From: Macrostomum lignano
Taxonomy: Eukaryota
NCBI GenBank assembly: GCA_002269645.1
Contig: NIVC01000778.1
Span: 124,001 to 188,000, forward strand
Direction: 5' to 3'
Length of the DNA: 64,000 nt
The number at the start of each line of letters is the position of its first letter. Within the stretch, counting starts at the first letter, position 1. Positions 1 to 64,000 of the stretch are shown piece after piece. The notes beneath the pieces are model-generated. The model was given only the letters and a program-made list of their open reading frames with translations, was not told the DNA's origin and ran no database searches. The position numbers and the translations under genes are program-made.

Positions 1-406
1 ACCTGGGACGGTTCAGATCCGACGTGCAGCATCCAGGACTGCGGACCGCCACCGTTCGTGCCTAACGCTCTTCGGCCAATTTACAGTAGCACGACCTTCG
101 GCTCCACCGTAGCTTACACCTGTATGGACGGGACAAAGTTTGAAGGCGAAAATGCTGGCCGAATCGTATGCCAGAACTCCGGACAATGGCTGCCGGCACC
201 GCCTCGTTGCAGGAAGCACTGCGATTCGCCGACAATACCGCACGCTCGGGTGTACATCGGCAGAGCCGGTGGGCCGATAGCTCGTGGTAAAGTGCCCTCG
301 GATACCACGCTGAATGTGCAATGCAGGGAAGAGTACCAGCTGAAGACTGTGTACTATCCCAGGTGCAATAATGGATCGTGGACTCGACTGCCAAAGTGCA
401 TTCCAA
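1..406 (+). CDS. Sushi/CCP multi-domain protein, internal exon (5' end outside window)
   Basis: Frame 1 open from base 1: TWDGSDPTC-SIQDCGPPPFVPNA...YTCMDG...CQNSGQWLPAPPRC-RKHCDSPTIPHA...QCREEY...RCNNGSWTRLPKCIP, i.e. consecutive CCP modules (C..P..C..G..C..G.W..P.C). Phase-1 donor A|GTGAGT at 406/407. Confidence 0.9.
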
Positions 407-504
407 GTGAGTAAGGATCAACTGCATGTTGTTAACTGGCTGTTATGGTTTAAGAAAATATGAGTAGCTTGTATTTGAATGTTGGATAGGGTTGTTCATT
501 CTAG

Positions 505-720
505 TTTAAGTAAGTGTTAGTTATTTTGAACAGGTGTTAGATAGGGCTGTTCATTCTATAGTTTGAACAGGTGTTAAGTAGAGCTGTTCAATCTATAGTT
601 TGAACAGGTGTTACATAGGGCTGTTAATTCTATAGTTTCAACAGGTGTTAGATAGGGCTGTTCATTCTATAGTTGTAACAGGTGTTAGGGGTCTTCATTA
701 TAGTTCGAATAGGCATTAGA
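505..720. repeat. Degenerate ~40-bp tandem repeat in CCP intron
   Basis: About 5 copies of TTTGAACAGGTGTTAGATAGGGCTGTTCATTCTATAG. Confidence 0.7.
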
Positions 721-893
721 TAGGGTTGGTTATTATAATGTTCGAATACCTATTTTTGATAATCTAAGGAGGAGGGCTGATTAAGGAAACTCAAATACAG
801 ATCCTAAACATCTTAACTGTACTACTCATACAATACCATTTATAAACAAAAAATAACAAGTAAAAAATCTCTAAAATAACAACAAAAATTCAG

Positions 894-1070
894 AGGACTG
901 CAACGACAGGCCGCCGATAGTGAAGAACGGCATAGCGAGATTTTACAGCACCCGGCACAATGACCGAGCGATGTACAGCTGCTACGTTGGCTACGAGATG
1001 TCGAGCGGAAGCAGTTCCGTTGTTTGTCGGTACGGGAAGTGGGCTGGGTCGAGGCCGGTTTGCACTAAAA
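894..1070 (+). CDS. Sushi/CCP domain exon (177 nt, phase 1-1)
   Basis: Acceptor TTCAG|894, donor A|GTAAGT at 1071. Encodes DCNDRPPIVKNGIARFYSTRHNDRAMYSCYVGYEMSSGSSSVVCRYGKWAGSRPVCTK. Confidence 0.9.
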
Positions 1071-1139
1071 GTAAGTAAGACTAGCTGGATCTATTGCTGG
1101 TCTCAAATACTGCGGCTCTGCAAACAAATGACTTTATGG

Positions 1140-2405
1140 AGTATCTGAAAGGATGTCAGAGAGTTACCCAGCAATTATTTCAGAGAGTTACCCAGAAAGG
1201 CCATCAGAGAGTTACCCAGAGAGGACGTCAGAGAGTTATCCATAAAGGACGTCAGAGAGTTATCCAGCAAGGATGCCAGAGAGTTATCCAGAAAGGACGT
1301 CAGAGAGTTATCCCACAAGGATGTCAGAGAGTTATCCAGAAAGGACGTCAGAGAGTTATCCCACAAGGATGTCAGAGAGTTATCCAGAGAGGACGTCAGA
1401 GAGTTATCCATAAAGGACGTCAGAGAGTTATCCAGCAAGGATGCCAGAGAGTTATCCAGAAAGGACGTCAGAGAGTTATCCCACAAGGATGTCAGAGAGT
1501 TATACAGAAAGGACGTCAGAGAGTTACCCTGGTATCCCACAAGGATGTCAGAGAGTTATCCAGAGAGGACGTCAGAGAGTTATCCATAAAGGACGTCAGA
1601 GAGTTATCCAGCAAGGATGCCAGAGAGTTATCCAGAAAGGACGTCAGAGAGTTATCCAGAAAGGACGTCAGAGAGTTATCCAGAAAGGACGTCAGAGAGT
1701 TATCCATAAAGGACGTCAGAGAGTTATCCAGCAAGGATGCCAGAGAGTTATCCAGAAAGGACGTCAGAGAGTTATCCAGAAAGGACATCAGAGAGTTATC
1801 CAGAAAGGACGTCAGAGAGTTATCCAGAAAGGATGTCAGAGAGTTATCCATAAAGGACGTCAGAGAGTTATCCAGAAAGGATGTCAGAGAGTTATCCAGA
1901 AAGGACGTCAGAGAGTTATCCAGCAAGGACGTCAGAGAGTTATCCAGAAAGGACGTCAGAGAGTTATCCAGAAAGGACGTCAGAGAGTTATCCAGCAAGG
2001 ATGTCAGAGAGTTATCCAGAGAGGACGTCAAAGAGTTATCCAGCAAGGATGTCAGAGAGTTATCCAGAAAGGACGTCAGAGAGTTATCCAGCAAGGATGT
2101 CAGAGAGTTACCCTGGTATCCCACAAGGATGTCAGAGAGTTATCCAGAAAGGACGTCAGAGAGTTATCCAGCAAGGATGTCAGAGAGTTATCCAGCAAGG
2201 ATGTCAGAGAGTTATCCAGAAAGGACGTCAGAGAGTTATCCAGCAAGGATGTCAGAGAGTTATCCAGAAAGGACGTCAGAGAGTTATCCAGAAAGGACGT
2301 CAGAGAGTTATCCAGAGAGGACGTCAGAGAGTTAACCAGAAAGGATGTCAGGGGGTTACCCAGAAAGGATGCAGAGAGTTACATAGAAAGGACGTCAGAG
2401 AGTTA
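1140..2405. repeat. 24-bp minisatellite (intronic)
   Basis: Unit GTCAGAGAGTTATCCAGAAAGGAC with variants; fills the intron between CCP exons. Confidence 0.95.
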
Positions 2406-2441
2406 GTCAGAGAATAAAATCTTACATGTAAATCTTATAAG

Positions 2442-2734
2442 ACGCCGACCCCACACTGCCAGAACGCTGTCCCTGGATAAACTCCGAACCCAACGTTGCC
2501 AAGTGGCTACTTGGACCGGAAGGCCAGAAAAACCCCTGGACCCGACCGGAGACATTGTCAGACAGCGAGGAGCTGGTGAAATTCGAGTGCACCGAGAAGG
2601 GTCACGTGCTTCGAGGTCATACGCACGCCATCTGTCTAAACGGCCACTGGAGTCCGCCAGGAAGTCCCAGATGCGTCCCGCAGATGCACAAACAGATCCC
2701 GACGGATTGGCTGTTTTATGGACGAGGCAAATAG
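2442..2734 (+). CDS. Terminal exon of CCP protein; Hikaru genki/LEV-9-like end (tentative)
   Basis: Acceptor TTATAAG|2442, phase 1. Encodes ADPTLPERCPWINSEPNVAKW...VKFECTEKGHVLRGHTHAICLNGHWSPPGSPRCVPQMHKQIPTDWLFYGRGK*, stop TAG 2732-2734. Family assignment rests only on recalled architecture (final atypical CCP plus short tail). Confidence 0.8.
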
Positions 2735-3449
2735 AAAAAATTACAGGACGCAGAGCCATCGAATAAGCTCTGCGAATATTAACTTTTTGGCTATACGCTC
2801 GTAATAGTATTATTTAATATAATTAATCGAAAAATATTGTCCTCGCAATTTTATCAATGCACTGTAATAGAAGCACAACAATGTTACTCATATTTCTTCT
2901 CTGTTTATGAAGCATTCTGCAGCTGTTTTTTGTTAAACTTTGCACTCTATACACACTTATAAATATAGAAAGCTTCGATCGCTGAATCTCTAGAAACTGA
3001 TCTTGTTTTCTGTGTGATCTTTTTGTGCGATGCCTTCTTCAAAATCAGATTTATTGATAAGGGGTATAAAGACAGCCCTGAAGCATCAGACTCAGTAAGA
3101 CAGTCCTGAGCCCCATAAAGACTGTCGCGAAGCCTCAGCTAACATAACAGAATAGACGACAAAGTACGCAGAATTCATGTACGCAGTGTATGCAGTGTAC
3201 AGTAAATAGGCCATTGTCTGATAGTGCATCAAAGTCCCGTACTCTCTACCCCTGTCGCCTTCTCCCTCACTCACTGCCCTCGCCCTGCCTAGCAACGAGA
3301 CGGCAAGAAAACTTCAGAGTGAATTCAATCCCTAAGCATATATTGAGCCGTTATATTTCAGACGAAAGAGTTGGCAAATATAGCAAAGGTTGAATTTCTA
3401 TATTTTTCCTAGATTCAATATTTTTTCTAATCAAAAGAATACGAGCGTA

Positions 3450-4718
3450 ATGGCTGCAAACAGTAGGCCCTGCAATGCCCTAACTCAGGGTAACGATGTT
3501 CGGTAAGTTTTGACATGATTTACAATGTGTAGAAAACAATTATAACATAAAAATCTGCACAAACTTGCGCAGGATCCCATGGCACTCGCAGGCGCATCCA
3601 GTGATTCCAAAACTGTACGTTCAAGAATGGCGTCAAGACATGCGAAATAGGGAACTGATTAATACGGTGAGTGCGGGTACAGATGCACAGATACATTTGT
3701 AGAACATCACACTTTTAGTATATAGGAGGATAGCAAAGAGACAGGAGCAGATGAAGGGTGAGAAGAAACAGAAGAGTCACTGAGACAGACAGACAAGGAA
3801 AAGATGAAGGGTGAAGAAACAGGACGGTCACTGAGACAGACAGACAAGAACAAATGAAGGGTGAGAAGAGACAGGAAGAGTCACTGAGACAGACAGACAA
3901 GAAACAGACCAAGGGTGAGAAGAGACAAGAGGGTCACTGAGACAGACAGATGGGGAACAGATGAAGGGTTAGAAGAGACAGGAGGGTCACTGAGACAGAC
4001 AGATGGGGAACAAATGAAGGGTGAGAGGAGACAGGAGGGTCACTGAGACAGACAGATGGGGAACAAATGAAGGGTGAGAAGAGACAGGAGGGTCACTGAG
4101 ACAGACAGATGGGGAACAAATGAAGGGTGAGAAGAGACAGGAAGAGTCACTGAGACAGACAGATGGGGAACAAATGAAGGGTGAGAAGAGACAGGAGGGT
4201 CACTGAGACAGACAGATGGGGAACAAATGAAGGGTGAGAAGAGACAGGAAGAGTCACTGAGACAGACAGACAAGAACAAATGAAGGGTGAGAAGAGACAG
4301 GAGGGTCACTGAGACAGACAGATGGGGAACAAATGAAGGGTGAGAAGAGACAGGAGGGTCACTGAGACAGACAGATGGGGAACAAATGAAGGGTGAGAAG
4401 AGACAGGAGGGTCACTGAGACAGACAGATGGGGAACAAATGAAGGGTGAGAAGAGACAGGGGAGAGATAAGCAAACAAGATACACACGTGATCTAACTGC
4501 AACCCTAAACCCAGAACGCCGCAATCGGCATGATCCCAAACCACGAGCACGATGACTCGCTCTACTTGGACAGGCGCGAACAATTGGTTTACAACGTTGA
4601 AGAGCGAGCTCGGGTTGACAGCAAATACGAGGTGCCGCCCAGGGAGGCTATGATGAAGCCGCCAAATCACAGCAGCCACAGTCGCTACAAGAGCAGCTTG
4701 GTAACGCTGAGCAAGTGA
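3450..4718 (+). CDS. TEX43: TEX43/SPMIP10-like sperm microtubule inner protein; exons 3450-3502, 3573-3666, 4515-4718 (116 aa)
   Basis: Splice phases join cleanly (CG|GTAAGT, CAG|G; ACG|GTGAGT, CCAG|AAC). Product MAANSRPCNALTQGNDVRIPWHSQAHPVIPKLYVQEWRQDMRNRELINTNAAIGMIPNHEHDDSLYLDRREQL...KPPNHSSHSRYKSSLVTLSK*. Three motifs match recalled human TEX43 (IPRRYVMPWKENM, DSLFLNHSERL, PLHSPLSRYQSTV); not database-verified. Confidence 0.75.
3735..4465. repeat. 53-bp minisatellite in TEX43 intron 2
   Basis: Unit GAGACAGACAGATGGGGAACAAATGAAGGGTGAGAAGAGACAGGAGGGTCACT, period 53 (4045 to 4098). Confidence 0.95.
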
Positions 4719-5004
4719 ACACTGCAGTTGTACTTTGAGATAGCGAGATAACGGAACTTGATAATAGATGTGTACTCATTTTTAAAAAAACTGTCAATAA
4801 TTAATTCACATTTTGGTTGAAAAATTGTGAAGATAACCAAGAAATAAACTCTCACACAGCTCAGAAAACTTTTTGAAATAGCTGGCCAGTGACGATTTAA
4901 ATGAGAAGTTTCCAAACAACTGTTTTTGCAATTAATTTTGTTTTATTGATTTCATTTTTTATCAATCGACCCGTTGCTATGACCCTTACTATAATCCTGA
5001 AGAT

Positions 5005-5560
5005 CATGCATGGCCCGTCTGAGCTGAAGTCTACAGTTGGTACAAATACTTTCCGAGACGCAGAAGGACGATTAGTGCACCAGTCCGATGCTACTGCTCG
5101 TACAGAGGAACTACCGATTGATGATTCGAAGCAGTCTGGGATCACCCCTCGTGATACTGATGCAACTACGTGCCAAGTCAGTGCTACCACAAGTCCAATG
5201 CGCCATGCAATGCAGTCGCCTAGGCACAAGGAACAGGGTGTGCTCGAGTTCCGTAGGAGCACGCGAGTCAGGCGACGTCCGGAACGATTGACTTATTACT
5301 GAATTGCTTGAGGCGTAACTTTGAACTGCACTGTATAAGCATCGGTGGGGGTATTGCGTATTGCTATGACTACTGCAAAGTATAGACTTTTACTTCAAAA
5401 ATAGTCCATGGTTTATGCGACGCGATACAGTACTCTCCTTTGTTTGCTAAGCTTCGAATCTTTTCATTTAGGAACACAAGACCCTAGGAGCGCGCTGCCG
5501 CTAAAATATAGCTTAATTTCAAACTACCCTAATTCATTGACTTGGCGTTTTTCAAACAAA
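5005..5560 (+). mobile_element. 3' half of a Gypsy LTR retrotransposon: integrase tail, PPT (5344-5351), 3' LTR (5352-5560)
   Basis: ORF ends ...STVGTNTFRDAEGRLVH...RRSTRVRRRPERLTYY*, a typical Gypsy pol tail. Purine tract GGTGGGGG follows, then 209 bp matching the LTR at 42222 with 7 substitutions and no indels. Left boundary approximate. Confidence 0.85.
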
Positions 5561-5567
5561 TTTCAAA

Positions 5568-6953
5568 GGCTGGCACAGCAAATGAGGATTGGGGAGGCTG
5601 GCCCAGCGACTGAGGATTTGGGCGGCTGGCACAGCAACTGAGGATCTGGGAGGCTGGCCCAGCGACTGAGGATTTGGGAGGCTGGCACAGCAACTGAGGA
5701 TCTGGGAGGCTGGCACAGCAACTAAGGATCTGGGAGGCTGGCCCAGCGACTGAGGATTTGGAAGGCTGGCCCAGCGACTGAGGATTTGGGAGGCTGGCAC
5801 AGCAACTGAGGATCTGGGAGGCTGGCCCAGCGACTGAGGATTTGGGAGGCTGGCACAGCAACTGAGGATCTGGGAGGCTGGCCCAGCAACTGAGGATCTG
5901 GGAGGCTGGCCCAGCAACTGAGGATCTGGGAGGCTGGCCCAGCAACTGAGGATCTGGGAGGCTGGCCCAGCAACTGAGGATCTGGGAGGCTGGCCCAGCA
6001 ACTGAGGATCTGGGAGGCTGGCCCAGCAACTGAGGATCTGGGAGGCTGGCCCAGCAACTGAGGATCTGGGAGGCTGGCCCAGCGACTGAGGATTTGGGAG
6101 GCTGGCACAGCAACTGAGGATCTGGGAGGCTGGCACAGCGACTGAGGATTTGAGAGGCTGGCACAGCGACTGAGGATTTGGGAGGCTGGCACAGCAACTG
6201 AGGATTTGGGAGGCTGGCACAGCAACTGAGGATTTGGGAGGCTGGCACAGCAACTGAGGATCTGGGAGGCTGGCCCAGCAACTGAGGATCTGGGAGGCTG
6301 GCCCAGCAACTGAGGATCTGGGAGGCTGGCCCAGCAACTGAGGATCTGGGAGGCTGGCCCAGCAACTGAGGATCTGGGAGGCTGGCCCAGCAACTGAGGA
6401 TCTGGGAGGCTGGCCCAGCAACTGAGGATCTGGGAGGCTGGCCCAGCAACTGAGGATCTGGGAGGCTGGCCCAGCAACTGAGGATCTGGGAGGCTGGCCC
6501 AGCAACTGAGGATCTGGGAGGCTGGCCCAGCAACTGAGGATCTGGGAGGCTGGCACAGCAACTGAGGATCTGGGAGGCTGGCCCAGCAACTGAGGATCTG
6601 GGAGGCTGGCCCAGCAACTGAGGATCTGGGAGGCTGGCCCAGCAACTGAGGATCTGGGAGGCTGGCCCAGCAACTGAGGATCTGGGAAGCTGGCCCAGGA
6701 ACTGAGGATTTGGGAGGCTGGCCAACCAACAACTGAGGATCTGGGAGGCTGGCTAATCAACAAATTGGTATCTGGGAGGCTGGTCAATCAACAACTGAGG
6801 ATCTGGGAGGCTGGCTAATCAACAAATTGGTATCTGGGAGGCTGGTCAATCAACAACTGAGGATCTGGGAGGCTGGCCCAGCAACTGAGGATCTGGGAGG
6901 CTGGTCAATCAACAACTGAGGATCTGGGAGTCTGGCCCAGCAACTGAGGATCT
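5568..6953. repeat. 28-bp satellite array (same family as 41607-42221)
   Basis: Unit GAGGATCTGGGAGGCTGGCCCAGCAACT, starting immediately after the 3' LTR. Confidence 0.95.
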
Positions 6954-8099
6954 ACTGTTATCTACTAATTATATTAATAATCTGTATTAGCATGCTATAT
7001 TCTCATTCTCGACTAGGTGTGGTTATCCAAAGTGATGCAAGTAAATACTGCAAATAATGATTTTTCAAACCTTTGGTTGCAAAAAGACTTCTAGAATGTG
7101 CTTGACCAATCAGATACTCAGTATCTGAATATTAATTTAATTAGATAAACAAAACAGCATATAGAGATAACCCAATTTTAAGCTTGCAATATAGATAAAA
7201 GCGTTTTAAGTATATAAATATTTTAAATATAGCTATAATTTTGCTCTTGCAATGGAATGCAGTTGCAGGATCTAAGCTGGGGCTAAGAGCCAATAAATGA
7301 GCCTTGGCTTTAAAAATACATTAAAATGCTTCTCTTTAACTTACTACTGAACTGACAGTAGCTTACACGCAAATGTGCTGAGTGGCGCATCTAGTTAATC
7401 TAATATCTGTGCTTGAAACTAAAAGTAGTCATTTATAGCGATAGCGGCACGATTATATTGATGGAATGAATTAACAAGGACCAGCCCTAGCAGCCAAGAC
7501 CTTGGTGCCCGTCCGCTCCGCTTGGAGGCGAACGTATGACCATAGGGGGCAATGACCGTAGGCTGCCTATGACCGGGCAATGACCTGACGAACCTCCAGC
7601 ACCAGACTGTCCCGCCCACATGATTGATAGCTTTGGTAGCGCTTTCGTGACCAGAGGGCCAAGGACCCACATGGACCCTACCTGTAGCCAAGGTGCAATA
7701 GTTGGTCACTTCACTCGCTCATAGCATGACCGAGTGGCTGCCACCACTCTATGTGACCTGGCGCACCTGGATCTCACTACCAGACCTCTCTTTGCACGGG
7801 GAGAGGCCATTAGCTTACCCAAACTTCCTTATGCTTTGCCACCCAGGGAGAAAGGCTTAGCAAGCCATGAATGAAATGACGGTGAAAGTGCGAATAATGA
7901 GGATTTTAGTAATGGTTAATAATTAGGCCTTCTAGGCAAAATAAACAGGCAATCAGGCGGCTTCACTATCGAGTAAAATACAGCAAAGATACGGTATCAC
8001 AATTGGCTCAGCTCTCTAATCAAGCAATGGGAAATAAGCAAACCCCGGATAAGTAAAGGCAATTAGAGCACAAATCAGTACAGGAACTTACCGGCAGCT

Positions 8100-8103
<4 letters not shown>

Positions 8104-8163
<60 letters not shown>
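8104..8163. repeat. (AG)n microsatellite
   Basis: About 30 perfect AG units. Confidence 0.98.
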
Positions 8164-8169
<6 letters not shown>

Positions 8170-8314
8170 CGACGGAGTGACCGTGGGCAGCTGTTGGCTG
8201 CAGACAGGCAGGTAGTGAAGCGGCGATGCGCTGAAGCGACAAGGCGCTGATGTAGTTCAGGCGATGCTGAAGGTGCTGGGCGGTATCAGACCGCTGGCCA
8301 ACAGACGAGCTCAC

Positions 8315-10309
8315 TTAGGGATCTGAGGGAACTTGGCGGTATCAGACCGCGGACGGAAATGATTCGTCTTATAGACGAATGGGTCAGATCAATGTCTGAC
8401 AGCAAGTCCAAAGAAGGACGAGAAGAGAGACGAAGACTTTTAAGGGTTGTCAACGCTTCCTTAAATAGCCTTCCCAGCCGCTCCAAGGTCGTTTCCATGA
8501 CTCCCTCTCTCTGATTGGCTGCCGGAGAAATGACGTCAGAATAAGTCATGATGAGAAACATAAGAATGCCATTGCAACATGAGAAATGGGAAAATTGCGC
8601 AATCCGGAGGTGGGGTGGGAGGATAATGAGCACAGCGGAGGGTCGAGAAAGTGTCGCGCAAGCAAACATTGAGAACAATGGGGTTCGGGTCGAGAACAAA
8701 GGAAATGGGAATCGGGGATAATTGGGGAGAACCGAGAACAATAGAAAAGTAAAAATTGGAGAGAAGGACCACTAGGAACACCACTATGAACTGTTCTTAC
8801 ATGCTGAGGGAAGTGTTCTGACATGCTGAGGGAACTGAGGGACTTTTAGCGACGTTTCTATTTTAGACACAGAGTCGCTAAATTCATTAGTGAGTTTTTT
8901 TAGCAATGACTCTTTAGCGATTCTGCTTACGGTAACGTCTCAACAACAGGTTTACCAGTAGGCTGCAACCCCACTGAATTCAATGCAATGATCATTCTAT
9001 TTCAAGCAGATTACAAATTGAATACAAGTGTACCTTTTTACTTAGTATTTTGACACTCTGCTTAATTTAAAGAGTTCTTCTGTATTATCAGTCTCAGTTT
9101 TTGCTATTAATTCCCTAAAAATTCCCAATATAGTTATTGCTATATGTTTGAGTTTCTTATTAAGAGAAACACAGAGATTACTTAGGGAGAAGCTGGTGAA
9201 TGAGCACGCAGATTTTATTGGTTTTGACTATGCGCATTGAAATACAAATAAAGTACCTTTTGCAAGCAGACACAGCTACTGATCTACGTTAGGAAAAGAG
9301 CTCAAGTACATTTACATACGCTCGTACTTGTTAGCTTGAAATTTGAGTTCAACTGAAAAGAGCGATTGGCTGAGCTACAAAATATCACATTTAATAAGAA
9401 TAATGCCACTGCTTGGAACCTATTCCCTATAGCTACAGGCAAGAAACTGAAATGCTGGCTGGCTTACAAAATGCATCATGCTTAAAAGCACATGCCTACA
9501 GTATGAAATGAATCCTACAGTAATCACACACTGAGCTAAATTCCATTGAAAATGTTTGCTGGCTTACAAAATGCATCATGCTTAAAAGCACATGCCTACA
9601 GTATGAAAATGAATCCTACAGTAATCATACACTGAGCTAAATTCCAATGCATCATGCTTAAAAGCACATGCCTACAGTATGAAAATGAATCCTACAGTAA
9701 TCATACACTGAGCTAAATTCCATTGAAAATGTTTGCTAGAAAATCAAAGAGCCGAGACGCTGTCAGTTCGGTTTGGGTCACCTGCCGGATTCTGTGCAGC
9801 ACCGGACCGCTCCATCGAACCTCGGAGCAGCTGTGTCAGTTGTCTGAAATTTGTCATGAAGGATAACTGGATGTTTACAGTCAGTTGAGGAATAGGTGCA
9901 GACATCAAGGGAATGCGGAGTGCATATCTGCACACAGGTTGGGGAATTGTAGACAGCTGGGGAATTGTAGACAGCTGGGGAATTGTAGACAGCTGGGGAA
10001 TTGTAGACAGCTGGGGAATTGTAGATAGCCAGGGAATTGTAGATAGCCAGGGAATTGTAGACAGCTGAGCAATATTTATTTATTTTGATTTTGATTTTTT
10101 ATTCACTTAAGCTTACAGTTTCCTTAAAATCTTAAACGATCCCTCCAAATCTCTCCGAATCTTGGACTCTGACAGATCTCGCTTTAGTTTTTCCTGCATA
10201 TCAACGGACAAACAAAAACTTGCATAGAATCCGTAGATTTGTTCAGAATTCAGCAATACTCGGCAGTACAAGCCTTTCCAAATTGACCTTTTTTTCTGTA
10301 TTGAACTTA
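8315..10309 (-). CDS. Candidate downstream exons of the WSC gene: 10309-10117, 9843-9782, 8518-8315
   Basis: AG/GT-bounded open segments whose phases chain (1-2, 2-1, 1-1) after the last WSC exon: VSSIQKKRSIWKGLYC...EKLKRDLSESKIRRDLEGSFKILRKL / QLTQLLRGSMERSGAAQNPA / ANQREGVMETTLERLGRLFKEAL...PPSSLRSL. No homology recognised. Confidence 0.3.
9458..9740. repeat. ~100-bp tandem triplication
   Basis: Three copies of ATGCATCATGCTTAAAAGCACATGCCTACAGTATGAAA(A)TGAATCCTACAGTAATCA(C/T)ACACTGAGCTAAATTCC. Confidence 0.85.
9940..10066. repeat. 18-bp minisatellite GCTGGGGAATTGTAGACA
   Basis: About 7 copies; same monomer as the 15.5-16.4 kb and 18-37.6 kb arrays. Confidence 0.9.
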
Positions 10310-10432
10310 CTGTCAGGTTATTTCAGACTGTTACGTGAATTGCAAACGGCTTTTAACGGAAAAGAATCAAATTGGATTGCATTCAAGTCAGCACCAGATC
10401 ATGCACAGGCGGTGATGTGACCGAACACTTGC

Positions 10433-10738
10433 CTGATTTATGAGGAGTATTCGTGGTTTCCAGCTTAAAATACACAATTCCCGTACCGCTACCGCATATT
10501 TGCTTGAAATTTCGTGGACATCGAAATGAACAATGTTCGTTGACGGGAATCTTTTCGCTCGCCGGAGGTAGTTCCGATTCGCAAAAGCAGCGGTCACCGT
10601 TAGCGATGGCGAAATATTTGAATCTGCCGTAGAGATCACGCTTCACACACTCGGTAGCGCAAATGAGGTGTGACATCTCATTCGATGTGAGTCTTACTAT
10701 TCCCTTACCATCATATTGGTAGCATTGAGTTGGAGAAT
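10433..10738 (-). CDS. WSC domain exon W1 (306 nt)
   Basis: TTTTAG|AT...CAG|GCAAGT. DSPTQCYQYDGKGIVRLTSNEMSHLICATECVKRDLYGRFKYFAIANGDRCFCESELPP...CSFRCPRNFKQICGSGTGIVYF fits the WSC 8-Cys pattern. Confidence 0.9.
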
Positions 10739-13700
10739 CTAAAACAGTTGAAATCAAAAGCATGGCAGGTAAAAACAAGTGCACAAGCAAGTGTTTGTGG
10801 TTTATAAAAAAATGCAGAAATATTAAACTGCAGAAGATGAATCAGAATAGACTCAAATAGTAAACTCACTAGGAATAGCTGGATAGATCTTCGCTCCCTG
10901 CTTCTTTTCATCTGAAAAGGTGACATTATGGGTGAACTCAGTAGAGAACACTTTAAATCAGCTCGATCAGATTTTCAAGTCAGGTGGAAATGAAACCAGG
11001 GAGAAAAGCTGGATGCTCTTAGCAGTTCTGACTAAGACTAAACATCCTCATTGTATAGTAACTGTAGACAGCTGGGGCAGTTTTATACTGCTGGGTGAAT
11101 ATCAGATAGCTGGGCAAATATCTTAGGAGAGCTGGGTGAATCGATGGCTCAGAGGGCATTGTAGATGCTTGAGAGAATTTTAGGCAGGTGAGCATGCGGT
11201 GAATTGGGGCTGATCGATTGAGAATTGGCAAACGGCTTAACGGAAAAGAATCAAATTGGTTTGTTTGTATATAAGTCAGCACCAGATCATGCACAGGCGG
11301 TGATGTGACCGAACACTTGCCTGATTCCGGAGGAGTATTCGTGATTTCCAGTTTAAAATACACAATTCCCAAGGGACTACCGCATGACTGCTTGTCATTT
11401 TGCTGACATCGATATGAACATGTTTCGTTGAGTTGTGCCTTATTGGTCACCGGAGGTAGTTCCGATTCGCAAAAGCAGCGGTCACCGTTAGCGATGGCGA
11501 AATATTTGAATCTGCCGTAGAGATCACGCTTCACACACTCGGTAGCGCAAATGAGGTGTGACATCTCATTCGATGTGAGTCTTACTTTTCCCGTACCATC
11601 ATAATAACGGTAGCATTGAATTGGAGAATCTAGAAAGTTGAAATCAAATGCATTGCAGGTAAAAACAAGTGCACAAGCAAGTGTTTGTGGTTGATAAAAA
11701 CATGCAGAAATATTAAACTGCAGAAGATGAATCAGAATAGACTCAAATAGTAAACTCACTAGGAATAGCTGGATAGATCTTCGCTCCCTGCTTCTTTTCA
11801 TCTGAAAAGGTGACATTATGGGTGAACTCAGTAGAGAACACTTTAAATCAGCTCGATCAGATTTTCAAGTCAGGTGGAAATGAAACCAGGTAGAAAAGCT
11901 GGATGCTCTTAGCAGTTCTGACTAAGACTAAACATCCTCATTGTATAGTAACTGTAGACAGCTGGGGCAACTTTATACTGCTGGGTGAATATCAGATAGC
12001 TGGGCAAATATCTTAGGAGAGCTGGGTGAATCGATGGCTCAGAGGGCATTGTAGATGCTTGGGAGAATTTCCACCAGAAATCATGAGCATGTGGCGAATC
12101 GGGGCTGATCGATTAAGAATTGGCAAACGGCTTAACGGAAAAGAATCAAATTGGTTTGTTTGTATATAAGTCAGCACCAGATCATGCACAGGCGGTGATG
12201 TGACCGAACACTTGCCTGATTCCGGAGGAGTATTCGTGGTTTCCAGTTTAAAATACACAATTCCCTCAGGACCACCGCATGACTGCTTGTCATTTCGCGG
12301 ACATCGATATGAACAAGTTTCGTTGAGTTCTTTTTTATACTTTGCCGGAGGTAGTTCCGATTCGCAAAAGCAGCGGTCACCGTTAGCGATGGCGAAATAT
12401 TTGAATCCGAAGTAGAGATCACGCCTGACACACTCGGTAGCGCAAACAAGGTGCGACATATTATCAGATTTTAGTTTTGGTCCAGATAAATATTCAACGT
12501 AAAGGTAACATGCAAATGGGGAATCTAAAACAGTTGAAATCAAAAGCATGGCAGGTAAAAACAAGTGCACAAGCAAGTGTTTGTGGTTGATAAAAACATG
12601 CAGAAATATTAAACTGCAGAAGATGAATCAGAATAGACGGAAATAGTAAACTCACTAGGAATAGCTGGATAGACCTTCGCTCCTTGCTTCTTTTTGTCTG
12701 AAAAGGTGACGTCATGGGTGAACTCAGTAGAAAACATTATACAACAGCTCGATCGGATTTTCAAGTCAGATGGAAGTGAAACCAGGGAGAAAAGCTGGAT
12801 GCTCTTAGCTGAGATCAAAACTTCCTCATTGCTAAGTAACTGTAGACAGCTGGGGCGATTATATACTGCTGGGTGAATATCAGATAGCTGTGAGAACTGT
12901 AAGAGAGCTGGGTGAATCGATGGCTGAGGGCATTGTAGATGTTTGGGAGAATTTTAGGCAGGTGAGCATACGGTGAATTGGGGCTGATCGATTGAGAATT
13001 AGCGAATGGGCAAACGGCTTTTAACGGAAAAGAATCAAATTGGTTTGAATTCAAGTCAGCATCAGCTCATGCACAGGCGGTGACGTGACCGAACACTTGC
13101 CTGATTCCGGAGGAGTATTCGTGATTTCCAGTTTAAAATACACAATTCCCCCGGGACCACCGCATGACTGCTTGTCATTTCGCGGACATCGATATGAACA
13201 TTTTTCGTTTTTGTTTTTTGTTTTATACTCCGCTGGAGGTAGTTCCGATTCGCAAAAGCAGCGGTCACCGTTAGCGATGGCGAAATATTTGAATTTTTTC
13301 CCGTAGAGATCACGCCTCACACACTCGGAGGCGCAAACAAGGTGCGACATCTCATCATCGCTTTGCAACACCTTTGTCAATTCATAAGGATTTTCGTAGC
13401 ATTTCAGAGAATCTGAAGCTAAAAATGAAAATGAATAACAAGTGAGCACAAGTGCATGCGGATGAGATCCGCATAAGATTATAATAGTTAATTGTAATGA
13501 GACAGATTATGCGACTGACAAGCTTCAAGTTTAACTCACCTGGAATAACCGGATAGACCTTCGCTCCCTGCTCGAATTTATCTGAAATCGTAAGGTAAAT
13601 TGCAAGAAGATCAAGAATTGGCAAGTGACCTTCAACAGTCTCAGTTTCCAATCGAATTTGCTAACAGCTTACCAATGTTCGGCGAGTTGGTTATTGTGCT

Positions 13701-16700
13701 CAGGCTGAAATACGCCGCTCCACTTTCTCCACCGCACGACTCCATGTGACTTGCTGGGCAGCGGATCGAACAATCTTTCTCGATACTCAGCCTGTACGAG
13801 TCGTGGGGCAGTTCCGATGCACACAGGCAGCTGTCACCGAAGGCGAGGCTGAAGTATTTGAATTTCTTCAAGGCATTTTTCTTGCGACACTCGAAAGCGC
13901 AAACGCGGTGCGACATTTTTTCTTTATTTATTAGTTCCAGCTTTGCCATCGGATAGCCTTGGTATATTGAATAGCATCCTATGGGATCTCCTGCAACCGT
14001 TGGGGAAAAGTGGTCAAATGTTGCATGAAAAGCATTACATCAATATAGGAGCTTTTCTGACATGCTGAGGGAATTGTTCTGACATACTGAGGGAATTGAT
14101 CTGGTATGCTGGGGGAATTATTCTGGCATGCTGAGGGAATTGTTCTGGCATGCTGAGGGAACTGTTCTGACATGCTAAGGGAACTGTTCTGACATGCTAA
14201 GGGAACTGTTCTGACATGCTGGGGGAATTATTCTGGCATGCTGAGGGAACTGTTCTGGTATGCTGGGGGAATTAGTCTGGCATGCTGAGGGAACTGTTCT
14301 GACATGCTGGGGGAATTATTCTGACATGCTGAGGGAACTGTTCTGACATGCTGAGGGAACTGTTCTGATATGCTGAGGGAACTGTTCTGACATGCTGAGG
14401 GAACTGTTCTGACATGCTGAGGGAACTGTTCTGACATGCTGAGAGAACTGTTCTGATATGCTGAGGGAACTGTTCTGACATGCTGAGGGAACTGTTCTGA
14501 CATGCTGAGGGAACTGTTCTGACATGCAGTTCTCACTTGGATTTTGTGTGACGCTCTGCGCTCTGGGATCCGGAGTTGCCGGAACCGATTCGGGCTGGCC
14601 TGCGTGGTGCGGACGTTGCAGTGTGGTTATAATTACTTTTACTTTGAGCTGAAGAATATTATTCATAATTAAAACTTTGAATCTGTTCTCTCACTTTGTT
14701 TTTGCTGATCCGGAGTTGGCAGAATCGACTTGGACTGGTCTGAGTGGTGCGGAGGTTGAAGTGAGTTTGTAATTACTCGATACTAGCATGGATACTAGCA
14801 AGTTGAGTACATGCTTTAGAATGTAGGATTAAAAAGGAGCTGCAAATGTTTATCGTAAAAGCCGGAGCTGTCACCGAATACTTGCCTGGTTTTTGTCGAA
14901 TAAGATTGAAAAATGCCAATAAATCTTGATTTCCGCAAAATTCGAGTGATCCTTTTATACGAGGACACCTTCCTTTACAGTCACTGTCCGGATAAATATC
15001 CGAGTATTCTGGAAGCTCGGGTGCACAAACGCATTCTTTATCGTCGCGAATGAAAAAATATTTGTAATTGTCGTAAAGATCGACACTGATACACCTTTGA
15101 GCGCAAGTTTCAAATGGAATCCCTCTTCGAGTAGACACCACATCTGAATTTTCCATCATCATGTTCACAGCGCAGGCTGCCATCGATATGTTTTCTGAAA
15201 TGGTTAAAACTAATTAATTTAAGTAAGAGCAGCTTAAACAGCGGAAATATTCAGATGGAAACTTACCCGGTAAAATTGGAGTGACCCACGGTCCCTGCTC
15301 GTATGTATCTGAATAATATAAAATTTGAGAATATAAAATTTTTCGAGAAAGTTTGATCAAGCTGGGGTGATTTTAAGTGAACCGATACGGTGCTTCTGGC
15401 CAGTGAAATAAATCTAAGAAATGAACTCAAACATTTCGATGACCTTAACTGGATGAGAGTCATTGGAATGCCAGAAAAACTATTTTAGATTTTTATTTGA
15501 ATCGAAACACGCAGCTAACGAATTGTAGACTGCCGGGGAATCGTAGATAGCTGGGGAATTGTACACAGCTGGAGAATTGTAGACAGCGAGGGAATTGTAG
15601 ACTGCCGGGGAATTGTAGACAGCTGGGGAATTGTAGACAGCGAGGGAATTGTAGACAGCTAGGGAATTGTAGACAGCTAGGGAATTGTAGACAGCTAGGG
15701 AATTGTAGACAGCGAGGGAATTGTAGACTGCCGGGGAATCGTAGACAGCTGGAGAATTGTAGACAGCTAGGGAATTGTAGACTGTCGGGGAATCGTAGAC
15801 AGCTGGAGAATTGTAGACAGCTAGGGAATTGTAGACTGCCGGGGAATCGTAGACAGCTGGAGAATTGTAGACAGCTAGGGAATTGTAGACTGTCGGGGAA
15901 TCGTAGACAGCTGGAGAATTGTAGACAGCTAGGGAATTGTAGACTGCCGGGGAATCGTAGACAGCTGGAGAATTGTAGACAGCTAGGGAATTTTAGACAG
16001 CTATAAAAATGTAGACAGCGAGGGAATTGTAGACAGTTGGGGAATTGTAGCTGGGGAATTGACAACTGGGTAATTGTAGATAGCTGGGAATTGTAGATAG
16101 CTGGGTAGTTGTAGACAGCTGGAGAATTGTAGACAGCTAGGGAATTGTAGACTGCCGGGGAATCGTAGACTGCCGGGTAATCGTAGACAGCTGGGGAATT
16201 GTAGACAGCTGGGGAATTGTAGACAGCTATGAAAATGTAGACAGCGAGGGAATTGTAGACAGTTGGGGAATTGTAGCTGGGGAATTGACAGCTGGGTAAT
16301 TGAATATAGCTGGGAATTGTAGACTGCCGGGGAATCGTAGACAGCTGGGGAATTGTAGACAGCGGGAGAATTGTAGACAGCTGTGAAATTGTAGGCAGCT
16401 GTGGAATTGTAGACAGCTGGACATGAAGAGCATCTTTGGAAATTGTAAGCAGCTTGTGAAAAGCAGTTTCCATTCGAAACAGAAGCAGCTTATGCACAAG
16501 GAGTAATATGACAAAATTCTTGCCTTTTTTTGGAGGAACAGTTGTTGTGGTCAGGTTGAAATACGCTATCTTGTGGTCTCCCCCGCATGACTGATTGTGA
16601 TTTCCTGGGCACCGATACGAACAATAGGAATTTTTTGTTTTCTCCGTTAAAGTGGGTAATGTCGATGCACAGAAGCAAGTGTCGAAGTCGGTGATAGCGA

Positions 16701-19700
16701 AATATTTGAATTTTTTCCCGTAGAGATCACGCCTCACACACTCGGAGGCGCAAACAAGGTGCGACATCTCATTACTTTGCAACACCTTTGTCAAGTCATG
16801 TTGGTTATCGTAGCATTCCGGAAAAACTGAAGCTGAAAATGAAAATAAATAACGGTTGAGCACAAGTCCATGTGTATGAATAAGGTACAGTTGCGGGTAT
16901 ACTAAAATTATAATTATTTATGTGATGAGGCAGAAGACTAACGACCACCCAGAGACCGATGATAAACACAAGACGCTTGACTACAAAGAACTGAATGAGA
17001 TGCACGAGAGACAGAGCCGCTTGGATGGTGGAAAGATGACAATCAATGTAAGCAGACACAAAAACCCTTAAACATAGAATTTGACTGAAAGAATTCAGTA
17101 GTCACTCACCTGGAATAACCGGATAGACCTTCGCTCCCTGCTCGAATTTATCTGAAATGGTAAATTTGTACTTGGACTTTACTTGAGAACATCACTAATA
17201 TAAGCAGCCTTAGCTCTGTGTCAATCAATCTAATTACCTTTTCTCATAGAAGACAGTGTTGCGCTGACGCTAAAATAGGCTGCTGCATTCTCGCCACCGC
17301 ACGATTGCAGGTGATTTCCTGGGCAGCGATACGAACAATGGACTTCAGGGTTATCGACTATACTTGAGTTCCTAGGCAGTTCCGATGCACACAGGCAGTT
17401 GTCACCATTGGCGAGGCCGAAGTATTTGTATCTCTTTAAGGGACTTTTCCTGGCACACTCAAGAGCGCAAACGCGGTGCGACATTTTAATATTTTGCTTC
17501 ATTTCCAGTTTCACTTCATTATTCACTTTATTCGTTATGAGATAGCAGCCAATACCATTGAAAGATTGGACTGAAAATGTTGGGGACAATTAAACCAAAA
17601 CTGAGCAGGGTTTGATGATAGCGATTTGCATCAGCTACAGGGTACATGCGAGCAATTAAGTATAAGATCTGCTAATGCAAAACTGTCATGACATGGACAA
17701 GGAAATGTTTTGACATGCTGAAGAAAATGCATCTGTTTCAAACTGGGATAATTTATGACATGAAGACAATTGAAATGGTTTGATAGTGTCAGTTTATATA
17801 CCAGCTTAATGACACTAATGAAGCAAGAAATACTGAGGAAACTGTTCTGACATACTGAGGAAACTTTTCTGACACACTGAGCTGATTTTGCAGTCTAAAA
17901 TCAACGCTGCAGCCGGGGTAAGTAAAAAAATTGTAATTCAACTCAAAATCTGACTGGTGTCTCACCTGGATCTTCCGGAGCGCTTTTGCCATTCAAAGTC
18001 TCCTGGCTACTTGGAGCTGCACTTGTCCCAGCTGAAAAGTGGCAGTTATATCTTGAATGCAGCTGAGCATGAGCACAAGCTAAAGTGCAAAGTATTTTGG
18101 AGTGAATGTTTGTACACAATTTGGAAAACGGTAGATAGTTGGGATGATTGTAGACAGTTGGGGAATTGTAGACAGCTGGGGAATTGTAGACACCTGAGGA
18201 ATTGTAGACAGCACAGCAATTAGAAAACAGGTGGGGAATTGTAGACAGAAGGGCAATTAAAGACAGGTAGGAAATTGTAGAGAGCATGGCAATTACAGAC
18301 GCGGCTGGGGAAATTGTAGACAGCTGGAAAATTGTAGACATCAGGCAATAGAATAGAATAGAAGACAGCTGGGGAGTTGTAGACAGCTGGGGAATTGTAG
18401 AGAGCTGGGGAATTGTAGAGAGCTGGAGAAATCGTTGACAGCTGGGGAATTGTAGAGAGCTGGAGAAATCGTAGACAGCTGGGGAATTGTAGAGATCTGG
18501 AGAAATCGTAGACAGCTGGGAAATTGTAGAGAGCTGGAGAAATCGTAGACAGCTGGGGAATTGTAGAGAGCTGGAGAAATCGTAGACAGCTGGGGAATTG
18601 TAGAGATCTGGAGAAATCGTAGACAGCTGGGGAATTGTAGAGAGCTGGGGGAATTGTACACAGCTGGGGAATTGTAGAGAGCTGGAGAAATCGTAGACAG
18701 CTTGGGAATTGTAGAGATCTGGAGAAATCGTAGACAGCTGGGGAATTGTAGAGATCTGGAGAAATCGTAGACAGCTGGGGAATTGTAGAGAGCTGGAGAA
18801 ATCGTAGACAGCTGGGGAATTGTAGAGATCTGGAGAAATCGTAGACAGCTGGGGAATTGTAGAGAGCTGGGGGAATTGTACACAGCTGGGGAATTGTAGA
18901 GAGCTGGAGAAATCGTAGACAGCTTGGGAATTGTAGAGATCTGGAGAAATCGTAGACAGCTGGGGAATTGTAGAGATCTGGAGAAATCGTAGACAGCTGG
19001 GGAATTGTAGAGAGCTGGAGAAATCGTAGACAGCTGGGGAATTGTAGAGATCTGGAGAAATCGTAGACAGCTGGGGAATTGTAGAGAGCTGGAGAAATCG
19101 TAGACAGCTGGGGAATTGTAGAGAGCTGGAGAAATCGTTGACAGCTGGGGAATTGTAGAGAGCTGGAGAAATCGTTGACAGCTGGGGAATTGTAGAGATC
19201 TGGAGAAATCGTAGACAGCTGGGGAATTGTAGAGAGCTGGAGAAATCGTAGACAGCTGGGGAATTGTAGAGATCTGGAGAAATCGTAGACAGCTGGGGAA
19301 TTGTAGAGAGCTGGGGGAATTGTACACAGCTGGGGAAATTTAGACAGCAGGGCATTGTAGACGCAGGAGATGATCCGTATCTCGCTAAAACTACAGGATC
19401 TTTTATGACACAAAGGCAAGATAAGTGATTTGATAATGACAGATCAAAGACCAGGGTGAAGTTACTCTACTGAAGTAAGAAATTTGTAATTCAACTCAAA
19501 ATCTGACTGGTGTCTCACCTGGATCTTCCAAAGTGGTTTTGACTTTCGAAGTGTCCTGGCTAGTCGGAGCTGCATTTGTCCCAGCTGAAAAGTGGCAGTT
19601 ATATCTTGAATGCAGCTGAGCATGAGCACAAGCTAAAGTGCAAAGTATTTTGGAGTGAATGTTTGTACACATATTGGGGAACAGTAGAAAGTTGGGGGGA

Positions 19701-22700
19701 TAGTAGACAGTTGAGGAATTGTAAACAGCTGGTGAATTTTAAACAGCAAGGCAATTAAATACAGATGGGGGATTGTAAACAGCTTTAATAATTGTAGACA
19801 GCTGGGAAACTGTAGAGAGGTGGGGAATTGTAGACAGCTGGGCAATTAAAGACGGCTGGGGAAATGTAGACAGCAGGGCAATTAAAGACGGCTGGGGAAA
19901 TGTAGACAGCAGGGCAATTAAAGACGGCTGGGGAAATGTAGACAGCAAAGCAATTAAAGACAGGTGGGGAATTTTGGACAGCTGGGGAATTTTAGACAGC
20001 TGGGGAATTTTAGACAGCTGGGGAATTGCAGACAGCTGGGAAATTGTAGAGAGGTGGGGAATTGTAGACAGCTGGGCAATTAAAGACGGCTGGGGAAATG
20101 TAGACAGCAGGGCAATTAAAGACGGCTGGGGAAATGTAGACAGCAGGGCAATTAAAGACGGCTGGGGAAATGTAGACAGCAGGGCAATTAAAGACGGCTG
20201 GGGAAATGTAGACAGCAGGGCAATTAAAGACGGCTGGGGAAATGTAGACAGCAGGGCAATTAAAGACGGCTGGGGAAATGTAGACAGCAGGGCAATTAAA
20301 GACAGGTGGGGAATTTTAGACAGCTGGGGAATTTTAGACAGCTGGGGAATTTTAGACAGCTTGGGAATTTTAGACAGCTGGGGAATTGCAGACAGCTGGG
20401 AAATTGTAGACAGGATGGCAATTAAAGACAGCTGGGAAATTGTAGACAGCTGGGGAATTTTAGACAGCTGGGGAATTGTAGACAGGATGGCAATTAAAGA
20501 CAGCTGGGAAATTGTAGACAGCTGGGGAATTTTAGACAGCTGGGGAATTGCAGACAGCTGGGAAATTGTAGACAGGATGGCAATTAAAGACAGCTGGGAA
20601 ATTGTAGACAGCAGGTCAATTAAAGACAGCTGGAAAATTGTAGACAGCAGGGCAATTAAAGACAGCTGGGAAATTGTAGACAGCTGGGGAATTGCAGACA
20701 GCTGGGAAGTTGTAGACAGGATGGCAATTAAAGACAGGTGGGAAATTGTAGACAGCTAGGGAATTTTAGACAGGTGGGAAATTGTAGACAGCAGGTCAAT
20801 TAAAGACAGCTGGGGAATTGTACACAGCTGGGGAATTGTAGAGAGTTAGAGAAATCGTAGACAGCTAGAGAATTGTAGAGAGCTGGGGAATCGTAGACAG
20901 GTGGGGAATTGTAAACAGCTGGAAAATTGTAGACAGAAGAGCAATTAAAAACAGGTGGGGAATTGTAGACAGAAGGGCAATTAAAGACAGCAAAGAAATT
21001 GTAGACAGCAGGCAATAGAAGACAGCTGGGGAATTGTAGACAGCTGGAAAATTGTAGACAGCTAGGGAATTGTAGACAGGTGGGAAATTGTAGACAGCAG
21101 GTCAATTAAAGACAGGTAGGAAATTGTAGAGAGCATGGCAATTAAAGACGCGGCTGGGGAAATTGTAGACAGCAGAGTAATTAAAGGCAGGTAGGAAATT
21201 GTAGAGAGCATGGCAATTAAAGACGCGGCTGGGGATATTGTAGACAGCAGAGTAATTAAAGACAGCGGGGCATTTGAAGACAGCTGGGAAATTGTAGACA
21301 GCTGGGGAGTTGTAGACAGCTGGGGAATTGTAGAGAGCTGGAGAAATCGTTGACAGCTGGGGAATTGTAGAGATCTGGAGAAATCGTAGACAGCTGGGGA
21401 ATTGTAGAGAGCTGGGGGAATTGTAGAGAGCTGGAGAAATCGTAGACAGCTGGGGAATTGTAGAGAGCTGGGGGAATTGTACACAGCTGGGGAAATTTAG
21501 ACAGCAGGGCATTGTAGACGCAGGAGATGATCCGTATCTCGCTAAAACTACAGGATCTTTTATGACACAAAGGCAAGATAAGTGATTTGATAATGACAGA
21601 TCAAAGACCAGGGTGAAGTTACTCTACTGAAGTAAGAAATTTGTAATTCAACTCAAAATCTGACTGGTGTCTCACCTGGATCTTCCAAAGTGGTTTTGAC
21701 TTTCGAAGTCTCCTGGCTAGTCGGAGCTGCATTTGTCCCAGCTGAAAAGTGGCAGTTATATCTTGAATGCAGATTAGCATGAGCACAAACTAAAGTGCAA
21801 AGTATTTTGGAGTGAATGTTTGTACACATATTGGGGAACAGTAGAAAGTTGGAGGGATTGTAGACAGTTGGGGAATTGTAGACAGCTGGTGAATTTTAAA
21901 CAGCAAGGCAATTAAAGACAGATGGGGGATTGTAAACAGCTTTAATAATTGTAGACAGCTGGGAAACTGTAGAGAGGTGGGGAATTGTAGACAGCTGGGC
22001 AATTAAAGACGGCTGGGGAAATGTAGACAGCAGGGCAATTAAAGACGGCTGGGGAAATGTAGACAGCAGGGCAATTAAAGACGGCTGGGGAAATGTAGAC
22101 AGCAGGGCAATTAAAGACGGCTGGGGAAATGTAGACAGCAGGGCAATTAAAGACGGCTGGGGAAATGTAGACAGCAGGGCAATTAAAGACGGCTGGGGAA
22201 ATGTAGACAGCAGGGCAATTAAAGACGGCTGGGGAAATGTAGACAGCAGGGCAATTAAAGACGGCTGGGGAAATGTAGACAGCAGGGCAATTAAAGACAG
22301 GTGGGGAATTTTAGACAGCTGGGGAATTTTAGACAGCTTGGGAATTTTAGACAGCTGGGGAATTGCAGACAGCTGGGAAATTGTAGACAGGATGGCAATT
22401 AAAGACAGCTGGGAAATTGTAGACAGCTGGGGAATTTTAGACAGCTGGGGAATTGTAGACAGGATGGCAATTAAAGACAGCTGGGAAATTGTAGACAGCT
22501 GGGGAATTTTAGACAGCTGGGGAATTGCAGACAGCTGGGAAATTGTAGACAGGATGGCAATTAAAGACAGCTGGGAAATTGTAGACAGCAGGTCAATTAA
22601 AGACAGCTGGAAAATTGTAGACAGCAGGGAAATTAAAGACAGCTGGGAAATTGTAGACAGCTGGGGAATTGCAGACAGCTGGGAAGTTGTAGACAGGATG

Positions 22701-25700
22701 GCAATTAAAGACAGGTGGGAAATTGTAGACAGCAGGTCAATTAAAGACAGCTGGGGACTTGTAGACAGCAGGGCAATTAAAGACAGGTGGGAAATTGTGG
22801 ACAGCTGGAAAATTGTAGACAGCTAGGGAATTGTAGACAGGTGGGAAATTGTAGACAGCAGGTCAATTAAAGACAGCTGGGGAATTGTACACAGCTGGGG
22901 AATTGTAGAGAGTTAGAGAAATCGTAGACAGCTAGAGAATTGTAGAGAGCTGGGGAATCGTAGACAGGTGGGGAATTGTAAACAGCTGGAAAATTGTAGA
23001 CAGAAGAGCAATTAAAAACAGGTGGGGAATTGTAGACAGAAGGGCAATTAAAGACAGCAAAGAAATTGTAGACAGCAGGCAATAGAAGACAGCTGGGGAA
23101 TTGTAGACAGCTGGAAAATTGTAGACAGCTAGGGAATTGTAGACAGGTGGGAAATTGTAGACAGCAGGTCAATTAAAGACAGGTAGGAAATTGTAGAGAG
23201 CATGGCAATTAAAGACGCGGCTGGGGAAATTGTAGACAGCAGAGTAATTAAAGGCAGGTAGGAAATTGTAGAGAGCATGGCAATTAAAGACGCGGCTGGG
23301 GATATTGTAGACAGCAGAGTAATTAAAGACAGCGGGGCATTTGAAGACAGCTGGGAAATTGTAGACAGCTGGGGAGTTGTAGACAGCTGGGGAATTGTAG
23401 AGAGCTGGAGAAATCGTTGACAGCTGGGGAATTGTAGAGATCTGGAGAAATCGTAGACAGCTGGGGAATTGTAGACAGCTGGGGAATTGTAGAGAGCTGG
23501 AGAAATCGTAGACAGCTGGGGAATTGTAGAGAGCTGGAGAAATCGTAGACAGCTGGGGAATTGTAGAGAGCTGGGGGAATTGTACACAGCTGGGGAAATT
23601 TAGACAGCAGGGCATTGTAGACGCAGGAGATGATCCGTATCTCGCTAAAACTACAGGATCTATTATGACACAAAGGCAAGATAAGTGATTTGATAATGAC
23701 AGATCAAAGACCAGGGTGAAGTTACTCTACTGAAGTAAGAAATTTGTAATTCAACTCAAAATCTAACTGGTGTCTCACCTGGATCTTCCAAAGTGGTTTT
23801 GACTTTCGAAGTGTCCTGGCTAGTCGGAGCTGCATTTGTCCCAGCTGAAAAGTGGCAGTTATATCTTGAATGCAGCTGAGCATGAGCACAAGCTAAAGTG
23901 CAAAGTATTTTGGAGTGAATGTTTGTACACATATTGGGGAACAGTAGAAAGTTGGGGGGATTGTAGACAGTTGGGGAATTGTAAACAGCTGGTGAATTTT
24001 AAACAGCAGGCCAGTTTAAGACAAGTGGAGAAATGTAGACAGCAGGGCAATTAAAGACGGCTGGGGAAATGTAGACAGCAGGGCAATTAAAGACGGCTGG
24101 GGAAATGTAGACAGCAGGGCAATTAAAGAGGGCTGGGGAAATGTAGACAGCAGGGCAATTAAAGAGGGCTGGGGAAATGTAGACAGCAGGGCAATTAAAG
24201 ACGGCTGGGGAAATGTAGACAGCAGGGCAATTAAAGACGGCTGGGGAAATGTAGACAGCAGGGCAATTAAAGACGGCTGGGGAAATGTAGACAGCAGGGC
24301 AATTAAAGACAGGTGGGGAATTTTAGACAGCTGGGGAATTTTAGACAGCTTGGGAATTTTAGACAGCTGGGGAATTTTAGACAGCTGGGGAATTGCAGAC
24401 AGCTGGGAAATTGTAGAGAGGTGGGGAATTGTAGACAGCTGGGCAATTAAAGACGGCTGGGGAAATGTAGACAGCAGGGCAATTAAAGACGGCTGGGGAA
24501 ATGTAGACAGCAGGGCAATTAAAGACGGCTGGGGAAATGTAGACAGCAGGGCAATTAAAGACGGCTGGGGAAATGTAGACAGCAGGGCAATTAAAGACGG
24601 CTGGGGAAATGTAGACAGCAGGGCAATTAAAGACGGCTGGGGAAATGTAGACAGCAGGGCAATTAAAGACGGCTGGGGAAATGTAGACAGCAGGGCAATT
24701 AAAGACGGCTGGGGAAATGTAGACAGCAGGGCAATTAAAGACAGGTGGGGAATTTTAGACAGCTGGGGAATTTTAGACAGCTTGGGAATTTTAGACAGCT
24801 GGGGAATTGCAGACAGCTGGGAAATTGTAGACAGGATGGCAATTAAAGACAGCTGGGAAATTGTAGACAGCTGGGGAATTTTAGACAGCTGGGGAATTGT
24901 AGACAGGATGGCAATTAAAGACAGCTGGGAAATTGTAGACAGCTGGGGAATTTTAGACAGCTGGGGAATTGCAGACAGCTGGGAAATTGTAGACAGGATG
25001 GCAATTAAAGACAGCTGGGAAATTGTAGACAGCAGGTCAATTAAAGACAGCTGGAAAATTGTAGACAGCAGGGAAATTAAAGACAGCTGGGAAATTGTAG
25101 ACAGCTGGGGAATTGCAGACAGCTGGGAAGTTGTAGACAGGATGGCAATTAAAGACAGGTGGGAAATTGTAGACAGCAGGTCAATTAAAGACAGCTGGGG
25201 ACTTGTAGACAGCAGGGCAATTAAAGACAGGTGGGAAATTGTGGACAGCTGGAAAATTGTAGACAGCTAGGGAATTGTAGACAGGTGGGAAATTGTAGAC
25301 AGCAGGTCAATTAAAGACAGCTGGGGAATTGTACACAGCTGGGGAATTGTAGAGAGTTAGAGAAATCGTAGACAGCTAGAGAATTGTAGAGAGCTGGGGA
25401 ATCGTAGACAGGTGGGGAATTGTAAACAGCTGGAAAATTGTAGACAGAAGAGCAATTAAAAACAGGTGGGGAATTGTAGACAGAAGGGCAATTAAAGACA
25501 GCAAAGAAATTGTAGACAGCAGGCAATAGAAGACAGCTGGGGAATTGTAGACAGCTGGAAAATTGTAGACAGCTAGGGAATTGTAGACAGGTGGGAAATT
25601 GTAGACAGCAGGTCAATTAAAGACAGGTAGGAAATTGTAGAGAGCATGGCAATTAAAGACGCGGCTGGGGAAATTGTAGACAGCAGAGTAATTAAAGGCA

Positions 25701-28700
25701 GGTAGGAAATTGTAGAGAGCATGGCAATTAAAGACGCGGCTGGGGATATTGTAGACAGCAGAGTAATTAAAGACAGCGGGGCATTTGAAGACAGCTGGGA
25801 AATTGTAGACAGCTGGGGAGTTGTAGACAGCTGGGGAATTGTAGAGAGCTGGAGAAATCGTTGACAGCTGGGGAATTGTAGAGATCTGGAGAAATCGTAG
25901 ACAGCTGGGGAATTGTAGAGAGCTGGGGGAATTGTAGAGAGCTGGAGAAATCGTAGACAGCTGGGGAATTGTAGAGAGCTGGAGAAATCGTAGACAGCTG
26001 GGGAATTGTAGAGAGCTGGGGGAATTGTACACAGCTGGGGAAATTTAGACAGCAGGGCATTGTAGACGCAGGAGATGATCCGTATCTCGCTAAAACTACA
26101 GGATCTATTATGACACAAAGGCAAGATAAGTGATTTGATAATGACAGATCAAAGACCAGGGTGAAGTTACTCTACTGAAGTAAGAAATTTGTAATTCAAC
26201 TCAAAATCTAACTGGTGTCTCACCTGGATCTTCCAAAGTGGTTTTGACTTTCGAAGTGTCCTGGCTAGTCGGAGCTGCATTTGTCCCAGCTGAAAAGTGG
26301 CAGTTATATCTTGAATGCAGCTGAGCATGAGCACAAGCTAAAGTGCAAAGTATTTTGGAGTGAATGTTTGTACACATATTGGGGAACAGTAGAAAGTTGG
26401 GGGGATTGTAGACAGTTGGGGAATTGTAAACAGCTGGTGAATTTTAAACAGCAGGCCAGTTTAAGACAAGTGGAGAAATGTAGACAGCAGGGCAATTAAA
26501 GACGGCTGGGGAAATGTAGACAGCAGGGCAATTAAAGACGGCTGGGGAAATGTAGACAGCAGGGCAATTAAAGAGGGCTGGGGAAATGTAGACAGCAGGG
26601 CAATTAAAGAGGGCTGGGGAAATGTAGACAGCAGGGCAATTAAAGACGGCTGGGGAAATGTAGACAGCAGGGCAATTAAAGACGGCTGGGGAATTTCAGA
26701 CAGCTGGGGAATTTTAGACAGCTGGGGAATTTTAGACAGCTGGGGAATTGCAGACAGCTGGGAAATTGTAGACAGGATGGCAATTAAAGACAGCTGGTAA
26801 ATTGTAGACAGCAGGTCAATTAAAGACAGCTGGGGACTTGTAGACAGCACGGCAATTAAAGACAGCTGGGAAATTGTAGACAGCTGGGGAATTGCAGACA
26901 GCTGGGAAATTGTAGACAGGATGGCAATTAAAGTCAGCTGGGAAATTGTGGACAGCTGGAAAATTGTAGACAGCTGGTCAATTAAAGACAGCTGGGGAAT
27001 TGTAGACAGCTGGGGAGTTGTAGACAGCTGGGGAATTGTAGAGAGTTAGAGAAATCGTAGACAGCTAGAGAATTGTAGAGAGCTGGGGAATCGTAGACAG
27101 GTGGGGAATTGTAAACAGCTGGAAAATTGTAGACAGCAGAGCAATTAAAAACAGGTGGAGAAATGTAGACAGAAGGGCAATTAAAGACAGCAAAGAAATT
27201 GTAGACAGCTGGGGAATTGTAGACAGCTGGAAAATTGTAGACAGCTAGGGAATTTTAGACAGGTGGGAAATTGTAGACAGCTGGAAAATTGTAGACAGCT
27301 AGGGAATTGTAGACAGGTAGGAAATTGTAGAGAGCATGGCAATTAAAGACGCGGTTGGGGAAATTATAGACAGCAGAGTAATTAAAGACAGCAGAGCATT
27401 TGAAGACAGCTGGAAAATTGTAGACAGCTGGGGAGTTGTAGACAGCTGGGGAATTGTAGAGAGCTGGAGAAATCGTTGACAGCTGGGGAATTGTAGAGAT
27501 CTGGAGAAATCGTAGACAGCTGGGGAATTGTAGAGAGCTGGGGGAATTGTAGAGAGCTGGAGAAATTGTAGACAGCTGGGGAATTGTAGAGAGCTGGAGA
27601 AATCGTAGACAGCTGGGGAATTGTAGAGAGCTGGGGGAATTGTACACAGCTGGGGAAATTTAGACAGCAGGGCATTGTAGACGCAGGAGATGATCCGTAT
27701 CTCGCTAAAACTACAGGATCTTTTATGACACAAAGGCAAGATAAGTGATTTGATAATGACAGATCAAAGACCAGGGTGAAGTTACTCTACTGAAGTAAGA
27801 AATTTGTAATTCAACTCAAAATCTAACTGGTTTCTCACCTGGATCTTCCAAAGTGGTTTTGACTTTCGAAGTGTCCTGGCTAGTCGGAGCTGCATTTGTC
27901 CCAGCTGAAAAGTGGCAGTTATATCTTGAATGCAGCTGAGCATGAGCACAAGCTAAAGTGCAAAGTATTTTGGAGTGAATGTTTGTACACAATTTGGGGA
28001 ACAGTAGAAAGTTGGGGGGATTGTAGACAGTTGGGGAATTGTAAACAGCTGGTGAATTTTAAACAGCAAGGCAGTTTAAGACAAGTGGAGAAATGTAGAC
28101 AGCAGGGCAATTAAAGACGGCTGGGGAAATGTAGACAGCAGGGCAATTAAAGACGGCTGGGGAAATGTAGACAGCAGGGCAATTAAAGACGGCTGGGGAA
28201 ATGTAGACAGCAGGGCAATTAAAGACGGCTGGGGAAATGTAGACAGCAGGGCAATTAAAGACGGCTGGGGAAATGTAGACAGCAGGGCAATTAAAGACGG
28301 CTGGGGAAATGTAGACAGCAGGGCAATTAAAGACAGGTGGGGAATTTTAGACAGCTGGGGAATTTTAGACAGCTGGGGAATTTTAGACAGCTTGGGAATT
28401 TTAGACAGCTGGGGAATTGCAGACAGCTGGGAAATTGTAGACAGGATGGCAATTAAAGACAGCTGGGAAATTGTAGACAGCTGGGGAATTTTAGACAGCT
28501 GGGGAATTGTAGACAGGATGGCAATTAAAGACAGCTGGGAAATTGTAGACAGCTGGGGAATTTTAGACAGCTGGGGAATTGCAGACAGCTGGGAAATTGT
28601 AGACAGGATGGCAATTAAAGACAGCTGGGAAATTGTAGACAGCAGGTCAATTAAAGACAGCTGGAAAATTGTAGACAGCAGGGCAATTAAAGACAGCTGG

Positions 28701-31700
28701 GAAATTGTAGACAGCTGGGGAATTGCAGACAGCTGGGAAGTTGTAGACAGGATGGCAATTAAAGACAGGTGGGAAATTGTAGACAGCAGGGCAATTAAAG
28801 ACAGCTGGGAAATTGTAGACAGCTGGGAAATTGTAGACAGCTGGGGAATTGCAGACAGCTGGGAAGTTGTAGACAGGATGGCAATTAAAGACAGGTGGGA
28901 AATTGTAGACAGCAGGTCAATTAAAGACAGCTGGGGACTTGTAGACAGCAGGTCAATTTAAGACAGCTGGGGAATTGTACACAGCTGGGGAATTGTAGAG
29001 AGTTAGAGAAATCGTAGACAGCTAGAGAATTGTAGAGAGCTGGGGAATCGTAGACAGGTGGGGAATTGTAAACAGCTGGAAAATTGTAGACAGAAGAGCA
29101 ATTAAAAACAGGTGGGGAATTGTAGACAGAAGGGCAATTAAAGACAGCAAAGAAATTGTAGACAGCAGGCAATAGAAGACAGCTGGGGAATTGTAGACAG
29201 CTGGAAAATTGTAGACAGCTAGGGAATTGTAGACAGGTGGGAAATTGTAGACAGCAGGTCAATTAAAGACAGGTAGGAAATTGTAGAGAGCATGGCAATT
29301 AAAGACGCGGCTGGGGAAATTGTAGACAGCAGAGTAATTAAAGGCAGGTAGGAAATTGTAGAGAGCATGGCAATTAAAGACGCGGCTGGGGATATTGTAG
29401 ACAGCAGAGTAATTAAAGACAGCGGGGCATTTGAAGACAGCTGGGAAATTGTAGACAGCTGGGGAGTTGTAGACAGCTGGGGAATTGTAGAGAGCTGGAG
29501 AAATCGTTGACAGCTGGGGAATTGTAGAGATCTGGAGAAATCGTAGACAGCTGGGGAATTGTAGAGAGCTGGAGAAATCGTAGACAGCTGGGGAATTGTA
29601 GAGAGCTGGGGGAATTGTACACAGCTGGGGAAATTTAGACAGCAGGGCATTGTAGACGCAGGAGATGATCCGTATCTCGCTAAAACTACAGGATCTTTTA
29701 TGACACAAAGGCAAGATAAGTGATTTGATAATGACAGATCAAAGACCAGGGTGAAGTTACTCTACTGAAGTAAGAAATTTGTAATTCAACTCAAAATCTA
29801 ACTGGTTTCTCACCTGGATCTTCCAAAGTGGTTTTGACTTTCGAAGTGTCCTGGCTAGTCGGAGCTGCATTTGTCCCAGCTGAAAAGTGGCAGTTATATC
29901 TTGAATGCAGCTGAGCATGAGCACAAGCTAAAGTGCAAAGTATTTTGGAGTGAATGTTTGTACACAATTTGGGGAACAGTAGAAAGTTGGGGGGATTGTA
30001 GACAGTTGGGGAATTGTAAACAGCTGGTGAATTTTAAACAGCAAGGCAGTTTAAGACAAGTGGAGAAATGTAGACAGCAGGGCAATTAAAGACGGCTGGG
30101 GAAATGTAGACAGCAGGGCAATTAAAGACGGCTGGGGAAATGTAGACAGCAGGGCAATTAAAGACGGCTGGGGAAATGTAGACAGCAGGGCAATTAAAGA
30201 CGGCTGGGGAAATGTAGACAGCAGGGCAATTAAAGACGGCTGGGGAAATGTAGACAGCAGGGCAATTAAAGACGGCTGGGGAAATGTAGACAGCAGGGCA
30301 ATTAAAGACAGGTGGGGAATTTTAGACAGCTGGGGAATTTTAGACAGCTGGGGAATTTTAGACAGCTTGGGAATTTTAGACAGCTGGGGAATTGCAGACA
30401 GCTGGGAAATTGTAGACAGGATGGCAATTAAAGACAGCTGGGAAATTGTAGACAGCTGGGGAATTTTAGACAGCTGGGGAATTGTAGACAGGATGGCAAT
30501 TAAAGACAGCTGGGAAATTGTAGACAGCTGGGGAATTTTAGACAGCTGGGGAATTGCAGACAGCTGGGAAATTGTAGACAGGATGGCAATTAAAGACAGC
30601 TGGGAAATTGTAGACAGCAGGTCAATTAAAGACAGCTGGAAAATTGTAGACAGCAGGGCAATTAAAGACAGCTGGGAAATTGTAGACAGCTGGGGAATTG
30701 CAGACAGCTGGGAAGTTGTAGACAGGATGGCAATTAAAGACAGGTGGGAAATTGTAGACAGCAGGTCAATTTAAGACAGCTGGGGAATTGTACACAGCTG
30801 GGGAATTGTAGAGAGTTAGAGAAATCGTAGACAGCTAGAGAATTGTAGAGAGCTGGGGAATCGTAGACAGGTGGGGAATTGTAAACAGCTGGAAAATTGT
30901 AGACAGAAGAGCAATTAAAAACAGGTGGGGAATTGTAGACAGAAGGGCAATTAAAGACAGCAAAGAAATTGTAGACAGCAGGCAATAGAAGACAGCTGGG
31001 GAATTGTAGACAGCTGGAAAATTGTAGACAGCTAGGGAATTGTAGACAGGTGGGAAATTGTAGACAGCAGGTCAATTAAAGACAGGTAGGAAATTGTAGA
31101 GAGCATGGCAATTAAAGACGCGGCTGGGGAAATTGTAGACAGCAGAGTAATTAAAGGCAGGTAGGAAATTGTAGAGAGCATGGCAATTAAAGACGCGGCT
31201 GGGGATATTGTAGACAGCAGAGTAATTAAAGACAGCGGGGCATTTGAAGACAGCTGGGAAATTGTAGACAGCTGGGGAGTTGTAGACAGCTGGGGAATTG
31301 TAGAGAGCTGGAGAAATCGTTGACAGCTGGGGAATTGTAGAGATCTGGAGAAATCGTAGACAGCTGGGGAATTGTAGAGAGCTGGGGGAATTGTAGAGAG
31401 CTGGAGAAATCGTAGACAGCTGGGGAATTGTAGAGAGCTGGAGAAATCGTAGACAGCTGGGGAATTGTAGAGAGCTGGGGGAATTGTACACAGCTGGGGA
31501 AATTTAGACAGCAGGGCATTGTAGACGCAGGAGATGATCCGTATCTCGCTAAAACTACAGGATCTATTATGACACAAAGGCAAGATAAGTGATTTGATAA
31601 TGACAGATCAAAGACCAGGGTGAAGTTACTCTACTGAAGTAAGAAATTTGTAATTCAACTCAAAATCTAACTGGTGTCTCACCTGGATCTTCCAAAGTGG

Positions 31701-34700
31701 TTTTGACTTTCGAAGTGTCCTGGCTAGTCGGAGCTGCATTTGTCCCAGCTGAAAAGTGGCAGTTATATCTTGAATGCAGCTGAGCATGAGCACAAGCTAA
31801 AGTGCAAAGTATTTTGGAGTGAATGTTTGTACACATATTGGGGAACAGTAGAAAGTTGGGGGGATTGTAGACAGTTGGGGAATTGTAAACAGCTGGTGAA
31901 TTTTAAACAGCAGGGCAGTTTAAGACAAGTGGAGAAATGTAGACAGCAGGGCAATTAAAGACGGCTGGGGAAATGTAGACAGCAGGGCAATTAAAGACGG
32001 CTGGGGAAATGTAAACAGCAGGGCAATTAAAGAGGGCTGGGGAAATGTAGACAGCAGGGCAATTAAAGAGGGCTGGGGAAATGTAGACAGCAGGGCAATT
32101 AAAGACGGCTGGGGAAATGTAGACAGCAGGGCAATTAAAGACGGGTGGGGAATTTCAGACAGCTGGGGAATTTTAGACAGCTGGGGAATTGCAGACAGCT
32201 GGGGAATTGCAGACAGCTGGGAAATTGTAGACAGGATGGCAATTAAAGTCAGCTGGGAAATTGTGGACAGCTGGAAAATTGTAGACAGCAGGGCAATTAA
32301 AGACAGGTGGGGAATTTTAGACAGCTGGGGAATTTTAGACAGCTGGGGAATTTTAGACAGCTGGGGAATTGCAGACAGCTGGGAAATTGTAGACAGGATG
32401 GCAATTAAAGACAGCTGGGAAATTGTAGACAGCAGGTCAATTAAAGACAGCTGGGGACTTGTAGACAGCACGGCAATTAAAGACAGCTGGGAAATTGTAG
32501 ACAGCTGGGGAATTGCAGACAGCTGGGAAATTGTAGACAGGATGGCAATTAAAGTCAGCTGGGAAATTGTGGACAGCTGGAAAATTGTAGACAGCTGGTC
32601 AATTAAAGACAGCTGGGGAATTGTAGACAGCTGGGGAGTTGTAGACAGCTGGGGAATTGTAGAGAGTTAGAGAAATCGTAGACAGCTAGAGAATTGTAGA
32701 GAGCTGGGGAATCGTAGACAGGTGGGGAATTGTAGACAGCAGGTCAATTAAAGACAGCTGGGGAATTGTACACAGCTGGGGAATTGTAGAGAGTTAGAGA
32801 AATCGTAGACAGCTAGAGAATTGTAGAGAGCTGGGGAATCGTAGACAGGTGGGGAATTGTAAACAGCTGGAAAATTGTAGACAGCAGAGCAATTAAAAAC
32901 AGGTGGAGAAATGTAGACAGAAGGGCAATTAAAGACAGCAAAGAAATTGTAGACAGCTGGGGAATTGTAGACAGCTGGAAAATTGTAGACAGCTAGGGAA
33001 TTGTAGACAGGTAGGAAATTGTAGAGAGCATGGCAATTAAAGACGCGGTTGGGGAAATTATAGACAGCAGAGTAATTAAAGACAGCAGAGCATTTGAAGA
33101 CAGCTGGAAAATTGTAGACAGCTGGGGAGTTGTAGACAGCTGGGGAATTGTAGAGAGCTGGAGAAATCGTTGACAGCTGGGGAATTGTAGAGAGCTGGAG
33201 AAATCGTAGACAGCTGGGGAATTGTAGAGATCTGGAGAAATCGTAGACAGCTGGGGAATTGTAGAGAGCTGGGGGAATTGTACACAGCTGGGGAAATTTA
33301 GACAGCAGGGCATTGTAGACGCAGGAGATGATCCGTATCTCGCTAAAACTACAGGATCTTTTATGACACAAAGGCAAGATAAGTGATTTGATAATGACAG
33401 ATCAAAGACCAGGGTGAAGTTACTCTACTGAAGTAAGAAATTTGTAATTCAACTCAAAATCTAACTGGTTTCTCACCTGGATCTTCCAAAGTGGTTTTGA
33501 CTTTCGAAGTGTCCTGGCTAGTCGGAGCTGCATTTGTCCCAGCTGAAAAGTGGCAGTTATATCTTGAATGCAGCTGAGCATGAGCACAAGCTAAAGTGCA
33601 AAGTATTTTGGAGTGAATGTTTGTACACAATTTGGGGAACAGTAGAAAGTTGGGGGGATTGTAGACAGTTGGGGAATTGTAAACAGCTGGTGAATTTTAA
33701 ACAGCAAGGCAGTTTAAGACAAGTGGAGAAATGTAGACAGCAGGGCAATTAAAGACGGCTGGGGAAATGTAGACAGCAGGGCAATTAAAGACGGCTGGGG
33801 AAATGTAGACAGCAGGGCAATTAAAGACGGCTGGGGAAATGTAGACAGCAGGGCAATTAAAGACGGCTGGGGAAATGTAGACAGCAGGGCAATTAAAGAC
33901 GGCTGGGGAAATGTAGACAGCAGGGCAATTAAAGACGGCTGGGGAAATGTAGACAGCAGGGCAATTAAAGACAGGTGGGGAATTTTAGACAGCTGGGGAA
34001 TTTTAGACAGCTGGGGAATTTTAGACAGCTTGGGAATTTTAGACAGCTGGGGAATTGCAGACAGCTGGGAAATTGTAGACAGGATGGCAATTAAAGACAG
34101 CTGGGAAATTGTAGACAGCTGGGGAATTTTAGACAGCTGGGGAATTGTAGACAGGATGGCAATTAAAGACAGCTGGGAAATTGTAGACAGCTGGGGAATT
34201 TTAGACAGCTGGGGAATTGCAGACAGCTGGGAAATTGTAGACAGGATGGCAATTAAAGACAGCTGGGAAATTGTAGACAGCAGGTCAATTAAAGACAGCT
34301 GGAAAATTGTAGACAGCAGGGCAATTAAAGACAGCTGGGAAATTGTAGACAGCTGGGGAATTGCAGACAGCTGGGAAGTTGTAGACAGGATGGCAATTAA
34401 AGACAGGTGGGAAATTGTAGACAGCAGGTCAATTAAAGACAGCTGGGGACTTGTAGACAGCAGGTCAATTTAAGACAGCTGGGGAATTGTACACAGCTGG
34501 GGAATTGTAGAGAGTTAGAGAAATCGTAGACAGCTAGAGAATTGTAGAGAGCTGGGGAATCGTAGACAGGTGGGGAATTGTAAACAGCTGGAAAATTGTA
34601 GACAGAAGAGCAATTAAAAACAGGTGGGGAATTGTAGACAGAAGGGCAATTAAAGACAGCAAAGAAATTGTAGACAGCAGGCAATAGAAGACAGCTGGGG

Positions 34701-37700
34701 AATTGTAGACAGCTGGAAAATTGTAGACAGCTAGGGAATTGTAGACAGGTGGGAAATTGTAGACAGCAGGTCAATTAAAGACAGGTAGGAAATTGTAGAG
34801 AGCATGGCAATTAAAGACGCGGCTGGGGAAATTGTAGACAGCAGAGTAATTAAAGGCAGGTAGGAAATTGTAGAGAGCATGGCAATTAAAGACGCGGCTG
34901 GGGATATTGTAGACAGCTGGGGAATTGTAGAGAGCTGGAAAAATCGTTGACAGCTAGGGAATTGTAGAGATCTGGAGAAATCGTAGACAGCTGGGGAATT
35001 GTAGAGAGCTGGGGGAATTGTAGAGAGCTGGAGAAATCGTAGACAGCTGGGGAATTGTAGAGATCTGGAGAAATCGTAGACAGCTGGGGAATTGTAGAGA
35101 GCTGGGGGAATTGTACACAGCTGGGGAAATTTAGACAGCAGGGCATTGTAGACGCAGGAGATGATCCGTATCTCGCTAAAACTACAGGATCTATTATGAC
35201 ACAAAGGCAAGATAAGTGATTTGATAATGACAGATCAAAGACCAGGGTGAAGTTACTCTACTGAAGTAAGAAATTTGTAATTCAACTCAAAATCTAACTG
35301 GTGTCTCACCTGGATCTTCCAAAGTGGTTTTGACTTTCGAAGTCTCCTGGCTAGTCGGAGCTGCATTTGTCCCAGCTGAAAAGTGGCAGTTATATCTTGA
35401 ATGCAGCTGAGCATGAGCACAAGCTAAAGTGCAAAGTATTTTGGAGTGAATGTTTGTACACAATTTGGGGAACAGTAGAAAGTTGGGGGGATTGTAGACA
35501 GTTGGGGAATTGTAAACAGCTGGTGAATTTTAAACAGCAGGGCAGTTTAAGACAAGTGGAGAAATGTAGACAGCAGGGCAATTAAAGACGGCTGGGGAAA
35601 TGTAGACAGCAGGGCAATTAAAGAGGGCTGGGGAAATGTAGACAGCAGGGCAATTAAAGAGGGCTGGGGAAATGTAGACAGCAGGGCAATTAAAGAGGGC
35701 TGGGGAAATGTAGACAGCAGGGCAATTAAAGACGGCTGGGGAAATGTAGACAGCAGGGCAATTAAAGAGGGCTGGGGAAATGTAGACAGCAGGGCAATTA
35801 AAGAGGGCTGGGGAAATGTAGACAGCAGGGCAATTAAAGACAGGTGGGGAATTTTAGACAGCTGGGGAATTTTAGACAGCTGGGGAATTTTAGACAGCTG
35901 GGGAATTGCAGACAGCTGGGAAATTGTAGACAGGATGGCAATTAAAGACAGCTGGGAAATTGTAGACAGCAGGTCAATTAAAGACAGCTGGGGACTTGTA
36001 GACAGCACGGCAATTAAAGACAGCTGGGAAATTGTAGACAGCTGGGGAATTGCAGACAGCTGGGAAATTGTAGACAGGATGGCAATTAAAGTCAGCTGGG
36101 AAATTGTGGACAGCTGGAAAATTGTAGACAGCTAGGGAATTGTAGACAGGTGGGAAATTGTAGACAGCTGGGGAATTGTAGACAGCTGGGGAATTGTAGA
36201 GAGTTAGAGAAATCGTAGACAGCTAGAGAATTGTAGAGAGCTGGGGAATCGTAGACAGGTGGGGAATTGTAAACAGCTGGAAAATTGTAGACAGCAGAGC
36301 GATTAAAAACAGGTGGGGAATTGTAGACAGAAGGGCAATTAAAGACAGCAAAGAAATTGTAGACAGCAGGCAATAGAAGACAGCTGGGGAATTGTAGACA
36401 GCTGGAAAATTGTAGACAGCTAGGGAATTGTAGACAGGTGGGAAATTGTAGACTGCTGGGGAATTGTAGACAGCAGGTCAATTAAAGACAGGTAGGAAAT
36501 TGTAGAGAGCATGGCAATTAAAGACCCGGCTGGGGAAATTGTAGACAGCAGAGTAATTAAAGACAGCTAAGAAATTAAAGACAGCGGGGCATTTGAAGAC
36601 AGCTGGGAAATTGTAGACAGCTGGGGAGTTGTAGACAGCTGGGGAATTGTAGAGAGCTGGAGAAATCGTTGACAGCTGGGGAATTGTAGAGATCTGGAGA
36701 AATCGTAGACAGCTGGGGAATTGTAGAGAGCTGGGGGAATTGTAGAGAGCTGGAGAAATCGTTGACAGCTGGGGAATTGTAGAGAGCTGGAGAAATCGTA
36801 GACAGCTGGGGAATTGTAGAGAGCTGGGGGAATTGTAGAGAGCTGGAGAAATCGTAGACAGCTGGGGAATTGTAGAGAGCTGGAGAAATCGTAGACAGCT
36901 GGGGAATTGTAGAGAGCTGGGGGAATTGTACACAGCTGGGGAAATTTAGACAGCAGGGCATTGTAGACGCAGGAGATGATCCGTATCTCGCTAAAACTAC
37001 AGGATCTATTATGACACAAAGGCAAGATAAGTGATTTGATAATGACAAATCACAGACCAGGGTGAAGTTACTCTACTGAAGTAAGAAATTTGTAATTCAA
37101 CTCAAAATCTAACTGGTTTCTCACCTGGATCTTCCAAAGTGGTTTTGACTTTCGAAGTGTCCTGGCTAGTCGGAGCTGCATTTGTCCCAGCTGAAAAGTG
37201 GCAGTTATATCTTGAATGCAGCTGAGCATGAGCACAAGCTAAAGTGCAAAGTATTTTGGAGTGAATGTTTGTACACATATTGGGGAACAGTAGAAAGTTG
37301 GGGGGGATAGTAGACAGTTGGGGAATTGTAGACAGCTGGTGAATTTTAATCAGCAAGGCAATTAAAGACAGATGGGGGATAGTAAACAGCTTTAAGAATT
37401 GTAGACAGCTGGGAAACTGTAGAGAGGTGGGGAATTGTGGACAGCAGGGCAATTAAAGACAGCTTGGGAATTGTAGACAGCTTGGGGAATTGTAGACATT
37501 TGGGGAACTGTAGACATTTGGGAGAATTGTAGACAGCTGGGGAATTGTAGACAGCTAGGGAATTGTAGACAGCTGGGGAATTGTAAACAGTTTGGGAAAT
37601 TTAGACAGCTAGGGAATTGTAAACTGTTTGGGAATTATAGACATGTTAATATGCTGAGGGAACTGTTCTGATATGATGAGAGTACTTTTTGACATGCTGA

Positions 37701-38227
37701 CAGATGAGAAAAATGCATTTATTAAAGTGGAATCAATCATGACAGGAGGACAAGAAGTCACTCGATGGTGACTGTTTACAGACCAGGGTGAAATTGATTT
37801 TCTGAAGGCCAATCGCTTCTGTCTTTCGGCGGATCCTCCTTGGTTTCCGGAGTTGCATCAGGCTCAGCTGAAAAGTGGCAGGATTATCCTGAATGCAGCT
37901 GAGCATGAGCACAAGCAAGCTAAAGCGCAAATCAAAGGCTATCAAAGTCACTCGATGGTGACTGTTCACAGACCAGGGTGAAATTGATTTTCTGAAGGCC
38001 AATCGCTTCTGTCTTTCGGCGGATCCTCCTTGGTTTCCGGAGCTGCATCAGGCTCAGCTGAAAAGTGGCAGGATTATCCTGAATGCAGCTGAGCATGAGC
38101 ACAAGCAAGCTAAAGCGCAAATCAAAGGCAACAAAAGCTACTCACATTTCTTCTTTGAGGACGGGCAGCTCAGAGCACCGTAGATGGCTGCGCTCATGCA
38201 GAACAGAAGCAGAACCGTTCGGAACAT
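10433..38227 (-). CDS. Secreted multi-WSC-domain protein gene: signal peptide, 11 Ser/Thr/Pro-rich repeat exons, 8 WSC exons with 42-nt linker micro-exons
   Basis: All identified internal exons are symmetric phase 1-1 with lengths divisible by 3, on one strand, downstream of a signal-peptide exon. That they form one transcript is inferred from phase compatibility, not shown. Confidence 0.75.
10870..10911 (-). CDS. 42-nt linker micro-exon (DEKKQGAKIYPAIP)
   Basis: TTTTCAG| ... CCTA|GTGAGT, phase 1-1. Confidence 0.8.
11321..11629 (-). CDS. WSC domain exon W2 (309 nt)
   Basis: TTTCTAG| ... CAG|GCAAGT. DSPIQCYRYYDGTGKVRLTSNEMSHLICATEC...CSYRCQQNDKQSCGSPLGIVYF. Confidence 0.9.
11760..11801 (-). 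CDS. 42-nt linker micro-exon (DEKKQGAKIYPAIP)
   Basis: Identical to 10870-10911, same splice sites. Confidence 0.8.
12216..12524 (-). CDS. WSC domain exon W3 (309 nt)
   Basis: TTTTAG| ... CAG|GCAAGT. DSPFACYLYVEYLSGPKLKSDNMSHLVCATEC...CSYRCPRNDKQSCGGPEGIVYF. Confidence 0.9.
12656..12697 (-). CDS. 42-nt linker micro-exon (DKKKQGAKVYPAIP)
   Basis: TTTTCAG| ... CCTA|GTGAGT, phase 1-1. Confidence 0.8.
13101..13418 (-). CDS. WSC domain exon W4 (318 nt)
   Basis: TTTTTAG| ... CAG|GCAAGT. SDSLKCYENPYELTKVLQSDDEMSHLVCASECVRRDLYGKKFKYFAIANGDRCFC...CGGPGGIVYF. Confidence 0.9.
13540..13581 (-). CDS. 42-nt linker micro-exon (DKFEQGAKVYPVIP)
   Basis: ATTTCAG| ... CCAG|GTGAGT, phase 1-1. Confidence 0.8.
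13673..13990 (-). CDS. WSC domain exon W5 (318 nt)
   Basis: TTGCAG| ... TTG|GTAAGC. DPIGCYSIYQGYPMAKLELINKEKMSHRVCAFEC...CLCASELP...CSIRCPASHMESCGGESGAAYF. Confidence 0.9.
14055..14527. repeat. 22-bp minisatellite CTGACATGCTGAGGGAACTGTT
   Basis: About 20 copies; short arrays of the same unit occur at ~8790-8840, ~17830-17880 and ~37645-37680. Confidence 0.95.
14886..15194 (-). CDS. WSC domain exon W6 (309 nt, most divergent)
   Basis: TTTCAG| ... CAG|GCAAGT. NISMAACAVNMMMENSD...FETCAQRCISVDLYDNYKYFFIRDDKECVCAPELP...CKGRCPRIKGSLEFCGNQDLLAFF. Confidence 0.85.
15267..15308 (-). CDS. 42-nt linker micro-exon (DTYEQGPWVTPILP)
   Basis: TATTCAG| ... CCGG|GTAAGT, phase 1-1; a diverged paralogue of the other micro-exons with the same length. 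Confidence 0.75.
15520..16410. repeat. 18-bp-family minisatellite in WSC intron
   Basis: Variants of GCTGGGGAATTGTAGACA with a local 54-bp higher-order period. Confidence 0.9.
16524..16832 (-). CDS. WSC domain exon W7 (309 nt)
   Basis: TTTTCAG| ... AAG|GCAAGA. SVFPECYDNQHDLTKVLQSNEMSHLVCASECVRRDLYGKKFKYFAITDFDTCFC...CSYRCPGNHNQSCGGDHKIAYF. Confidence 0.88.
17110..17151 (-). CDS. 42-nt linker micro-exon (DKFEQGAKVYPVIP)
   Basis: Identical to 13540-13581; ATTTCAG| ... CCAG|GTGAGT. Confidence 0.8.
17238..17570 (-). CDS. WSC domain exon W8 (333 nt)
   Basis: TTTTCAG| ... AAG|GTAATT. QSFNGIGCYLITNK...MSHRVCALECARKSPLKRYKYFGLANGDNCLC...CSYRCPGNHLQSCGGENAAAYF. Confidence 0.9.
17966..18031 (-). CDS. 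66-nt S/T/P-rich exon, divergent last copy (GTSAAPSSQETLNGKSAPEDP)
   Basis: CACTTTTCAG|CT...CCAG|GTGAGA, phase 1-1. Confidence 0.8.
19519..19584 (-). CDS. 66-nt repeat exon (GTNAAPTSQDTSKVKTTLEDP)
   Basis: TTTTCAG| ... CCAG|GTGAGA, phase 1-1. Confidence 0.75.
21676..21741 (-). CDS. 66-nt repeat exon (E variant, ...SQETSKV...)
   Basis: Same splice sites; one substitution GAC>GAG. Confidence 0.75.
23779..23844 (-). CDS. 66-nt repeat exon
   Basis: Same splice sites and sequence as 19519-19584. Confidence 0.75.
26224..26289 (-). CDS. 66-nt repeat exon
   Basis: Same splice sites and sequence as 19519-19584. Confidence 0.75.
27839..27904 (-). CDS. 66-nt repeat exon
   Basis: Same exon; donor GTGAGAAA. 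Confidence 0.75.
29814..29879 (-). CDS. 66-nt repeat exon
   Basis: Same exon; donor GTGAGAAA. Confidence 0.75.
31683..31748 (-). CDS. 66-nt repeat exon
   Basis: Same exon; donor GTGAGACA. Confidence 0.75.
33477..33542 (-). CDS. 66-nt repeat exon
   Basis: Same exon; donor GTGAGAAA. Confidence 0.75.
35310..35375 (-). CDS. 66-nt repeat exon (E variant)
   Basis: Same GAC>GAG variant as 21676-21741. Confidence 0.75.
37125..37190 (-). CDS. 66-nt repeat exon (first copy in transcript order)
   Basis: Same exon; donor GTGAGAAA. Confidence 0.75.
37776..37867 (-). CDS. Candidate alternative terminal exon, copy B (EPDATPETKEDPPKDRSDWPSENQFHPGL*)
   Basis: Acceptor CACTTTTCAG|CT shared with the 66-nt exons; phase-1 frame ends in TAA at 37776-37778. 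Confidence 0.55.
37966..38057 (-). CDS. Candidate alternative terminal exon, copy A (EPDAAPETKEDPPKDRSDWPSENQFHPGL*)
   Basis: 190-bp tandem duplicate of copy B; separated from the signal exon by an 88-nt GT-AG intron; TGA at 37966-37968. Confidence 0.6.
38146..38227 (-). CDS. First coding exon with signal peptide (MFRTVLLLFCMSAAIYGALSCPSSKKK)
   Basis: ATG at 38227, basic n-region, hydrophobic h-region, small residues near the likely cleavage site; phase-1 donor T|GTGAGT matches the phase of all downstream exons. Confidence 0.8.
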
Positions 38228-38787
38228 GCTCAGGTCGAAGCGATCAGCTGATCCACGCAGATTTTTGTTGAACTTTGAAAGGAAGGTTTCTTGTTTCTCC
38301 TAGTTGCTGTCTGATAGAGTCTTGTGAAAAGTGCAAATTCAGCTTATCGATGGTAGAAATGCTGAGAGCATTTGGGCTCGGGATCAGCAATATAAAAGGG
38401 TCCGAGTTGCTCGGTTCAGCCACAGACGCAACTGTACATCTCAGTCAGCGGGCTCTGGCCATAGACAGTTTGCATTTGCGGCAATTCAGTTGTGTATTAA
38501 AGAATGGCTAAGAGTGCACAAATTCTTGTTATAAGGGTCATGGAAATGAACTTTGCGAATCTGTACTGAAAAGTACATGTTACTACGGATTGAAAACAAA
38601 ATTTGGTTTGTGGTAAAAAGTTTCACTAAGTGTTTAAGCCGAAGCAAAGTTTGTACGATTTTTCGATTTTGAGCTAAGGTTACACATTTAAGTTTAGTTT
38701 GCACAAATTAAGTTGGAATTTGCTGCAAGCCATTTTCGGATAAGATGGAGTCCGGGTGCGAAATTCACATGTAAACATTTGGCTACT

Positions 38788-39026
38788 GGGGTGCCGTAGC
38801 CTAGTCATCCATGCTCTGGTCGTGGCGCTCTGATGTGTCAGCGGTCCAGACTCCATTCAAAGTGCAGTGGCATTAATTTGAGGCTAAATCTCGGCTTGGC
38901 TCTGCTCGTGCAATTAACGCCCAGCTTGAGGGCCAACCCCCAAGGCACAGCAAAGTGTACATGCCTAACAATAAATAAAGTTGAGGCCGCTGTACACTCC
39001 TGTGAGTGTGTGCCTGTGCGTATGAC
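38788..39026 (+). mobile_element. Dispersed repeat family A (probable tRNA-derived SINE), copy 1
   Basis: Shares core GCTAAAT..TCGGCTTGGCTCTGCTCGTGCAATTAACGCCCAGCTTGA with 51801-52035 (+) and 56666-56829 (-); degenerate tRNA-like head. Confidence 0.6.
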
Positions 39027-39384
39027 TCGTTCGAATTCAGAATCCCAGAAGCTGCAACTTCCCATTTCGACAGTGTATTTTGCTGCAAGTCCTCCAAGAG
39101 AAGCTGTACGAGTATTCGTATATGCTCGGGCTATACCTCAAGATTTGTGTGTCCCTTCTGGGAACTGGGTCGTGCAGATCCCAACTGTGAAGGTTCCGCC
39201 AATCCACCCTAGTGTACTCCTTGCCTCAGCGAGACCCACTGTAAGCAATTGAGTCGGCAAAATTTTTACCTCAAGGACCAGGTAGATAACAGATAGATGG
39301 ATTAACGCATGACTGCGGGCCTGAGGGGGAGAAAGAAAGGAAATACTGGAGAGAATGGAGCGGAGGAGGGAAGGGGAGTACGAC

Positions 39385-39992
39385 GTTTGCTTGAAGGAAT
39401 TTTGTTTGCGGAAATTTGCTTGCCGAACTTTGCTTGCAGGAATTTTGCTTGCCGGAATTTTGCTTGCCGAACTTTACTTGCAGGAACTTTGCTTGCCGAA
39501 CTTTGCTTGTCAAACTTTGCTTGAAGGAATTTTGCTTGCCGAACTTTGCTTGCAGGAATTTTGCTTGCAGGAATTTTGCTTGCAGGAATTTTGCTTGCAG
39601 GAATTTTGCTTGCAGGAATTTTGCTTGCCGAACTTTGCTTGCCGAACTTTGCTTGCCGGAATTTCGCTTGCAGGAATTTTGCTTGCAGGACTTTGCTTGC
39701 CGAACTTTGCTTGCAGGAATTTTGCTTGCCGAACTTTGCTTGCAGGAATTTGCTTGCCGAACTTTGCTTGCAGAACTTTGCTTGCAGGAATTTGCTTGCA
39801 GAACTTTGCTTGCCGAACTTTGCTTGCAGGAACTTTGCTTGCCGAACTTTGCTTGCCGAACTTTGCTTGCCGAACTTTGCTTGTCGAACTTTGCTTGCAG
39901 GAACTTTGCTTGCGGAATTTCGCCTGCCGAAGTTTGCTTGCCGAGCTTTGCTTGCCGAAGTTTGCTTGCCGAGCTTTGCTTGCAGGAATTTT
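39385..39992 (+). repeat. 14/15-bp minisatellite TTTGCTTGCCGAAC / TTTTGCTTGCAGGAA
   Basis: About 42 mixed units; the same unit recurs inverted at 40378-40672. Confidence 0.95.
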
Positions 39993-40377
39993 GATGTCTG
40001 CTTCCAAGAAATTCGCAATCACAACTGCAAGGTTTTAACTTGCCGAATTATTTTCTTGTTTGTTTGCGTTGGTATCCTTGGGTAGGAGTCATGATATGTA
40101 GCAGTTCACAGATCGGTGGTACATGTACATTCATCTGCAAAATATCTATTCTGTACATTTCGTTGCCTAGATCATTCGATATGTGCATTGTTCCAATTGT
40201 GTCCAATTTTTGTTGAAAATGTGTATTCCCATTAAAAAACTAAATTTTTCCATTTCTGCATCAGGGCTTTTCAAATCCGACATATCCTCATACAAAATCA
40301 AAACACTATAGGCGACTTCCACGAATCTTAGAAAATTTTAGAAATCTTAGAATCTTAGAACGAGGCTGGAAAACCTC

Positions 40378-40672
40378 GGCAAGCAAAGTTCGGCAAGCAA
40401 AGTTCGGCAAGCAAAGTTCGGCAAGCAAAGTTCGGCAAGCAAATTTCGGCAAGCAAAGTTCGACAAGCAAAGTTCGGCAAGCAAAGTTCGGCAAGCAAAG
40501 TTCGGCAAGCAAAGTTCGGCAAGCAAAGTTCGGCAAGCAAAGTTCGGCAAGCAAAGTTCGGCAAGCAAAGTTCGGCAAGCAAAGTTCGGCAAGCAAAGTT
40601 CGGCAAGCAAAGTTCTGCAAGCAAATTCCTGCAAGCAAAGTCCCGCAAGCAAACTTCTCGCAAGCAAATTTC
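40378..40672 (-). repeat. Inverted copy of the 14-bp minisatellite
   Basis: (GCAAGCAAAGTTCG)n is the reverse complement of the unit at 39385-39992. Confidence 0.95.
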
Positions 40673-41037
40673 ATAGACCATGGGTCACAATTGGTACCAA
40701 CTTTTGGGGTTGAGATTGAGTAAACCTTTCAGAGGTGATCCTTTTACGTTTTGCCAGACGCTAAAGGTGATGCCCAAAATGACGAAAAAGTAAAAAACTA
40801 CAAAAAAATGCTTTCAGCGGTGAGGTCAAACCTCCATTTGTTAATCCCCTATGCGCTGCTCATCAAAAATCAGCACTATCAAAATTTGAAGGACTCCTAA
40901 AGACAGCTAGGCAGCAAGTGGTGATGCAAAATTTGGCTTTATATTTCTTAACGTATACTGCAATAATTCAGTTCAATTTTGTGCTGAATATTTCAAATTA
41001 CTTTCCAGAAGTTCAACTACTCATTGCAGTTGTCAGG

Positions 41038-41502
41038 TCAGTAGTATAGCTGCGCAATAAACCTGTCCTCTCGAGCATTTTTGATCTGTTTTAAAATTTC
41101 GGCGCACAATTCTCCAGCCACTTTGTTATAAATATTGATCAGAGGACATTGCTGCGGCTCGGTATTCTTAGCAAAGGTAAATACCATTTTCGATTCATTC
41201 CTGCGCTTAATCTCAACGGAGAAGAAGTCTAAATTAGAAGCTGACAGCAGCTGATAATCCATATCGATATCGTTAATCAGGTGCAGCGGCATCAGTCGGC
41301 GCAGATTGGTACTGAGTGCTTTGGAGTACGTGGCGTCGCAGTGAATGACGCGAACAACGATTTTATTCCTGCTTACCGTGTCAGAATTCTTTGGCTGCTT
41401 TGAGTTCAGCATCTCTGCTTTGCGATGCTCAAAGATAGGCTCGTGTACTTGTGAGTTCTTTTGATACTTCTGAGAGCGTTTCTGCTTTGAAGAATGACTG
41501 GC
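41038..41502 (-). other. Non-repetitive open frame (~154 codons), orphan exon or gene fragment
   Basis: Stop-to-stop open frame ASHSSKQKRSQ...MLNSKQPKNSDTVSRNKIVVRVIHCDATYSKAL...EILKQIKNAREDRFIAQLYY*, protein-like composition, no recognised family. Confidence 0.35.
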
Positions 41503-41606
41503 TTATCAACACGAAGCTCTTCCAACAGCAATTTTCTATGGTAAAGACGCCAAATTTTGAAGGTTAAAATAACGCACTGCTTTTTCGATAGGATGAGAAA
41601 CCTACA

Positions 41607-42221
41607 GAGGATCTGGGAGACTGGCCCAGGAAATGATAATCTGGGAGGCTCGCCAATCAACAACTGAGGATCTGGGAGACTGGCCCAGCAACTGAGGATT
41701 TGAGAGGCTGGCCCAGCAACTGAGGATCTGGGAGGCTGGCACAGCAACTGAGGATCTGGGAGACTGGCCCAGGAAATGAGAATCTGGGAGGCTCGCCAAT
41801 CAACAACTGAGGATCTGGGAGACTGGCCCAGCAACTGAGGATTTGAGAGGCTGGCCCAGCAACTGAGGATCTGGGAGGCTGGCACAGCAACTGAGGATCT
41901 GGGAGGCTGGCCCAGCAACCGAGGATTTGGGAGGCTGGCACAGCAATTGAGGATCTGGGAGGCTGGCACAGCAACTGAGGATTTGGGAGGCTGGCACAGC
42001 AACTGAGGATCTGGGAGGCTGGCTAATCAACAACTGAGGATCTGGGAGACTGGCCCAGCAACTGAGGATTTGGGAGGCTGGCACAGCCACTGAGGATCTG
42101 GGAGGCTGTCCCAGCGACTGAGGATTTGGGAGGCTGGCACAGCAACTGAGGATCTGGGAGGCTGTCCCAGCGACTGAGGATTTGGGAGGCTGGCACAGCA
42201 ACTGAGGATTTGGGAGGCTGG
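41607..42221. repeat. 28-bp satellite array (same family as 5568-6953)
   Basis: GAGGAT(C/T)TGGGAGGCTGGC(C/A)CAGCAACT units ending exactly at the LTR TG. Confidence 0.95.
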
Positions 42222-45200
42222 TGTTGCGTATTGCTATGACTACTGCAAAGTATAGACTTTTACTGCGGAAATAGTCTATGGTTTATGCGACGCGATACAG
42301 TACTCTCCTTTGTTTGCTAAGCTTCGAATCTCTTCATTTAGGAACACAAGACCCTAGGAGCGCGCTGCTGCTAAAATATAGCTTAATTTCAAACTACCCT
42401 AATTCATTGACTTGGCGTTTTTCAAACAAAACATGGCGACGAGGATAAAAAGCAACTGAGGGTCGAGGAAAATTCCGCACCTGCCGCCCTCAAAATGGCT
42501 CAGTCAATGGAGTACCGTCTTGGTGAGATGCCACTTTCTTACCCAGAGATAGAACAATACTTCAAACGACTTCTGTTCTACCTGAAGGCAACTGAGAAGA
42601 AGGAGCAAGCCAAAGCAGTCCTACTGGCTACCTGCGGTAAATCTGCATTCAATCTGGTGGAGGAGCTGATAAAACCAGAAGACATCACCAAGGCCGGTGT
42701 TACGTTCAATTCGATTCAGGACACTTTGCTCGTGAACTTCAAACCGAAAGTTCTGCTTCACTATGAGCGACATGTGTTCCATTCCACTGTTCAAAAGGAC
42801 GCGGAGAGCATTACGAGCTATAAATTTCGTTGCACGGCTCAAGCAACAAGCCAACAAGTGCCAATATGGTGAATTGCGCGAAGACCTGATCCTGTCTCAG
42901 TTCATCTTCGGACTTCGTAGTCAGAATCTGCGGCAAAAACTGCTATCCAAAGGCACGCTTGAGCTTAATGATGCTATTCAAGAGGGACTCATGACCGAGT
43001 CAATTGCAACTGCTACAGACAAGCCGGAAACTATCGCTAATGTGCAGAATGCTGGGACATTCTCGAGACCTAGAAGCTGCAGTGCCCAACGCTCTGTCTC
43101 ATTCAAGCAACCTCAGGGACATCTGCATAATCAGTCGAGCGGCAAACCTAAAGGTAAAACAGCTAAGTGTCACACCTGTGGGAAATCGGGACATCTACGA
43201 TCAGCATGCAGGTTCCGAGAAGCCAAGTGCCATAAATGCGGCAAGGTAGGACATCTAGCTACCGTGTGCAGATCAAAGGCTATGAACGCAATCCAACGAA
43301 TGCCAAGCTGCAGCCCTTCACCAGGGAACACTAGCTCTTACCATCTGGAACTCATTCATGCGGTTAGACAGCCAAAAACGGGTTACTCAGATCAGTGGTT
43401 TGTTCGGTGTCGTCTAGGAAAAACCGAAGTCAACATGCTTGTGGACACCGGCAGCCAAGTAACTAAGGTTCCAGATCAAATCACTAAGAGCTCAGGCTTA
43501 GAGTTACAGCCAGTCAGCCAAAAACTAAGATCTTACGGAGGTTTTCAAGCTACGGTCAGTTCTGTCATCTACGGGGCAAAGCTACAAGTTATTGGTGGCA
43601 AGTCTGCTTCAGAAAACATCTACGTCGGTCAAGATACAACAGCTATTCTGGGCATGAACTTCATACCGTCCCTAGACCTAGTGCGAATGGATCAAGCGGT
43701 TCGAGTGTCGAATGAACACAAGTGCCTACCAGTTGTCCGAGATCAAAGCTCAAACTTCATTGCCAGCTTTCGCTTACGTTCGGGTGTGAGTATGGAAGGC
43801 ATGCGATTTCCTGCTCGCTCACTTCCTTTCTCCATGAAGTCTATGGTAGAAACCGAACTAAGAAGACCTATTCGACTGTGTGGCGACTACTCTATGATGC
43901 TCAATCGTCTTATTGACGTGGACAAGTACAGGTTTCCGAAGATGGAGGAGATCCTGGCTAAGATTCCCAACGCTAAATTCTATACGGTCCTAGACTTAGA
44001 ACAGGCCTTCTTACAGGTGGCTCTATCCCCTGAGAGCCAAGAGCTCACATGCATTTCTACTCACATGGGATTCTTTGCATTCTGATATCTACAATTCGGG
44101 ATTTCCGCGGCGCCTCTAAGATTTCAGGAAATCATGGACGAAGTTCTTCGGGATGTACCATTTACAGCCTCATACCAGGATGACATCATTATTGGGACAC
44201 CTGAGGATTCAGCCGAGAAACACATGCAGCTGGTTCGTCAAGTCAAGGATCGTTTGGCAAACTGCGGGTTCAAGATTAACCAGAGAAAGTCTCAAGAATG
44301 TCGTAAAGAAGTTCGATTTCTTGGCTTCATTTTGCGCGATGGAGGCATGCACCCCGACCCAGCACGAATGGAGGCGTGGAAGAGGTTACCATATCCAAAA
44401 GACAAGGACCAACTGCGCAGCGCTCTGTGCACCTTCCGACACTATGGCGTCTTCTGCAATAACTTTTCAATGATTGCACGATCGTTATATCAGCTGCTGA
44501 AGAAAGGAGTTCACTGGAGTTGGCATGGAGAGCAGTCTGCGGCATTCGACAAGCTGAAGAGCATTATTGCAGGCGGTGTGATAACCGCATACGACATAAC
44601 GAAACCGTTATACTTGATTTGTGACGCCTCTAAGGATGGCCTCGGGTACGTTCTAGCTCATGATCCAATGCAAAGACAGGTTGTCTGGCTAGGCAGCCGA
44701 GTCCTGACTCCAGCGGAGAGCAACTACGCTAACATTGAGCGGGAGGCGTTAGCGATCGTCGAAGGGACCAGATACTTTTGTCAGTACCTCGCGGGTCGAA
44801 AATTTACCATCATTTCTGATCACCAACCGCTTCAGTACATATTTAATCCGAACGAGGTCTCCGAGCGAGTTTCAGCAAGGATTCAGCGATGGGCATTAAT
44901 GTTAAGAGCTTACGATTACAACGTGATGTACGTCAAGGGTGAAACGATGTACGCTGCAGACACTTTGTCCAGACTTCCACTGCAGTCGGACTCAGAGGAT
45001 CAGAAGATCAACCTCCTAGAAATCAATGCACTGGAGGGTTTCGGAAACTCTGAACAGCTATGCAGAGGATCGTACGAACTAAAGATTACAAGTTGGACAT
45101 GCTCAAGAAGTACATTCAAGACGGCTGGCCTGCTTATCCACCACCAGCTATGCTGCCATATTCACGCAATAAGTTGGAATACACACTCCAAAACGGAGTG

Positions 45201-45969
45201 ATTTTCAAGGGATTGCGCATCGTCCCACCCTCTAGCCTGAGAAGCGAGATTCTCCATATGCTTCACGAGGACCACCCCGGCATCGTGAGGATGCTACGTC
45301 TATCCAGACAGTACTTCTGGTGGCCCGACATAGATGCTCAAATCAATGCATTCGTTTAACGTTGTGTTCAATGCCAGCTACATGCTAGGAAAAGAAGCAA
45401 TGCAAATCTGTCGTCATGGCCGGAGACAAAAAGTTTCTTCGAGAGAGTTCACGTTGACATCGCTACTTTCAAAGGTCAACGCTTCCTTGTCCTGGTTGAC
45501 GCATTTTCAAAATGGGTAGATGTACAGTCCGTGCCGTCAATGAAAGCATCCATTGTCATTAGTGCGCTGAGAAAAACGTTCAAGTATACCGGATTGCCGA
45601 AAAATCTGGTTTCGGACAATGGTGGAACTTTTGTGGCAGAAGATTTTGTTACTTTCCTGCGAGAGAACTACATCGACCACACACTTACTCCCCCAGGACA
45701 TCATCAGTCCAACGGTCAGGTGGAGAGAGTAATTGAAGAACTGAAGTTTTATTTAAGAAAGATAAACGCTGGTGCCAATCTTTCTGAGCTGGAAAGGCAT
45801 TTAGCAGGATTCTGCCTGTTTCAGAATACGACTCCTCACTGCAATGGATCAATTCTGGCACTTCTGGTGTTTCAGCAGTCGCCCCGAACACGTCTATCAG
45901 CCATTTGTACAGAGAGGACGAGGCCGGTTCAAGAGCCAGTTCCTGTTTTCGTGCGTGTGGAGCACAAGG
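42222..45969 (+). mobile_element. 5' part of a degenerate Gypsy (Mag-like) LTR retrotransposon: 5' LTR 42222-42433, PBS 42434-42444, gag-pol truncated in the integrase tail
   Basis: LTR TG...CA of 212 bp, PBS TGGCGACGAGG. Gag has two CCHC knuckles (CHTCGKSGHLRSAC, CHKCGKVGHLATVC), followed by protease VDTGS, RT YQDDII, RNase H CDAS/EREALA, integrase HEDHPG..C..C and core (SDNG, SNGQVER). Mag assignment is inferred from the double knuckle, short LTR and PBS. Confidence 0.93.
42495..45969 (+). pseudogene. Disrupted gag-pol
   Basis: Frameshift near 42840; in-frame deletion in early RT (VETELRR joins directly to PIRLCGDY); TGA at 44083-44085 where R is expected in FAF-R-YLQFGISAAP; frameshift near 45060; TAA at 45357-45359 just before the integrase CxxC. 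Confidence 0.88.
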
Positions 45970-46002
45970 AGCAACGGGTCCCTAAGAACCAAGACAATAC
46001 TA

Positions 46003-46888
46003 TACCTTTTCCACTCCAAGTCTGTCACAAGTAACTTCAAATCTGCCGTAGATAGCAGAAAGGCATACATTCAGCTCGCAAGCCGAGCGCCAACTTAATA
46101 GTCTATGGTTAAAGCTCAGATCAATTCTGTCAAAAGTAATTTCAAATCTGTCCACTGAACAGATAACGAAACAAAGGTTTATTTTGAACAGTGCTCTCAA
46201 ATTAAAGCAACAAATTCTGTAATTCACTATGCTAACATGTCTGCTACAGTCAATCAGTTGCATAGATATTTCAAACAAAAATATCGCGACGATCCAAGCA
46301 GGCCTGTCCGTAACTCAACGTGTGCAGGTGCCATCGTAGGCAGTGGTCATGTGTCAGATGAGGCATGCTGGCATGCAATTCGCGAATCAGAATGCTCAGT
46401 CTGAATGCTTTAGGATCAAGTTTGCGGTGGTCCTTTTGATTCCGAGGTCAATGGCCAGTCTCCTCCAGTCCCGTCCAGTGTTGTAGCTGTTAACCAGGCG
46501 CTGCCTGTCTATTAAGCATATTCTAGCATAGGGCATGGTGGGTAAGGCAAGAAAAAATTGTTGTGAACTCGCGTTGCTGTCAACATATATATCTCTGACA
46601 GATGTGAACTTACTTGTGACAGAATTTATATATAAGATTGCCATAGACGAATAAGTTTCACTGTTAAAATCTGGGTCTGTCTATAAAGAAGTTTTCTAGT
46701 CTTCACTGCTTTGGTTCCAACTCCCTATCTGTTCAGTGGACAGATTTGAAGTTACTTTTGACAGAATTGATCTGAGCTTTAACCATAGACTATTAAGTTG
46801 GCGCTCGGCTTGCGAGCTGAATGTATGCCTTTCTGCTATCTACGGCAGATTTGAAGTTACTTGTGACAGACTTGGAGTGGAAAAGGTA
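46003..46888 (-). mobile_element. Internally deleted Tc1/mariner (IS630-like) DNA transposon with 163-bp TIRs
   Basis: TIRs 46003-46165 and 46726-46888 differ at one base; flanking TA on both sides. The interior encodes an HTH-like start MPYARICLIDRQRLVNSYNTGRDWRRLAIDLGIKRTTANLIL, followed out of frame by a C-terminal-like LIRELHASMPHLTHDHCLRWHLHTLSYGQACLDRRDIFV*; no DDE core. Confidence 0.85.
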
Positions 46889-46904
46889 TACTACAGGCTC
46901 TAAA

Positions 46905-47240
46905 CTATTCAGTCATTAGAGGGCCCTAAGATCATTCTATTCAATCACATGACCACAAGTTCATGCTATTCAATCAGCACATGACCCTAAGATCATGCTA
47001 TTCAGTCATTATATGACCCTAAGATCATGCTATTCAGTCATTATATGACCCTAAGATCATGCTATTCAGTCATTATATGACCCTAAGATCATGCTATTCA
47101 GTCATTATATTACCCTAAGATCATGCTATTCAGTCATTATATTACCCTAAGATCATGCTATTCAGTCATTATATTACCCTAAGATCATGCTATTCAGTCA
47201 TCGCATGATCCTTATATATGCTTTTCAATCATTATATGAC
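46905..47240. repeat. 32-bp minisatellite
   Basis: Unit CCCTAAGATCATGCTATTCAGTCATTATATGA, period 32 (46985 to 47017). Confidence 0.9.
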
Positions 47241-47285
47241 CCTAATAATGACCCTAATCCGAAAGCTGCGAACGGCTGACACTTA

Positions 47286-47410
47286 ACCCCAGCTAATGCT
47301 GGCACCCATTTTACAGCTGGGTGAACTGAAGTAATGCAGGGGTAAGTGTCTTGCTCAAGGATACAAATTGTTCCAGTGGGATCGGGAATCGAATCCCCGA
47401 CCTTTCAGAT
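47286..47410 (-). mobile_element. tRNA-derived SINE family B (CORE-like), 5'-eroded copy
   Basis: Minus strand reads GGGGATTCGATTCCCGATCCCACTGGAACAATTTGTATCCTTGAGCAAGACACTTACC; homologous to 58962-59104. Confidence 0.65.
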
Positions 47411-47611
47411 TAAATCGAAGTACTCGTATTGATAAAGAAAAATAAAAAATCAACAAAAAAATTGTTACAAACAATTTGTAACCCTACATGGGATTAATTA
47501 TGGCACTGCTTATTACATGTATATTTTTCATTTGTACAACACTGATTGATACAAGCAGTTCGTAACATACACAAAATGCCGACACATTAAATCGTGAATT
47601 TAGCTAATTAA

Positions 47612-50130
47612 TTATTTATTAGCCTCATCATCATTCTCCTCTTCATCTTGTTCAGCTTCGTCAGTCTGCACGCCTAGCATGGCTTCGGTTTCTCTAGCCC
47701 GTTCAATCATATCGTCAGTCATGTACTGGTTCAATAAGATCGCCTTCTTTCGTTCTAACAGAGCCGCTTCGATCTCTTTCTGGCTGGGCACGGGCACGTG
47801 GGCTCGGTAACTGGCTATCATCTTGTCCGTGTAGCTGCCGCCAGCAGCCCCGGCAGCAGACGATTCAACAGCCGATCCAGCCGTTGAACTGTCGCCGCCA
47901 AGAATCTCGTCATCGGCTGGATTCGATTCGACCCGATAAATCGAAGACGAGGCCGGGTCGGAGGCGTCCCGGTCCTCTTGTTCGTCGTCGGAGGCGTCCA
48001 GAATTCCGCGCGATGGTCGCTCGCCGGCTGCCAGGGTGGCCAAGCGACTGCGCCGCTCTTTGGCTAGAATGAGCTTGAGCTGAGCCTCTCTGCGGGAGGT
48101 TGGAGTGCAATTTTCAGATTAGAGAGAGTGATTCTCAGATTAGAGAATGATTCTCAGATTAAAGAGTGATTCTGAGATTAGAGAGAGTGATTCTCAGATT
48201 AGAGAGAGTGATTCTCAGATTAGAGAGAGTGATTCTCAGATTAGAGAGAGTGATTCTCAGATTAGAGAGAGTGATTCTCAGATCAGAGAGTGATTCTGAG
48301 ACTAGAGAGAGTGATTCTCAGATTAGAGAGAGTGATTCTCAGATTAGAGAGAGTGATTCTCAGATTAGAGAGAGTGATTCTCAGATTAGATAGAGTGATT
48401 CTCGGATTAAAGAGAGAGTGATTCTCAGATCAGAGAGTGATTCTCAGATTAAAGAGAGAGTGATTCTCAGATTAGATAGAGTGATTCTCGGATTAAAGAG
48501 AGAGTGATTCTCAGATTAGATAGAGTGATTCTCGGATTAAAGAGAGAGTGATTCTCAGATCAGAGAGTGATTCTCAGATTAGAGAGAGTGATTCTCAGAT
48601 TAGAGAGAGTGATTCTCAGATTAAAGAGAGAGTGATTCTCAGATTAGATAGTGATTCTCAGATTAGAGAGTGATTCTCAGATTAGATAGAGAGTGATTCT
48701 CAGTATCAGATTAGAGAGTGATTCTCAGATTAGAGAGTGATTCTCAGATTAGATAGAGTGATTCTCGGATTAGAGAGAGAGTGATTCTCAGATTAGAGAG
48801 TGATTCTCAGATAAGAGAGAGTGATTCTCAGATTAGAGTCTCACCTAGCAGCCTCCTGTTCCAGCACAATACCATCTTCCTCATCCCTGTAGCCGTAATA
48901 ATCAACGTCAATAAATTTCGCCAACTCGCCGCGAGTTTTCCTAGGCGGCGGAGTCGGATCGGCCTCGAACAATTCCCGGACTCCGGGCAGAAACCTGGTG
49001 GCGCCGAAGTAGCGGTAGCCCCGACATCCCGGCGCCTCCTTGCCGTCGCGTTCCAGCATCCGGGGCGCATCCTTGCGATAGTCCGGCCCGCCCAGCTCCT
49101 TGATTCGATCTTCCCAATGGGATTTTTCGCGAAATAATTTATTGATTTCGTCGTTTAAATCTCGGAGCTTGAATTCGCCAAGGCCGGGGTTTTGAATTTG
49201 GCCCACCTGGCAGAAGGTTTGTGGGGGTGGGGCGGGTGGTTGTAATTAGTCAGCAGTTGTGGAATCGAACCCCGCTACTGCACAATTATTACTCATGTTA
49301 CTATAGAGCAATTCCAACTTATTATCTCATGGCGAGATCTCACCATGAAACAATGAGATAAGACGAAGATAAAACTCATAATGAGATATCATGCTCAAAA
49401 TCTCTGGTGAGATCTACTCTCACTCTGAATCAATGAGAAGATAAGAATAAACCTCATAGTGACATCTCATGGTGAGATTTCAGGTCTCTTCTACTCTCAC
49501 TTTTTGTCTCATGCTTACTCTCATTGTACTTTTACTAGATCTCACCCTACTTTTCATTGTATTTTGGCAGATAATCATTAAAATCTCACCAAGAAACGAT
49601 TAGATAAGATGAGATGAGAGTATATCTCATAGTGAGATATCATGCTAAAAATCTCAGGTGAGATCTACTCTCACCCTACGTCTCATACTTACTCCTATTA
49701 AGTACTTTAACTTGATTTCACCATATTCCTCATTATATTTTCGCTGATTAATCATTGAAATTTCACCGTGACACGACGAGATGAGATGAGAGTAGAACTC
49801 ATAGTGAGATCTCATGGTAAGATTTGATATGAGATCTACTCTCATCCAACATTTCATTGTACTTTAACGAGAGTGAGTGGCTGAGATGCCATAGTAAATT
49901 CAGCTAATTCTCAGCTAACTACCTACTAATCTGTGAATATATTTGGGTCCTAAACAAACCTTGAACGCGATCTCCTTGATAATATCCCGACGCCAGCGAA
50001 TGGCTTCCTGTAAATCGTTGCACTCTGTGGCTAAATATGGCCGTCGACGAGCCTTCTCGTGCGCCTTGTCAACAAAAACACTTCGCCAACGCGCCAAAGC
50101 TGTCATGGCCTTCTCAGAGTTGCGAGCCAT
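47612..50130 (-). CDS. ISY1: Pre-mRNA splicing factor ISY1; exons 50130-49960, 49206-48845, 48089-47612 (336 aa)
   Basis: MARNSEKAMTALARW...RRRPYLATEC..., GQIQNPGLGEFKLRDLNDEINKLFREKSHWEDRIKELGGPDY..., FGATRFLPGVRELFE, HVPVPSQKEIEAALLERKK are hallmark ISY1 motifs. Phases 0 and 2 join with canonical GT-AG sites. Confidence 0.95.
48112..48838. repeat. ~21-bp minisatellite filling ISY1 intron 2
   Basis: Unit GTGATTCTCAGATTAGAGAGA with 19-23 bp variants. Confidence 0.95.
49320..49860. repeat. Degenerate internal repeats in ISY1 intron 1
   Basis: Recurrent CTCAT(A/G)GTGAGAT(C/A)TC and GGTGAGATCTACTCTCAC motifs. Confidence 0.6.
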
Positions 50131-51800
50131 GCTTCTACTTTAATTGATTTGAGATGTATTTGTTGTGTTCTATTAAGTAACCAGTGTATAGTAGTCAAAC
50201 ATGCAATAAGGAAATAATCAAGAAACCTTATTAAAGTCTTATTACAAAATCAAAAGTTAAAACTTTGAACCTCTAACCCATGGAACTTGCACAAGTCTAC
50301 AGAATGACTCCATGTTTGTTGATTATTCAAGTTTGACAATTGATACAATAGGCCTGCCAACAATCCAAATAATGATAAAATTATTTATAATTCAGATGAA
50401 ATATAATTTATAAAAATAAAGAACTTAAATTAAATGGCATTTAGCTTAGAAAAAAGCAAGGAGCTAATTTGGCATCTGGGGTTAGTAACTGGGAGGTTGA
50501 TGTTACAATGATATAACAGAACCTAAATTATAAAAAAAATATTTATAAATTTATTATACAAGGACTCAAGTACTTTTTAGTTAATTAGAATATATGAACA
50601 GACAAAATATTTTGATAGTCTTCAAGTATTTAAGTATGGCACTTATGCAGATATAGGCCTGTATAAATTAATTGCTAGTCTAGGCCTCATCAATCACCAT
50701 ATAGTAGGTCAGTCTTCTGAAAATTATACATATCATGTCCCTTAAAATTTTATCAAACTTGTTTTCCTCATTGCTATTATGTATACTGCAAAAAGAAAAC
50801 AGAGTTGAGATAAATGTTTTTTTTGTAAAAAATTGACCTAGAAACCATTTAAGCCTAAACTTTAAAGCATAGAAATCTTTGTATTCATGTTGTTGTTTAG
50901 TTTAGTTTTGTTATGTTAAATAGTTTTATTTAACTATTAATACAGCTTAAATTTTTAGGCCTAGTTTAATATATAAAAAATGATGTTTTTTAAAAGCTTT
51001 GTTTTTTATAATGCCTACAATTTGTTACAAAGTTTAATTAAATAATGACATTAAAAACAATACAAAAAGCTTTATAATGCATTATCAACTTCAAGTCTGC
51101 TATATTAATCTTATAGATTCTATAATGCTAGGATTTACTTTGACAATTTTTATAAGAGTTTGTTTTTTATCCCTTCAGTAATATTGTCAGAGTAAGGTGT
51201 ATATTTTATATAGTCTACTTACAAATAATAAATTAATATATTATTTAATACAACAATATATTTTTTCTATATAAAAAAGAAGGAGATCTTCTAGTTTAGC
51301 ACATTTAATTATTTTTGAAATTTTAGCAAAGTTAAATGTGTTGTATAGCTGGCAATGGTGCCAAAAAAACTTGTCAAGGTAGGTGTCAAACAGGGCCTTA
51401 GAAATGCCAAAGTTGTAAAAGTTGCAAAGGTCTGCTACAAGTCCTATTTCTGCAATGAGAATTAGACTAGTAGGTGCTATAGGGTGTCTAGCTATGATTG
51501 CACAAGAAAAGTTGTTGCTCAATATTGACAAGAAAACAAGCAAGACAAGAAATCTTTATCCCTAATTGCGTGTATTTTAAACAAATTCTTATAAGTTGAA
51601 AATATTTTCTGTCCCATTAGACAGAATATTTTCTGTTCACTGTCACATTAAAAAGGGAGCAATTGCAGGTGTTGGAAATAGATATAGCCAAAAGCCATCT
51701 TAAACTAATAGACATAGATATAAAATTAATATAGTGCCACATTTTAAACACAAACAAGTTTAAATATTTATTTGTGATAGGTCTAACTAAGCAAGTTAAG

Positions 51801-52035
51801 GGAACCATAGCCCAGTGGTAGTGCAGCTGCTCTGGTATGCCAGCAACCCAGGCTCAATTCCAAGTGCAATCATATTAATTTAAGGCTAAATTGGAATCTT
51901 GGCTTGGCTCTACTTGTGCAATTAACAGCCTTGAGAGCCAACCCTCCAAAGCGCAATGAAGTTTACATGCCTAACGATAAAATAAAGTTAGGGCCGCTGT
52001 ACACTCCTGTGTGAGTGTGTGCCTGCGTATATATT
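51801..52035 (+). mobile_element. Dispersed repeat family A (probable tRNA-derived SINE), copy 2
   Basis: Head GGAACCATAGCCCAGTGGTAG (A-box-like) ... GGCTCAATTCC (B-box-like), then the family A core. Confidence 0.65.
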
Positions 52036-55000
52036 TGCGCGCTTGTATGTCTGCTCAGGGGAGTCGGCAGAATAGGCAGTAATGCCTCTTGCCAGTTGTG
52101 TGCCTATGTCGCTTAAAGTGCGCCAGGGTGCACACAACCCCCTTGCCTCTAACATGTGGTAGCGGTACCTTTGTTTCTTATAAACTCATTTTTCAAATTA
52201 GTGCGAAATTTTATATTTGTTGTTTTAATATTTAAAATATTTTCAACTTATAAGAATTTGTTTAAAATACACACAATCAACTAGTATAAAAGAAAGAGAA
52301 TTGTAGGAAGGAAAAGATAACACTTGTTTGCTAGCTATAAGCTTAAAATGTGTTCAATAAATCATTCACAGATCTTTGCTTATTTCTAAAGAGTATTGCA
52401 GAGAAGGTTGAAAGTTGGGAATTGAGAGTTCATGCAAAAGTTGTACTAAGAGTAATTGCTGTGACCCTCTAATCCTGGGAACGCCCAGATTGGAGAAAGA
52501 GACAGGCCATATACTAAGAATGCTATAGATCATATACTAAGAACGCTACCAGACCATATAGTAAGAACGCTACCAAACCATGTACTAAGAACGCTACCCA
52601 GAAATATATGAGATTCTAAGAAACAGTTAAAAACATTAAGGCAAGATTAAGTGCTAGCAGTAGAAATTTAATAGAGAGAAAGTAAGCCCTACAACAACTT
52701 TATTGGCTTAACACTGGGATTTTGTATTGTATAAGTACAAGAACACCCCTAGCACAACTTGGTGGCAGCTTATAGGATATTAAATAAACACTAGCTCATC
52801 AATAGTCAGAGTTTAGAAAGACAGAGCCAAAAGCCCTGTCACAAACAAAACTCTAACATAACAACTAAGGAAGTTGTTATTTTTTATACAATAATTAAAT
52901 GTGGAATGCTTAATGAGTAGAAAACTTAATGAGAAGTGTATGCCCTATGCTATATGCTTCCTTCCTAAATTTGCTATAGCTAATCTAGCCAAGGAAAAAG
53001 GCTGCTTTCTCTACCTGCTAGCCAAGGAAAATTGTGAAATTAATTCTTTTTCCTCTTAGGCCTAGTCTTAATATAGAGGCAAAAATGACAAAGCAAACCT
53101 AGAAAAAAAGCAGAAAAAATGGAAAAAAAAAAATAAATTGCAATAGGTCTACTAAAAGAAAGTTAGTGCTAAGAGGAATAAAATTTTTAGGCTTAACTTA
53201 GTAGGCCTAAGATTTGGATATTTCCTAGACCTACTTTATTTTTAGTTTATCTTTATAAGTATAGACTAGGCCTAAACTAAATTGGAACTTTAATAATGAA
53301 CTTATATTATACTATAGGTCACAAATTATGATATACAAATATATGCACTTTTGTAATCTATAGGTATAGTAGGGCCTACCACCTACCATACTGCCTACCC
53401 TATGACTATACCCCATTTAATTTTTTTTAGATCTAAACCTGATAGTGATTGGCCAGGTTTTACACATGTGTGGATGCCTAGCCTAGTAGTAGGCCTAAGC
53501 GTCTAGAGATAAGATAAACAAGCTTAGGCCTATTGATTAGAAAATTAAAAAAAATTTAGGCCTATGCCTCTCCTACTTGCTTGACTTTAGTTTAGTCGCT
53601 AGCCTAGTAGTAGTAGGGCTTACTATTTATTAGGCCTAATTAATGCCTAAAATTTGAAACTGGCTAAGTCGATTGAATTGAAATATAAGCCAAGTGAATT
53701 TATTATAGGCTCCCAATGAATGCAATAGGGCCTACACATGCAATATTGATAACACATGCATATTTTTTCGATAAAATGCAATGCAATCCAAGTTCTAATA
53801 AATTATTTGTATGATAAACTAAACTCAGCTATATTAATCCATCTAATGTACACACATAGATGCCCGATGTTTCTCATTGTTCATTTTCATAGTAAATAGT
53901 TTTCTTTTTAATAGTATAAGCCTAGAGAAGTAGAAGATACGAGTGTATACTAAAAATGTGTTGTCCCCGGTATAGGCCTATCCATATATACAAATGATTT
54001 TATTAGATTTAGGCTGAAAATGTTTCTTTTTTAGGTGAAATATTAAACACAATGAAAGAAAACACAAAACACAATAGAATAGTAATCGTAAACAAACAGA
54101 ACGCTAGCTACAGTTCTCAGGGCCTTTTCATATTGCTTGCTCTGGTTCCAGAACCAGAACCAATTTGTGAAGTATAACTTTTTGTCTCCATAACTAGAGG
54201 GAGATACGTGCTATAAATTTTTTATTATTGAATGACAATCGCCAAGAAGAAAGTGAAAAATTATGCTAAGTTAGGTTGTTAAGGCAGTCAAATATTAACA
54301 GAGTTTAATAGTTATACTGCTGTTTTTCTTGGAATTCCGAACCGATTCTGGTTCTGGAATTGGTAATATGAAAAGGCCCTCAGTCGTCTCAGTCGCCTTT
54401 TTTGCGGTGGTGGTCTCAGTGGTACGGGAGAGCGCGGGGCGGGTTTTTGACAAAGTGCTTTTCCGCGAACTAATTGCCAACTAAAACAATTCTTCCTGAT
54501 TGAAAAGAAAACCCTGATAGCTGACGTTTTTTCTAAGAAGTAGAAAAAATTAGTTAAATCTTATAATAGTTTTTTAATTTTTTATAGTTAAATCGCATCG
54601 AGATTGGGATTTCACTTGCCAACAGCAATTCTGTTTAAGTCGAATCATTTTATTTGTAATTAATTCGTCAATCTAATTCTTTTGGAATGAAATTCTCCCT
54701 GTTACTTTTAGTAGTAGGTACCAAACGCAACTGCGTAATCGTATAGAGAGAATAACTTATCTCTGTAGCATTATATATACGAGCGTAGCTTAGGCACTCA
54801 ATCGACTATTACACAAACTCGTCGTCCGCTTCTTAATCTTCGCAAGCCTAGAAAAGTTTTTGCTGACTTACCCGAACAACATATTTGGAGGGTACCAAGC
54901 CACAAAATTCTAGCTCTTTCTGGCTAAATTAAGACAGTTATAAGCTTAACTCGTTGTTTTTGCCCGGAAGATACAATCCGATCAATCCGTTTTGAAAAAA

Positions 55001-55109
55001 TCAATTTTTTTCTGTTATATTTCGAACAGACTAGAAAAATGGAGGATTGAATGAAAAAATGCCAAGTAAAAAAGCTTGAATGAGATTGTCAAACGATTTC
55101 AAGAGTTAT

Positions 55110-58025
55110 TCAAAACTCTGAAGATGAACAAGACCAGCTGTAGAGGCTGCAAATCTCGCTTTCGCAATCGCAATCAGAATCATCCGAAGACGAGGTGTAT
55201 TCTGAACTCGATGTACAAGTAGTGCTACAGTCGGCTGACTCTGTGCTGCTGCTTGTTGTCGGTTGAAAAATTGTATGCGACCGACATAGTCGCTTTGATG
55301 ATGTCACTTGGACACTGCCAGCTGGCTGTATGGTCTCATCATTAGAAACGTTCGACAAAACAGCCTGCTTCAATAGACGATGCTTCTTGTGGTAGAACCG
55401 TCCCGTGGTTGAACAGTTTTGCAATGCCGACGCCAGTAGGTGCAGCTCGACAGGATAGTCAATGTAAGTCAGCAGTGCGGTGCTTGAAGCCGAAGAGTTT
55501 TCTTCACCAAAATAGCCGCCTACGTCAGGAAACAGGCGAGCTGTCAAACTGAGTCGCTCAAATAGGCAGCAGTCAGATCGGTGCTGAAGCAGTAGAGAAT
55601 GCAATCCATCATTTGATTCCTCTGTAAGCGACAATGGCCGATGTATCATCAAATTAGCGCGCGTCTGAAGCTGCTGCCATTCCAAATTGGAGTTTCGTTG
55701 CAAAAGACTCGAATTCTGATGCAGCCAGTTGCCAGAAAAACTGTTAAAATGGTCAACAAGCTCGCCGAACTCGATCCGTATACAGGTGCAGAAGATATCG
55801 GGAAAGCTCCTAGCAACTCGATTTAATGCGTAATTTTCCAGATAAAAGCAATGCGCTGCTGTGGCAACTACGGCAGGCATTTTTGGGGGCAGCAAATTGC
55901 CTAGAAAAGCCTGCTGCAATGTAATCGACGCTACTGCCAGAGCGCCAACTGTGTGCCAGCATCGCGGCGAAAACTCGACACATCTTCGAGCTATAGACGA
56001 AGTCATCCGACACGATACTGACGGCGGCCTGCACTGTTCGGCAAACGAATTGCGAGGCAAAAAACCCGTTGCTGTTGTTGCTACCGCGGGAGAGTCTCCA
56101 TCAGCTTGCGATTGGTTGCGATGATGCTTTGCCTGTTGCCTGATTGTTGAAGCTGGCCTGACCCGTCTGGTTAGCATCGCTGGACGGGACGTCACCGTTC
56201 GATGCGGCGGTTTGCCGTGATGAAACACGCTCGGACAAACTTGCTGCGGCTGATGGTGAACACATTTTCCTGGCTGCTTTCCAGTTAGAATTGTTCCGGT
56301 TCTGTCTTTGCTTTGACTGCGTGGGATTGCAAAGAAAAATTATTTCGAACATTCGTTAAATTTGTCTTACACAGTAAAAGGAAAGTCAACCTACAAAAAC
56401 GCAAGTAAATAGGAAAAAACTGCACTCTAAACACTGATACATATAGATTGCGTCACGACCTAAAGTACAAAAGGCATATTAAAAATCTAAAATGCTTGAT
56501 TTTAAACCTAAACCGTAAACCTGCGTTTTTGTTAGTTAGCGGCAGGGGGCTGTGTGCACCCTACGTGGCGCACTTTAAGCGAAATTGTCACACAACCGGC
56601 GAGATGCATTACTGCCCATTCCGCCGACTCTCCTTAGCAGGCACACTAGCGCTCGGATACGTACGCAGTCATACGCACAGGCACTCTAAAATTCACTGTG
56701 CCTTGGCCTTCAAGCTGGGCGTTAATTGCACGAGCAGAGCCAAGCCGAGATTCCAATTTAGCCCCACCAAATACTCGTAAAAGTGACTGCCCTTGAAATC
56801 GAGCCTGGGCCGCTGGGCCATGGCATCCAGTTTCTTGCTATTTATCTTGTGACGAGTGCAGACAGCTGGTGCAAGGACCCCGTGTTTCTGATGTCGCCCT
56901 GCGACGCTGTGCCGTACTTAGGAGAAAGCTAATGCTGTGTTTGAACAGACGAAAGAAACTTCATAACGCACAAAAGTAGCCAACTTACGTTGTCGAACAC
57001 TCCTCTGTGCAGGTCAACGGCTGCTGCTGCTGACAGACAGGCGCCCAGGTGCCCGAGGCCAAATTAAATCGGATGCACCTATTAGCTGGCGCTGTTGTCG
57101 GCGTGGCGGCTGTAGACTTGGACATCGTCGTCGCTGCTGGCCTGGTCATTGGCGGTAAAGCGCCAGTCGGGGCAACGTAAGTCGATCTGGACAGCACCAT
57201 CCGTGGCACCATAGCAACGGATGCTTTCTTAACTTTCGACTCCGATGGTTTCGATAATTCCGCGTCGGAATCATCGTTCGACTGCGACGACGGAGCCGCA
57301 GCCAATCGAATTGCGATGGTTGTCTGCGAACTGATGCAATAGTGGTTGCCAGACGCCTTACGAGTGCGCAACACCGCGTCGGGTTTCTCTATTGCTGTGC
57401 CATCATCCGGACTCTCAATAGTCATCGTAGATGGCGACTCAGCGTTGTTCACGTCGGACTGATTGAAAGCCTGCGCCTGTTGACTTTGCTGCTGCTGCTC
57501 AACGACAACGCTTGACGAAGAAGAAGCGAAATCATTGGACAATGCCAGGTAGATGATGCTCTTCACGGGCTTGCTGTTGCTAGCAAACTGCTGCTGCTGA
57601 TATTGCGGCACTGCTGCTACGGAATCGCCAGCAGCAGCCGTTTGAGCTTTGGGGGGCTTTTCGCCAGCTGATTCGTCTGCTTGCTCGGCGTCTCCTCGTT
57701 GTTGCTTGCTGCTGTCGGGTTGCCGTCGCTGCTGCTGAGAGTGCTGGCGATCCTCGTGACCGAGTGTACCGTTACTATTGCCGCGATTGCTGTCGCCGCC
57801 ACACTGTACAGAGCGGTCAGTCTTTTGACTTTGCTTTTGGCGTTGCTTTTGATGATGATGGTGATGATGATGCAGCTGAATCGGATGCCGCTGAGTTTTA
57901 TAGCCGCGCAACGGTGCGATTAGTCTATTGGCGCATTGATTTTGTGCTCGATTTCGATCTTCATGACTGCTGGGTCCGTTGGCATTAACAATTCTAGACG
58001 ATTTCGACGTTTCGACAGTTTTCAT
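55110..58025 (-). CDS. Uncharacterised low-complexity protein; exons 58025-56989 and 56316-55110 (upstream exon(s) likely)
   Basis: Two long ORFs joined in frame by a phase-2 intron (AC|GTAAGT at 56988, CGCAG|T at 56317). An acceptor with a CTAAC branch-like motif precedes 58025. Poly-H/Q and S/T-rich N-part, Cys/His-containing middle, acidic Ser-rich end. No family recognised. Confidence 0.75.
56666..56829 (-). mobile_element. Dispersed repeat family A, copy 3 (intronic, reverse)
   Basis: Reverse complement gives GGCTCGATTTC (B-box-like) then GGCTAAATTGGAATCTCGGCTTGGCTCTGCTCGTGCAATTAACGCCCAGCTTGA. Confidence 0.65.
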
Positions 58026-58139
58026 CTGGTAGGAATTTAAGTACACAGTTAGTACAAATATCCAAGAGATCGAAACTTCTCTATCCGCGGCCTTCGGGTC
58101 CTTTTGAAAATTCTCAGTAGCAATCCGGCCCGTCTGTGT

Positions 58140-58457
58140 CTCTGCTCAGCTCTCTTCTCTTTTTCTCTCCTATCCTCTTTCATCTCCCTTCTCCCCTCTC
58201 CTCCATTATCTCCTTTTCCCCTCTTCTCTCCCAGTTCTCCTCTCACATCTCCCCTCTCGGCCCTCCTCACACATCTCCCCTCTCTCATCTATCATCTCCC
58301 CTCCCCTCCCTCATCCTGCCTTATCTACCCTCTTCTCTCTAATCTCCTCTCCCCTCTCTTCTCACATCTCCCCTCTCCTCTCCCATCTCCCCTCTCCTCT
58401 CTTATCTCTCTCCTCTCTAATCTCCCATCTCCTCTCTCATTTCGCCTCTCTCCTCTC
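58140..58457. repeat. CT-rich low-complexity tract
   Basis: Almost pure pyrimidine on the + strand. Confidence 0.9.
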
Positions 58458-58961
58458 TATGGCCAGCAATCATGCGTTTATAGATTCAATATCTGGCCCT
58501 GATGTAAAAAATTTTCCGGAACCCTGTTCTCCGCAGATCAAAGCACCGCGACTGCATGCCTTTAGCATTGGGCTTCACTCTAAATCTTCTAGCAGTTTCA
58601 CTGATAGACTTCTAGCATTTCAACAGCACGGCCATGAGTAAACCTTCAGCGTAACGTAGTATCTCGTGAGTTACGCACATGTAAGTCAGACATGACAGAC
58701 ATGTTTTAACTGTACAACACGAGAAGGGGATCAAGTTGCCAAAAAGCTACATACATAAGCTGAAGTGCATACCTTGCAGTTCACAACTGCATGATGACAC
58801 GACTATCGCCACACCTTTTGATCTCAATCAACTACACTATAATAACAATTGATGTGCAACCCACAGCTCAGCCGCAGCTATTGCGCGGCGCATCTGAAGG
58901 CTGCGTACGGCTGTTCAGTCCAGGGACTGGGGGGGGGGGGTCGCCACACACACCCTCAATT

Positions 58962-59104
58962 ACCCCAGCTAATGCTGGCACCCAGTGAAGTGAAACAATG
59001 CAGAGTTAAGTGTCTTGCTCAAGGGCACAAATTGTTCCAGTGGGATCGGAATCGAACCCTCGACCTTTCAATCGCGAGTCAGACGCTCTAACCACTAAAC
59101 AACC
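58962..59104 (-). mobile_element. tRNA-derived SINE family B with CORE-like block
   Basis: Minus strand: TAGTGGTTAGAGCG (A-box region), GGTTCGATTCC (B box), then GTGCCCTTGAGCAAGACACTTAAC, resembling the MIR/CORE block GTGACCTTGGGCAAGTCACTTAAC. Confidence 0.7.
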
Positions 59105-59549
59105 AATCTAAGTATTTACACGAGCGTACGCATGCTGCATTGTTGCAAGCCTTTCCAATCCTGGCTGGATCTGGGGTGGCGGTTTTACATGTAATATTAA
59201 ATATTTCAGTGTATAAACAAGCTTATATACTCGTACAACGTTCAAATAGAACACTTACTTCTTCTTGGCATAGAATTTCGGTCAGACTGTTTATAAACTT
59301 CAAAAACGGACTCGATGCCAACGGAAGTATGGCTGCCGTTTACCTGATAAAATTTCTTTTTAAAGAAAACGTTTCCGTCTCTCCCAACGGCCGTTGCAGG
59401 CAAAACTTTTTCATTTAAGGCTTTATTTATTTGAACGCACTCAATGAATGTAACCAATAGAGGTCTATGGCAATCATTGATTGCCTAAAGTTGCAAGTCA
59501 AAATGTAAATATAAGCTTTTGTGTAATTTATAGTTCCCGAGTAGTAATA

Positions 59550-60765
59550 AATTGCAATCCAGCCTCTGTCCCAATGCAATCCAGCCTCAATCCCAATGCA
59601 ATCCAGCCTCTGTCCCAATGCAATCCAGCCTCAATCCCAATGCAATCCAGCCTCTGTCCCAATGCAATCCAGCCTCAATCCCAATGCAATCCAGCCTCTG
59701 TCCCAATGCAATCCAGCCTCTATCCCAATGCAATCCAGCCTCTGTCCCAATGCAATCCAGCCTCTATCCCAATGCAATCCAGCCTCTATCCCAATGCAAT
59801 CCAGCCTCTATCCCAATGCAATCCAGCCTCAATCCCAATGCAATCCAGCCTCTATCCCAATGCAATCCAGCCTCTATCCCAATGCAATCCAGCCTCAATC
59901 CCAATGCAATCCAGCCTCTATCCCAATGCAATCCAGCCTCTATCCCAATGCAATCCAGCATCTATCCCAATGCAATCCAGCATCTATCCCAATGCAATCC
60001 AGCCTCTATCCCCTATAGAATTCAGCCTCTATCCCAATAGAATCCAGCCTCTGTCCCAATGCAATCCAGCCTCAATCCCAATGCAATCCAGCCCCTATCC
60101 CAATGCAATCCAGCCTCTATCCCAATGCAATCCAGCCTCTATCCCAATGCAATCCAGCATCTATCCCAATGCAATCCAGCCTCTATCCCCTATAGAATTC
60201 AGCCTCTATCCCAATAGAATCCAGCCTCTATCCCAATGCAATCCAGCCTCTATCCCAATGCAACCCAGCCTCTATCCCAATGCAACCCAGCCTCTATCCC
60301 AATAGAATCCAGCCTCTTTCCCAATAGAATCCAGCCTCTATCCCAATAGAATCCAGCCTCTATCCCCTATAGAATTCAGCCTCTATCCCAATAGAATCCA
60401 GCTTCTATCCCAATAGAATCCAGCCTCTATCCCAATAGAATCCAGCCTCTATCCCAATAGAATCCAGCCTCTATCCCCAATAGAATCCAGCCTCTATCCC
60501 AATGCAATCAGCCTTTATCCCAATGCAATCCAGCCTCTATCCCAATGCAATCAGCCTTTATCCCAATGCAATCCAGCCTCTATCCCAATGCAATCAGCCT
60601 TTATACCAATGCAATCCAGCCTCTATCCCCAATGGGATCCAGCCTCTATCCCCAATGGGATCCAGCCTCTATCCCCATAGAATTCAGCCTCTATCCCCAA
60701 TGGGATCCAGCCTCTATCCCAATGGGATCCAGCCTCTATCCCAATAGAGTCCAGCCTCTATCTCA
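59550..60765. repeat. 22-bp minisatellite CCCAATGCAATCCAGCCTCTAT
   Basis: About 55 copies, period 22 (59768 to 59790). Confidence 0.95.
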
Positions 60766-61135
60766 ATGATTACATTTTGTAATTTTGCCTCGGATGATTT
60801 TTTTGGGTTATTTAAATTCGAGTTATGTATCAAAATAAGCAAACCAGTAGGCAGTGCAACACTTCGCAGAATAATTAATAATTATATATCATTAGGCTTT
60901 CTAAACCGGGGTTGTGGGAAGAAATTCTCAAAATGAGTATGTCGTATCATCTTATATTTATGAAACTGACGAAAAGAGTAAAGAGAAATGAAGTCTATTT
61001 CAAAAAATGTATGGTATATACTCGTAAATTAGTGTATAAATAATATAAAAAACTAACGTAATTGTAACTAATTTTTTGTTCTCGTTTGTTCTACTTTCTA
61101 GACTACTGAATGGCAAAATGGGCAAAACTCTAAGG

Positions 61136-61692
61136 CAGGGGTCGGCAACTCGGCCCTCGGGTCCTGTGGGACTTCACAATAGCAATGCGGCCCGATCAAT
61201 GTTTGTGTCTCTTCTCAGCTATCCTCTCTAATCGCCTCTCTCCTCTCCTCTCCCCTCCCCTCCCCTCCCCTCTCCTCTCCTCTCCTCTCTCCTCTCCTCT
61301 CCTCTCCTCTCCTTGCCTCCCTCCTCTCCTCTCCTCTCCTCGCCTCTCTCCTCTCCTCTCCTCTCCTTGCCTGCCTGCCTCCTCTCCTCTCCTCTCCTCT
61401 CCTCTCCTCTCCTCTCTCCTCTCCTCTCCTCTCCTCTCCTTGCCTCCCTCCTCTCCTCTCCTCTCCTCTCCTCGCCTCTCTCCTCTCCTCTCCTCTCCTC
61501 TCCTTGCCTCCCTCCTCTCCTCTCCTCTCCTCTCCTCTCCTTGCCTCCCTCCTCTCCTCTCCTCTCCTCTCCTCTCCTCTCCTCTCCTCTCTCCTCTCCT
61601 CTTCTCTCTCTCTTCTCTCTTCCCTCATCTGGCTCGCAGTTATGCGCTAGTTTCCCCATCTGAACCTGGAGATAAAGAGTTGCCAACCGCTG
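61136..61692. mobile_element. hAT-type MITE
   Basis: 16-bp TIRs CAGGGGTCGGCAACTC and (revcomp) CAGCGGTTGGCAACTC with 2 mismatches; 8-bp flanks CTCTAAGG / CTCAAAGA (6/8) consistent with an aged TSD. Confidence 0.65.
61215..61625. repeat. (CTCCT)n pyrimidine microsatellite inside the MITE
   Basis: Pentamer CTCCT with interruptions. Confidence 0.95.
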
Positions 61693-61867
61693 CTCAAAGA
61701 AATCTAGCTATTTTTTAAAGCTACAATCTGAAAATGTAAGCATGAAACTAAATAAAAAATGATGATCAAATGATGGGGGATTTCGCGGGATAATAGCGAT
61801 ACGATCAAAGTTGTTGCTAGTTGGTCTAGAGTCTGTCGTACTAGTCATATCCTTGGCTACTCATTAA

Positions 61868-63308
61868 TCAAGTGATCACGGTGGGAGCATCTCGGCCAGT
61901 GAGCTCAGCCATCCGAGACAGGCTCAGAGCGACCTCAACCAGCGGGCGCAGTGTCTCCTTAAAGTATTCGGGGTTTGATTGACAGCTCGGTGAGGTACTG
62001 ATATTGTAAAAAACACTATCGGTGATTTACCTACCAATCATAACTATTAAATAATACGAGCTAAATAGCTAATCATACTCTATAATACCCAAATGTTCTT
62101 TCGAATACCCGAATGTTCATTCTAATTCACGAATGTTCATTCTAATTCCCGAATGTTCATTCTAATACCCGAATGCTCATTTTATTCTAATTCCCGAATG
62201 TTCATTCTAATACCCGAATGCTCATTTTATTCTAATACCCGAATGCTCATTTTATTCTAATACCCGAATATTCATTTTAATTCCCGAATGTTCATTCTAA
62301 TGCCCGAATGTTCATTCTAATGCCCGAATGTTTATTCTAATGCCCGAATGCTCATTTTATTCTAATTCCCGAATGTTCATTCTAATACCCGAATGCTCAT
62401 TTTATTCTAATACCCGAATGCTCATTTTATTCTAATACCCGAATATTCATTTTAATTCCCGAATGTTCATTCTAATGCCCGAATGTTCATTCTAATGCCC
62501 GAATGTTTATTCTAATGCCCGAATGCTCATTTTATTCTAATACCCGAATGTTCATTTTAATTCTCTAATCTTCATTCTAATAGAGTAATATTTAATCTAA
62601 CGACCTAGTATTTGTTGTAATTCCCTAAAACTAGTTTTAATACATTGATCTTAATTGTACAAGTTTAATCGCCACCTCTTAATCGTCATTAAAATCCTTT
62701 TTTATTTACAATATTCAATTATTATAGTACTCACTAACCTTCGTCATTATCTCGATTAAATCCTCGTGATCTTCAACTATTTTTCCGAACCATTATTCAA
62801 TAATGTTTTAATAATCATTTTAATATCACACATACTTTATCACTCACTAGTTAAAATTTAAAAAATCCATCGAAACTTAACTAACACCCAGTGTGAGTGC
62901 ATGTAAGAGTGCTACTGTTTTTCCTGTGAAAATCTACCTTTTTTAAACCCTCATTTTCAATGTACTAATTTTCCTAATCCAAAGTCTGCACTCACAGCAG
63001 GATCGGCAAGAACGTTGCCCCCAGCTGCCTCGTACTGCTCAATATAGACTCGAATAGTGGCCCCGGAACTGCCAGTGCCGCTCAGTCGATAAATAATCCT
63101 AGAGCCGTCGGAGAAGACCACCCGAACTCCCTGATTGCTAGTGACGGAAGCGTCAACCGGGTCTTTGTAGCTGAAATTGTCAGCGCTAGCAACCGTGTAG
63201 GAGCGACCGCCGCCGGTTAGGGTGACACCAGGGAGGCTGGATAGACGGGATTGCAGGTCCGTCATCAACTGGTTGGCCGATTCAGAAGTAACGTTCTCAT
63301 AGTCGTAT
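61868..63308 (-). CDS. PGM: Phosphoglucomutase (PGM1/PGM5 family), last two exons 63308-62996 and 61957-61868
   Basis: RYDYENV...[51 protein letters not shown]...DPA spliced (GCT|GTGAGT, TTTAAG|GAG) to [29 protein letters not shown], the canonical PGM C-terminus. Confidence 0.95.
62090..62580. repeat. 20/25-bp minisatellite in last PGM intron
   Basis: Unit CCCGAATG(T/C)TCATT(TTATT)CTAAT(A/T/G). Confidence 0.9.
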
Positions 63309-63324
63309 CTGCGATGAATGGAAA

Positions 63325-64000
63325 CGGGGTGGGGGTGGAACTGATGTACAATATGGGTGGAACTGATGTACAATATTGGTGGAACTGATGTACAATATGG
63401 GTGGAACTGATGTACAATATGGGTGGAACTGATGTACAATATGGGTGGAACTGATGTACAATATTGGTGGAACTGATGTACAATATGGGTGGAACTAATG
63501 TACAAGATGGATGGAACTAATGTACAAGATGGATGGAACTAATGTACAAGATGAATAGAACTAATGTACAAGATGGATAGAACTAATTTACAAGAGATGG
63601 ATAGAACTAATGTACAAGAGATGGATAGAACTAATGTACAAGATAGGTGGAACTAATGTACAAGATAGGTGGAACTAATGTACAAGATAGGTGGAACTAA
63701 TGTACAAGATAGGTGGAACTAATGTACAAGATGGATAGAACTAATGTACAAGATAGGTGGAACTAATGTACAAGATGGATAGAACTAATGTACAAGATGG
63801 ATAGAACTAATGTACAAGAGATGGATAGAACTAATGTACAAGATAGGCGGAACTAGTGTACAAGATGGATAGAACTAATTTACAATATGGATAGAACTAA
63901 TTTACAATATGGATAGAACTAATTTACAATATGGATAGAACTAATTTACAATATGGATAGAACTAATTTACAATATGGATAGAACTAATTTACAATATGG
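63325..64000. repeat. 22-bp minisatellite in PGM intron (runs off window)
   Basis: Unit GATGGATAGAACTAATGTACAA with variants such as TATGGGTGGAACTGATGTACAA. Confidence 0.95.

Follow-up and report, generated by a model that had tools for sequence, protein, structure and literature searches.

The variable patches that distinguish the tandemly encoded WSC domains of a Macrostomum lignano gene appear to arise mainly through recombination and gene conversion between repeated exons, rather than through a demonstrated burst of positive selection. The reading we favor, with a probability of about 0.72, is that unequal crossing-over, combined with gene conversion of both long and short tracts, shuffles loop cassettes among symmetric WSC exons.

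Gene and domain architecture

Positions 1-48227 of the window (the 64,000-nucleotide stretch that was analysed) are 100% identical to the reversed locus L001 (NIVC01000778.1), and the segment bearing the WSC exons is the 3' part (two-thirds) of the annotated, transcript-supported gene BOX15_Mlig015297g1 (Table 1). The gene comprises a signal-peptide exon, Thr/Ser/Pro-rich N-terminal repeat exons, WSC exons connected by linker micro-exons, and a last exon encoding "DN*"; eight identical 66-nt phase-1/1 exons lie inside or beside the minisatellite at 18147..36968. Eight exon-sized open segments on the minus strand (17570-10433) encode one WSC domain each, so that the transcript order is W8 to W1. 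All eight have an AG acceptor, a length divisible by 3 and phase 1-1, and score 29.9-53.3 bits (E 7e-7 to 3e-14) with the Pfam WSC model, above its gathering cut-off of 27.8 bits; the eight symmetric exons of the preliminary description are thus upheld, with 10433 and 17570 as exact exon ends. The exon model from the window agrees with the protein, P0001, across all WSC exons and micro-exons. A longer version of linker exon L1 (14775-14695) was discarded, as the gene model uses 14739-14695. Since the GenBank annotation was built from StringTie/TACO RNA-seq assemblies and its model of the gene contains all eight WSC exons, transcripts do join these exons. The 1130-aa P0001 is predicted, from its N-terminal signal peptide, to be a secreted protein made of eight WSC domains; a Pfam search of it recovered these eight matches and no other domain type.

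Table 1. Features of the BOX15_Mlig015297g1 locus in window coordinates
Feature	Position	Strand	Remarks
CDS of BOX15_Mlig015297g1 (P0001)	9836..38227	-	protein, gene span, N-terminal exon mapping
Minisatellite, 18-bp	18147..36968	.	19 kb, within introns of the gene
W8, A-type WSC exon	17238..17570	-	333 nt, phase 1-1, GT donor; P0001 residues ~172-282
m8, linker micro-exon	17110..17151	-	42 nt, DKFEQGAKVYPVIP; identical to m5
W7, B-type WSC exon	16524..16832	-	309 nt, AG|GCAAG (GC) donor
m7, linker micro-exon	15267..15308	-	42 nt, DTYEQGPWVTPILP
W6, C-type WSC exon	14886..15194	-	309 nt, GC donor
Linker exon L1	14695..14739	-	DQSKSILPTPDQQKQ; as annotated
Linker exon L2	14537..14599	-	SQPESVPATPDPRAQSVTQNP; as annotated
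W5, A-type WSC exon	13673..13990	-	318 nt, GT donor
m5, micro-exon	13540..13581	-	42 nt; identical to m8
W4, chimeric WSC exon	13101..13418	-	318 nt, GC donor; B-type 5', D-type 3'
Patch-1 tri-codon hot spot in W4	13381..13389	-	CCT TAT GAA (PYE)
W4 crossover interval	13276..13293	-	TTCAAATATTTCGCCATC; common to both parental exon types
m4, micro-exon	12656..12697	-	42 nt, DKKKQGAKVYPAIP
W3, D-type WSC exon	12216..12524	-	309 nt, GC donor
m3, micro-exon	11760..11801	-	42 nt, DEKKQGAKIYPAIP; identical to m2
W2, D-type WSC exon, mosaic	11321..11629	-	309 nt
W2 patches P1; P2; P3; P4	11612-11565; 11525-11508; 11456-11421; 11417-11367	-	
m2, micro-exon	10870..10911	-	42 nt
W1, last WSC exon, D-type	10433..10738	-	306 nt, GC donor
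Framework block identical in W1-W4	10564..10623	-	60 nt; copies 11452-11511, 12347-12406, 13235-13294
Terminal coding exon	9836..9843	-	..AC AAC TGA (D N stop); gene end

The identification of the domains as WSC is sustained by Pfam, by eight invariant Cys together with the CG[GS] motif, and by an AF2 model (pLDDT 72.7) that matches the WSC domains of Kremen1 and Wsc1 at TM 0.64-0.69; they are predicted to be Cys-rich, putatively glycan-binding domains of the PAN/Apple fold. As described earlier, the Cys framework FKYFAIANGDRCFCESELPP is invariant in W1-W4 and the coding differences cluster in four patches, namely after the first Cys (patch 1), at DLYxxF (patch 2), at PPxxxxxxNE (patch 3) and at CGxxxG (patch 4). 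Mapped on the predicted structure, the variable sites fall outside the core, in loops L1 (patch 1) and L5 (patches 3 and 4) between secondary-structure elements. The 60-nt block shared by W1-W4 shows zero differences among its four copies, silent sites included, against a pS of 0.12-0.31 in the rest of the exon, and is a homogenised framework core.

The claimed arrangement of W1-W4 in ~890-bp tandem units holds only for W1-W3, around which complete units of 888, 895 and 885 bp are found; W4 has only the 3' half of its exon and the intron downstream in common with them, and the 5' half, together with the upstream intron and the micro-exon, is part of a different, W7-type unit. The reported near-identity of introns and micro-exons was recovered, with 383/391 identical positions between 10739-11130 and 11630-12020 and no difference between m2 and m3.

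Recombinant exons and identity tracts

W4 and W2 are clear recombinants. The 5' part of W4 is 93-100% identical to W7, so that its patches 1 and 2 are W7-type sequence, and its 3' part is 100% identical in framework to W1-W3, with a maximum chi-square breakpoint between them (33:7 then 4:60, p=6e-16). W2 combines a W1-like 5' part (34:2) with a W3/W4-like 3' part (3:21; p=5e-11). The breakpoints sit in intervals of shared sequence, as those of biological crossovers would.

The intron block nearly identical between W1 and W2 goes back to a recent conversion or duplication. The identity tract that it left between units U1 and U2 includes the 5' end of W1 through patch 1, crosses the exon-intron border and stops inside the W1 exon at ~10715-10675, and from ~10675 onward W1 is ~100% identical to its orthologue W1'' in locus L004. 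Between W1 and W1'' patch 1 and the upstream micro-exon differ completely and intron b is 83.5% identical, whereas the sequence that starts with the framework, takes in patches 3 and 4 and runs on into the 3' intron is ~100% identical. Being common to W1'', patches 3 and 4 of W1 are old; they were in place before the introns of U1 and U2 came to resemble each other. To polarise each conversion in direction and timing, an outgroup species would be needed.

WSC domains number 8, 10 and 6 in the three homeologous loci, and the flanking introns of two of them are 99.7-100% identical despite the differing counts (4/1475 intron nt differ between the window and L004). The loci also differ in composition: between W6 and its positional counterpart in locus L003 amino-acid identity is only 36%, L003 has an internal B-C duplication (97.8% identical, exons identical), and in L004 two N-terminal-type 66-nt exons were transplanted into the WSC array. 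The 881-bp units X1-X3 of L004 show 0-1 intron differences, and the exon differences of X2 include an adjacent 2-nt change whose state is exactly that of other exon paralogues, a sign of short-tract conversion. The three contigs are treated as homeologous, although divergent haplotypes of long standing, homogenised in their flanks, would give a similar picture.

Mosaic exons and differing arrays could also be chimeric consensus sequences produced by mis-assembly of a repeat-rich locus whose three subgenome copies are ~98% identical, given that the assembly, Mlig_3_7, is known to be redundant and hard to assemble, that multiple mapping affects 93% of read pairs and that minisatellites abound in the locus. 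This is nevertheless very improbable: open frames, phases and splice sites are intact in all exons of the three contigs, exon types differ at up to 60% of silent sites, far beyond subgenome divergence, and the W4''-X1-X2-X3 array of L004 recurs exactly in protein fragments of an independent assembly (P0008), as does the W8 segment (P0007). The position of the breakpoints in shared sequence likewise speaks against it.

The shuffling mechanism that we favor would operate on modules consisting of a WSC domain encoded by one phase-1/1 exon and joined to the next by 14-residue phase-1/1 micro-exons. Symmetry of all modules and the homology of the introns on either side would let the array evolve via unequal crossing-over, by which units would be gained and lost, and via long- and short-tract conversion between exons, which would repeatedly make introns, micro-exons and the central framework near-identical again. 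Older loop-coding segments of different ancestry (loop L1, patch 1; loop L5, patches 3 and 4) would stay behind or be imported, and the resulting exon mosaic, not faster point substitution in the patches, would give the appearance of hypervariable patches between conserved introns.

Exon and intron divergence

The greater divergence of exons than of introns noted earlier is borne out for W1-W3, at 1.5-4x: differences in exon and intron are 37/306 and 18/539 for U1-U2 (p=1.7e-6), 68/306 and 47/524 for U1-U3 (p=2e-7), and 54/309 and 57/523 for U2-U3 (p=0.008). This contrast had been read as diversifying selection, with W1-W4 as recent tandem duplicates whose introns show their true age and whose ligand-contact loops were driven apart by positive selection acting on point mutations, as in variable immune or adhesion lectins. 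Several observations fit that reading: pN between W1 and W2 is 3.8-fold the intron divergence, the changes lie in surface loops L1 and L5, and strict silent changes between W1 and W2, scored only where a codon's amino acid is conserved, amount to 2/34, not significantly above the intron level, which implies that the NG86 pS of the patches is partly inflated by multi-hit codons. At the patch-1 tri-codon, which is PYE in W4, RYE in L004, RRK in L003 and QHD in W7, 4/7 mismatches of 305 nt fall inside a 6-nt span (simulated P=3e-4), and the four steps connecting PYE, RYE and RRK are all non-synonymous within surroundings ~99% identical. Non-synonymous differences between near-identical homeologues are also in excess of intron differences (15/1242 vs 4/1475, p=0.004). 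These last two signals could reflect real adaptive change atop conversion.

Against a selective origin of the patches as a whole, their pN/pS is 0.82-1.11 (0.69-1.05 for whole exons), so that the expected dN/dS above 1 fails to appear, and the exons exceed the introns in divergence 2-4x at silent sites as well (p=0.004, 8e-5 and 0.027 for the three pairs). The silent divergence of W3 from W1/W2 (0.21-0.27) exceeds the pS of orthologous exons between the window and L003 (0.05-0.09). Taken with the recombinant nature of W2 and W4, the W7-type origin of the "variant" patches 1 and 2 of W4 and the age of patches 3 and 4 of W1, the exon-intron contrast stems largely from recombination. The immune or adhesion context found no support either, the only species-specific context found being the frequent occurrence of WSC proteins among prostate-limited seminal-fluid candidates. 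Diversifying selection as the general explanation is thus only partly supported and, as a whole, unlikely; selection maintaining loop differences is possible but unproven.

Alternatively, the introns might be held alike by purifying selection because they serve, for example, to regulate the splicing of WSC exons used as cassettes or in mutual exclusion, helped by the weak GC donors, the exons then showing the older age of the duplicates. The WSC exons are equal in length and phase, so that any subset could be skipped in frame, and AG|GCAAG donors, present in 6/8 of them, are kept in all three loci; donors of the GC class are overrepresented at exons that undergo alternative splicing. Identity between the U1/U2 introns is moreover 98% over 391 nt. 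However, the annotated transcript includes all eight WSC exons, and searches of the introns for docking/selector-type complementarity and of Rfam returned nothing. Segment ages are discordant between the introns, intron b differing by 3-4% in all pairs and intron a by 3.2% in U1-U2 and 11-13% against U3. Such tract-like similarity, the identity tract that crosses exon-intron borders to end within an exon, and the identity of framework DNA at silent sites are signatures of homogenisation rather than constraint. Functional introns are an improbable explanation.

Relationship to known systems and possible function

The shuffling of loop cassettes by conversion resembles the "peak of divergence" known from primate red/green opsins, MHC and tomato Cf-4/9 (PMC3924837), where introns are homogenised by conversion, short exon segments are diverged and exon and intron genealogies differ; there the paralogues are separate genes, whereas here they are exons within one gene. 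With a pN/pS of ~1 in the WSC array, selection against conversion is, unlike in opsin-type systems, not demonstrated, and loop differences may persist either because conversion erasing them is selected against or because the loops are weakly constrained. Arrays of the VERL type have some extracellular repeats homogenised and terminal or particular repeats diverged, with rapid turnover between close relatives. The WSC array is similarly a partly homogenised, partly diverged tandem array of extracellular domains, although a reproductive role, established for the abalone VERL ZP-N repeats as a tandem-repeat reproductive protein under concerted evolution (PMC3567151), is here only conjectural. Because introns form part of the repeated WSC unit, an exon pair, homogenisation can here be followed in non-coding sequence, unlike in VERL.

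Kremen1, the yeast Wsc1 CRD and SiWSC3 (Pfam PF01822) share with P0001 the PAN/Apple-type fold, the eight Cys and CG[GS], but have 1-3 WSC domains as against 8 (or 10, or 6) here, in an animal, and P0001 has neither a transmembrane nor a catalytic partner domain. Its secreted architecture of only repeated WSC domains resembles that of SiWSC3 of Serendipita indica, a secreted three-WSC beta-1,3-glucan lectin (PMC9024836), and suggests that P0001 might be a multivalent glycan binder; a glycan pocket has been defined for no WSC domain. WSC-type BLAST matches are frequent among 76 prostate-limited M. lignano transcripts that are seminal-fluid candidates (Weber et al. 2018, PMC5977470), and RNA815_80.4 (Arbore et al. 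2015, PMC4490696) and Mlig-pro46 (PMC6953679) are further prostate-limited WSC candidates. They have species, domain type and secreted architecture in common with P0001, but are transcripts of ~0.7-1.4 kb with 1-3 WSC domains, and sequence comparison shows RNA815_80.4 to be a different gene from BOX15_Mlig015297g1. A literature search for expression data on Mlig015297, Mlig009330 and Mlig000913 found none. In this species context P0001 is plausibly, at somewhat below even odds, a glandular or seminal-fluid product.

According to Patthy's rule, exon-shuffled modular extracellular proteins use phase 1-1 exons. The WSC exon, the 42-nt linker, the 66-nt N-terminal repeat and the linker exons all follow it, and the array, in this respect nothing unusual, is a textbook-conforming case of phase 1-1 exon shuffling at a very recent time depth.

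Gene structure and the encoded protein

Six-frame inspection of the window, which is eukaryotic and rich in minisatellites, recovered eight open segments with a WSC-like cysteine pattern on the minus strand. With their ends set by AG acceptors and GT or GC donors, these define the WSC exons W8 to W1, named in transcript order, and the outer ends proposed in the preliminary description (10433 and 17570) proved to be exact exon ends. The WSC exons are joined by 42-nt micro-exons (m2-m5, m7 and m8) encoding the motif D-x-x-x-Q-G-A-K-V-Y-P-x-I-P, and two linker exons lie between W6 and W5. All WSC, micro- and linker exons have lengths divisible by 3 and are of phase 1-1, so that the gene obeys the phase-1/1 rule known for exon shuffling. 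GC-AG introns with an AG/GCAAG donor follow six of the eight WSC exons, those of sequence classes B, C and D, and this donor is kept in all three homeologous loci and in the X and Y exons of one of them (see below); the A-type exons (W8 and W5) and all micro-exons have GT donors.

Sequence identity between the window and NIVC01000778.1 is 100%, and a search with the conceptual translation recovered BOX15_Mlig015297g1 (Macrostomum lignano, 1130 aa), which is identical to the exon model throughout the WSC exons and micro-exons. As the GenBank annotation of this assembly was built from genome-guided RNA-seq assemblies (PMC5730564), the exon joins of this gene rest on transcripts. The full gene (38227-9836, minus strand) encodes a signal-peptide-like N-terminus, read from the sequence (MFRTVLLLFCMSAAIYGALSC), followed by Thr/Ser/Pro-rich repeat exons of 22 to 28 residues, the eight WSC modules and, at the end, an exon for 'DN' plus stop. 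Pfam detects WSC only, in 8 stretches (250.7 bits). The gene is annotated merely as hypothetical and none of the searched literature mentions it. Elsewhere on the minus strand, 55113-56339 comprises a 409-codon open segment with a Ser/Cys/Asp-rich C-terminal end and without a Pfam match.

Features of the WSC locus (window positions unless the homeologous locus L003 or L004 is named)
Feature	Position	Strand	Remark
W8 WSC exon	17570-17238	-	GT donor
W7 WSC exon	16832-16524	-	GC donor at 16523
W6 WSC exon	15194-14886	-	GC donor at 14885
Linker exons (two), W6-W5 interval	14739-14695, 14599-14537	-	gene-model boundaries
W5 WSC exon	13990-13673	-	GT donor
W4 WSC exon	13418-13101	-	GC donor at 13100
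W3 WSC exon	12524-12216	-	GC donor at 12215
W2 WSC exon	11629-11321	-	GC donor at 11320
W1 WSC exon	10738-10433	-	GC donor at 10432
66-nt exons, coding-stretch starts	37188, 33540, 31746, 29877, 27902, 26287, 23842, 19582		AGTNAAPTSQDTSKVKTTLEDP; coding stretch GTNAAPTSQDTSKVKTTLED
Ninth, diverged 66-nt exon	18029		
18-bp minisatellite GAATTGTAGACAGCTGGG	18147-36968		19-kb array inside introns
18-bp minisatellite, further sites	37280-37643, 15520-16420, 9940-10067		
22-bp minisatellite GGAACTGTTCTGACATGCTGAG	14048-14527, 8788-8837, 17830-17881, 37649-37704; L003 6360-8540, 12906-13261		ranges listed jointly with the 18-bp one
Further minisatellites	1147-2405, 3744-4460, 5567-6953, 41607-42221, 39397-40672, 48110-48838, 59553-60768, 62083-62639, 63336-64000		
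L003 exon C1	11749-12057		
L003 B-m'-C duplication	9080-12356, 13740-15667		
L004 66-nt exons	23475-23540, 24276-24341		AESTAAPTSQETQKGKGASEDP, AGTTTAPATQKDLKGNSASEDS

WSC domains and the location of the variable patches

The assignment of all eight exons to the WSC family (PF01822; PAN/Apple-like) was borne out by profile scores of 29.9-53.3 bits against a Pfam gathering cut-off of 27.8. Across 10 WSC domains C5, C27, C31, C51, C53, C70, C74, C82 and G83 are invariant; the hallmark of the family is a set of eight conserved cysteines forming four disulfides, with a CGG-type motif in loop L5 (PMC9024836). An AlphaFold (AF2) model of W2, of moderate confidence only (pLDDT 72.7, pTM 0.70), displays the central β-sheet against one α-helix, with the long L5 loop around, that typifies the WSC fold. 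Its best Foldseek matches are Kremen1 (5fwt, TM 0.69) and yeast Wsc1 (7pz2, TM 0.64), accompanied by sequence-level matches. The domains of the array are bona fide WSC domains.

Four variable coding stretches, patches 1-4, had been singled out in the preliminary description, and the coding differences do concentrate in them. On the W2 model, with loop names following PMC9024836, patch 1 corresponds to L1, patch 2 to the helix-to-strand loop, and patches 3 and 4 to the long L5. Their proposed role as ligand-contact loops is treated here as hypothetical, because WSC domains are without any defined glycan pocket, and the aromatic cluster 3 in L1/L5 of yeast Wsc1 is unconserved, its mutants being not more sensitive to 3 of 4 cell-wall stress agents; the L1/L5 face is the least conserved face of WSC domains, and the stress assays on Wsc1 showed it to be largely dispensable (PMC9024836).

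Exon and intron divergence in the tandem units

The arrangement in near-identical tandem units, suggested for W1-W4, holds for W1-W3, whose D-type units U1-U3 (WSC exon, introns a and b, micro-exon) measure 888, 895 and 885 bp, while W4 has only its 3' half and the downstream intron in common with the array. A 60-nt core (FKYFAIANGDRCFCESELP) is identical in the DNA of W1-W4, with zero differences. The expectation that the exons would be more diverged than the introns was supported, significantly so, in all three unit pairs.

Divergence between tandem units
Pair	Intron a	Micro-exon	Intron b	WSC exon
U1-U2	3.2%	0%	3.8%	12.1%
U1-U3	10.9%	9.5%	3.1%	22.2%
U2-U3	13.2%	9.5%	3.8%	17.5%

One conceivable explanation for such alike introns is that they are themselves functionally conserved or direct a Dscam-like choice among exons. 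This found no support: the RNA-seq-derived transcript model contains all eight WSC exons rather than one per transcript; an inverted-repeat search of 9800-13700 for docking/selector complementarity gave only A/T-rich low-complexity matches (76-86%); no Rfam family reached its gathering score in 9500-18200; and the intron identity is tract-like.

Homeologous copies of the locus

M. lignano has three homeologous subgenomes that are ~2% apart genome-wide (PMC10733133). A profile search with 10 domains yielded only two further fragments, and the third locus came from the 90% cluster of the window protein. The copy termed L003 encodes an 826-aa protein with six WSC domains (A-B-C, linkers, A-B-C), and L004 a 1409-aa protein with ten (W8, W7, W6, W5, W4'', X1, X2, X3, Y, W1''). 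That the mosaic arrays described here are assembly artefacts is unlikely, as each of the three contigs preserves reading frames and splice sites, and the L004 array is reproduced by fragments from an independent assembly.

Silent divergence (pS) is 0.05-0.09 between orthologous exons of the window and L003, ~0.6 between D- and B-type exons, and 0.21-0.27 between W3 and W1/W2, which indicates that the exon types predate the window/L003 split, though their introns look young. Orthologous introns of the window and L004 are identical at 1471 of 1475 positions (4 differences). Within L004, X1-X3 show 0-1 differences in 572 non-coding nucleotides; X2 differs from X1/X3 by three exonic nucleotides, two of them adjacent and giving the same HLV state that other paralogous exons have, which points to short-tract conversion. 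L003 contains an internal B-m'-C duplication that is 95-98% identical including introns (97.8% for the B-C block). Its C exons are identical and its B exons differ at 2 non-synonymous positions; any D-type array formerly at this place was probably overwritten by it. W6 and exon C1 of L003 occupy the same position with only 36% protein identity (pS 0.53), and the micro-exon and intron upstream are 79% identical between the two loci; this looks like an exon swapped for one of a different WSC type. Similarly, W2 and its positional counterpart Y have little in common past the patch-4 signature. Two 66-nt exons of the N-terminal-repeat type stand between X3 and Y in L004, a case of intragenic shuffling of a linker module.

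Mosaic exons

Several exons of the array are themselves recombinant. W4 is chimeric: through DLYGKKFKYFA, including patches 1 and 2, it is 93-100% identical to W7, and thereafter its framework is 100% that of W1-3, with a max-chi2 split of 33:7 then 4:60 (p=6e-16) and a crossover interval of 13293-13276. The W8-m8-W7 block is paralogous to the W5-m5-W4 block, m5 and m8 being identical. W2 is W1-like in its 5' part (34:2) and W3/W4-like in its 3' part (3:21; max-chi2 p=5e-11), and W1 has a breakpoint at p=2e-5 by the same test; the pattern of informative sites agrees with genealogies that are incongruent from segment to segment.

W1 was also compared with its L004 orthologue W1''. Identity between the two is ~100% from the framework onwards, across patches 3 and 4 and on into the 3' intron, but patch 1 is fully different (YQYDGKGIVRLTSNE in W1 versus YPYDNSIFFLLKSKW in W1''). 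The upstream micro-exon and intron b (83.5% identity) differ as well. The 5' end of W1, together with intron b and m2, has 92-100% identity to U2 and only 48-88% to W1'', and the U1=U2 identity tract stops inside the W1 exon, at ~10715-10675. The W1/W2 pattern thus reflects a recent conversion or duplication tract. Patches 3 and 4 of W1 were also considered as a recent burst of change; this is ruled out by their presence in W1'', and these patches are old. Breakpoints, introns that are closer than silent sites, and, in some segments, paralogues within a locus that are closer than orthologues are the signs of concerted evolution, and recombination is the best account of the variable-patch pattern.

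Two proteins from another M. lignano assembly provide a hint, at the sequence level, of still more mosaic copies or haplotypes. A0A1I8JDE2, a fifth D-type domain compared at the protein level only, has a W1/W2-like patch 1, a W3-like patch 3 and a unique patch 4 (GGSSE), while the A-type A0A1I8J6Z6 mixes states of the window and L003 proteins.

Tests for diversifying selection

The view that diversifying selection on point mutations alone drove the exons apart predicts dN/dS above 1 at the patches, which was not observed: Nei-Gojobori (NG86) pN/pS is 0.82-1.11 for patches and 0.69-1.05 for whole exons. Moreover, silent divergence of the exons exceeds that of the introns 2-4x (0.121 vs 0.033, 0.266 vs 0.090 and 0.212 vs 0.109), which is not expected of young duplicates pushed apart by amino-acid-changing point mutations. 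On a strict silent count, restricted to codons whose amino acid is conserved, only W1-W3 is significant (7/26, with introns diverged by 0.09; p=0.009), W1-W2 (2/34) being not significant and underpowered. With pN/pS near 1, silent sites above introns, recombinant exons and old W1 patches, pure point-mutation selection is disfavoured. As the W exons are recombinant, single-tree site tests of the PAML type are invalid on them unless recombination partitions are used.

A few residual signals deserve mention. The patch-1 tri-codon of W4 (13389-13381) reads PYE in the window, RYE in L004, RRK in L003 and QHD in W7, and 4 of the 7 mismatches to L003 in 305 nt fall, all non-synonymous, within a 6-nt span there (P about 3e-4); among the patches this is the sole, and suggestive, hint of selection. 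When the window is compared with L004, non-synonymous differences (15/1242) exceed those of introns (4/1475; p=0.004), and silent ones (4/327) likewise do so (p=0.04). Adaptive change, imported conversion patches or relaxed constraint could each account for these signals. The locus is a long way from the diversified recognition system of the preliminary description. In W8, W7, W6 and W5 the window and L004 differ by 9 non-synonymous and 1 synonymous changes. Adjacent-codon pairs occur in W7 (~16775, QSNEMSH vs QSIVMSH in L004) and W6 (~15100, CAQRCIS vs CARGCIN), with 100% identical flanking introns; no donor for them was found among the window, L003 and L004.

Minisatellites and N-terminal repeat exons

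An 18-bp minisatellite forms a 19-kb array inside introns of the gene, and in or beside it lie eight identical 66-nt exons of phase 1/1, with a ninth, diverged copy; splice contexts are identical in all. As the annotated mRNA takes only 3 + 1 of these exons, the true number of N-terminal repeats may be higher or variable. The 18-bp and a 22-bp minisatellite keep the same relative intron positions across the homeologous loci and may be candidate recombination substrates; degenerate 18-mer copies (CCCAGCTGTCTACAGTTAC) occur within the D-type units, in their intron a. Minisatellites are unusually dense throughout the window; their periods are 14-53 bp and each has tens of copies, and the 28-bp unit of 5567-6953 recurs at 41607-42221, flanking the gene on both sides.

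Functional and evolutionary implications

WSC-type proteins are conspicuous among the prostate-limited seminal-fluid candidates of M. lignano (PMC5977470 Table S1, PMC4490696, PMC6953679), and the window protein shares with these candidates its species of origin, WSC domains and, judging by its signal-peptide-like N-terminus, a secreted architecture. Since the lectin SiWSC3 binds beta-1,3-glucan multivalently by means of three WSC domains (PMC9024836), the window protein is a putative secreted, multivalent glycan binder, which may plausibly act in seminal fluid or in some other gland product. The WSC seminal-fluid candidate RNA815_80.4 is, by sequence, a different WSC gene. 'Mlig015297' occurs in no searched paper text, in neither of the supplements of PMC5730564 and PMC12896417, nor in Table S1 of Weber et al. 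(PMC5977470), which gives RNA815 IDs only, without sequences; the searched texts and supplements held no expression data for the three loci.

More broadly, the locus might be a recombination-driven 'cassette-shuffling' system generating distinct, putative glycan-recognition repertoires kept by selection, a reading to which we give a chance of little over one in five. Gene conversion and unequal crossing-over among the symmetric WSC exons would keep creating new L1/L5 combinations and new domain numbers; selection, for example from sexual conflict over interactions of seminal fluid with partner glycans, would retain the loop differences; and the copies in the three subgenomes, with 8, 10 and 6 domains, would be functionally distinct despite ~100% identical flanks.

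The pattern of the WSC array matches the concerted evolution known from reproductive proteins built of tandem repeats, VERL among them. It is also the same pattern as the 'peak of divergence under gene conversion' known from opsins, MHC and R-genes (PMC3924837). The array is an unusually recent and well-resolved case of known evolutionary patterns, in a gene that is new to the searched literature. It offers a snapshot of modular extracellular protein evolution, in which two loci with introns alike at 1471/1475 positions nevertheless differ by two entire WSC domains, by exons that were replaced and by loop segments that were exchanged. Conversion tracts ending inside exons can mimic diversifying selection, which calls for caution in genome scans and in dN/dS analyses of repeat arrays. 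Both transgenesis and RNAi are established in M. lignano. If the protein is a WSC seminal-fluid protein, the locus would be a tractable one tying domain shuffling to post-mating sexual selection, and could also help define the ligands of animal WSC domains.

Follow-up and report, generated by a model that had tools for sequence, protein, structure and literature searches.

Exon-by-exon tandem duplication as the probable origin of an N-terminal spacer in a Macrostomum lignano WSC-domain gene

The window analyzed here, a stretch of 64,000 nucleotides from contig NIVC01000778.1 of Macrostomum lignano, houses on its minus strand a 28-kb gene, from about position 38227 to 10383, which contains an array of eleven mini-exons (Table 1). 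The gene model was built by hand from 32 exons, every acceptor being AG and every donor GT or GC. A signal-peptide exon and two related 84-nt exons precede the eleven mini-exons, after which eight WSC-domain exons alternate with 42-nt linkers. All 32 model exons are of phase 1-1; joined, they form a single open frame of 1298 aa, which stays open whether or not the two 84-nt exons are included. The eight WSC stretches of this modelled protein matched Pfam PF01822 (E 2.7e-75; 249 bits vs. a gathering cut-off of 27.8), and single WSC exons gave E values of 4e-14 to 1e-6 against the WSC profile. Judging from the hydrophobic N-terminus and the extracellular WSC domains, the product is predicted to be a secreted, sugar-binding WSC-domain protein. 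Furthermore, the M. lignano protein A0A1I8GVD0 (UniProt) corresponds in exact peptide blocks to the window exons at 17149-10386, bar a few residues at block junctions. The last four WSC and linker pairs constitute an older tandem array of ~890-bp units (64-92% identical), and tandem duplication of WSC blocks was also seen in the gene family.

Table 1. Positions, in the window, of the exons and repeats of the WSC-domain gene.
Feature	Position	Strand	Remarks
Exon 1	38146..38227	-	ATG at 38227; MFRTVLLLFCMSAAIYGALSCPSSKKK, hydrophobic signal-peptide-like N-terminus; donor AAAT/gtgagt, phase 1
190-bp tandem duplication	37755..38129	-	2 copies, 98%; carries two type-A mini-exons
Type-A mini-exons, 84 nt	38057-37974, 37867-37784	-	SEPDAAPETKEDPPKDRSDWPSENQFHP; conserved acceptor flank present
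Degenerate 18-bp minisatellite	37280..37643	-	Upstream of first cassette; old 5' edge of array
Mini-exon copy 1	37125..37190	-	66 nt, phase 1-1, AGTNAAPTSQDTSKVKTTLEDP
Mini-exon copy 2	35310..35375	-	E variant, GAG
Mini-exon copy 3	33477..33542	-	
Mini-exon copy 4	31683..31748	-	
Mini-exon copy 5	29814..29879	-	
Mini-exon copy 6	27839..27904	-	
Mini-exon copy 7	26224..26289	-	
Mini-exon copy 8	23779..23844	-	
Mini-exon copy 9	21676..21741	-	E variant
Mini-exon copy 10	19519..19584	-	
Mini-exon copy 11, diverged	17966..18031	-	Encodes AGTSAAPSSQETLNGKSAPEDP; intronic flanks almost unchanged
Example of ~341-bp cassette	35160..35500	-	Decayed 18-mers, conserved acceptor flank, exon, ~150 nt unique intron
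Single 18-bp array reported by TRF	18147..36968	-	1028 copies, 66% matches
WSC-domain exon 1	17238..17570	-	Phase 1-1; acceptor takes G of last mini-exon
42-nt linker exon	17110..17151	-	DKFEQGAKVYPVIP
WSC exon 2	16524..16832	-	GC-AG intron next
18-bp minisatellite, next intron after WSC exon 2	15520-16420		Same 18-mer as array
WSC exon 3	14886..15194	-	
Two more mini-exons, internal spacer	14739-14695 (45 nt), 14599-14537 (63 nt)	-	Region 14537..14739
22-bp minisatellite, intron after internal-spacer mini-exons	14048-14527		
WSC exons 4-8, with linkers	13990-13673, 13418-13101, 12524-12216, 11629-11321, 10738-10383	-	Stop codon in last
Other 42-nt linker exons	15267-15308, 13540-13581, 12656-12697, 11760-11801, 10870-10911	-	

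The eleven exon-like units follow the pattern ttttcag/CTGGG...CCAG/gtgaga, with gccacttttcag upstream of every mini-exon and gtgaga(a/c)acc downstream. Each comprises CT, 21 codons and G, which gives phase 1 at both ends. Ten of the eleven are identical except at one GAC/GAG (D/E) site, while copy 11 carries 11 substitutions, 10 of them non-synonymous and one synonymous; a 66-mer cannot recur in this way eleven times by chance. Every mini-exon lies in a non-satellite cassette of ~341 bp, which is 97.6-100% identical among the ten copies and, in copy 11, 92% identical over the first 237 nt. Successive spacings from copy 1 to copy 11 are 1815, 1833, 1794, 1869, 1975, 1615, 2445, 2103, 2157 and 1553 bp. 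An earlier note on this DNA had described the same anatomy, without saying that it is read on the minus strand, and our measurements bear it out: eleven near-identical 66-nt exons at exactly these positions, TTTTCAG and GTGAGA sites intact around a phase-1 exon in all eleven, ten copies at most one codon apart with the last diverged, and an interruption by a ~340-bp cassette every 1553-2445 bp.

With head-to-tail units that each hold a complete exon and both splice sites, the array is a putatively coding exon-intron tandem repeat, of a kind already known from LPA KIV-2 and DMBT1. Its frame is also that of such a duplication, as 66-nt exons of phase 1-1 stand between the phase-1 donor of exon 1 and the phase-1 acceptor of WSC1; because both flanking exons are of phase 1, any copy number keeps the frame. 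The eleven 22-aa copies add up to a predicted spacer of 242 aa, in agreement with the estimate of about 240 aa put forward previously, or of 298 aa when the two 84-nt exons are counted. The use of the latter in splicing is uncertain: they lack the ancestral AG/gtgaga donor, and the next phase-1 donor is CCCTG/gtctgt. Within the 22-aa repeat, S and T account for 7/22 residues and P for 2/22, together 41%, which is borderline for a mucin-like PTS composition; the spacer would be S/T/P-rich and may be O-glycosylated. The predicted tryptic peptide of the mini-exon product is TTLEDPAGTNAAPTSQ(D/E)TSK.

Outside the cassette, every unit consists of an 18-bp minisatellite (sense strand CTGTCTACAATTCCCCAG), which in one intron resolves into 81 monomers at 71% matches or into 36-bp dimers at 83%. 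The stretch that Tandem Repeats Finder (TRF) merges into a single array really consists of ten minisatellite introns of 1.2-2.1 kb broken by the cassettes. Units U1 to U9 are 96-99.8% identical over their whole length, minisatellite included and in register, and U10 is ~87% identical, so that, as in satellite higher-order repeats, identity between large units far exceeds that between monomers (71%). A pure satellite higher-order repeat was ruled out, as each unit includes the unique cassette with its exon. Most indels between units are multiples of 18 bp, or within ~1 base of one, and 32 informative sites define two interleaved unit classes (alpha and beta) with mosaic members. Every unit has its own length, private substitutions and private indel patterns; the edges of the array are older and the central units young. 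Such in-register identity, together with mosaics and older edges, is what unequal exchange or gene conversion leaves behind, and exchange rather than replication slippage is probably the mechanism.

Homologous cassettes were found in a paralogue, BOX15_Mlig000913g3 (P0001), whose annotation rests on RNA-seq and de novo transcripts (PMC5730564). This gene has a signal-peptide exon, five mini-exons of ~66-90 nt and then WSC exons, and every exon-bearing cassette homologue at its locus is an annotated exon. Its mini-exons, of A and B types, mostly have the ctgccacttttcag acceptor, with gtgaga, gtagga or gtaaga as donors. It shares with A0A1I8J9K8 (P0003) and the window gene the signal-peptide exon, the cassette flanks, the intronic minisatellites and the series of WSC and linker exons, and the N-terminus encoded by exon 1 is common to P0001, P0003 and a further paralogue protein, P0004. 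In contrast, the mini-exons of P0001 (five) and P0003 (three) are mutually diverged and separated by introns of 0.2-1.1 kb, whereas those of the window gene number 2 + 11 and include ten near-identical copies, with introns of 1.5-2.4 kb. Turnover of the spacer is visible in three gene copies whose WSC1 plus linker sequences are 94-96% identical, as their N-terminal parts measure 325, 146 and 96 aa.

Taken together, we consider it probable that the array codes for the N-terminal spacer in a secreted protein with eight WSC domains, and that it grew by tandem duplication of exon plus intron. The ancestral cassette would have comprised the conserved acceptor flank, a 66-nt phase 1-1 exon for a 22-aa S/T/P-rich peptide and the donor flank, its intron being already full of the 18-bp minisatellite. 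Misaligned units would then have undergone unequal homologous exchange or gene conversion, which amplified a 1.6-2.4 kb exon-plus-intron unit head to tail and left ten young copies (96-99.8% identical) beside one old copy. Whole 18-bp monomers may afterwards have continued to be added to and lost from the minisatellites, which would account for the unequal unit lengths. As every exon of the gene is of phase 1-1, each extra copy inserts 22 aa in frame. If, as we presume, all eleven copies are spliced into the mRNA, the signal peptide should be separated from the first WSC domain by up to 242 aa of disordered spacer.

The spacer exons might alternatively be cassette exons that yield graded spacer lengths from one gene, with their flanks acting as splicing-regulatory elements. 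This variant is compatible with growth by exon-plus-intron duplication, and we regard it as a tentative possibility, somewhat on the doubtful side. In mammals, alternative cassette exons are typically marked by conserved flanking introns. The mini-exons are symmetrical and divisible by three in length, and their flanks are conserved at least as well as the exon: between copies 11 and 10, the flanks show 2 differences in 105 nt and the exon core 11 in 66 (Fisher p=0.0006), and between copy 10 and the type-A exon of the paralogue identity is 88% upstream as against 68% within the exon (p=0.076). However, only the first of these comparisons is significant, folding of the cassette RNA was no better than that of shuffles (z = -0.08), and an Rfam search of the cassette gave no match.

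A second possibility is that the copies are silent pseudo-exons within a long, repeat-rich first intron, duplicated neutrally, with the signal-peptide exon being spliced to copy 11 or to WSC exon 1. Neither the repeat nor the EDP/AGT junction is present in any protein, transcript-derived sequences included, of a 5.8-billion-sequence database, and the frame would be kept if any or all copies were skipped. Nor is the integrity of the ten copies a sign of selection: since they are young, their intact splice sites and open frame are uninformative, and their conservation is matched in the intronic flanks (variable sites, 1/66 in the exon vs. 12/275 in the cassette flanks, not significant). In the old copy, the predominance of non-synonymous changes does not point to purifying selection acting on the peptide. 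Against silent pseudo-exons, a strong acceptor (polypyrimidine tract plus cag) and the AG/gtgaga donor are kept in 11/11 copies, and homologous cassettes are spliced in the paralogue. Moreover, the flanks of copy 11 are conserved beside a changed exon core, which suggests that selection may have favoured its recognition as an exon. On balance, we find silence of the whole array unlikely, and favour a spliced spacer.

The earlier note attributed the expansion to satellite-driven unequal exchange. In its strict form, this model makes the 18-bp satellite the substrate of the recombination by which the array arose and expands, the exon being a mere passenger. It would explain why every internal cassette is flanked by satellite on either side, why unit boundaries fall inside it and why length changes are mostly whole monomers or nearly so. 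Exchange or gene conversion is supported by the mosaic haplotypes and older edges, but the 18-mer is not needed as its driver: the units are homologous in register across 1.6-2.4 kb, and homology at the level of whole units would suffice for it. With monomers only ~71% alike, the near-identity of units in register across the satellite favours in-register exchange of units over misalignment of monomers. The same satellite also occurs, with no amplified exon, in another intron of the window gene (15520-16420) and in the paralogue, and downstream of copy 11 there is no 18-mer array. As the 18-mer and 22-mer minisatellites are present in the homologous introns of the paralogue, they predate the amplification. 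We judge the strict driver model, with the exon as passenger, to be improbable.

Only one assembly, of a genome known to be difficult in this respect (PMC5730564), underlies the copy number. The true unit count could be lower or higher if the assembler expanded, collapsed or merged haplotypes or homeologues, the genome being polyploid and rich in repeats. The M. lignano line DV1 has duplicated chromosomes, 15% simple and tandem repeats and substantial assembly redundancy (PMC5730564), and two merged haplotypes could yield interleaved alpha and beta classes. Simple over-expansion of one unit, however, would give identical copies, whereas the units all differ in length, substitutions and indels within an ordered structure with old edges, and we judge an artefact to be quite unlikely. 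Finally, a Dscam-type cluster of mutually exclusive exons does not fit, as the exons of such a cluster differ in sequence whereas the ten copies encode the same peptide; with regard to intronic RNA pairing elements (docking and selector sites), a conserved acceptor flank is present, and the cassette RNA folds no better than shuffles.

The features used for comparison with LPA, MUC1 and alpha-satellite DNA are established knowledge, as are part of those of DMBT1. Like the window array, kringle IV type 2 of LPA (human apolipoprotein(a)) is a multi-kb head-to-tail unit of exon(s) and intron, in frame and in near-identical copies, whose number sets protein length and which is hard for short-read assembly and annotation. 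Its unit differs in being 5.5 kb long, with two exons, a folded kringle domain and an intron free of minisatellite character; both polymorphism and expression are on record for LPA, but putative for the window array. The predicted spacer would resemble mucin PTS/VNTR regions such as that of MUC1 in its tandem S/T/P-rich repeats behind a signal peptide and in a length evolving by unequal exchange. Its S+T+P content is at the low end for mucins, and mucin VNTRs lie within one large exon, whereas here each 22-aa repeat is its own exon with a 1.5-2.4-kb intron. The hierarchy of identities (monomers ~71%, 36-bp dimers 83%, large units 96-99.8%) and the diverged edges recall alpha-satellite-type higher-order repeats; unlike these, the window units carry a 341-bp unique exon cassette, and the array is intragenic and presumably transcribed. 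DMBT1 (salivary agglutinin, a glycoprotein; PMC4851238) is, like the predicted product of the window gene, secreted and encoded by symmetrical-phase exons, with short S/T/P-rich spacers in small exons of their own, and its SRCR/SID exon blocks are gained and lost in tandem by unequal recombination, with copy-number variation. There, the repeating block is a domain exon plus a spacer exon, whereas the young array of the window repeats the spacer exon alone; the closer analogue of DMBT1 is the older ~890-bp WSC and linker array.

The concern raised previously that masking hides such exons is justified, as the merged 19-kb TRF array covers 9 of the 11 mini-exons (m2-m10). The M. lignano GenBank annotation pipeline excluded transcripts overlapping repeat annotation (PMC5730564), and the peptide is absent from databases; hence, every catalogue may lack as much as ~300 aa of a secreted protein. 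A more far-reaching idea is that minisatellite introns and strongly conserved splice-flank cassettes form a general engine of rapid spacer-exon turnover, with exon cores under diversifying selection that change faster than their intronic flanks (11/66 vs. 2/105) and a spacer length that is polymorphic and functionally tuned, e.g., in sexual conflict; this we regard as a long shot. WSC-domain members of this flatworm gene family include prostate and seminal-fluid candidates (PMC6953679, PMC4490696), and if the gene were a seminal-fluid candidate, a fast-changing spacer length would be of interest for reproductive protein evolution, although this is only a lead. The locus offers a clean, datable case of a protein spacer growing exon by exon, in which a series is visible from young central through mosaic to old edge units, together with paralogues of 3, 5 and 13 mini-exons.

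The minus strand carries, ten times over, a 66-nt unit, CTGGGACAAATGCAGCTCCGACTAGCCAGGA(C/G)ACTTCGAAAGTCAAAACCACTTTGGAAGATCCAG, which is preceded in every case by gccacttttcag and followed by gtgaga. A further copy, the eleventh (18031–17966), differs from the other ten at 11 bases. Neighbouring copies are spaced 1553–2445 bp apart, each within a non-satellite cassette of approximately 341 bp that is 97.6–100% identical across the ten copies, with an 18-bp minisatellite (sense strand, CTGTCTACAATTCCCCAG) making up the rest of every unit. With units, splice flanks, spacings and cassette re-found, the coordinates and description of the exon array in the earlier note proved correct, and, as far as one assembly can show, the array is a genuine structure. 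Long open reading frames through the minisatellite (e.g., 17943–19355, 470 aa) were set aside as mechanical, since the sense-strand 18-mer consensus is stop-free in all frames. An Rfam scan of 9000–39500 gave zero family matches, and a structured intronic RNA element was dropped, as the cassette RNA did not fold better than shuffled sequences (z = −0.08).

Every unit contains unique sequence that is probably coding. In the paralogue BOX15_Mlig000913g3 (locus L001, GCA_002269645.1), annotated on the basis of RNA-seq data and a transcriptome assembled de novo (PMC5730564), the same signal-peptide exon is followed by five mini-exons of approximately 66–90 nt, each phase 1-1, and then by the same WSC/linker series. 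Most of these mini-exons, of both A and B types, have the ctgccacttttcag acceptor in common, with gtgaga, gtagga or gtaaga as donors, and cassette matches running across an exon at this locus coincided in every case with an annotated one. A second paralogue locus (L002, protein P0004) was uninformative with regard to exon skipping because no cassette was found there, and a literature search on the identifier of the paralogue gene gave no match. A tryptic peptide, TTLEDPAGTNAAPTSQ(D/E)TSK, would cross the exon–exon junction of consecutive copies and is absent from the unspliced genome; a protein search of 5.8 billion sequences returned none with the repeat or its exon–exon junction.

Copy 11 has kept its frame, its length and both splice sites. 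Compared with its neighbour, copy 10, its flanks (60 nt upstream plus 45 nt downstream) show 2 differences in 105 nt and its exon 11 in 66 (Fisher p = 0.0006), that is, a divergence of 16.7% in the exon core versus 1.9% in the adjacent 105 nt of intron; ten of the exon changes are non-synonymous and one is synonymous. This comparison suggests constraint on the splice flanks and a peptide that can change freely or is pushed to do so. Taken on its own, the pattern can be read either as an exon evolving faster than its flanks or as constraint on the flanks. Exons outpacing flanks did not hold as a general rule, with one comparison out of seven reaching significance, and copy 11 therefore stands as a single observation. 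Purifying selection on the ten young copies was set aside as untestable, because the flanks are as invariant as the exons (variable sites: exon, 1/66; cassette flanks, 12/275; satellite, 45/1012).

On the same strand, 5' of the array, an ATG at 38227 starts MFRTVLLLFCMSAAIYGALSCPSSKKK, in an exon that closes with the phase-1 donor AAAT/gtgagt. On the 3' side lie eight exons, each matching the Pfam WSC domain, in alternation with 42-nt exons coding for DKFEQGAKVYPVIP-like linkers. Joined by hand, the exons gave a 32-exon gene model with phase 1-1 at every internal exon; AG serves as acceptor throughout, and the donor is either GT or a conserved CAG/gcaagt. The model reads as a single unbroken frame of 1298 aa, with a stop at approximately 10383 followed by AATAAA motifs; the frame is also unbroken when two 84-nt exons are omitted. 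UniProt A0A1I8GVD0 falls in exact peptide blocks on the window exons, barring a few residues at block junctions, and all other protein-search matches were M. lignano WSC proteins.

Several details of splicing were observed along this gene. GC-starting introns follow five WSC exons (minus strand, 16522–16523, 14884–14885, 13099–13100, 12214–12215 and 11319–11320), and the same donor is used in the transcript-based paralogue model (L001, ~13926). WSC exons 2 and 5 (16826/16832 and 13412/13418, minus) have paired AG acceptors 6 nt apart, ttttag/CTTCAG/, and in two paralogue models from databases the difference is exactly the two residues of such a twin acceptor, AS being present or absent. At 37755–38129 (minus), a 190-bp tandem duplication carries two copies of a type-A mini-exon, both candidate exons; the ancestral AG/gtgaga donor has been lost along with about 50 nt of intron, and five codons further downstream there is a phase-1 donor in frame, CCCTG/gtctgt.

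The predicted product would be secreted, given a hydrophobic N-terminal leader and no transmembrane exon found, and would consist of a low-complexity spacer followed by eight carbohydrate-binding WSC domains. A mucin-like O-glycosylated stalk is plausible because the repeat, AGTNAAPTSQDTSKVKTTLEDP, has 7 S/T and 2 P per 22 residues. A polyprotein precursor yielding identical peptides was rejected, the repeat not being flanked by dibasic or other obvious cleavage sites. Among the WSC-domain proteins of M. lignano are candidate prostate and seminal-fluid proteins (PMC6953679, PMC4490696).

With regard to origin, units U1–U9 are 96–99.8% identical in register over their whole length, satellite included, and the unit adjoining copy 11 approximately 87%, while minisatellite monomers within one intron share only 71% identity. 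Most differences in unit length are multiples of 18 bp or miss one by about a base. Based on 32 informative sites, the units fall into two classes (U1, U3, U6 versus U2, U4, U5, U7, U8, U9) that are interleaved along the array, with some members mosaic. Divergence is highest at the two edges, formed by the 5' satellite (37280–37643) and, on the 3' side, by S10 together with copy 11. In-register identity, monomer-step lengths, mosaics and diverged edges are, at the sequence level, what one classically expects of concerted evolution, with units undergoing unequal exchange or gene conversion among themselves. Of the satellite-driven unequal exchange put forward in the earlier note, exchange or conversion between units is supported by identity and mosaics, whereas monomer-level misalignment as the starter is not shown by the data. 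The 18-mer and a 22-mer minisatellite also occur in the paralogue's homologous introns and in other introns of the window gene, and the amplification is therefore younger than the minisatellite-filled intron. Copy number is that of one assembly, no second-assembly record of the locus having been reached via A0A1I8GVD0 or A0A1I8J9K8.

Gene copies that are 94–96% identical in the first WSC exon plus linker differ in the length of their N-terminal parts (325, 146 and 96 aa), and by this comparison the spacer turns over quickly. WSC blocks are also duplicated in the family, one paralogue (P0006) having three identical WSC+linker repeats. A second, older coding tandem array lies at 10101–13581 (minus), with four units of ~890 bp (64–92% identity), each comprising a 42-nt linker exon and a WSC exon of ~309–318 nt.

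The array works like LPA KIV-2 and DMBT1, known exon–intron coding tandem repeats, and resembles mucin VNTRs, but here each repeat is its own exon. It is hierarchical in the manner of a satellite higher-order repeat without being a strict member, because of the unique sequence within its units. Tandem Repeats Finder reported 18147–36968 as a single 18-bp array, transcripts overlapping repeat annotation were removed from the Mlig_3_7 GenBank annotation (PMC5730564), and none of the NCBI-sourced proteins returned by the search matched the N-terminus of the window gene; the concern that these exons would be lost to masking is reasonable.

Other features in the window
Feature	Position	Strand	Remarks
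Sushi/CCP-domain exons	58–2734	+	different gene, strand opposite to WSC gene
24-bp minisatellite	1147–2405		between Sushi/CCP exons
28-bp minisatellite (AGGCTGGCCCAGCAACTGAGGATCTGGG)	5567–6953; 41607–42221		same orientation, flanking WSC gene on both sides
14-bp minisatellite, two inverted arrays	39386–39983; 40376–40672		~400 bp apart, 1–2 kb upstream of WSC gene start codon
Ty3/gypsy-type LTR retroelement	42495–46100	+	zinc knuckle, aspartyl protease, reverse transcriptase, RNase H, integrase
ISY1-like splicing-factor gene	47612–50130	minus	three exon-sized ORFs
21-bp minisatellite	48110–48838		in one ISY1-like intron
Phosphoglucomutase-1 gene, C-terminal exon	62957–63505	minus	Pfam PF24947, E 6e-39

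The Ty3/gypsy-type element is probably degraded, since its coding region is split over several ORFs. The inverted 14-bp arrays together form a large potential foldback, and the phosphoglucomutase-1 ORF continues into a 22-bp minisatellite (63336–64000). Further introns of the WSC family (14048–14527; L001 10360–10958, 11778–12320 and 15994–16342) are filled with another 22-bp minisatellite, CAGCATGTCAGAACAGTTCCCT; this one lies directly beside the conserved acceptor element, to which it bears a loose resemblance, and is read straight through as protein in one UniProt model (P0007).
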